Positions 1-36,140 of a stretch of DNA of 36,140 nucleotides are shown one piece after another. The notes under the pieces were generated by a model. The model ran no database searches. It was not told where the DNA came from and saw nothing but the letters and a program-made list of their open reading frames with translations. A program made the position numbers and the translations under genes. This DNA comes from Myxococcota bacterium (GTDB lineage: Bacteria > Myxococcota_A > UBA796 > GCA-2862545), in assembly GCA_039208735.1 (NCBI GenBank), contig JBCCQY010000091.1, positions 1 through 36,140 of the forward strand, written 5' to 3'. Numbering within the stretch: position 1 is the first letter of the stretch; every line of letters begins with the position of its first letter.

Positions 1-22
1 ATGGATCCCCTCGTCGTGGGAT

Positions 23-415
23 CTACCAGGGCATAGGGGCGACAAACTCGTTTTCCGGCTTCGGACGGGTGCCGATCTCAAAGACCCGCACGAAGCTTGC
101 GCTATACTGCTGCATCGCGCATCGGCAGGGCGGCGCCAGCTCGAGCCGTTCCAGCATTCGGGCTGTCATGTGGACGTGGCAGCAAAACCGCACGTGCACT
201 TCCGGTGTCCACACCTCGAACTTGTCGTCCGTGAGTCGGGACGGCGTGATCACCGAGACCTGGCGGGTGGGCAGCCACCACTGCAGATGGAGCATGCCAC
301 GAGGTGCGAAGTAGGCGTGTCGTGGTGAGTTCAGCGCGTGGCCCCAAACCTCCCAACCACTCGGTGTCTCATCGATGAGGTTGCGGGTTCGCGGATCGTG
401 AAAAGGGGGCATCAT
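23..415 (-). CDS. Hypothetical protein, ~130 aa, with CCHVH and CRC motifs
   Basis: Part of ORF 23..535. ATG at 415 (MMPPFHD...) is preceded by a GGAG Shine-Dalgarno. No family recognised. Confidence 0.55.
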   Translation of the reverse strand: MMPPFHDPRTRNLIDETPSGWEVWGHALNSPRHAYFAPRGMLHLQWWLPTRQVSVITPSRLTDDKFEVWTPEVHVRFCCHVHMTARMLERLELAPPCRCAMQQYSASFVRVFEIGTRPKPENEFVAPMPW

Positions 416-677
416 GGCGACTCCACGATGAGCTGCAGCCACAGTGTGTTCATGAAGGGCTTCCTGGGCAAGAGGGGGTAGTGTCTGGAGTTTCGTGGAT
501 ACGGCCCGATGGGAGACCACGAACAAGATTCGCAAGCGCTACGAACGGGTGTGACATGAGCTTTCAGGCTCGTTTTACGCGAAGGGCATCATCGTGGATC
601 ATGGGATCGATCAGCACAATCTTGCGGCCCTCGCGCTTCAATCCATCGGACTGCCTCCACCCGGTGACTTCTATTCT

Positions 678-702
678 ATTGAAATTGAATTTCATTTTCA
701 AT
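678..702. promoter_or_regulatory. Tandem Fur-type operator (two overlapping 7-1-7 boxes offset by 6 bp)
   Basis: AT-rich ATTGAAATTGAATTTCATTTTCAAT in GC-rich DNA. Contains the perfect palindrome TGAAATT-G-AATTTCA (680-694) and a second box TTGAATTTCATTTTCAA (685-701). Both resemble the deltaproteobacterial Fur consensus WTGAAAATNATTTTCAW. Confidence 0.65.
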
Positions 703-783
703 GGATGCATCTGAGAGAAAGGAGGGTGGGTAGACGGTGAAGTTGCCCCGAGTTCGTGGACACCCTCCAAAGCACAGGAGAGG

Positions 784-1620
784 ATGTCCGCATGGGAGCC
801 AAGCGATACCGCCCGAGTCGTGGCCGTAGCGGTGACGAGCCAGAGCAGGGCCCCTCTTCCTATCGAGGGCTGGGTGTTCGGACGGGTCGCAACGAGCGGC
901 GGCAGCCTTGAAGGTGATTCGCATGGTTCGCACGCTTCTTCCTGGCCACGACCTTCCGTTGGTGCTTGGCAGAGTCGTTCTTCGATCGGGCCATGCTACC
1001 TTTCGCGTTGCTGGAGCAGGAGCGCTGGAAGCGCGTGACCCGAATGCAGGGGCTTCGGGACCGCGTTGCCGAGTGGGCAGCCTGCGAGTCGCCGGACGAG
1101 CTGCGAGAGGGGATCCAACAGTGGCTCGGAGGGGTCGAGGCCACAGACGAACTCGCTCTGCAAGGGGTCGCTTTTGCGTTGGTGGTCCCCCTGCACGACG
1201 GCCGCCCGACGTTTATCGAGCGCTACCGACAGACGGCGGGGAAACTGCCCCACGCGGACCGGGTGGTATTCGAGGCGTGGCAAAACACTTGGTTCACCGT
1301 GGGAGAGATCCTCGAAGTGGAACCAGGCCGCGGGTTCCGATTGCAGGACGTCGTCTCGAACTGCGAGTTCGAGGCCTCCGCGTCGCGCCAGCTCCAGCCT
1401 GGTGACTGGCTTGCCGCCTTGCTGATGCCGATCGACGTTCGCGTCGAACTCGAGGGTACGTCAGTGCCGCTTCGCGGCCCCGTGCGGATCGCGGCGTGAG
1501 GCGGCGGCCGCGGGGAGAATGCCCGAACTGCGAGCCCTACTGCCAGAAATGCTCGGAGAAGACACGCTCGCGCACATTCGTGCCGAGCTTTGGATGAGGC
1601 CGCGATTCTCGTCGTTGTGA
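784..1620 (+). pseudogene. Probable frameshifted gene; core frame 966..1499 resembles the domain often found with SEC-C motif proteins
   Basis: Strong SD (AGGAG) and ATG at 784, but the protein-like segment (FEAWQNTWFTVGEILEVEPGRGFRLQDVVS...SASRQLQPGDWL) is in another frame that is closed by TGA at 915. A plausible continuation (MPELRALLPEMLG) resumes in a different frame after the stop at 1499. Confidence 0.45.
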
Positions 1621-1796
1621 GCGAAGCGTCCCGTCGGAGCTCTGGTAGGAGCAGACGATCTCGAGGCAAAACCGCATGTCTTCCTCCGCGGCTCGCCAGG
1701 ATTGTGCGCGTATGACAACGAACATCGCAGGGGTTCTATGGTCCCAGTGCCAAGAAGAGCACGCAATTCAGCGCGCAGGCTCTTGCCTTGGCAGTG

Positions 1797-1822
1797 AGAA
1801 GCCCGCCTGCTGGCGGGCTTCT
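1797..1822 (-). terminator. Hairpin downstream of the tRNA pair
   Basis: Perfect 11-bp inverted repeat AGAAGCCCGCC-TGCT-GGCGGGCTTCT just 3' of tRNA-Glu; weak U-tract. Confidence 0.65.
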
Positions 1823-1828
1823 GATGAG

Positions 1829-1906
1829 TGGTGACCCCAACGGGATTCGAACCCGTGTTGCCGGGATGAAAACCCGGTGTCCTGGACCTGACTAGACGAT
1901 AGGGTC
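1829..1906 (-). tRNA. tRNA-Glu(TTC)
   Basis: Reverse complement folds as a cloverleaf: acceptor GACCCTA/TGGGGTC, anticodon arm CCGGG-TTTTCAT-CCCGG, GTTCGAATC T-loop, encoded CCA. Confidence 0.97.
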
Positions 1907-1926
1907 AAAGGCGGATTTACCAGAAG

Positions 1927-1999
<73 letters not shown>

Positions 2000-2010
2000 G
2001 CAGCGTCAGT

Positions 2011-2039
2011 GCAATACCGCTCTGGGCGGGACCTGTCAA
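2011..2039 (-). promoter_or_regulatory. Candidate sigma70 promoter of the tRNA-Lys/Glu unit
   Basis: Perfect TTGACA (2039-2034), 17-bp spacer, imperfect -10 TATTGC (2016-2011), about 11 nt upstream of tRNA-Lys. Confidence 0.5.
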
Positions 2040-2050
2040 CGCTGCTCGAT

Positions 2051-4494
<2,444 letters not shown>

Positions 4495-4508
<14 letters not shown>

Positions 4509-4758
4509 GGACGTTCCCATGGCGCTCACGGGACGCGCCGCACGATGGCTCCACCTGCTACAGGACCTCGGCCACATCGACATCGCAACGGCAGATGAGT
4601 TGGTGATGGCAGCGAGCGACCTGCACCGCGAACTCCACCACAAGGGCACACGGGTGGGCCTCGAAACCATCCGTCAGGCCGCAGCCATGGTGCTGTTTCA
4701 GACGGATGCAGAACCGGCCACGATGCTCGACGACGACTGGCCACTGTTGTTCAGCTAG
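4495..4758 (+). CDS. Small protein resembling the C-terminal half of Smg/DUF494
   Basis: Directly downstream of dprA, the usual smg position. Pattern WLHLLQDLGHIDIATADELV...LETIRQAAAMVLF...LLF parallels the Smg C-terminus. Alternative start ATG 4519 with GAGG SD. Confidence 0.6.
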
Positions 4759-5309
4759 CGTGGATCGGCCACGACCTTCGGAGCTTCAAGACCCAGCCCA
4801 GAGAGGCCTTCCTCGAGCAGCGGTAGCCACGATGCCGCCTCGGAGGGATCTGTGAACACCCCCACCAAGAGCCGAGGCTCTCCTCCGTCCCGTACGACAT
4901 CAGCGTGGACCCCACGGCCCCGCAGCACGACCTGGAGGTCATCAATGCGGGGCTGTGGCGCTCGTCCAAGATCAATGGCGTAGAGCACCCGGCCGCTCGC
5001 CGGCCGATCCTGGGGACGCCCTCGCAACTCGTCGGGGAACCGCAATTCCGACAGCCCGTTGTCGGCTGCATTGCTCACCTCGATGCGAGCGAGCAAATCG
5101 ACAAGCGCATCATCCGCGAGCGTCGCATCGATGCCTTGGGCCGCATTGGGTCGATGCACGTAGGCCACCTGGTCGCGCCCCGTGACGTAGCCAAGGCCAA
5201 AGCAAACCGTGCCCACCACCATCATGGCCAGGGTCAGCAATGCGATTTCTCGCACCGGCAGAGGCGCTGGGGCCCCCGCGTCGGCGCGCGAAGGAACCGA
5301 CTCACGCAT
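4755..5309 (-). CDS. Bitopic membrane protein with C-terminal SPOR-like domain (FtsN/DedD-like)
   Basis: N-terminal TM helix (IALLTLAMMVVGTVCFGLGYVTG), linker, and C-terminal RLLVGVFTDPSEAA resembling the SPOR RVxVGPF motif. AGGAG SD favours ATG 5309 (track start 5315). Confidence 0.65.
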   Translation of the reverse strand: MRESVPSRADAGAPAPLPVREIALLTLAMMVVGTVCFGLGYVTGRDQVAYVHRPNAAQGIDATLADDALVDLLARIEVSNAADNGLSELRFPDELRGRPQDRPASGRVLYAIDLGRAPQPRIDDLQVVLRGRGVHADVVRDGGEPRLLVGVFTDPSEAASWLPLLEEGLSGLGLEAPKVVADPR

Positions 5310-5700
5310 CGTCATCTCCTGCGTCGCTGCCGAGTTCGGCCATCATGCGCGCCGCCCAGTCGTCAGCCGAGGGCTCCCACCGAAACACATCGGTGTCAAC
5401 CTGTTCGGCAATCGCTGTGGGATGGCTATGCACTTGCCCCACACACTGGTCGATGACTTTACGCACCACCGACGCGTCATTTCCGGCCGTCGTGACGACG
5501 ATCGTCTGACGCGTGGGATCGCTACCTTGGCCAATCTCGTGCACCGAGATCCCGTAGCGGTGTCTGAGTCGATCGGACACCGACGACAAAACCGTGCGTC
5601 GGTCCTTAAGCGTACGTGCCCCTGGAACGCGGATCCTCAAGTAGGCCACGCCCAAAAAGACACGATCGGGGGGGGCGCCATCGCGCCGTGACCGCCCCAT
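5302..5700 (-). CDS. ylxP: DUF503 (YlxP) family protein
   Basis: GARTLKDRRTVLSSVSDRLRHRYGISVHEI matches the DUF503 pattern. Typical position after infB; ATG overlaps the infB stop (TGATG). Confidence 0.85.
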   Translation of the reverse strand: MGRSRRDGAPPDRVFLGVAYLRIRVPGARTLKDRRTVLSSVSDRLRHRYGISVHEIGQGSDPTRQTIVVTTAGNDASVVRKVIDQCVGQVHSHPTAIAEQVDTDVFRWEPSADDWAARMMAELGSDAGDDDA

Positions 5701-8700
5701 CAATCGATTTCCACCACCTGCTCGGCGTAGGTTTCGATGAGGTCGCCCTCTTCGAGGTCATTGAAGCCCTCGAGCGAAAGACCACATTCGTAGCCCGCAG
5801 CCACTTCGCGAACGTCGTCCTTGAAGCGCTTGAGGGTGTCCACCTTGCCTTCCCAGATGACCGAACCGCCGCGCAACACCTTGACGAGGTGGTTTCGACC
5901 CACCTTCCCATCGATGACGTAGCAGCCGGCAACCGTACCGATCCGCGAGATGCGGAACAGCACGCGAACCTCGAGCGTACCCTGACGAACCAACTCGTAG
6001 GTGGGAGCCAGAAGTCCCTTCATCTCGCGCTCGATGCGGTCCAATACATCGTAGATGATGGAGTAGAACTCGGGCTCGACACCGAGGTTCGACGCTGCGG
6101 TTCGTGCCTTGGCATCGAACTTGGTGTTGAACCCGATGATCTTTGCGCCGTCGGACGCCGCCAACGTGATGTCGGACTCGGTGACGTCACCGACCGCCGA
6201 CAACAGAATGCGGACCTCGGCGCCATCGACCTGAATGTCTTCGATGGCCGCTCTTAGCGCCTGCAACGAACCCCCTACGTCCGCCTTCAGGATGAGCAGC
6301 AGCGTCTCACGCTCCTCACGCTGGGCAGCATTGTAAAGGTCGCCAATGTCGCGCTTGCTGTGCTTGGCCATCTCTTCTTGGCGCTTGGCCACCGCCCGGT
6401 GCTCGGCCAGGGCCCGAGCGTTTTTCTCGCTCTTGACGGCGTTCACCGAATCGCCGACCTCGGGCAGCCCCGACAGACCAAACAACTCAACCGGTGTCGA
6501 TGGTTCGGCAAGTTTGAGCTTCTTGCCCGCATGGTCGACAAGGGCCCGCACCTTACCAAAGGCCGAACCCAGCACCACGTGATCGCCGCGCTTGAGCGTA
6601 CCCGTCTGGACGAGGACCGACGCCACGGCACCGCGTCCACGTTCCATCTTGGCCTCGAGGACCACCCCTTCCGCGTAGCGATCGGGATTGGCCTTGAGTT
6701 CAAGCACCTCGGCCTGCAGCAAGATCTGCTCGAGCAGATCGTCGATGTTTTCGCCCTTGAGCGCTGAGATAGGCACAAATGGCGTGTCGCCACCCCAATC
6801 CTCAGGCACCAATTCTTCTTGGGCAGAAAGCTGACTCTTGATGGGCTCGTCGGACACGCCAGGCTTGTCCATCTTGTTGACCGCCACGACGATGGGCGTA
6901 TTGGCCGCCCGGGCGTGCGCAATGGCCTCGGAGGTCTGCGGCTGCAATCCGTCGTCCGCTGCAACCACCAGCACAACAATGTCGGTGACGGCCGCCCCAC
7001 GGGCCCGCATGGCGGTAAATGCCTGGTGACCAGGGGTATCGATGAAGGTGATGGGCTGGCCATCGACCTCGACCTGGTAGGCCCCGATATGCTGGGTAAT
7101 GCCACCATCTTCGCCCGCAGCGACGCGGCTGTTGCGGATGGTGTCGAGCAACGTGGTTTTGCCGTGGTCGACGTGGCCCATGATGGTCACGACAGGCGGG
7201 CGAGGCACGAGGTTCTCATCCTCGACGTCCTCGGCGATGTGCTCCAGGTAGTTCTGTTCCTGGAACCCAACGTTTTCGACCTCATAGTCGAACTCTGCGG
7301 CAACCAGTGCGGCCGTGTCCATGTCCAGCATGTCGGTGATGCGCACGCCCTCAGACCCGAGGTCCATGAGCTGCCGAATCACGACCGTAGCCTTGACGCC
7401 AAGCTGCATGCCCAAGTCGCGCACACTGATGACGTTATCGACCCGGACCTTCCGCTTCTGCGCCTTGGGCGTAGGCGACGCCTGCTTCGGGCCGCTACTC
7501 TTGCGCCGCTTGCCTCGACCTGGGCGTCGGTCGTAGCCTCGACCGCCTCCCGATCGTCCACCGCCACGGCCTCGGCCCCGGTAGCCCCCCTGGTCACCAC
7601 CCGCTTCGACCCGTCGACGCGCGCGACCGGGTGTTTGTGCGGATGGAGCGGGCGTCTGCGCCCGAGAGAATTCGGCCGCCTGTTGGCTGCGAAACGCTTG
7701 CGGGTTGTTGGGGTCATAGCCCGGAGGCGGCACCACGACGGCCGAACCCAGACCGCGGAACCGCGGCTTTTCGGGACGCGCCCCGTCGTCGGTTTTGGCA
7801 CCCTCGGCCCCGCTCGCAGCAGCGGCCGGTTCGGGAGCCTTGGCGGGCTCTGGCGTCGGCGTCGCGGTCTTCGCGGCCGGAGACACCCGAGTGGCTCCGC
7901 GGCCGGTACGACGCCGAATGTCGCGCACCGGGCGACCTGCCCGGCGCTCGGCCTGACGAGGCGAACCTGCGCTGCCGTTACTGGCAGGCTTGGCGGCTTC
8001 GGCAGGCTTGGCGGCTTCGGCAGGCTTGGCGGCTTCGGCAGGCTTGGCGGCTTCGGCAGGCTTCGGAGCAGAGGCTGGCTCTGGCTTCGGCGCCGGCTTG
8101 GAGGCCTTCGCTTCGACGGGTTTCGGAGCCGGCTTCGGCTCAGGCTGGGCCTTGGCTTCCGGCTTGGGCGCGGGCTTCGGCTCAGGCTTGGGCTCGGCCT
8201 TCGCCGGCGGCTCCGGCTTGGGTTCGACCGCCTTCACCTCAGCCGGCTTCGGCTCGGGAGCTGGCGTAGGGACGGGAACCGGGACCGGCGCAGGCTCGGG
8301 CTCGGCTTTCACCTCGGCCTCAACCGGAGGAACCGGCATCGGCGCAGGCTTCGGCTCGGGCGCCTGTGGCGGCGGTGCCGCCTCGGCCTGCACAGGCTCA
8401 GGTGTTGGCTCGGCCTTCACGGGTTCAGGTGCCGGCGTGGGCTCCGGATCGGGAGCGGGAGCCGGCGCTTCGGCCACCGGTTCAGGCTCCGGCTCGGGAG
8501 CTGGCGGAGCCGGCGTCTCCTGCGGAGGCTCTTCCGTTTCGTCACGTCGCGCGCGACGCATCACGCGCTTCGACGACGATCCCGGCGCACCGTTCGCGGC
8601 CGATCCGTTCGAGGCCGCGGGGCTGGCTTCGGCCGGCGTGGCGTTTGCCGACTCATCTTCCGTCTTGCCTTTGCCAGGGCGGCGAACACGCCGCAAAACA

Positions 8701-8831
8701 CGCTGTCCGACCCGGGTCGTCGTCGTCTCCCCGCGCCGAGGCGCACTTTCCTCTTCGCTACGGCGCGAATTTCGCACCGGCGTATCCGAGGAGGCCCGGT
8801 TCAAGCGTTCGAGGAGGTCCTTTTTCGACAT
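5700..8831 (-). CDS. infB: Translation initiation factor IF-2
   Basis: [50 protein letters not shown] motifs; long Pro/Ala/Glu/Lys-rich N-terminal region. Confidence 0.99.
7983..8063. repeat. Perfect 18-bp tandem repeat x4.5 inside infB (encodes EAAKPA)
   Basis: GGCAGGCTTGGCGGCTTC repeated identically at 7983, 8001, 8019 and 8037, plus a partial copy at 8055. Confidence 0.95.
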
Positions 8832-8999
8832 GCAGTCCTTTAATGAAGTTCAACCGCAGCACGGTGCGTAAGGCACCAGGCGCGTAATGCGGCGTCGACC
8901 CATCGACCAACAGGCATTCTGCCGTCCAGAGTGGCTACTGCCATGCCGGTCGATTCCAAAGGACGGGTAGACCGCCGTACCCCACCCGTCCGCAGTGCC

Positions 9000-9578
9000 C
9001 TAACCCAAATCTCGGAAACGTTGCAACTGGCCGCGCAAGTAGTCCGTCGCAGGAATCGGGACCACCCCGAGGACAGCGCAAGAACCCTGTCCAATCTGGC
9101 CGCCGATGGTTTCACGCGTCCATGGAATTCGCAATGGTTCGATTTCTGCTTCGTCGGTCACTCGTCGTAAGGCCTGGACCGTCCTGGCAGATGCATCTTC
9201 GGCAGTGAGAACATCGACGACCCGACCTTCCTGGATCGCCGCCACAAGCCGGTCAAAACCCACCACCAGTCCGCCCCCTGCGGCCGCAAGTGACAAGCCG
9301 TGAAACAAGGCCTGTCGCACCGCCGCTACGAAGATCGCCTCGAGTTGGGAAACGTCCATTCGCTGTCGAAGTGTTCGGTTCAGCCCATGCGGCTTTGCGA
9401 TCACCGCGGCAATGCAGGACGCACGGGCGTGCAACCACGCGCCCCGACCCGGAAGCCGGCCCTTTAAGTCGACGACGAGTTGACCGTCGGGCGACGCGAC
9501 GAGCCGAACCAACGCGTCTCGATCGGTTCGATCCCGACACCCAATGCACTGCCGGACCGCGGTCCGCTCACTCCGCAT
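9000..9578 (-). CDS. ylxR: YlxR/DUF448 - L7Ae (YlxQ-like) fusion protein
   Basis: N-half: RQCIGCR...LVR...GRGAWL...C (YlxR). C-half: GLSLAAAGGGLVVG...AEDAS...IGGQIG (L7Ae-like). Between nusA and infB. Confidence 0.88.
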   Translation of the reverse strand: MRSERTAVRQCIGCRDRTDRDALVRLVASPDGQLVVDLKGRLPGRGAWLHARASCIAAVIAKPHGLNRTLRQRMDVSQLEAIFVAAVRQALFHGLSLAAAGGGLVVGFDRLVAAIQEGRVVDVLTAEDASARTVQALRRVTDEAEIEPLRIPWTRETIGGQIGQGSCAVLGVVPIPATDYLRGQLQRFRDLG

Positions 9579-11007
9579 CGGCCCTCACGGCATCGGTCTC
9601 GCCGGGTTCTTCAGGCAGAGCGTCGTCCCCCATGAGGTCGAATTCCTCGGTGGGAACCGGATCGGCCTCGCGCTTGGGAGGCTCAGGCTCAGAGTCCTCT
9701 GGCTCGTCATCGGCCAATGCGGGCAGTCCCGATTCAGCACGACGCCGCTCCTCGGCCTCTTCCATGATCATCTGCCCAACGACATCGTCGGCCTGGGCAA
9801 TGACCTGCTCGGCCTCCTCTTCGGAAACCTGCAGAATGGCCGCGATCTCACCCACATCTGACTCGGCCACTTCCACGACCTTTTGGAAGCCATGCCGGAC
9901 CAACGTGTCGACCGCCGCTTCATCGATGGTCTGAATGCGATCCAGCTCCGAACGAGCGGCATCGAGCATGTCTTGGTGCTTGGTCTCGCTGTAGATGTCG
10001 ATCCGCCAGCCGGTCAGCTGGGCGGCGAGCCGCACGTTCTGGCCTCGACGACCGATCGCTTTGGCAAGCTGATCGTCAGGCACCACGAGTTCCATCGTGT
10101 GGTTCGCTTCATCAATGTACACGCGGCTCACGTTGGCCGGGGCGATCGCCTGCACGATGAATCGCGCGGGATCGGGGTGCCACGAAATGATGTCAATGGC
10201 CTCACCCCGGAGTTCACCCACCACGGCCTGCACCCGTGATCCCTTGAGACCGACACATGCGCCCACCGGATCCACATCAGGATCGTTGGAGGAAACCGCA
10301 ATCTTGGCCCGGTGCCCTGGCTCACGTGCGCAGGCCTCGATGGTCACGATGCCCTCGTAGATCTCAGGCACCTCCATCTCAAACAGCTTCATGAGCAACA
10401 CAGGGTGCGTCCGCGAGAGCACCACCTGCGGCTGACGTGTCGCCCGCGTAATATCCAGGACAAACGCCTGAATTCGATCGCCTGGACGGTAGGTCTCGGT
10501 CGGGACCTGCTCCCGTCGCGGCAAGATCGCCTCGGCCCGGTTGAGGTCAACGATGATGTTGCCCTTTTCGAACCGCCGCACGATGCCGGTGATGAGTTCA
10601 CCCTTTCGGTCTTTGAACTCATTGAAGGTCAGCTCGCGTTCGGCATCGCGAATCTTCTGGATGATGACTTGCTTCGCCGTCTGCGCGGCGATTCGACCGA
10701 GGCCTTCAGAGTCCATGATGCGACCGAAGGAATCGCCTTCCTGGAAGTCGGGATCCTCGGCTTGCGCCTCCTCGATCGCAATCTCGAGTTCGGGATCTTC
10801 GACTTCGGCGACCACCGTGCGCCATTCTTGGAGCTCGACCTCGCCCGAGTCGGGGTTGTAGGCTGCCTCGATGTCGCGCTCCATCCCGTACTTCTTCCGG
10901 GCGGCCGCCACCATTGCGCTCTCGAGGATTTCGATCACCACATCACGCGGAATGTTCTTTTCGTTTTTGATGGCCTCGATCAGCTGCTCTAGATCGCTGG
11001 TGATCAT
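9568..11007 (-). CDS. nusA: Transcription termination/antitermination factor NusA
   Basis: GRIAAQTAKQVIIQKIR, EVPEIYEG, DPVGACVG..GSR, AIGRRGQNVRLAAQLTGW motifs. Confidence 0.99.
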   Translation of the reverse strand: MITSDLEQLIEAIKNEKNIPRDVVIEILESAMVAAARKKYGMERDIEAAYNPDSGEVELQEWRTVVAEVEDPELEIAIEEAQAEDPDFQEGDSFGRIMDSEGLGRIAAQTAKQVIIQKIRDAERELTFNEFKDRKGELITGIVRRFEKGNIIVDLNRAEAILPRREQVPTETYRPGDRIQAFVLDITRATRQPQVVLSRTHPVLLMKLFEMEVPEIYEGIVTIEACAREPGHRAKIAVSSNDPDVDPVGACVGLKGSRVQAVVGELRGEAIDIISWHPDPARFIVQAIAPANVSRVYIDEANHTMELVVPDDQLAKAIGRRGQNVRLAAQLTGWRIDIYSETKHQDMLDAARSELDRIQTIDEAAVDTLVRHGFQKVVEVAESDVGEIAAILQVSEEEAEQVIAQADDVVGQMIMEEAEERRRAESGLPALADDEPEDSEPEPPKREADPVPTEEFDLMGDDALPEEPGETDAVRADAE

Positions 11008-11495
11008 GATGGGCCCTCCGCCAGTTTCTGGTATTCGTCGAGGTCGAGGACGAGATGGGCGCGCTCCACAAGGTCGAGCGCGACGCGATGTTCGGTGCCG
11101 TCCATCGACAGACGGAGTTCTCCGTCCTCGATGGGTCCGATGACGCCGGTGTAGCGTCGTCGCGGCGGCCCCTCTGAAAGCCGGATTTTGACGCGGTAAC
11201 CTTGAAACCGCTCGAAATCCTGCTCCCGTTGAATCGGGCGCTCGATGCCCGGGCTGCTGACTTCCAAGTGGTAGGACGACGCAATCGGATCGTCCGCGTC
11301 GAGCAGCGGGGAGACGTGGTGCGAAACCCGCACACAGTCCTCGGCCGTCACCCCACCTGGGGCGTCAACCGACAATCTTAAGATAGGCCCCGATCGACCC
11401 GACGACCACTCCACGGCGACCAAATCGAAGCCGAGCTGCTCCACTGGCCCCTCGAGGAGCGAACGCACGCGCGTCTGTAGGGTTCGTGCATCCAT
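11004..11495 (-). CDS. rimP: Ribosome maturation factor RimP
   Basis: GVTAEDC..VS..VSPLLD..DPI..SYHLEVSSPGIERP signature; overlaps the nusA start. Confidence 0.96.
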   Translation of the reverse strand: MDARTLQTRVRSLLEGPVEQLGFDLVAVEWSSGRSGPILRLSVDAPGGVTAEDCVRVSHHVSPLLDADDPIASSYHLEVSSPGIERPIQREQDFERFQGYRVKIRLSEGPPRRRYTGVIGPIEDGELRLSMDGTEHRVALDLVERAHLVLDLDEYQKLAEGPS

Positions 11496-11515
11496 GCTGA
11501 TGTCCGAGATCAGAA

Positions 11516-11548
11516 CGGGGGACCGGTCTGGAAAAGACCGCTCCCCCG
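11516..11548 (-). promoter_or_regulatory. rimP leader hairpin (possible attenuator)
   Basis: On the mRNA strand CGGGGGA-G-CGGTCT-TTTCC-AGACCG-G-TCCCCCG followed by TTCT, 20 nt before the rimP start. Confidence 0.6.
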
Positions 11549-11635
11549 CACAGAGGTTCGTCACTTGTCAAAGCCATAACCTGTCTCGCAGAACGTCCCG
11601 CGAACCTCGACGCGGTAAGCCCCCGGACTCGTGGG

Positions 11636-12553
11636 CTAGAGCTTGTCTTTTGCCAGTTTCGCGGCGTCAGACCCCTTGCAGCCTCGGTCGGTCGCACCCT
11701 TGTAGAAGGCCTTGGCGGCGCTCGGACCCTTGACCCGCTCGAACGACTCACCCATCCGATACATCGACCAGCATCGCCAATCCGACTTCGGATGGTTGTT
11801 GAGAACCTTGTTGAACTCCTTGATGGCGCCTTTGTAGTCGCCCTCGTTGAAGTAGGTCTCGGCGTGGCGATACCGAATCTCGGCCATTTCGTCGGCCCCC
11901 GGATGCGCATCGATCGCATCGGCCAGGATCGCACGAGCCACCGTCTGACGTCCGTCCTTCATGTGGCCAATCGCCAAGGCAAGTTTTTCTTTCGCGGTCG
12001 ACGCGGCCGAACCAGGCGTGTCGTCGGACGCGCTGTTCTTGCCCTTGCGCTTGGTCCCCCCCGACGACGGAGGAGGCGACGAACCATCGGCGGACGCGGT
12101 GCGCGTGTCGGTACCGTCCAAGCCAAGGTCAGCGTCCGTAGGCACGGGTGGCGGCTCGATCTTGAGGTACGACTCGACCTGCGCCAACCGCATCTCAGCG
12201 TGGAGCTGACGGCGCTCCGTCTCAAGCTGAAAGTCCGCCAGCGACTGCTTGACCTCGGCCGACTCGAACTGCAGGACCTCGATCGCTCCGCGCAGTCGGG
12301 CGACCTCGGCGTTCACCTGGTCGATGTTCTCGAGCCGTGTCTGTTCATCGCGGCCTTGGGTTCGAATGACCTCTTCGACCTGCTCGACTCGAAGCTCGGC
12401 CTCGACCAGCAGTGCCTCGAGCTGGGCCAGTCGCACCTGGGTAGTCGTGAGCTGTCGCGACACTTCCGCAGAAGGATCCGCAGCCTGTGCCGTTGAGAAC
12501 TGGACGGCGATGCCCCCCAACAGAAGAGTCGCCAACAATCCGATCGGCCTCAC
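11636..12553 (-). CDS. cpoB: Tol-Pal system protein CpoB/YbgF-like (coiled coil plus TPR)
   Basis: Signal peptide, coiled-coil (QVNAEVARLRGAIEVLQFE), TPR repeats (YRHAETYFNEGDYKGAIKEF); directly downstream of the pal-like gene. Confidence 0.82.
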   Translation of the reverse strand: MRPIGLLATLLLGGIAVQFSTAQAADPSAEVSRQLTTTQVRLAQLEALLVEAELRVEQVEEVIRTQGRDEQTRLENIDQVNAEVARLRGAIEVLQFESAEVKQSLADFQLETERRQLHAEMRLAQVESYLKIEPPPVPTDADLGLDGTDTRTASADGSSPPPSSGGTKRKGKNSASDDTPGSAASTAKEKLALAIGHMKDGRQTVARAILADAIDAHPGADEMAEIRYRHAETYFNEGDYKGAIKEFNKVLNNHPKSDWRCWSMYRMGESFERVKGPSAAKAFYKGATDRGCKGSDAAKLAKDKL

Positions 12554-12577
12554 GATTTCACCCCGCTCCGCCAGGAA

Positions 12578-13291
12578 TTACTCAGTGACAGAGATTTCGG
12601 CTCGGCGATTCTGGCTGAACGCCAGTTCGGTCTGGCCACGATTGACCGGACGCTCCTCGCCGTACGAGACCGTGGTAACACGGCTCGATGCCACCCCATT
12701 GCGGGTGAGGTACTTCTCGACAGTGTCGGCGCGACGTTGGCCGAGAGCCAGGTTGTAGTCGGTGGTGCCTCGAGCGTCGGCATGGCCAGCCACACGAACC
12801 TGCCCCACCATTTCCTGGAAGCAGGCCATCTCGCCGTCAAGCATGGTTCGCGCGTCCTTTCGAAGCCCCGATCGATCGAAGTCGAAATTGACGGTCATCT
12901 GGCGACACGAACCGTCGCTCGTCTTCACGGACAACCCACCCCGGAGCGTGGAACGCTCACCCGACGGGTTTTCGACCACCACGTCGTAGGAACCCAAGGG
13001 CAGGGCGGGGATCATAAGTTCGATCGTGTTGCCGCCGCTAACGCCAACCGATCCGCCAACCGCCTCGGTCGGTCCCACAAACTGGACGGTCGCCCCCATC
13101 TCAAAAGCACTGCCAAAGATCTTTCCCGCCACCGACTGGTCGGGCAAGACCGACGCGGGACTAATGGCGCTGACCTGTAGGGCCACCTCGACGGACTGCG
13201 GCGGTGCACTGGCCACATTGGGCGACTTTTTCGAACAACCCATCACCCCGGCGAGCGCGAGCGTCGCCATCGCAGCAAAACGTGCGGACAT
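12578..13291 (-). CDS. pal: Pal/OmpA-C lipoprotein with an inserted IPT/TIG-like domain
   Basis: Lipobox-like LAGVMG-C. C-terminal FDFDRS...GHADARGTTDYNLALGQRRA...SYGEERP...NRRAE is Pal-type. AGGAGG SD before ATG 13291. Confidence 0.82.
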   Translation of the reverse strand: MSARFAAMATLALAGVMGCSKKSPNVASAPPQSVEVALQVSAISPASVLPDQSVAGKIFGSAFEMGATVQFVGPTEAVGGSVGVSGGNTIELMIPALPLGSYDVVVENPSGERSTLRGGLSVKTSDGSCRQMTVNFDFDRSGLRKDARTMLDGEMACFQEMVGQVRVAGHADARGTTDYNLALGQRRADTVEKYLTRNGVASSRVTTVSYGEERPVNRGQTELAFSQNRRAEISVTE

Positions 13292-13367
13292 GCTGGCCTC
13301 CTGTAGGACTTCCAACCCGTCGTGGGCTGGCGTCCTCGGGTCAGGCGATTAAGGCCCAGGCCGTACC

Positions 13368-14666
13368 GTGTCAAACCCACCGCCCTGGCCTTTGTTTGCT
13401 GCTGTGACGGCCGCTTTTGGCGGTTCTGTCGTCACGGCGATGCTCTTACACCAGGCCGCAGATCGCAGTGAGGCCTCCATCGTCGTGGCCATCGCGATCC
13501 TCTGGGGCGCAGTGGTCGTGGGGTTACGCCGGCACCTCGAAGCCGGCTCGGAGTGGTGGCTCCTCGGAGCGGCCCTGCTCGTCCGTCTTTCCTTCGTGGG
13601 AACCCCTCCTCTACTGTCGGACGACCTCTATCGGTACGTGTTTGAAGGAAAAGCCCTATGGGCCGGTCACAACCCTCTCACGCAGGCCCCACAGACCCTT
13701 CCGGGGATCGACGATGAATTGTTGGCGCTGGTCAACCACCCCGAGGTCTCGACGGTCTACCCGCCCGTGGCGCTGCTGTGGTTCCGGCTGCTTGCGCTCT
13801 TCGGCACCGCATGGGGCGTGCAACTCGCAACGGCCCTCTTCGACACGTTGACCGTCTGGGGTGTTCGCAGCGCCACCCGCCACCACTGGCCAGCCTGGAT
13901 CTACGCCTTACATCCGCTGGTGATTCTCGAGGGAGCCCATGCCGGCCACCTGGATCTCGTTGCGGTGGGGTTTGCGGTTTGGGGAGTTGCTGCATTCCGC
14001 CACGGTCGATTCGCTTGGGCGGGGACCGCGCTGGTCGCGGGCGGCGGCGTGAAACTGTTGCCCTTTGCGTTTGTCCTACGGCCGGTTTTAGCCTTACGAC
14101 GCCGGTGGATCGTGATCTTAGGCTGGCTACTCGCGGGACTCGCGATCAGCGGTGTCTACCTGGAGGCCGGAATCGACGGCCTGACGGGGCTTCGGACCTA
14201 CGCGCGAGAGTGGTCCTTCAATCCACTGGCCTTCGCCCTCGTGGAACCATGGCTCGAAGAGTGGACCCGCCCCGTTCTGGTGGCCATCGGCGCCCTGGTC
14301 AGCCTGCGCGCCCTCCGCCACGAGGATCCGGCCCGGACGTGGCTAGAGATTGGACTCGCCTTCGTGGTCCTGTCCCCCACCGTACATCCCTGGTACCTGT
14401 TGTGGGCGATGGTACCCGGCTTGCTCCTCGAAGATCCACGAGGCGCGGCGGCCACCCTGGGGTACCTGCCCGCCTACACCATTCTCCTAAGTTTCGACCC
14501 CGCGACCGGGCAATGGACCGAGGCAGCCTGGCTGCCCTTTCTCACCTGGGTGCCAATGCTGGCGATCTACCTATTTACTCCCGCAGAGAGTACCCCGCGA
14601 CAATCGCATAGCCCCCCGCAAACAGCAGCAGGAACGGCAGCGACAGGTAGTCCCCTGCCCAAATGA
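13368..14666 (+). CDS. GT-C fold multi-pass membrane glycosyltransferase (GT87/DUF2029-like)
   Basis: LSDDLYRY..EG...GHNP, TVYPP, GHLD, VKLLP, VHPWY motifs with many TM segments. Confidence 0.85.
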   Translation: MSNPPPWPLFAAVTAAFGGSVVTAMLLHQAADRSEASIVVAIAILWGAVVVGLRRHLEAGSEWWLLGAALLVRLSFVGTPPLLSDDLYRYVFEGKALWAGHNPLTQAPQTLPGIDDELLALVNHPEVSTVYPPVALLWFRLLALFGTAWGVQLATALFDTLTVWGVRSATRHHWPAWIYALHPLVILEGAHAGHLDLVAVGFAVWGVAAFRHGRFAWAGTALVAGGGVKLLPFAFVLRPVLALRRRWIVILGWLLAGLAISGVYLEAGIDGLTGLRTYAREWSFNPLAFALVEPWLEEWTRPVLVAIGALVSLRALRHEDPARTWLEIGLAFVVLSPTVHPWYLLWAMVPGLLLEDPRGAAATLGYLPAYTILLSFDPATGQWTEAAWLPFLTWVPMLAIYLFTPAESTPRQSHSPPQTAAGTAATGSPLPK

Positions 14667-16005
14667 CATAGGCACAGGCGCCCAGCAGGTACATCGCCAT
14701 GAGGGCCTCGAGGCCCACCAAGCCATTTCGTGCCGCGCGGTACACCAAGGCGCCCGCCGCACCGCCGTACTTCGGCGTTCGAACGAACACCCCTACCTTG
14801 CCGAACATCCCTTCAAACACTGCTCGCGACTGCGAAATGGCCAGACCTACGCCTAGTGCGAGCACGCCTGGAAGTTGGGCCAAGCGGCGCCCTGGCTGCG
14901 GGGAGCGAGCGCCCATAATTGCTGCAGCATAAAAAAGGATGAACGGGACCATTGCGGTAGTGAAGAGCACAAGGTCCGCGGCGAGAAGAATGCCGACTTC
15001 CTCACCGCCCTGCAACCTCGCGACCACGGCCCACGGCAGAAGCAACGAAAGCACGACGACGAGTGGGTACGAGAAGTTTGCGCAAAGATGCCCGGTGGCC
15101 TCAAGCTTGAGTCGAAGCGGATGGTTGGACCGCCAGATCGTCCCCAGCAGCTTCTTGGCCGTCTGCACGGAACCCTTCGCCCATCGATGCTGCTGGCTTT
15201 TGAATGCCGTCATGGTTGGGGGCAGCTCGGCTGGGGCCACCACTTCAGGCAGGTAGACAAAACGCCAGCCTGCGAGCTGGGCCCGATAGGACAGATCGAG
15301 GTCTTCGGTGAGGGTGTCGTGTTGCCACCCGCCTCCTGCCTCAATCGCCTCACGACGCCACACGCCGGCCGTCCCATTGAAGTTGAACCAACGGCCTGAC
15401 AGATAGCGAGAACCCTGCTCGATCACGAAATGCCCATCCAGAAGCGTCGACTGGGCACGGGTGAGCCAGGAATCCTGGGCGTTGATGTGGCCCCAGCGGG
15501 TCTGCACGAGCCCAATGCCGTCCTGAAGGAGTACGGGGATGGTGCGCCGGAGGAAATCCGGCTGGGGCACGAAGTCGGCATCAAAGACCGCTACGAACTC
15601 ACCCTTCGCAACCTCCATTCCCTCATCGAGCGCGCCCGCTTTGAACCCCGTGCGGTCCGTCCGGTGGATGTAGACGATGTCGAGACCTTGCTCATGGAGT
15701 TCGTCAACCACGCCCTTGGCGATCTCGGTGGTGTCATCGATCGAGTCGTCAAGGACTTGGACGTGCAGCTTGTCGCGAGGATAGTCGAGCCGGCTCACGG
15801 CCTTCGCAAGGCGTTCGATGACGTAGCGCTCATTGAAGATCGGAAGTTGAACGGTGACCATCGGCCACTCATCAACGTCTGCGGGATGGTCGGGGCTCTT
15901 TTGCGAACGCCACTCCCAGATCATCCACAACCGATGCAGACCATTGAGCGATAGCAACGCCAGCAGGGCAACGTAGATGACGAGTACGGGCTCGTGCCAG
16001 TCCAT
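14575..16005 (-). CDS. GT2 cellulose-synthase-like membrane glycosyltransferase
   Basis: VQLPIFNE, DDS, GFKAGAL, DADF, TEDLDL and QQHRW (QxxRW) motifs, C-terminal TM helices. GGAGG SD before ATG 16005. Confidence 0.93.
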   Translation of the reverse strand: MDWHEPVLVIYVALLALLSLNGLHRLWMIWEWRSQKSPDHPADVDEWPMVTVQLPIFNERYVIERLAKAVSRLDYPRDKLHVQVLDDSIDDTTEIAKGVVDELHEQGLDIVYIHRTDRTGFKAGALDEGMEVAKGEFVAVFDADFVPQPDFLRRTIPVLLQDGIGLVQTRWGHINAQDSWLTRAQSTLLDGHFVIEQGSRYLSGRWFNFNGTAGVWRREAIEAGGGWQHDTLTEDLDLSYRAQLAGWRFVYLPEVVAPAELPPTMTAFKSQQHRWAKGSVQTAKKLLGTIWRSNHPLRLKLEATGHLCANFSYPLVVVLSLLLPWAVVARLQGGEEVGILLAADLVLFTTAMVPFILFYAAAIMGARSPQPGRRLAQLPGVLALGVGLAISQSRAVFEGMFGKVGVFVRTPKYGGAAGALVYRAARNGLVGLEALMAMYLLGACAYVIWAGDYLSLPFLLLFAGGYAIVAGYSLRE

Positions 16006-16108
16006 GGGTGGACCTCCGGACCGGCCTGGTACCATCCAGCGTCCGCCAAGGCACGTGGCCCATCGCGACGGCTCCGTTCATCGTTGGTCACGGACCGGCA
16101 TTGCGTGG

Positions 16109-16137
16109 TTGCCGAACGCCGATTCTGTGCGTACAGT
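16109..16137 (+). promoter_or_regulatory. Sigma70-type promoter of the 6S-like RNA
   Basis: TTGCCG (16109-14), 17-bp spacer, TACAGT (16132-37), directly before the structured RNA. Confidence 0.65.
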
Positions 16138-16143
16138 CTCAGC

Positions 16144-16325
16144 ATGCTTGGAGGCCCGTGATTGCGGGGCGTCTTTTAGTCCCCCTGGTACGTGTTGTTC
16201 GGACTTTGTCCCTCGCCGTGGAGCGCAGGCCCTTTTGTCAGGGAAGCCAGAAGCGGTGACCACGAGGCCCACCTGCTGACCGAAGCAGGGGGTTACGACG
16301 AACCCCACACGACCTCTCGGCACTC
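16144..16325 (+). ncRNA. ssrS: 6S RNA (SsrS)-like
   Basis: ~180-nt rod. The 5' arm TGCTTGGAGGCCCGTG..GGGGCGTC pairs with 3' GACGAACCCCACACGACCTCTCGGCA; CCCCCTG pairs with CAGGGGG; central bubble; apical stem CCTCG..CGTGG/CCACGAGG. Carries 6S-like motifs AGTCCCCCTG, GGGAAGCC, CCCACCTGCTGA and GGGTTAC, with its own promoter and terminator. Confidence 0.82.
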
Positions 16326-16357
16326 GACCCCCTTCCGTTGGAAGGGGGTCTTCTGTT
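16326..16357 (+). terminator. Intrinsic terminator of the 6S-like RNA (may also serve ftsZ)
   Basis: GACCCCCTTCC-GTT-GGAAGGGGGTC followed by TTCTGTT on the + strand. Confidence 0.75.
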
Positions 16358-17480
16358 ATCCGTCGAAGTGACCGAAGAACGTCGGAATATCGTAGTCTTC
16401 GTAGATCGGGTCGACGGCCTCGCGAAGCCGATTCCGTGGTTCGGGCTTGGGCGGTGGCGTCCGTGCGATGCGATCGATGGTCCGGCGCTCGGTCGACGAG
16501 GGGGTCAACAGATGCCGAGACTCCTCCAGGCCCGTGGCGATGACGGTGACTCGAGCCTCGTCCTGCATCGACTCATCGACCACCCAGCCCCAGATCACCT
16601 CGGCGTCCTCATGCGCCTCTTCCTGGATGAGGGAACTCGCCTCATGGATCTCGTACATCGTGAGGTTGGGGTTGCCCGTGATGTTGATGAGCAGGGAGCG
16701 TGCACCCACAATCGAGACATCGTCGAGCAACGGCGACCCAATCGCTTGGCGCGCGGCCTCGACGGTCTTGTGTTCGCCACGGCCTCGACCCACCCCCATC
16801 ATGGCTTTGCCCTGGCTCGCCATGATCGTGCGCACGTCGGCAAAGTCGACGTTGACCATGCCCTGGAAGTTCACGAGGTCACTGACCCCTTGAATGGCCT
16901 GCATCAGCACCTCGTCGGCCATGTGAAAGGCCTCTTTCATGGAGGTGCGTTCCGACGCCATGGCCACCAGGCGTTGGTTGGGAATGGAAATCAGCGTGTC
17001 CGCGTTCGACAGCAGCGCCTCAATCCCGTTGGCGGCCTGCTGACGGCGCTTCTTCCCCTCGAAGTTGAAGGGACGTGTCACCACAGCCACCGTCAGTGCG
17101 CCACAGTCCCTCGCGATCTGACAGATGATGGGCGCGGCACCCGTGCCCGTGCCGCCGCCCATGCCGGCCGTGACGAAGACCATTTCGGCGCCCATCACAA
17201 GTTCAGCAATGCGATCGCGGTCCTCGAGCGCGGCTTCTCGGCCCACTTCGGGATTCGCTCCTGCGCCCAACCCTTTGGTGAGCTGCTCCCCCAACTGGAA
17301 GCGACGAGGTGCAAGCGAGCGTCTGAGGTCTTGGGCGTCGGTGTTCATCGCGATGAGTTCGACGCCGGAAAGCCCAGCCCCAATCATCGTATTGATGGCG
17401 TTGCCTCCGCCTCCCCCGACCCCAATGACCTTGATGCGGGCGCGCGCGGGGACCTCTTCCTCGTCGGTGATCTCCATCAT
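16356..17480 (-). CDS. ftsZ: Cell division protein FtsZ
   Basis: [22 protein letters not shown] tubulin signature, NVDFADV, C-terminal DIPTF. Confidence 0.99.
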
Positions 17481-18307
17481 CGCGGGAACCTCCGGGTACC
17501 CCGCTCGGGCACCACCTGGGCCACCGTGGTCGCGCGACGCGGCCGACGGAAGTGGTTGGCTACCGTGGGATAGCGAGTGGTGGTCGGTCGGACCAGTGCC
17601 ACCTGCTCTGGAGCCAGGTCGATGGTGACGCGCTGGTCGAGGTTGACGCCCATCGCCAGCACCTGGTCGAGTCGCCGCACCTGCCGCTCGGTACCATCCA
17701 AACCAAAGAGGAGCGTGGCTCCGCGCGTATGCACGACAAAGCCTACGTTCGGAGCGAACACCACCTCGGAAATCGCCTTGGTAGACACCACCTCTTCACG
17801 CTGTAGCACCGTCAGAATGTCCATCGCACGGCGGCGCGCGAGCTTGCCCAACTCAGGGTGGACGCGCTCGAGCGACCGTCCCATGTCGGTCAAGACCGGA
17901 TAATCCAGCACATCGGCTTTCAGGAACACCACTCCCTGATCGTCCACATACAGCCAGCGCTCCTGGTCGAGCAGGATTCCGGCAACATGCCTCTCCTGAA
18001 CTTGAATTTCGACCCGGTTGGGCCAAACGACGTTCACCTCCGCCGAACGCACCCACGGATGACGTTCCACGGCAGACTCGACCGCTTGCGCGGAGATGGA
18101 CCAGATGGGTACCCCACGATGAACATCCGCAAGGTGCCGAACCTCGATGGTTCGGGCGCGATCGGTGCCCTCGATCACCACATCGGTGACCCCGAGCAGA
18201 CCGGGTGTAAACGAGACAGGCGAGGGCAGCGAGGCTGCGGTGACCGCACCAATGGCGGCTAACGCGAGCCCCGCGCCTAGCAGGAAGGGTCGAAGCATCG
18301 GCATCAC
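17477..18307 (-). CDS. ftsQ: Cell division protein FtsQ/DivIB
   Basis: N-terminal TM, POTRA-like segment ([24 protein letters not shown]), C-terminal IDL; dcw position. Confidence 0.88.
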
Positions 18308-18445
18308 TTCGGGACGGGAGGAAGGGAAAAAGCCAGGGGGAATGCGCTGAGAGTTCGCATCTCCCTCGTTTCGAAGTACCTGGCTCCCGAAGCGAGCCCC
18401 ATCCGATACGGCTACACGCCGGTTACATAGGAAACGAGTACAGTT

Positions 18446-19267
18446 TCACCGACCAGCGGAGATTCCGATCCAGCGCACGCGAGGCGCGAGGACCTCCCCC
18501 CGAACAACCTTCACGCGATCCACCATCGACCGAACGAGGAGCTGAACGTCCTCGGCGGTCGCTCCGCCGAGATTGACCACCATTTCTGGTGTTTCGCGAG
18601 GGATCGCGGCCCGACGCAATCGGACCATCGGCAAACGGGCGCTGCGGATCAGCTCGCGAAGGCCGTCGGACTGCGGCGCGCCAAACCAGGCCCCCGGGGG
18701 CACCGGCTCGGCTCGCGCGAGGATGCGGGAGGTCGCTTCACGCACTTCCTCCGTCGTAGAGGTCTCCAGGGTGAGCATCGCCCCCACCACCACGGCCGTC
18801 TTCTTGCCGCGAACATCGGCCAGATCAGCATCGACCACCTTGCCTCGGCGCCACACCTTGACGGTGTCGACGACGTCCTCCCATCCATCGTCGTGAACCA
18901 AAGCGGCCCCGAGCGACCCTGCCGTGCACGCAAATCGCTCGAGGCCGGTATGGCCCACCGCAGCCGCCCGTGCGACCATCGCGGGGACCGGCCTCGCAGC
19001 GCCGACCCAGTGAATCGAACCTCGAACCTCATGCCCCGCGAACCCCATTCCAAGCCGGAGGAGCGCGCCTCGGACGCCACCGGCTCGAGCCAACGTACGG
19101 GTTCCCGCCCCGAGCATCGACGGCCGCACGTTGCGCACTCGGCACCACGCCCATGCATCTCGTAGTCCCACTTCATCGTGGGCCACCAAGTAGGCCTCGC
19201 AGGGGCCCCCAAGTCGAATCGCAAGATGGCGCGCAAGCGGCTCGTTTTCGAGCAGCGTGAAGCTCAA
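18446..19267 (-). CDS. murB: MurB-like protein with degenerate catalytic motifs
   Basis: MurB scaffold (ENEPLARH..IRLGGP, GHTGLE, VNLGGATAEDV..L...V) after murC, but the GxGSN, MNAG, YRxS, GSxF, HANF and LExEV motifs are all altered. Confidence 0.8.
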   Translation of the reverse strand: MSFTLLENEPLARHLAIRLGGPCEAYLVAHDEVGLRDAWAWCRVRNVRPSMLGAGTRTLARAGGVRGALLRLGMGFAGHEVRGSIHWVGAARPVPAMVARAAAVGHTGLERFACTAGSLGAALVHDDGWEDVVDTVKVWRRGKVVDADLADVRGKKTAVVVGAMLTLETSTTEEVREATSRILARAEPVPPGAWFGAPQSDGLRELIRSARLPMVRLRRAAIPRETPEMVVNLGGATAEDVQLLVRSMVDRVKVVRGEVLAPRVRWIGISAGR

Positions 19268-20640
19268 GACAGGCGCTCGTTCAGCTCATGGACGACCCGG
19301 TTCACATTCCCCGCGCCGAGCGAAATGACGATGTCGCCCTCTCGCACTTCGCCCGCCAGTCCTTCGATCGCTGCCTCGAGCGACTCGATGGCACGCGTGC
19401 CTCGGTGCCCGCGATCTCGCATCTCGGCCGCCAGATGGTAATGATCAATGCCCTCGATCGGCGCTTCGCCCGCCGGGTAAACGGGGCAAATCCAAACCTC
19501 GGCCGCACGATTGAATGCCGAGCAGAACTCGGACCACAGGTTCTGGACCCGCGAGTAGCGGTGGGGCTGGAACACGGCGATGGTGCGCCGGGTGGGCCAA
19601 GCGGCCTCCGCCGCATGCAACGTGGCCTCGATTTCAACCGGGTGGTGGGCGTAATCATCTACAAGGATCACGTCCTTGGGTTCCCCCAGAACCGTGAACC
19701 GGCGTTGGACCCCGGTGAAGTTGTGAAGGCCCGCCTGCACCTTGTCGAAGGGAATCAACAGCTCCATAGCCGTTGCGATGGCTCCGGTCGCATTCTGAAC
19801 ATTGTGATATCCCGGCATTCCAAGAACGATTTCACCAAGCGGCCGGTCATGATAGAACAGCGTGAATCGGCTCGTCATCCCCTCGAAGGACGGAGGACCC
19901 GCGCGGAAATCGGCGTGTCGCGCAAAGCCGTAGGTCACGACGGGCCGCCGCACCCGTGGAATCAGCTCTTGCACCCTCGGATGATCGAGGCACAACACGG
20001 CAAAGCCGTAAAAAGGCACCCGATTCGCGAAGTCCGTGAACGAGGATTCGAGATTGCTGATCGAGCCGTGGTGGTCGAGGTGTTCGGGATCGATGTTGGT
20101 CACCACCGTCACCGTCGGCGACAACTCGTTGAACGTCCCGTCGGACTCGTCCGCTTCGGCCACCAAGTATTCACCTGCGCCAAGCTTCGCATTGGAGCCT
20201 CCGAGGCTATCGAGACGCCCGCCGATCACGACCGTCGGATCGAGCCCGCCGGCGGCCAAACAACTAGCCAGCATGGACGTCGTCGTGGTCTTGCCATGGG
20301 TGCCCGCCACCGCGATGCCGTACTTGAGACGCATCAGCTCCGCGAGCATCTCGGCCCGTCGAATGACCGGGATCTTGTTCAAGAGGGCGGCGTGGCACTC
20401 CGGATTGTCGAGCTTCACGGCCGTGGAACGCACGACAACATCGACCTCTCCCACGTGAGAGGGATCGTGGCCGATGAACACTTTCGCGCCAAGTTCCCGG
20501 AGCCGCTCCACGGTTGGCGACTCGCGAATATCGGAACCGCTCACCGAGAAGCCAAGGTTGATCAGCACCTCTGCGATGCCGCTCATCCCGATTCCACCGA
20601 TTCCGACGAAGTGAATGGCTTTGACCTTGCCGCGAAACAT
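19264..20640 (-). CDS. murC: UDP-N-acetylmuramate--L-alanine ligase
   Basis: IHFVGIGGIGMSG, GTHGKTTT, EADESDG, DDYAHHP, FQPHRYSR motifs; GGAGG SD. Confidence 0.98.
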   Translation of the reverse strand: MFRGKVKAIHFVGIGGIGMSGIAEVLINLGFSVSGSDIRESPTVERLRELGAKVFIGHDPSHVGEVDVVVRSTAVKLDNPECHAALLNKIPVIRRAEMLAELMRLKYGIAVAGTHGKTTTTSMLASCLAAGGLDPTVVIGGRLDSLGGSNAKLGAGEYLVAEADESDGTFNELSPTVTVVTNIDPEHLDHHGSISNLESSFTDFANRVPFYGFAVLCLDHPRVQELIPRVRRPVVTYGFARHADFRAGPPSFEGMTSRFTLFYHDRPLGEIVLGMPGYHNVQNATGAIATAMELLIPFDKVQAGLHNFTGVQRRFTVLGEPKDVILVDDYAHHPVEIEATLHAAEAAWPTRRTIAVFQPHRYSRVQNLWSEFCSAFNRAAEVWICPVYPAGEAPIEGIDHYHLAAEMRDRGHRGTRAIESLEAAIEGLAGEVREGDIVISLGAGNVNRVVHELNERLS

Positions 20641-20678
20641 GGGTGTCGTGCTCCTCCACGCCCCAAAGTAGCCGGGGA

Positions 20679-21839
20679 TCAGTCGCGCCCCACCCTCGTG
20701 CCGATCCGAACCAACACGCCGACGGCAAACGCATGGACGGCCGCCGCGGATGCGCCATAGGACACGAACGGCAGCACCAGGCCCTTGGTAGGGAACACGC
20801 CGCCCACCACGCCAATGTTGATGGTGGCCTGAATCGCGAACAACGTTGCAATGCCGCCGGCCACCCAACATCCAAAGGACGAACCCGCCCGGCGGGCGAT
20901 CGCGAAGCTGGCCGCTACGAGGGCCAACTGCAAGGCAACGACAGCCGCGATTCCCACCGCGCCCAGTTCTTCACCAACCACCGCCAGGATGAAGTCGTTG
21001 TGCACCTCGGGCAAAAAGCCACGCTGGACGACGCCGTTGGCGAGCCCCACCCCCGTAGGCCCGCCCGCCGCCAAGGCGATCCAGGATTGCACGACCTGAA
21101 ACCCGGTTCCCGAGGCATCCGCAAACGGGTCCACAAAGCCGAGCACGCGCTGCAGCCGATAGGGTTCGATCGCGACCAGGACGAGAAGGGCGCCCCCCAC
21201 ACCGCTCGCAAAGGCCAGCACCCACCGCCATCGCAAGCCGGCCAGGATGAACAGCACGCCCACGAGTGCCAACAAGATGGCGGTCGTCCCGAAGTCTCGC
21301 TGGACGATCACCAAGGCCACCGCCGGCAGGACCAACCCGACGCCCGGCAGTGCGATCCCGACGAGCTCATTCACCCGGTCGCGGTAGTGGGCCAGGTAGT
21401 CCGCAAGCACCCCGATCACCGTGAGCTTGGCGATCTCCGAAGGCTGAAGGTGGATCGGCCCCAACGCAAGCCAGCGCGTCGCCCCACCCGCGGTGTGCCC
21501 CAAGGGCGTCGCGACCAGCAGGAGCAGACCGAGCGTCGCCAGATAGGCCGGCCCGGCAAGTCGACGCAGGGTACCCGCCGGCGCACGAACCAACAGCAAC
21601 GAGGCCACCAGACCCAGGCCAAGGCCTGCGGCCTGACGAACCACGAAGTGTCCAGAGTAGCCGTATTGGTAGGCCGCTCGCATGGCGGTCGCACTTTGAA
21701 TGATGACCAGGCCAAAGCCCGCTAGGGTCACGGCCGCTACCGCCAACACCACCACCGCCGTGCCCGCCCCCAAACGGGGGTGCGACAAGGACGGGAAGCT
21801 TCGCGACGAGACGGGCTGAACAGCCCCATCTTGGTTCAT
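20679..21839 (-). CDS. ftsW: SEDS peptidoglycan glycosyltransferase FtsW
   Basis: RWL...QPSE..K, DFGT, LPEVHNDFI..V.GEELG, LPFVSYG motifs; dcw position. Confidence 0.93.
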   Translation of the reverse strand: MNQDGAVQPVSSRSFPSLSHPRLGAGTAVVVLAVAAVTLAGFGLVIIQSATAMRAAYQYGYSGHFVVRQAAGLGLGLVASLLLVRAPAGTLRRLAGPAYLATLGLLLLVATPLGHTAGGATRWLALGPIHLQPSEIAKLTVIGVLADYLAHYRDRVNELVGIALPGVGLVLPAVALVIVQRDFGTTAILLALVGVLFILAGLRWRWVLAFASGVGGALLVLVAIEPYRLQRVLGFVDPFADASGTGFQVVQSWIALAAGGPTGVGLANGVVQRGFLPEVHNDFILAVVGEELGAVGIAAVVALQLALVAASFAIARRAGSSFGCWVAGGIATLFAIQATINIGVVGGVFPTKGLVLPFVSYGASAAAVHAFAVGVLVRIGTRVGRD

Positions 21840-23149
21840 GCGTCTCGCATAACCATCGCGGCAAAGGCGTCCCCGCGGGCTTCGAAGTCCCGATACGCAT
21901 CGAAGCTCGCACAGCCGGGGGACAGCAAGACGGCATCGCCCGGCTGGGCCCGTTCTCGAGCCAGGGCGACCGCTGCATCAAGGGTTTCGCAGACGTTGCA
22001 GAGGATCCCGGCGGCGTTGAGTTCCGACGCGATTTGAGTCCCCGCTTCGCCAAACCCGACCACCGCCCGGTGGCGCTTCAGCACCGGGACCAAGGCCCCA
22101 AAGCCCAGCGTGCCATCGGCGAGGGGCTTGCCTTGGCCGCCGAGCAACACCACGGCACACTCGGCAAGCCCTCCAATGCCGGCCCGTGCGGCATCGAGAT
22201 TGGTGGCCTTGCTATCGTCGATGTAGCGAATGCCATCGCGCGTTCCAACGATCTGCATGCGATGGGGCAACGCGGTCAACGAAGCCAGCCCGTCGGGGAG
22301 CGCCTCAGGGTCCGCGCCCATGGCCAACGCAAGCAGACAGGCCGTGGCTGCGTTGTCGAGGTTGTGTTCCCCCGCAACCTGTACCGGCGAAAGATCGAGG
22401 TCGACGGGCGCCTGTCCGGGTACCTGGGCCGTCGCCTGGCGGCCATGGCGCTGAACACCCGGCAAACGGCCGAGATGGGCGCGACGCGCGGCGGTCTGAA
22501 CGACCTCATCGAGCACGGGATGCGTCACAGGGGTCACCGCGACATCGGCGGCGCTCATACCCGCAAACAGCTGGGCCTTCGCTGTGCCATACGCGCGCAT
22601 CGTCTTGTGTCGTGCCAGGTGGTCCGGCGTCAGGTTCAAGATGACCCCAACTTCTGGGGAAAAGTCTCCTCGAAGCTCGAGCTGGTACGACGATACCTCC
22701 ACCACCAACACATCCGGACGCGGCTCACTGGATACGGCATCCGACAGCGGATTACCAAGGTTTCCGCCAACGAAGGGCGTGAACCCAGCCGTCTTCAGCA
22801 GCTGCCCCGTAAACGACACGACGGTCGACTTTCCGTTCGTGCCCGTGACGGCGACGATGGGCTGGTCAAGGGCACGAGCCGCAAATCCGAGCTCTCCCAC
22901 GACGAGCTTCCCGGCTTGAAGCGCCCACGCCACGTTGGGTTGGTTTAGCGGAATTCCAGGCGAGACCACGATTTCATCGGCATCCTCGAAGACCTCAGGC
23001 CGGTGAGGCCCCCCTTCTATCCGCACCCCGGGAATGGGTTCATGCTGGGTCCGAAGGTCGATCCCGAGCACATCGTGCCCCTGATCCCTCGCCAACGCCG
23101 CAGCGGCCCGGCCCGATCGGCCGAGGCCCATGACCAGAATCTTGGCCAC
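21836..23149 (-). CDS. murD: UDP-N-acetylmuramoyl-L-alanine--D-glutamate ligase
   Basis: GLGRSG, VTGTNGKST, EVSSYQL, DDSKATN, LLSPGCASFD motifs. GTG overlaps the mraY stop. Confidence 0.97.
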   Translation of the reverse strand: MAKILVMGLGRSGRAAAALARDQGHDVLGIDLRTQHEPIPGVRIEGGPHRPEVFEDADEIVVSPGIPLNQPNVAWALQAGKLVVGELGFAARALDQPIVAVTGTNGKSTVVSFTGQLLKTAGFTPFVGGNLGNPLSDAVSSEPRPDVLVVEVSSYQLELRGDFSPEVGVILNLTPDHLARHKTMRAYGTAKAQLFAGMSAADVAVTPVTHPVLDEVVQTAARRAHLGRLPGVQRHGRQATAQVPGQAPVDLDLSPVQVAGEHNLDNAATACLLALAMGADPEALPDGLASLTALPHRMQIVGTRDGIRYIDDSKATNLDAARAGIGGLAECAVVLLGGQGKPLADGTLGFGALVPVLKRHRAVVGFGEAGTQIASELNAAGILCNVCETLDAAVALARERAQPGDAVLLSPGCASFDAYRDFEARGDAFAAMVMRDA

Positions 23150-24297
23150 TACCGTAGCTTCAACGTAGACAGCGCCACGAGCGCCAGCACCACACTGATG
23201 ATCCAAAACCGAACGATGATCTTGGGTTCGGACCACCCCAACTTTTCGTAGTGATGGTGAATCGGCGCCATCGCAAACACGCGCTTTCCGGTCAGTCGGA
23301 AGGATGCAACCTGAATCATCACGCTCATCGCTTCGAGTACGAAGATGCCTCCGACCACGGCGAGAAGCACCTCTTGCTTGGCCATGACGGCCAACATGGC
23401 CAGGGTTCCGCCGAGCGCGAGCGACCCCACATCCCCCATGAAAATCGACGCAGGGTAGGCGTTATACCAAAGAAATCCAAGACCTGACCCGATCAGCGCA
23501 AACGCGATGACGGTGAGTTCGCCGGTGCCCGGCACAAAGGGGATGCCGAGGTAGCTCGAGAATTCGGAGTGGCCGGTGAGGTAGGAAATCAACCCGTAGG
23601 TAGCGGCGGACGTCATGACTGGACCAATGGCCAAGCCGTCGAGACCATCGGTGAGGTTCACCGCGTTGGATGCGCCCACAACGATGAAGAGTGCTAGCGC
23701 AACGTAAAGCCAGCCCAAGGTGGTGGGGGCTCCATCCCACAACGCGCCGAAATCAACCGAGAACCCAGTCAAAAACGGAAACGACAGACTCGGGGCAATG
23801 AGACCCTGAGCGTAGCCGTAGGCGAGCACCCCGCCTCCGATGAGGATTTGGAACAGCAGTTTGTACCGGCCGGCAAGGCCAGCCGAGGACCGCTCCATGA
23901 CCTTTTTCCAGTCGTCGTAGAAGCCGATAGCGCCGTACCCGAGCATCACGAAGAGCACCATGAGGGTGGGCGGCTCCAGCTTGGCCCACAGCAGCGTAGC
24001 CACGGTGACGCCCGCGAGCATCGGCACACCACCCATGGTGGGGGTGCCCACCTTGGTGAGCAGGTGGCTCTCGGGGCCATCACTCCGGATGATCTGGTCG
24101 ACCTTCCGTTGCTTCATCCACTGGATGAACCAAGGAAACACAAGGTAGCTAATCAGCAACGCCGTGATCATTCCCCAGGCGGTCCGGAAACTGATGTACC
24201 GGAAGACGTTGGTCCCAGGAAAGATCTCGGAAAGGATCCCCTGTCCTGGCATCCCGAGCACGCCCGGGTCGGGATCGATGAACAGGTAGTACAGCAT
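23149..24297 (-). CDS. mraY: Phospho-N-acetylmuramoyl-pentapeptide transferase
   Basis: GTPTMGG, NAVNLTDGLDGL, IFMGDVGS, MAPIHHHYE motifs. Confidence 0.98.
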   Translation of the reverse strand: MLYYLFIDPDPGVLGMPGQGILSEIFPGTNVFRYISFRTAWGMITALLISYLVFPWFIQWMKQRKVDQIIRSDGPESHLLTKVGTPTMGGVPMLAGVTVATLLWAKLEPPTLMVLFVMLGYGAIGFYDDWKKVMERSSAGLAGRYKLLFQILIGGGVLAYGYAQGLIAPSLSFPFLTGFSVDFGALWDGAPTTLGWLYVALALFIVVGASNAVNLTDGLDGLAIGPVMTSAATYGLISYLTGHSEFSSYLGIPFVPGTGELTVIAFALIGSGLGFLWYNAYPASIFMGDVGSLALGGTLAMLAVMAKQEVLLAVVGGIFVLEAMSVMIQVASFRLTGKRVFAMAPIHHHYEKLGWSEPKIIVRFWIISVVLALVALSTLKLR

Positions 24298-25664
24298 CAG
24301 GGGGTTCCTCCGCCCTCTTCGGGCTTCAACGCACGCAGGATTTCTTCCAAACGTGCCCCACGGCTTCCTTTGAAGAGAATGACGTCATCAGGTCCAAGAC
24401 GACCCTGAAGCCACGTCGCGGCCTCGGTCGGCTGGGTGAAGGCCTGGACGGCAGGACCCACGCATGCGGCCGCCGCTTCGGCCATCCGAGGTCCGACGAG
24501 TACCACATGGTCCAGCCCCAGCGCCCCTGCCTGCCCTGCGACTTGCCGATGCCACTGCGCTTCCTGCGGACCGAGCTCGAACATGTCGCCCAACACCGCC
24601 CATCGCTTGCCCGGCATGGCCGCAAGCACCGACAATGAGGCCTTCATCGAGTCCGGATTGGCATTGTAGGCGTCGTTGAGGGCCAAGGCACCAGAAGGGA
24701 GCCGTTCAGGCCGCATGCGCATGCCAACCGGGGTGTAGCTGGCCAGCCCCTGCGCGGCGGCCCGGGGATCGATGCCCAGAGCGATCGCAACACACAATGC
24801 TCCTGCCGCGTTCAGCGCCACATGACGGCCCGGCGCGGGCAACGTGACCTCGACCTCGCCCTCGGGGGTTCGGTACCGGGCCCGCGTCGCCAGCTGATCC
24901 GGAATGAGCTGGGCTTCGAGCAGGGCAACCGTATCGGCTTGGGGGCCCCCAAACTCGAGGCGTCGCGCACCATCAGGAATCGCGATGGTGGCAACCCGCT
25001 CATCGTCGACATTCACGCAGCACACATCGCCTGGGCGAGCCGTTGCGAACATCGCGCCCTTCTCTTGCTTCACCCCGTCCAGTCCGCCCAGCTCCTCGAG
25101 ATGCGCGGGCCCTACATTGACGATCAGGCGCACGTTGGGCGACGACAGCCGCGCCAACAACTCGATCTCTCCGGGGCCACTGGTTCCCATCTCCACCACC
25201 AAGGCCTTCGCCGTTTCGGGCGTGGCCAGGAACGTCATCGGTACGCCCCAGTGGTTGTTCAGGTTGCCTTTCGTCTGGTGGATTTCCCCGAGTGGCTGGA
25301 TGGCGCAGGCGATCAGCGCACGTGTGGTGGTTTTGCCAGAGCTGCCGGTGAGACCCACGACCGGCCCCTCGAACCCTTGGCGCACGTGTCGTCCCAGCGC
25401 CTGCAACGCCCGCGTCGTGTCGGGCACCACCACGGCTCCGCCCGTCCAAGACTCGGGCACCGGCTGGCTCACCACACAGCCAATGGCCCCTTTGGCCTGG
25501 GCTTGGTCGAGAAACTCATGTCCATCGAACCTGTCCCCCGAAATCGCCAGAAACCAACTGCCCCGCTCAAGCGTCCGCGTGTCGGTGATGATGTCGCCCG
25601 CCGCCGCGTCTCGGACAAGCGTGCCTCCGGTCGCGGCGGCAATGGTGGAGCCGTCGAGCTTCAT
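24297..25664 (-). CDS. murF: UDP-MurNAc-tripeptide--D-Ala-D-Ala ligase
   Basis: TGSSGKTTT, NLNNHWGVP, NDAYNANP, VLGDMFELG, KGSRG motifs; GGAGG SD. Confidence 0.97.
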   Translation of the reverse strand: MKLDGSTIAAATGGTLVRDAAAGDIITDTRTLERGSWFLAISGDRFDGHEFLDQAQAKGAIGCVVSQPVPESWTGGAVVVPDTTRALQALGRHVRQGFEGPVVGLTGSSGKTTTRALIACAIQPLGEIHQTKGNLNNHWGVPMTFLATPETAKALVVEMGTSGPGEIELLARLSSPNVRLIVNVGPAHLEELGGLDGVKQEKGAMFATARPGDVCCVNVDDERVATIAIPDGARRLEFGGPQADTVALLEAQLIPDQLATRARYRTPEGEVEVTLPAPGRHVALNAAGALCVAIALGIDPRAAAQGLASYTPVGMRMRPERLPSGALALNDAYNANPDSMKASLSVLAAMPGKRWAVLGDMFELGPQEAQWHRQVAGQAGALGLDHVVLVGPRMAEAAAACVGPAVQAFTQPTEAATWLQGRLGPDDVILFKGSRGARLEEILRALKPEEGGGTP

Positions 25665-25677
25665 CAGACCTCCCCGG

Positions 25678-27129
25678 TCATTCGTCCGCCCGTAGCACGG
25701 TCCGAGCCACCTCGCGGTCGTCGAAGGGGTGCCGCACGCCTTGAACCTCTTGGTAGGTTTCGTGACCCTTGCCCGCGATGAGGACCGTGTCACCCGCCGT
25801 TGATGCGGTCAGAGCATGCCGAATGGCTTCGGCTCGGTCGAGTTGGACGTGGGCTCGCGCCGGGTTCGCCAGACCCGCAACGATCGCATCGACGATGGAT
25901 TGCGGATCTTCGGTGCGTGGATTGTCCGTCGTGATGACGACGTAGTCGGCCTCGGCTTCGGCAATGCGTCCCATGGTCGGACGCTTTTGGACGTCGCGAT
26001 CCCCCCCACACCCAAACACCACCCACAACCGATGAGAGGTGAGCGGACGCAAGGTCCGAAGGGCTTGTTCCAGCGCGTCAGGCGTATGGGAATAGTCGAC
26101 CACTACGAGCCGCCCGCCCACATTAGGCACCCGTTCGAGTCGACCCGGAGGCGGTGCTGCGGCCTCGATGGCCTCGATGGCCTGGGTCGATGCTACGCCC
26201 AAGAGCACCAGAATGCCGTAGGTCGCGACGACGTTGAGCGCGTTGAACCGGCCCACGAGCGAGGACCGGATCGCAACGCGGCCCGTCGGCGTGACGAGGT
26301 CGATCTGAGTGCCCTCCGCGGTCAGCTCAACCTCGTCGATGTGCAGCGTCGCTCCAGGCGCAAAACCATAGGTCCACGCATCGTCTGGGGCTTGCATCGA
26401 CGTCCATGCGGGGTCGTCTGCGCACAGCAAGGCCCGAGTAGGCCCACCCGCGTCTCGCAGCAACTCGGCAAACAGGCGCGCCTTGGCGTCCCGGTAGGCG
26501 TCGAACGTTCCGTGAAAGTCGAGGTGATCGGGAGTGAGGTTCGTAAACACCGCCAATGCGAACGTGGTGCCGTCGACGCGACGCTGCGCAAGGCCGATCG
26601 AGGTGACCTCCATCGCCACCGCCTTGACGCCTCGATCCACCATGCGCCGGAGCAACGACTGAACCGCCGGGGCTTCCGGAGTGGTGAATCGCGTCGGCAC
26701 GAGTTCTCCTGCGATCAGGTTCCCCGTCGTGCCGATCCGGCCAACGGGCCACCCGAGCGTGGTCAGCGCGTGGTCGACGAGACTCGCCACCGTGGTTTTG
26801 CCGTTTGTCCCAGTGATGCCCACCACAGGCACTTCTCGAGATGGAAACCCGTGCAAGGCGGCCGCGATCTGCGCAAGCGCCAGCTTCGTGTCTGCCACTC
26901 GGATTCGGGTCACCCCATCGGGAACCGGCACGCCGCGTTCCACGACCGCAACCCCGGCCGCGATCGTCGGCACGAAGTCATGGCCGTCGAACCGCTGACC
27001 CGCGATCGCAACGAAGATCGAGGTTAGACCAACTTCTCTTGAATCACGACTCACGTCTTCGACGTGACGATCGATGGGACCCTGGATGTCGAGGGTATCG
27101 ATCATCGCCAGCAGTCGATCCAGGCGCAT
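25678..27129 (-). CDS. murE: UDP-MurNAc-dipeptide--meso-DAP ligase
   Basis: ITGTNGKTT, TTP, DHLDFH, DYSHTPDAL, DNPR (mDAP specificity), AGKGHE motifs. Confidence 0.97.
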   Translation of the reverse strand: MRLDRLLAMIDTLDIQGPIDRHVEDVSRDSREVGLTSIFVAIAGQRFDGHDFVPTIAAGVAVVERGVPVPDGVTRIRVADTKLALAQIAAALHGFPSREVPVVGITGTNGKTTVASLVDHALTTLGWPVGRIGTTGNLIAGELVPTRFTTPEAPAVQSLLRRMVDRGVKAVAMEVTSIGLAQRRVDGTTFALAVFTNLTPDHLDFHGTFDAYRDAKARLFAELLRDAGGPTRALLCADDPAWTSMQAPDDAWTYGFAPGATLHIDEVELTAEGTQIDLVTPTGRVAIRSSLVGRFNALNVVATYGILVLLGVASTQAIEAIEAAAPPPGRLERVPNVGGRLVVVDYSHTPDALEQALRTLRPLTSHRLWVVFGCGGDRDVQKRPTMGRIAEAEADYVVITTDNPRTEDPQSIVDAIVAGLANPARAHVQLDRAEAIRHALTASTAGDTVLIAGKGHETYQEVQGVRHPFDDREVARTVLRADE

Positions 27130-27388
27130 CCGTCACTCCAGGGCGGCGTGAGCCGGCCAGATGATAGACTGCGACAGCAGGTGGAGGGGGCCGACCCCGG
27201 TCAGGGGCGTCACGCAGGGGATTGCGAAGTGGACGGATCACCGGGGCCGTCGTGCGCGTCGTCGCTGTGGGGACAGCGACGTGAACCACGCATGGCAGGC
27301 GACGGACGGTCATCGAAACGCCTGGGGAAGGGCGTCATCCAACGCATCCCGACCGGAGTCGGCTCGTGGAGAAGTGGCCACGCTGAGG

Positions 27389-29293
27389 TCATTGCAACAC
27401 CAGCGTGATGGCAGCCCCCGCATCCAGCGGGGTGCCGGGCGGAGGAATCTGGCGTACGACACGCCCGCTTCCACGGACGGTGTACAGAAGCTCGGCATCC
27501 TGAAGCGCGACGATAGCGTCTCGCAGCGGATAATCGAGAAGGTCAGGCACCGTGCGACCGTCGGTCTCGATGGGCGGCCGGTGGCCCTCGACCTCGGGAT
27601 CACGCGTCAATTGAAGGGTTTCTGGCGTAGCAGGGCCTACATGCCGTAGCGCACCCGCCAAGATTTCCGACGCCACCGGAGCGGCAACCGAAGCCCCACT
27701 GATCCGGCCCTTCGATGGCGCATCGACGATCACGGCCACCGCAAGGGTAGGCTCATCGGCCGGCGCCAAGGCGATGAACGAGGCGACGTGCTGGTCGCCG
27801 TAGCCCCCCGCGGCGGGCTTCTGTGCGGTGCCGGTCTTGCCTGCGACCTCGATGCCAGAAACCCGCCCTCGCGGAGCCGGTCCACCCGGCGCGGTCACCT
27901 CAACCATGGTTTGCACCACGGCCTTCGCGGTCTTGGCCGTCACGACTCGGCCCACCGGCTCCGGACGAGACGTCCACTCCGGAATGCCATGGACATCTTC
28001 GATGCGCGAGATGAGTCGGGGCCTCATTCGCACGCCCTCGTTGCCGAGGGTCGCCGTCGCCATCGCGAGCTGCAGCGTGGTGGCGGTCATGCCCTGGCCG
28101 TAGCTGGTCGTTGCGAGTTCGATGGGCCGAATCGTGGCCGCATCGCGGATGACACCGCTTCGCTCCGCAGGAAGGTCGATGCCGGAAAGCTCACCAAATC
28201 CAAACGCTTTCAGCCGCTCGACAAATCGCTTTGGGCCCACCGAGATCGCGAGCTTGCTCGCCCCGATGTTCGACGACTGAACGACGACTTGAGCGGCACT
28301 AAGCTTGGAGAAACGGTGATGATCATGAATCACCGCCCCGCCGTAGCGCCAGGCTCCTCGCTCGAGGTGGAGCACCGTATCGAGACCCACGGTTCCTGCG
28401 TCGAGAGCGGTGGCCAACGTGAATGGCTTGAGCACCGAACCGGGCTCTACCGCGGCTTCGACCGCTCGATTGCGCCTTGGGCCAGCATCTTCTTCAAGCC
28501 GATTGGGGTCGAAGTCCGGCCAAGAGGCCATCGCGAGGACATCGCCCGTCTTGACGTCGATCACGACCGTGGAGGCGGATTCGGGAGCGTCGCGTTCTAC
28601 GGCACCTGCGAGTGCACCCTCCGCGACGCGCTGGACGGCCCGATCGAGCGTGAGGTGGACCGTCATGCCGGTGAAGGCATCGTCAGGGGGCATGGGATCA
28701 CCGACCCCGTCGCCATGACGATCCCGCCGGCGTTCGACCTTGACCCGGCCGCCCTGCAGGTAGGACTCCATGGTCGCTTCGATGCCCAATCGGCCGATGC
28801 CCGCCCCGTCGACAAAGCCCAGCACATGGGCCGCAAGCCGCTCATCTGGGTAGTGCCGAGCCTGAGCATGTTCAATGCCCAGCCCGTCGGTCGGCAATGC
28901 GACAACCGCCTCCGCCACGGCCGGGTGCACATGCAAAGCGAGCCGCTGGTAGCGATTCGACGCGGTCAGCTTCTCGAGCAAGATGGGAGCGGGAACCTCG
29001 AGCAATCCCTGCAACTCGCGCGCGAGCCCAGGTGCCAACCCGGGAGCGATGCGCCGCGGATCGGCAACAACATGAGGTGTGACCACCGAAGTGGCGAGGC
29101 GGTGCCCCGACCGGTCGACGATGGCGCCACGCCGAGACTGCATCTCCACGCTGTCCCAACGTTGGATGGCCGCAAGGTCGAGCGTGGCTGCCTGAGGGGC
29201 AACCGAGAGCGCCATCGCCCTCAATCCCACCAGGCCCAGTCCCGCGAAGCACAGGAGTCGGACCACACCCAAGCGCTCGTGGGCAAGGCTCAC
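27389..29293 (-). CDS. ftsI: Class B penicillin-binding protein FtsI/PBP3 with C-terminal PASTA-like domain
   Basis: RGAIVDRSG, EPGSVLK (SxxK), SSNIG (SxN), GKTGTAQ (KTG); PASTA-like VPDL...GSGRVVRQ.P.PG. Confidence 0.95.
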   Translation of the reverse strand: MSLAHERLGVVRLLCFAGLGLVGLRAMALSVAPQAATLDLAAIQRWDSVEMQSRRGAIVDRSGHRLATSVVTPHVVADPRRIAPGLAPGLARELQGLLEVPAPILLEKLTASNRYQRLALHVHPAVAEAVVALPTDGLGIEHAQARHYPDERLAAHVLGFVDGAGIGRLGIEATMESYLQGGRVKVERRRDRHGDGVGDPMPPDDAFTGMTVHLTLDRAVQRVAEGALAGAVERDAPESASTVVIDVKTGDVLAMASWPDFDPNRLEEDAGPRRNRAVEAAVEPGSVLKPFTLATALDAGTVGLDTVLHLERGAWRYGGAVIHDHHRFSKLSAAQVVVQSSNIGASKLAISVGPKRFVERLKAFGFGELSGIDLPAERSGVIRDAATIRPIELATTSYGQGMTATTLQLAMATATLGNEGVRMRPRLISRIEDVHGIPEWTSRPEPVGRVVTAKTAKAVVQTMVEVTAPGGPAPRGRVSGIEVAGKTGTAQKPAAGGYGDQHVASFIALAPADEPTLAVAVIVDAPSKGRISGASVAAPVASEILAGALRHVGPATPETLQLTRDPEVEGHRPPIETDGRTVPDLLDYPLRDAIVALQDAELLYTVRGSGRVVRQIPPPGTPLDAGAAITLVLQ

Positions 29294-29562
29294 CGCGCCT
29301 CCCGAGGCGCTTCGACGATCTCGACGTCGTCTGTGAGACCGAGTTCCGCCGCGACACGCTCGGCCTCGATCAGTCGACGACGGGCGTCGCGTTCAAGGGC
29401 CAACCGCTGGTTCAACACCCGGGCCTTGCGAATGGCGGCTCCGGTGCGATCGAGATCACGGCGCAGCTGATGCACCTCGATCCGAACCTGCAGCCAGACC
29501 ATCACCACCACAATGAGGCATGCAAGCCAAATCCCGTAGCGAACCGGCACACTCGGGGTCAT
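29290..29562 (-). CDS. ftsL: Cell division protein FtsL
   Basis: 90 aa, TM helix plus coiled coil ending ERVAAELGL; between rsmH and ftsI with overlapping start/stop codons. Confidence 0.85.
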   Translation of the reverse strand: MTPSVPVRYGIWLACLIVVVMVWLQVRIEVHQLRRDLDRTGAAIRKARVLNQRLALERDARRRLIEAERVAAELGLTDDVEIVEAPREAR

Positions 29563-30458
29563 GCGAGTCTCCGAGCGGTTCGAAGGCGCGCCGATCGGGC
29601 GCGGGGGTTCGGGTCGTCCGCGGCCGGGACATCGTTGCGCTCGACCGCGAGGCGGACCGACCCCACAGGATTGCCGAACGGGTCGCGAGGGCGTCCCTTG
29701 CCCGCATGGTGCGCAAAGAACTGCTTTACGATTCGATCTTCGAGCGAGTGGAAGGTGATGATCGCAATGCGACCCCCAACGGCCACCGCGTTGAGCGCGG
29801 CCGCCAGCAACCGTTCCAGCTGCCCTAGCTCGTCGTTTGTGGCAATCCGAATCGCCTGAAACGTTCGGGTGGCCGGATGAATACGCCCTTTGCCACGCCC
29901 GACGACCGCCGCGACCACGTCCGCGAGGGCCGTGGTTGTGGTGAGCGGACGCGCCTGGACAATGGCTCGGGCCACCGCACGCGCTCGCCGCTCCTCACCG
30001 AGTGTCGCGATGATCGTGCGCAACTCGTCCTCGGGGGCTTCGTTGACGTAGTACCCGGCTTTGGTGATCCCGTGGGGATCCATCCGCATGTCGAGAGGGC
30101 CTTCCGAGCGAAAGGAAAAGCCGCGTTTTGGGGTGTCGAGCTGGTGGGACGACACCCCAAGATCTGCGAGCACGCCCACGATCGGACCGTCGAGTTCCGA
30201 AGCCAAAGCTGGCAAATCACCGAAGGATCCCTGCACCAGCCGAACTCGATCCCCGAACCGAGCCGTTCGCTCACCCGCGGCAGCGAGCGCAGCCGGGTCA
30301 CGATCGATGCCCAGCAGTCGACCGTTTGTCGCGTCGAGCAGGGCTTCGGCGTGGCCCCCTCCTCCAACCGTGCCATCGACGATCCACGCGTCTTCAACGG
30401 GCCCGATGCCAGCCACGACCTCATCCTTGAGGACAGGGACGTGGTGGAAGGACGTCAC
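29559..30458 (-). CDS. rsmH: 16S rRNA m4C1402 methyltransferase RsmH (MraW)
   Basis: HVPVL, DGTVGGGGH, DLGVSSHQLD..RGFSF, PLDMRM, HPATRTFQAIRI, FHSLEDR motifs. GTGA overlap with mraZ. Confidence 0.98.
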   Translation of the reverse strand: MTSFHHVPVLKDEVVAGIGPVEDAWIVDGTVGGGGHAEALLDATNGRLLGIDRDPAALAAAGERTARFGDRVRLVQGSFGDLPALASELDGPIVGVLADLGVSSHQLDTPKRGFSFRSEGPLDMRMDPHGITKAGYYVNEAPEDELRTIIATLGEERRARAVARAIVQARPLTTTTALADVVAAVVGRGKGRIHPATRTFQAIRIATNDELGQLERLLAAALNAVAVGGRIAIITFHSLEDRIVKQFFAHHAGKGRPRDPFGNPVGSVRLAVERNDVPAADDPNPRARSARLRTARRLA

Positions 30459-30901
30459 TCTTGTCGACCCGGCATGCCGGACCGGGCTTCGGTACGGGAC
30501 AATGACTCTTGGAAGCGCTCTTCCCAAGTCGCCTTGTCCCAGATTTCGACGTGGCCCAACAGGACGTGCACGACGCATTCTCTCTGCAGCCCAGCGAGCT
30601 TGCGCAACGGGGCAGGAATGCGGATGCGGCCCTGTCGGTCGATGTCGCAGTCTTGGGCCGTCGACATCGTGGAGTGGGCGAAATCGAGCACTTCGGCTTG
30701 GAACGGGTCCTGCTCGATCATGTGGCGCTCGACTTCCTTCTCGTAGTGGTCCGCCGTCCATGCCCATACGGCACGACGCGAGTAGGTCAGCACCAAAGAG
30801 GTTTGCCCTGCTTCCTCGATGGCACGACGAATGGGCGCAGGCAAGGCCAAACGCCCCTTTGCGTCGATAGTGACGTGCTGCTGACATCGAACCCGAATCA
30901 C
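30455..30901 (-). CDS. mraZ: Transcriptional regulator MraZ
   Basis: Two AbrB-like repeats (IDAKGRLALP, IDRQGRIRIP) and VEIWD; first gene of the dcw cluster. Confidence 0.96.
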   Translation of the reverse strand: MIRVRCQQHVTIDAKGRLALPAPIRRAIEEAGQTSLVLTYSRRAVWAWTADHYEKEVERHMIEQDPFQAEVLDFAHSTMSTAQDCDIDRQGRIRIPAPLRKLAGLQRECVVHVLLGHVEIWDKATWEERFQESLSRTEARSGMPGRQE

Positions 30902-30937
30902 GTGAAGAGAGCCAGTTGCCCGTGGAAGGGGTGTGTT

Positions 30938-30971
30938 CCCGCTTCCCCCACTTTACACCACTTTCCCCCAC
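30938..30971 (-). promoter_or_regulatory. MraZ operator (direct repeats at 10-bp periodicity)
   Basis: Minus strand GTGGGggaaa GTGGTgtaaa GTGGGggaa GCGGG, about 40-70 nt upstream of mraZ; matches the known TGGGN/GTGG MraZ repeats. Confidence 0.85.
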
Positions 30972-31195
30972 CCGCAAGACGACGGCGCGTGAAGCAAGGG
31001 GGCCTCAGGCTCAGCGATCCTTGCCTCGAAGCTAAAGAGTTTACGACTCTACACCGACGCGCGCACTCGGGTTTCCCAGCCCGTGAAGGCTCCATGAGCC
31101 CCACAATCGGCCCCCCGACGAGACCGGGTTCCCACTTTCTCCCACCCGTCGTGCCGCGAACGGCCGAACCGCGCGAAGCTGGATACGACATGGTC

Positions 31196-31657
31196 ATGGC
31201 CAAACCAGCCGCGAATGGCGACCGCGTCTTGATCGACAACCGACGGGCACGCCACGAGTTCGAACTTGTTGAAACCATCGAGGCCGGCATGGCCTTGCTG
31301 GGCAGCGAAGTGAAGTCGCTGCGGCAAGGCAACGCAAACCTCGCCGAGGCCTACGTGCGCCTCCAGCCTGAAGGGGCCAGTCTGGTCGGGTGTCACATCG
31401 CTCCCTACGCCGAGGCGAACCGCCAGAACCACGAACCCACGCGGCCGCGCCGCTTGTTGTTGCACCGCCATCAGCTGACAAAGCTTGAACGTGCGGTCAA
31501 GCAGCGAGGCATGACGGTCGTACCCGTCAAGATGTACCTGAAGAATCGACGAGTGAAGCTCGAGATTGCACTGGCCCGAGGCAAGCGCCTGCACGACAAG
31601 CGTCATGACCTCAAGGCTCGGGATGCGAAGCGGGAGATCGCCCGCACACGCAGCTGA
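31196..31657 (+). CDS. smpB: SsrA-binding protein SmpB
   Basis: NRRARHEF, EAGMALLGSEVKSLR, HIAPY, RRLLLH, GKRLHDKR motifs. Alternative start 31190. Confidence 0.98.
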   Translation: MAKPAANGDRVLIDNRRARHEFELVETIEAGMALLGSEVKSLRQGNANLAEAYVRLQPEGASLVGCHIAPYAEANRQNHEPTRPRRLLLHRHQLTKLERAVKQRGMTVVPVKMYLKNRRVKLEIALARGKRLHDKRHDLKARDAKREIARTRS

Positions 31658-31712
31658 TCAGGTCGCCAGCGACAGATTGCTCCCGGCTGGACGCGAAGAT
31701 AAGCCCCGCCCC

Positions 31713-33065
31713 ATGGAAGATCTACGCTCGTACGCTCCCTTCGGCGTAGCCGCACTTGTCGGGCTACTCGGCTTCGCGGCTGGTGATTGGTCGTTGTTGG
31801 TCTGGCTCATCGCCGCGGCCATTGCTTGTGGAGGGGTCGTCTGGCTCGAGACGCGCTGGGGCATTTTCGCCACTGCGCTGCTTGGGCTGGGCGCTAGCAG
31901 CTACCTCTTCTCCCGCAAACTCGACTCGAGTGGTTTCGAGTTGTGCGCCGTCAACAGCGTTCAAAACTGTGACCTCGTCAACTCATCGGCCGCTTCCGAG
32001 ATCGCTGGTGTACCCATTGCCCTGTTGGGATGTGGGTATTTCCTAGGCTTAGCTGCCGCCGCGGCTCTAAACACCGACGAACAACGCCAGCCGCTGTTCC
32101 GCGTGACCCTGCTGACCGCGGCGGCGGGCTGCCTGTATTCGCTGTACCTGTTCAGCCAAATGATGCAGCTCGGGGCGATCTGCCCGATGTGCTACGCGAT
32201 CTACATGTCGTGCGGCATTCTGGTGTGGGCGGGACTTCGGGGACTTCAACAGACAGGCGGCACGCCCCTCGACGAATTGGGCGACACCGCTTCCTCCACG
32301 AGCTTCGTGACCGTCTTCGGCACCCTTGTCGCGGTCGTGCTCATCGGAATGAGCAACTACAACAGCCGTGGAACCGGAACTGCCACGGCCAAGCCTGTCG
32401 ACCCCGACGATGCCGACGCGGTTGAGCAACTACGCACGATGTATGCTCCACCCAGTGGCGAAGTGGCGCTTCAAGGGGACGAACCGGTGCTCGGTGACCC
32501 TAACGCGCCCTACATCGTGCTGGAGTACGCGGACTTTGGATGCCCGCACTGTGCGATGGCCGCGGTTCAGCTTAAAGAACTCGTGAAGCAACATCCCGAA
32601 ATCCAAGTTCGGTTCCGGCCCTTCGCGTTGTCCGGCGCCTGCAACCCTGCCCTTCCCCCATCGAAGGATGGCATCGACCGTTGCCGCGCCGCAATGGCGG
32701 CGGAATGTGCCACAAATCAAGGCCGTTTCTGGGATTACAGCGCGTTGGTGTTTGCCAATCAGCGTGATCTCTCGGATGCCGCCCTCGAAGCTGCGGCTCA
32801 GCAAGCCGGACTTGATGTGGAAGCGTGGAAGACCTGCATGCAAGAGGTCGACACCGCGAGTGCGGTCGTCGCCGATGCAGAAGCTGGATTCCGGGCTGGC
32901 GTCCGCGGCACTCCCACCCTCTTCTTGAAGGGCGTTCAAGGGGATCGATGGCTGGATGTATGTGCGGGCCCTGAAGGCATCCTGATGTTGACGCAACTCC
33001 ACCAGGACGGCTCTGCCATCCCCGATCCGAAGTTTGGCAGCTGCGAAGAGGCGCACGGGCACTAG
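31713..33065 (+). CDS. VKOR - DsbA/thioredoxin fusion disulfide-bond formation protein
   Basis: VKOR loop cysteines (CAVNSVQNCDLVNSS..S.IAGVP) and membrane CPMC; DsbA domain EYADFGCPHC with cis-Pro loop GTPT. Confidence 0.9.
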   Translation: MEDLRSYAPFGVAALVGLLGFAAGDWSLLVWLIAAAIACGGVVWLETRWGIFATALLGLGASSYLFSRKLDSSGFELCAVNSVQNCDLVNSSAASEIAGVPIALLGCGYFLGLAAAAALNTDEQRQPLFRVTLLTAAAGCLYSLYLFSQMMQLGAICPMCYAIYMSCGILVWAGLRGLQQTGGTPLDELGDTASSTSFVTVFGTLVAVVLIGMSNYNSRGTGTATAKPVDPDDADAVEQLRTMYAPPSGEVALQGDEPVLGDPNAPYIVLEYADFGCPHCAMAAVQLKELVKQHPEIQVRFRPFALSGACNPALPPSKDGIDRCRAAMAAECATNQGRFWDYSALVFANQRDLSDAALEAAAQQAGLDVEAWKTCMQEVDTASAVVADAEAGFRAGVRGTPTLFLKGVQGDRWLDVCAGPEGILMLTQLHQDGSAIPDPKFGSCEEAHGH

Positions 33066-33067
33066 CG

Positions 33068-33922
33068 GTGAGCGTCGAGGTTCAGATCTCAGGCGTCCCT
33101 CGGACCCAGCTTGACCGCATCGTCGGCGTCGTGTTCGCTCATGGCGCCACAGGGCTTCACGAAGACTGGATGCCCGATGCAAATCCGCACTTCGTTCAAC
33201 CCTGGGAAGATCGCGCGGACCCGGTACCCGACCCCGTCTTCCTTCGAGCTTGGTTCGACGAACTCGACGCACCGTCACTGATGCGCGCGTTGGCCGATCA
33301 CGGCTTCGACGACGTCGCCATTGGACCGGTCGACCCCAAAGACTGGCAAGCCGCAGCGCAGGAGCATCATGCGCCGGTGGTGATTTCTCCACGACTGACG
33401 GTGGCTCCCCCATGGGATGCTCCTGAAGGCGCCCTCATCATCGAGCCCGGCCGAGGCTTCGGCACGGGGGCCCACCCCACCACCCAGTTGGCGTTGCATC
33501 GACTCGAGGCCCTGGCCGACGACCATCGGACACTCCTCGACGTGGGTACGGGGTCGGGGGTCATTGCACTCGCCGCCGCCAAGCTCGGACTGCAGGCCAT
33601 GGGGATCGATAACGATCCCGATGCCGTAGCCGACGCCCGGAGGCAGCGACAGCGCAACGCCATGGACGTCGAACTCCACACCACCCCGGTCGACCAGTTG
33701 ACCGATCGCTTCGATTTGGTCATCGCGAACTTGCACGGACCCTTGCTCGTTCGTCTGGCCGAGCCCATTCTCGCGCGAACCGGACGAACGCTCTTCATCA
33801 CGGGCATTCTTCCCGAGCATGAAGCCGAAGTAGCCGAAGCTTATCGATCGTTCGAAATGACCGGGCGCTTCACCGACGATCCTTGGATCGGACGACAGTA
33901 CCGATGCCCCACGTCCGCTTAG
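33068..33922 (+). CDS. prmA: Ribosomal protein L11 methyltransferase
   Basis: PPW, IEPGRGFGTGAHPTT, LDVGTGSG, IANL motifs; upstream of rsmE. Confidence 0.92.
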   Translation: MSVEVQISGVPRTQLDRIVGVVFAHGATGLHEDWMPDANPHFVQPWEDRADPVPDPVFLRAWFDELDAPSLMRALADHGFDDVAIGPVDPKDWQAAAQEHHAPVVISPRLTVAPPWDAPEGALIIEPGRGFGTGAHPTTQLALHRLEALADDHRTLLDVGTGSGVIALAAAKLGLQAMGIDNDPDAVADARRQRQRNAMDVELHTTPVDQLTDRFDLVIANLHGPLLVRLAEPILARTGRTLFITGILPEHEAEVAEAYRSFEMTGRFTDDPWIGRQYRCPTSA

Positions 33923-34587
33923 ATGCGCCCGTTCCTGTCAACGGCACGACACTTCTAGATGCTGCGACGTCCCACCATCTCCTCCGGGTACGTCGACTAC
34001 CACGAGATGCCACGTTCATCGTGAGCGATGGGGAGGGCTCGCTCGCCCAGGCCCAGCTCATCGATGTTCGGGATGGACGAGCCACATTGCGCATTGTCGG
34101 TCCGTGGTCTGCCGGACCTCCGAGGCCTCCGCGCCACCTCGTATGGGCCATTCCCAAGGGACCTGCCCTTGAAACCGGACTGCGCATGGCGGTAGAAGCC
34201 GGCGTTACCGCCATCCATCTCGCGCTGGGGGCGCGTTCCGTACCTCGGTCAGACCGACACGATCGATGGCACCGGATCATCGCCTCAGCGTGTGCACAGT
34301 GTGGACGCGCCGACCATCCGCATCTCGATCCGCTTTGGCCCACCCTCGCTCAGGCCATCGACCAGGTTCCTGAAGCCGTGCAAGGCTACATCGCAGCCCC
34401 CGGAGCCGGAAAGCCCGCACTCGCCGGCGAAGGAAGAGCGGTCGCCATCGGACCTGAAGGAGGATTTGCCCCTCATGAACTCGACCACCTACTCGACCAT
34501 GGCTGGCAACCCCTTGGGCTCGGACCGCACGTGTTGCGAAGCGATACCGCGGCGGCCATCGGCGTAGCTCGTCTCAATCAGGATTGA
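33904..34587 (+). CDS. rsmE: 16S rRNA m3U1498 methyltransferase RsmE
   Basis: HHLLRVRR, QCGR, IGPEGGF, LGPHVLRSDTA SPOUT motifs. Confidence 0.92.
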   Translation: MPHVRLDAPVPVNGTTLLDAATSHHLLRVRRLPRDATFIVSDGEGSLAQAQLIDVRDGRATLRIVGPWSAGPPRPPRHLVWAIPKGPALETGLRMAVEAGVTAIHLALGARSVPRSDRHDRWHRIIASACAQCGRADHPHLDPLWPTLAQAIDQVPEAVQGYIAAPGAGKPALAGEGRAVAIGPEGGFAPHELDHLLDHGWQPLGLGPHVLRSDTAAAIGVARLNQD

Positions 34588-34852
34588 GGGCACGCTTGAG
34601 GCCTTTGCCTGAACGAAAGACCGGAATCTTGCGCGAGGGGATGTACATCGGCTTGCCGTCTTTGGGGTTGTGGCCCTCGAACGACGTACGCTGTGAGACC
34701 GTGAACGTTCCAAAATCCGAGATGGTTACTCGCTCACCGCGGAGGAGTGCATCGGAGATCGCTTCGATCACAATATCGAGGTATTGCGCGGCCCGAACCT
34801 TTGGGATGGCCGCACGGAGGGCCAGCTCACTCGTGAGGTCGGCCTTGTTCAT
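34574..34852 (-). CDS. HU/IHF-family DNA-binding protein (copy 2)
   Basis: MNKADL, V.I.DFGTF.V..R, NPK.G..M.IP....PVFRSGK.LK. Alternative start 34855. Confidence 0.95.
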   Translation of the reverse strand: MNKADLTSELALRAAIPKVRAAQYLDIVIEAISDALLRGERVTISDFGTFTVSQRTSFEGHNPKDGKPMYIPSRKIPVFRSGKGLKRALNPD

Positions 34853-34957
34853 CATCGACTCCCGAGGTGCGCCGTTCGCGCCCTCGGGATCGGGTAACCG
34901 AATCGCTGCCGTGACCGAGGCCCGTCCTACGTACGTTCGAGGACGGGTACTCGGAAA

Positions 34958-35236
34958 TCAGGCTGGGTTGAGGGCGTTCTTGAGGCCCTTGCCCGCACGG
35001 AACACCGGGATGCGGCGCGCCGGCACCTGCATGGGCTGACCATTCTTGGGGTTGTGACCCTCGAATGCCGAACGCTGCGAGACGGTAAACGTCCCGAAGT
35101 CGGAGATGGTGACCTTCTCGTCACGGACGAGGGCCTCCTGAATGGCCGTGGTCAGGATGTTGATGTAGTTCGCCGCGCGAACCTTGGGGATTCCCCCGCG
35201 CTGGGCGAGCACTTCGGTCAGATCCGCCTTGTTCAT
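34958..35236 (-). CDS. HU/IHF-family DNA-binding protein (copy 1)
   Basis: Same HU fold motifs; GAGGAG SD; 65/92 residues identical to the neighbouring copy (counted by hand). Confidence 0.95.
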   Translation of the reverse strand: MNKADLTEVLAQRGGIPKVRAANYINILTTAIQEALVRDEKVTISDFGTFTVSQRSAFEGHNPKNGQPMQVPARRIPVFRAGKGLKNALNPA

Positions 35237-35400
35237 GGCATCTCCTCTTCGCTGATGGGACGTGGGTCGCTCCCGAAAACCAAATTCTCCAAATTTGGGC
35301 TCTTACGCCTGCACAGGGTTTGCCCAGAGTAGGCGTCGCCGAGATTCGAAACGTTCGGCATCGGGGGTGTCAGCTCCTACTGTGTGCGTCTGACGGATAC

Positions 35401-35429
35401 TTTCTAGGCGTATTGGACGAACCTTGCAA
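35401..35429 (-). promoter_or_regulatory. Candidate sigma70 promoter of the HU pair
   Basis: TTGCAA, 17-bp spacer, TAGAAA (imperfect -10) in the 300-bp intergenic region. Confidence 0.3.
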
Positions 35430-35537
35430 GCGCCGCGCAACGTTTTTCTCCAACGTTCAAGCTGCCATCTGCGGCGATGCATGCTGGTTTGGCTTTTATG
35501 GCTTTTTTCTTGAAGTCCCGGTTTTGAACCTAGGACC

Positions 35538-36140
35538 TTAGAAATCCGCCAATCCTGTAGCGACGAGCAGGACTTTCGGAATCATCCGGATCTTCAGAGG
35601 AAGATGGCCCGCAAGTTCGCCATCGAGATCCACCATGACGTCGCGCGAGGACGAGCTGAGTTCCACATTCACCACGGTCGCCCTCACGACTTCGGGGATC
35701 CGATCCACCGTTCCCAGGTAGAGCCTCGGTACGCCAACCAGCATCCGAAGAGCGGGAAGCTCTGGAATCAACGTCATTTCGAACTGTCCGTCTTGCATGG
35801 AACCCCCACGGCCGAGCCACATGCCGTTGCCGCAATACGCGCCATTGGCAAAGAAGCTCGCGGCAAGTCGGCCAGTCCACTGTTGTTCGATCCCGTTTTG
35901 GAGGCGATAGCGCACCGCAACTTCGGTGATGCGTCGCTCGATCACCGCGCGGACCGTGGCCGAGGCGAACGTGACCAAACCGCCCCATTCCTTGTTGCTT
36001 TCGTTGGCCAGTTCCACCACCCGGCCATTCATGCCTGCGCCTGCCACATTGGCGCTTAGTCGCAATCGCGGACGGCCATCTTGCCCTTCGACCTCGACGA
36101 GTAGGGCGTCAGCGGGGCGAGGGGGGGCGGAAAGGGCCAG
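35538..36140 (-). CDS. Diacylglycerol/lipid kinase family protein (YegS-like), 5' end outside the window
   Basis: N..GAG, FANGAYCGNGM, DGQFE, DLDGE motifs; frame stays open to the window edge. Confidence 0.88.
   Translation of the reverse strand: MALSAPPRPADALLVEVEGQDGRPRLRLSANVAGAGMNGRVVELANESNKEWGGLVTFASATVRAVIERRITEVAVRYRLQNGIEQQWTGRLAASFFANGAYCGNGMWLGRGGSMQDGQFEMTLIPELPALRMLVGVPRLYLGTVDRIPEVVRATVVNVELSSSSRDVMVDLDGELAGHLPLKIRMIPKVLLVATGLADF

Follow-up and report, generated by a model that had tools for sequence, protein, structure and literature searches.

Background

MurB (UDP-N-acetylenolpyruvoylglucosamine reductase, EC 1.3.1.98) catalyzes the NADPH-dependent reduction of enolpyruvyl-UDP-GlcNAc. 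In the MurB fold, the pyrophosphate of FAD is held by two loops with the patterns G-x-G-[ST] and PG[ST]xG. On the substrate side, a passage of PMC12844806 assigns Arg159 and Glu325 to the substrate carboxylate and Tyr190, Lys217, Asn233, and Glu288 to the diphosphate (E. coli numbering). Ser229 is the general acid, as worded in the Benson 1997 titles in the reference list of the same article, and the S229A change by itself gives the classic inactive-mutant structure of the E. coli enzyme (title of PDB entry 1uxy; Benson 1997 titles in PMC12844806). Physical linkage of MurB to a neighboring enzyme is also on record, since chimeras of MurC and MurB in Verrucomicrobia are reported in PMC10214165. 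A degenerate or inactive MurB paralogue was not found described anywhere in full-text literature searches.

The stretch of DNA analyzed here, referred to as the window, comprises the 36,140 nucleotides of contig JBCCQY010000091.1 from a metagenome-assembled genome (MAG) of a Myxococcota bacterium (GCA_039208735.1). It encodes, within a division and cell-wall (dcw) gene cluster, a 273-residue paralogue with the MurB fold and without the MurB catalytic residues, which was named dMurB.

Gene order and features of the locus

The division and cell-wall cluster lies on the minus strand, and dMurB is its ninth gene; the order is rsmH/mraW, ftsI (with PASTA), murE, murF, mraY, murD, ftsW, murC, dMurB, ftsQ, and ftsZ. 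The features around the gene are as follows.

20679..21839, minus strand: ftsW (domain match), directly upstream of murC, with no murG between them
19264..20871, minus strand: canonical murC (UDP-MurNAc:L-Ala ligase), TIGR01082 score 513.8 bits versus a cut-off of 335.1
19264..19267, minus strand: TTGA overlap of the murC stop (TGA) and the dMurB start (TTG), from the sequence cTTGAg and the ORF coordinates
18446..19267, minus strand: dMurB, 273-aa MurB-fold paralogue without catalytic residues, TTG start, TGA stop
18308..18445, minus strand: 138-nt spacer from dMurB to ftsQ; ddl stands at the equivalent place in relatives L051 and L046
17477..18307, minus strand: ftsQ (POTRA domain), domain match
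16356..17480, minus strand: ftsZ (domain match), with no ftsA between ftsQ and ftsZ

The initial annotation had described a 273-aa frame free of stops and frameshifts and joined to murC by a GTGA overlap. The frame is indeed an uninterrupted run of 273 codons at 18446-19267 of the minus strand, and the plus strand of the same segment is full of other frames. The overlap with murC also exists, but its sequence had been misread: it is cTTGAg, so that a TTG start, not a GTG, lies over the TGA stop. This start-stop overlap suggests that translation of murC and dMurB is coupled. In the two relatives in which ddl sits between the dead murB and ftsQ (L051 and L046), ddl overlaps the dead murB by about 20 nt.

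Two neighboring ORFs are longer than their recognized domains. The longest ORF of murC starts 192 nt inside ftsW, and about 85 residues precede its Mur ligase domain, which starts at residue 86 (window 20679-20871). Matches to this leading segment by tblastn start at residues 15-20 in some relatives. The segment may be a genuine N-terminal extension, or else an artefact of the assigned start site. The rsmH/mraW ORF (29559-30977) encodes 472 aa, of which the methyltransferase domain covers residues 177-470 only; its first 176 residues gave no match in Pfam, and an MraZ domain was not detected. The flanks of the cluster (2051-14666 and 31566-35039) carry ordinary housekeeping genes, among them purA, infB, ylxR, nusA, rimP, and a TPR/TolA-binding-like gene, together with genes for an OmpA-family protein, GT87-like and GT2 glycosyltransferases, VKOR-DsbA, prmA, and rsmE.

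Homology and fold of dMurB

Profile searches identified dMurB as a MurB homologue at a level well above chance. The NCBIfam model NF010480 was matched over residues 4-269 with E=1.4e-24, and the best relatives of solved structure were all MurB proteins (PDB 4pyt, E=1.8e-17). The scores nevertheless lie below every curated MurB cut-off (NF010480, 86.5 versus 259 bits; TIGR00179, 50.2 versus 144.5) and below the Pfam cut-offs for MurB_C (25.7 versus 27) and FAD_binding_4 (16.5 versus 26.4). All 39 dcw-linked copies recovered from the order to which the window belongs match NF010480, the best of them with an E-value of only 6.5e-35.

A structure was predicted with AlphaFold2 (AF2) from an alignment of 35 family sequences, giving a mean pLDDT of 92.3 and a pTM of 0.87. 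Foldseek aligned this model to the MurB structures 3tx1, 4pyt, 9dtk, and 1hsk with TM scores of 0.84-0.87 (E about 1e-22), and the next fold class, other PCMH flavoenzymes, reached only about 0.5. A distant orthologue, taken from family f4, likewise yielded a MurB fold (pLDDT 95.5, TM 0.77-0.81). The profile E-values and the modelled structures thus bear out the earlier statement that the MurB scaffold is still recognizable, and they place it beyond doubt that dMurB is a MurB homologue, with a predicted three-domain MurB fold.

Loss of active-site and cofactor residues

The initial annotation had listed a set of replaced motifs, and each of them is present in the translation: GAGTR at residues 53-57, TAGSLGAALVHDDG at 115-128, GAWFGA at 192-197, ETPEM at 225-229, and LAPRV at 260-264. 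To locate the catalytic positions, the family profile was aligned to S. aureus MurB (1hsk), whose catalytic residues we take to be R188, S238, and E308, numbers that fit the 1hsk chain index. S238 falls on dMurB position 193, an alanine, and E308 on position 263, an arginine. Y187-R188 of 1hsk lie in an insertion relative to the dMurB profile and have no counterpart in it, which indicates that the YR segment is deleted, in agreement with the earlier report of a missing YRxS segment. R153 of dMurB is offset by one position from the Arg that was lost, and it is only moderately conserved among orthologues. The claim that the Arg/Ser/Glu set is lost therefore held in both the structure-guided and the profile alignments, neither of which offered equivalent catalytic residues.

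Conservation was then compared column by column between 60 canonical Myxococcota MurBs and the 39 dcw-linked copies of the order, using the numbering of sequence L001. The canonical set has 42 columns that are at least 90% conserved; the dcw copies retain 10 of these, nearly all glycines, and have lost 16. None of the 39 copies has the canonical residue at N60, N130, Y166, N220, or K236, and it is rare at H249 (1/39), R167 and E286 (3/39 each), and R203 (4/39). Of the catalytic set, Ser (S216) is found in 14 of the 39, and Arg and Glu in three each. Nine of the ten polar residues that are invariant in canonical MurBs are accordingly absent, or nearly so, from the dMurB orthologues. Where Ser is replaced the orthologues have A, G, C, L, Q, or R, and the Glu position is occupied by R, N, C, Q, or A. 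The lost columns include those presumed to contact the diphosphate and sugar of the substrate (N220, K236, H249, and R203, all given as L001 columns, the alignment to type I MurB reaching the N-terminal domain only).

The cofactor loops have fared differently among families. Neither the Asn of GxGSN nor the Asn of MNAG occurs in any of the 39 copies. The glycines of G-x-G-[ST] and PG[ST]xG are retained in family f1, which includes the window, so that these members may still bind a flavin or nucleotide and perform some chemistry, as far as can be judged from their motifs. In families f2-f7 the GxGxx loop has been replaced altogether, for example by WPFAD or HGLSD. Since the f4 orthologue is predicted to fold as a MurB despite this replacement, it is the fold that appears to be conserved, and not the cofactor or substrate site. 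Taken as a whole, the residue comparisons support the conclusion that the active site is lost and that dMurB would not be competent as a MurB.

Residues and charge gained by the dcw copies

The dcw copies have conserved residues of their own. Invariant positions in family f1 are R18, G20, G21, G53, R57, L72, G73, G89, P93, G117, R216, and P223, and the near-invariant ones include R61, D126, W129, R141, R218, P227, and R251; across the whole order, R18, G21, G89, G117, and R216 are invariant. Some of the changes fall on canonical positions, with R218 (90%) in place of a Gly, P227 (85%) in place of an Ala, and Arg at the old catalytic Glu position in 56% of the dcw copies. The dead copies are also strongly basic: the pI exceeds 8.5 in 37 of 39 (median 10.0), versus 3 of 33 canonical paralogues (median 6.7). 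These arginines and the basic pI suggest an anionic partner or ligand. Basicity is not common to all degenerate copies, however, as a pI above 8.5 was calculated for only three of eight from other orders of the class.

Canonical murB and the remaining precursor pathway

The MAG comprises 9.4 Mb in 288 contigs and is 92.7% complete with an estimated contamination of 6.15%. A canonical murB was located on contig C15 (G000:C15), which answers the earlier suggestion that a paralogue supplies the reductase step: its 296-aa product has all of the motifs, scores 217 bits against TIGR00179 (cut-off 144.5), and shares 29% identity with the dcw copy. It is predicted to reduce enolpyruvyl-UDP-GlcNAc in place of dMurB. 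The genes murA (C76), murG (C11), and ddl (C173) also lie away from the dcw cluster, so that the precursor pathway is complete without the dMurB ORF. Although contamination of the MAG is estimated at 6.15%, the occurrence of paired murB genes in the relatives argues against an artefact. In terms of cluster organization, murG, ddl, and the working murB have moved out of the dcw cluster of this genome to C11, C173, and C15, respectively.

No FtsA was found in the genome of the window, where the best match to TIGR01174 anywhere was 21 bits. In a sample of the phylum, the genomes with no FtsA match above the cut-off were exactly the 16 that belong to the order of the window, and all 105 others had one. 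A coupling between loss of FtsA and dMurB was considered and rejected, because FtsA and a degenerate dcw MurB occur together in other orders of the class.

Conservation, phylogeny, and selection

Forty relatives from seven families of one order were sampled and, with the genome of the window, gave 41 genomes. A copy directly after murC was recovered in 39 of them, the exceptions being G004 (80% complete) and G040 (88% complete), from which no dcw copy was retrieved. None of the 39 copies contains an internal stop. Thirty-three solo canonical copies with every motif were recovered from the same genomes. Rows with partial tblastn matches (L074 and L078), with no tblastn match (L183 and L186), or with an internal stop in the extracted sequence (L198) were dropped; the f3 genomes of the first two (G032:C56 and G026:C89) encode long-form MurBs above the TIGR00179 cut-off. 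When 70 genomes of the class were searched separately with the dMurB profile, each of the 45 belonging to the order gave a match of 169-346 bits together with a second MurB-like match.

Trees were calculated with all 109 rows (quick tree) and, by maximum likelihood, with 60 of them (careful tree). In the careful tree, support was 99/92 for the dcw clade of the order, 100/98 for family f1 and 95/87 for families f2-f7 within the dcw copies, and 100/98 for the solo clade. The dcw and solo clades both match the kinship of the genomes, which implies that the two paralogues were already present in the ancestor of the order and have passed down vertically from it.

The ratio of nonsynonymous to synonymous substitution (omega) was estimated by the Nei-Gojobori method (NG86) with 1000 codon bootstraps. 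For the window and its nearest genome omega was 0.14 (95% CI 0.09-0.20), and for dMurB pairs from f4, f3, and f8 it was 0.30 (0.21-0.41), 0.46 (0.34-0.63), and 0.32 (0.23-0.44), respectively; the canonical copy in the same f4 genomes gave 0.30 (0.21-0.41). Omega reached 1 in none of the 1000 bootstraps of any pair. The dS values of the tested pairs were 0.6-1.1, near saturation for most, and NG86 is crude at the GC3 of these genomes (0.74-0.95). Values of 0.3-0.46 for dMurB are relaxed in comparison with many housekeeping genes. As omega is well below 1 and internal stops are lacking, an explanation by neutral decay fails. The initial annotation would have been undermined by orthologues that were absent or evolving neutrally; they are present in 45 of 45 sampled genomes of the order, and omega is 0.14-0.46 in four independent pairs with no bootstrap of 1000 at 1.

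Wider distribution and MurB variants

Among 121 genomes of the phylum (120 and that of the window), 118 encode a MurB above the cut-off, and second copies below the threshold are essentially confined to the class of the window. In other orders of this class, degenerate copies follow murC in f11, f10, and parts of f8 and f9, and they are accompanied by a solo MurB of a different subtype, which is either the long type I or the GNAG/FKNLP type. The dcw copy still looks canonical in family f44 and in three f8/f9 genomes, and in other Myxococcota classes a canonical MurB is encoded either after murC or as a solo gene. In the trees, all 47 degenerate copies are placed together by a weakly supported branch (quick tree 71, careful tree 73/45), a grouping that long-branch attraction may have caused.

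The family profile was also searched against a library of 1.84 billion proteins (representatives at 50% identity). Among the best 150 matches the count of canonical polar residues is bimodal: 113, some of them fragments, carry three or fewer of the ten, 37 carry at least eight, and none carries four to seven.

Several other variants were encountered. Otherwise canonical MurBs in which Cys replaces the general-acid Ser (AGC[VL]FKN) account for 13 of the best 150 matches (P0105, P0137, P0147, and others). Cys-type MurBs linked to the dcw cluster occur within the class as L180, L181, and L182 (genomes G115, G156, and G151) and are apparently the sole MurB in G151 and G156. Natural fusions join a Cys-type canonical MurB to the C-terminal half of a Mur ligase (P0149) or to MurG/GT28 (P0169). 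The dcw copy L177 (G063:C113) keeps PGTVGGA and H.N, but the Asn of GxGSN, the YR, the Ser, and the Glu are gone; by its motifs it looks like an early stage of decay, and a long-form canonical MurB is encoded on another contig.

Discussion

The initial annotation interpreted the gene as a pseudo-enzyme, and this interpretation is reinforced by the loss of the catalytic residues, the retention of the fold, purifying selection, order-wide retention, and the presence of a canonical paralogue. We consider it probable, on balance, that dMurB, a strongly basic protein, assists MurC and the machinery of the division cluster in a non-catalytic capacity, with reduction carried out by the canonical murB. 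The sequence of events that we envisage would begin with an ancestral dcw-encoded MurB that had a structural or regulatory role in addition to catalysis, the most economical guess being either contact with MurC or Ddl or with division proteins encoded nearby, or binding of an anion of the UDP-sugar type by the new arginines. After catalysis had been taken over by a second murB, the dcw copy would have been free to lose its active site while being retained for the second role. The fusions of MurB to neighboring enzymes (P0149 and P0169), together with the chimeras reported in Verrucomicrobia, give indirect support to a placement of MurB beside MurC or MurG. A more specific proposal, which we offer tentatively and hold with well under even confidence, is that dMurB is a dedicated basic subunit organizing the late cytoplasmic precursor steps (MurC/Ddl) at the divisome in an order without FtsA, and that this moonlighting role of MurB pre-dates its catalytic death and is perhaps hidden in the canonical dcw MurBs of other bacteria. 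If so, a structural role of MurB older than the loss of catalysis would be revealed.

Other explanations were weighed against the same evidence. It is unlikely, in our judgement, that dMurB is a neofunctionalized MurB-fold enzyme or small-molecule binder that accepts another anionic substrate, with or without flavin, by means of the new arginines. The f1 copies do keep G-x-G-[ST] and PG[ST]xG, the newly conserved residues R57, R61, D126, W129, R141, R216, R218, and R251 map to, or close to, what were the cofactor and substrate regions, and purifying selection on dMurB equals that on the real enzyme. A single catalytic site is nevertheless hard to reconcile with the replacement of GxGxx in f2-f7 and with an order-wide core of only R216 and a few glycines, and the polar residues of the canonical active site have all disappeared. 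Still less credible is a working MurB with an unorthodox active site, the canonical copy being redundant or a contaminant; to this we assign very little weight. The contamination estimate of 6.15%, the position of R153 near the lost Arg, and the Ser in 14 of 39 orthologues might be read in its favor, but the canonical copy is also found in relatives, in a clade that matches genome kinship (100/98), the Ser and Glu positions vary freely among orthologues, and S229A alone inactivates E. coli MurB, to go by the titles of 1uxy and of Benson 1997.

A decaying relic could also be held in frame for reasons acting in cis, such as operon architecture, the coupling of murC, this ORF, and ddl or ftsQ, or embedded signals for the expression of ftsQ and ftsZ. 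In its favor are the 4-nt overlap with murC and, in relatives, the overlap of ddl by about 20 nt, and the position of murB in the B. subtilis dcw cluster matters according to the title of Real and Henriques 2006, as cited in PMC10214165. We nonetheless regard this explanation as very unlikely, because it leaves unaccounted for an omega significantly below 1 in four independent pairs, the lack of internal stops in all 39 copies, the clade-specific invariant residues, the very confident AF2 models obtained from family alignments, and the persistence of the copy across the order despite up to about 75% amino-acid divergence. A scan for promoter-like sequences, moreover, was not above shuffles, with one found and 0.6 expected.

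The accessory role favored here would have consequences for annotation and for the view of the pathway. In the source annotations of the relatives, the dead copies are labelled 'FAD-binding protein' or, in several cases, 'UDP-N-acetylmuramate dehydrogenase', and metabolic reconstructions would be misled by the latter. The enzymes of the Mur pathway are regarded as soluble and purely catalytic. If selection keeps a dead MurB at its ancestral place in the dcw cluster, MurB would seem to have a further role, structural or regulatory in nature, which would bear on the long-discussed complexes of Mur enzymes. The dMurB family would then be a natural separation-of-function variant for roles of MurB besides reduction.

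Comparison with known systems

The closest described proteins are the type II (short) MurBs, represented by those of S. aureus (1HSK) and L. monocytogenes (3TX1) and by a metagenomic protein (4PYT), which have the same fold and length class as dMurB. The MurBs of other Myxococcota classes (L185, L187-189, and L193) also occupy the same place after murC in the dcw cluster, and the N-terminal H..R.GG and the PGxxG glycine framework are shared. Unlike these enzymes, dMurB does not have the Arg/Ser/Glu set or the N60, N130, Y166, R203, N220, K236, and H249 columns, has a pI of about 10 versus about 6.5, and coexists with a canonical MurB.

In the MurG-MurB fusion and in the MurC-MurB proteins of Verrucomicrobia (as reported in PMC10214165), the MurB module is physically tied to a neighbor, whereas dMurB is a separate protein whose gene overlaps murC by a start and stop codon. 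The fused modules of P0149 and P0169 keep nine of the ten canonical residues, only the Ser being replaced, by Cys; dMurB is unfused and, by the same residues, catalytically dead.

Among envelope pseudoenzymes, the degenerate LytM factors EnvC and NlpD activate amidases. dMurB resembles them in retaining an enzyme fold without the catalytic residues, in being conserved, and in being genetically tied to its pathway. It differs in fold and in compartment, belonging to the cytoplasmic precursor pathway, and its regulatory role is putative. dMurB probably represents a pseudoenzyme branch of the MurB family that is conserved across an order, perhaps a class, of mostly uncultured Myxococcota.
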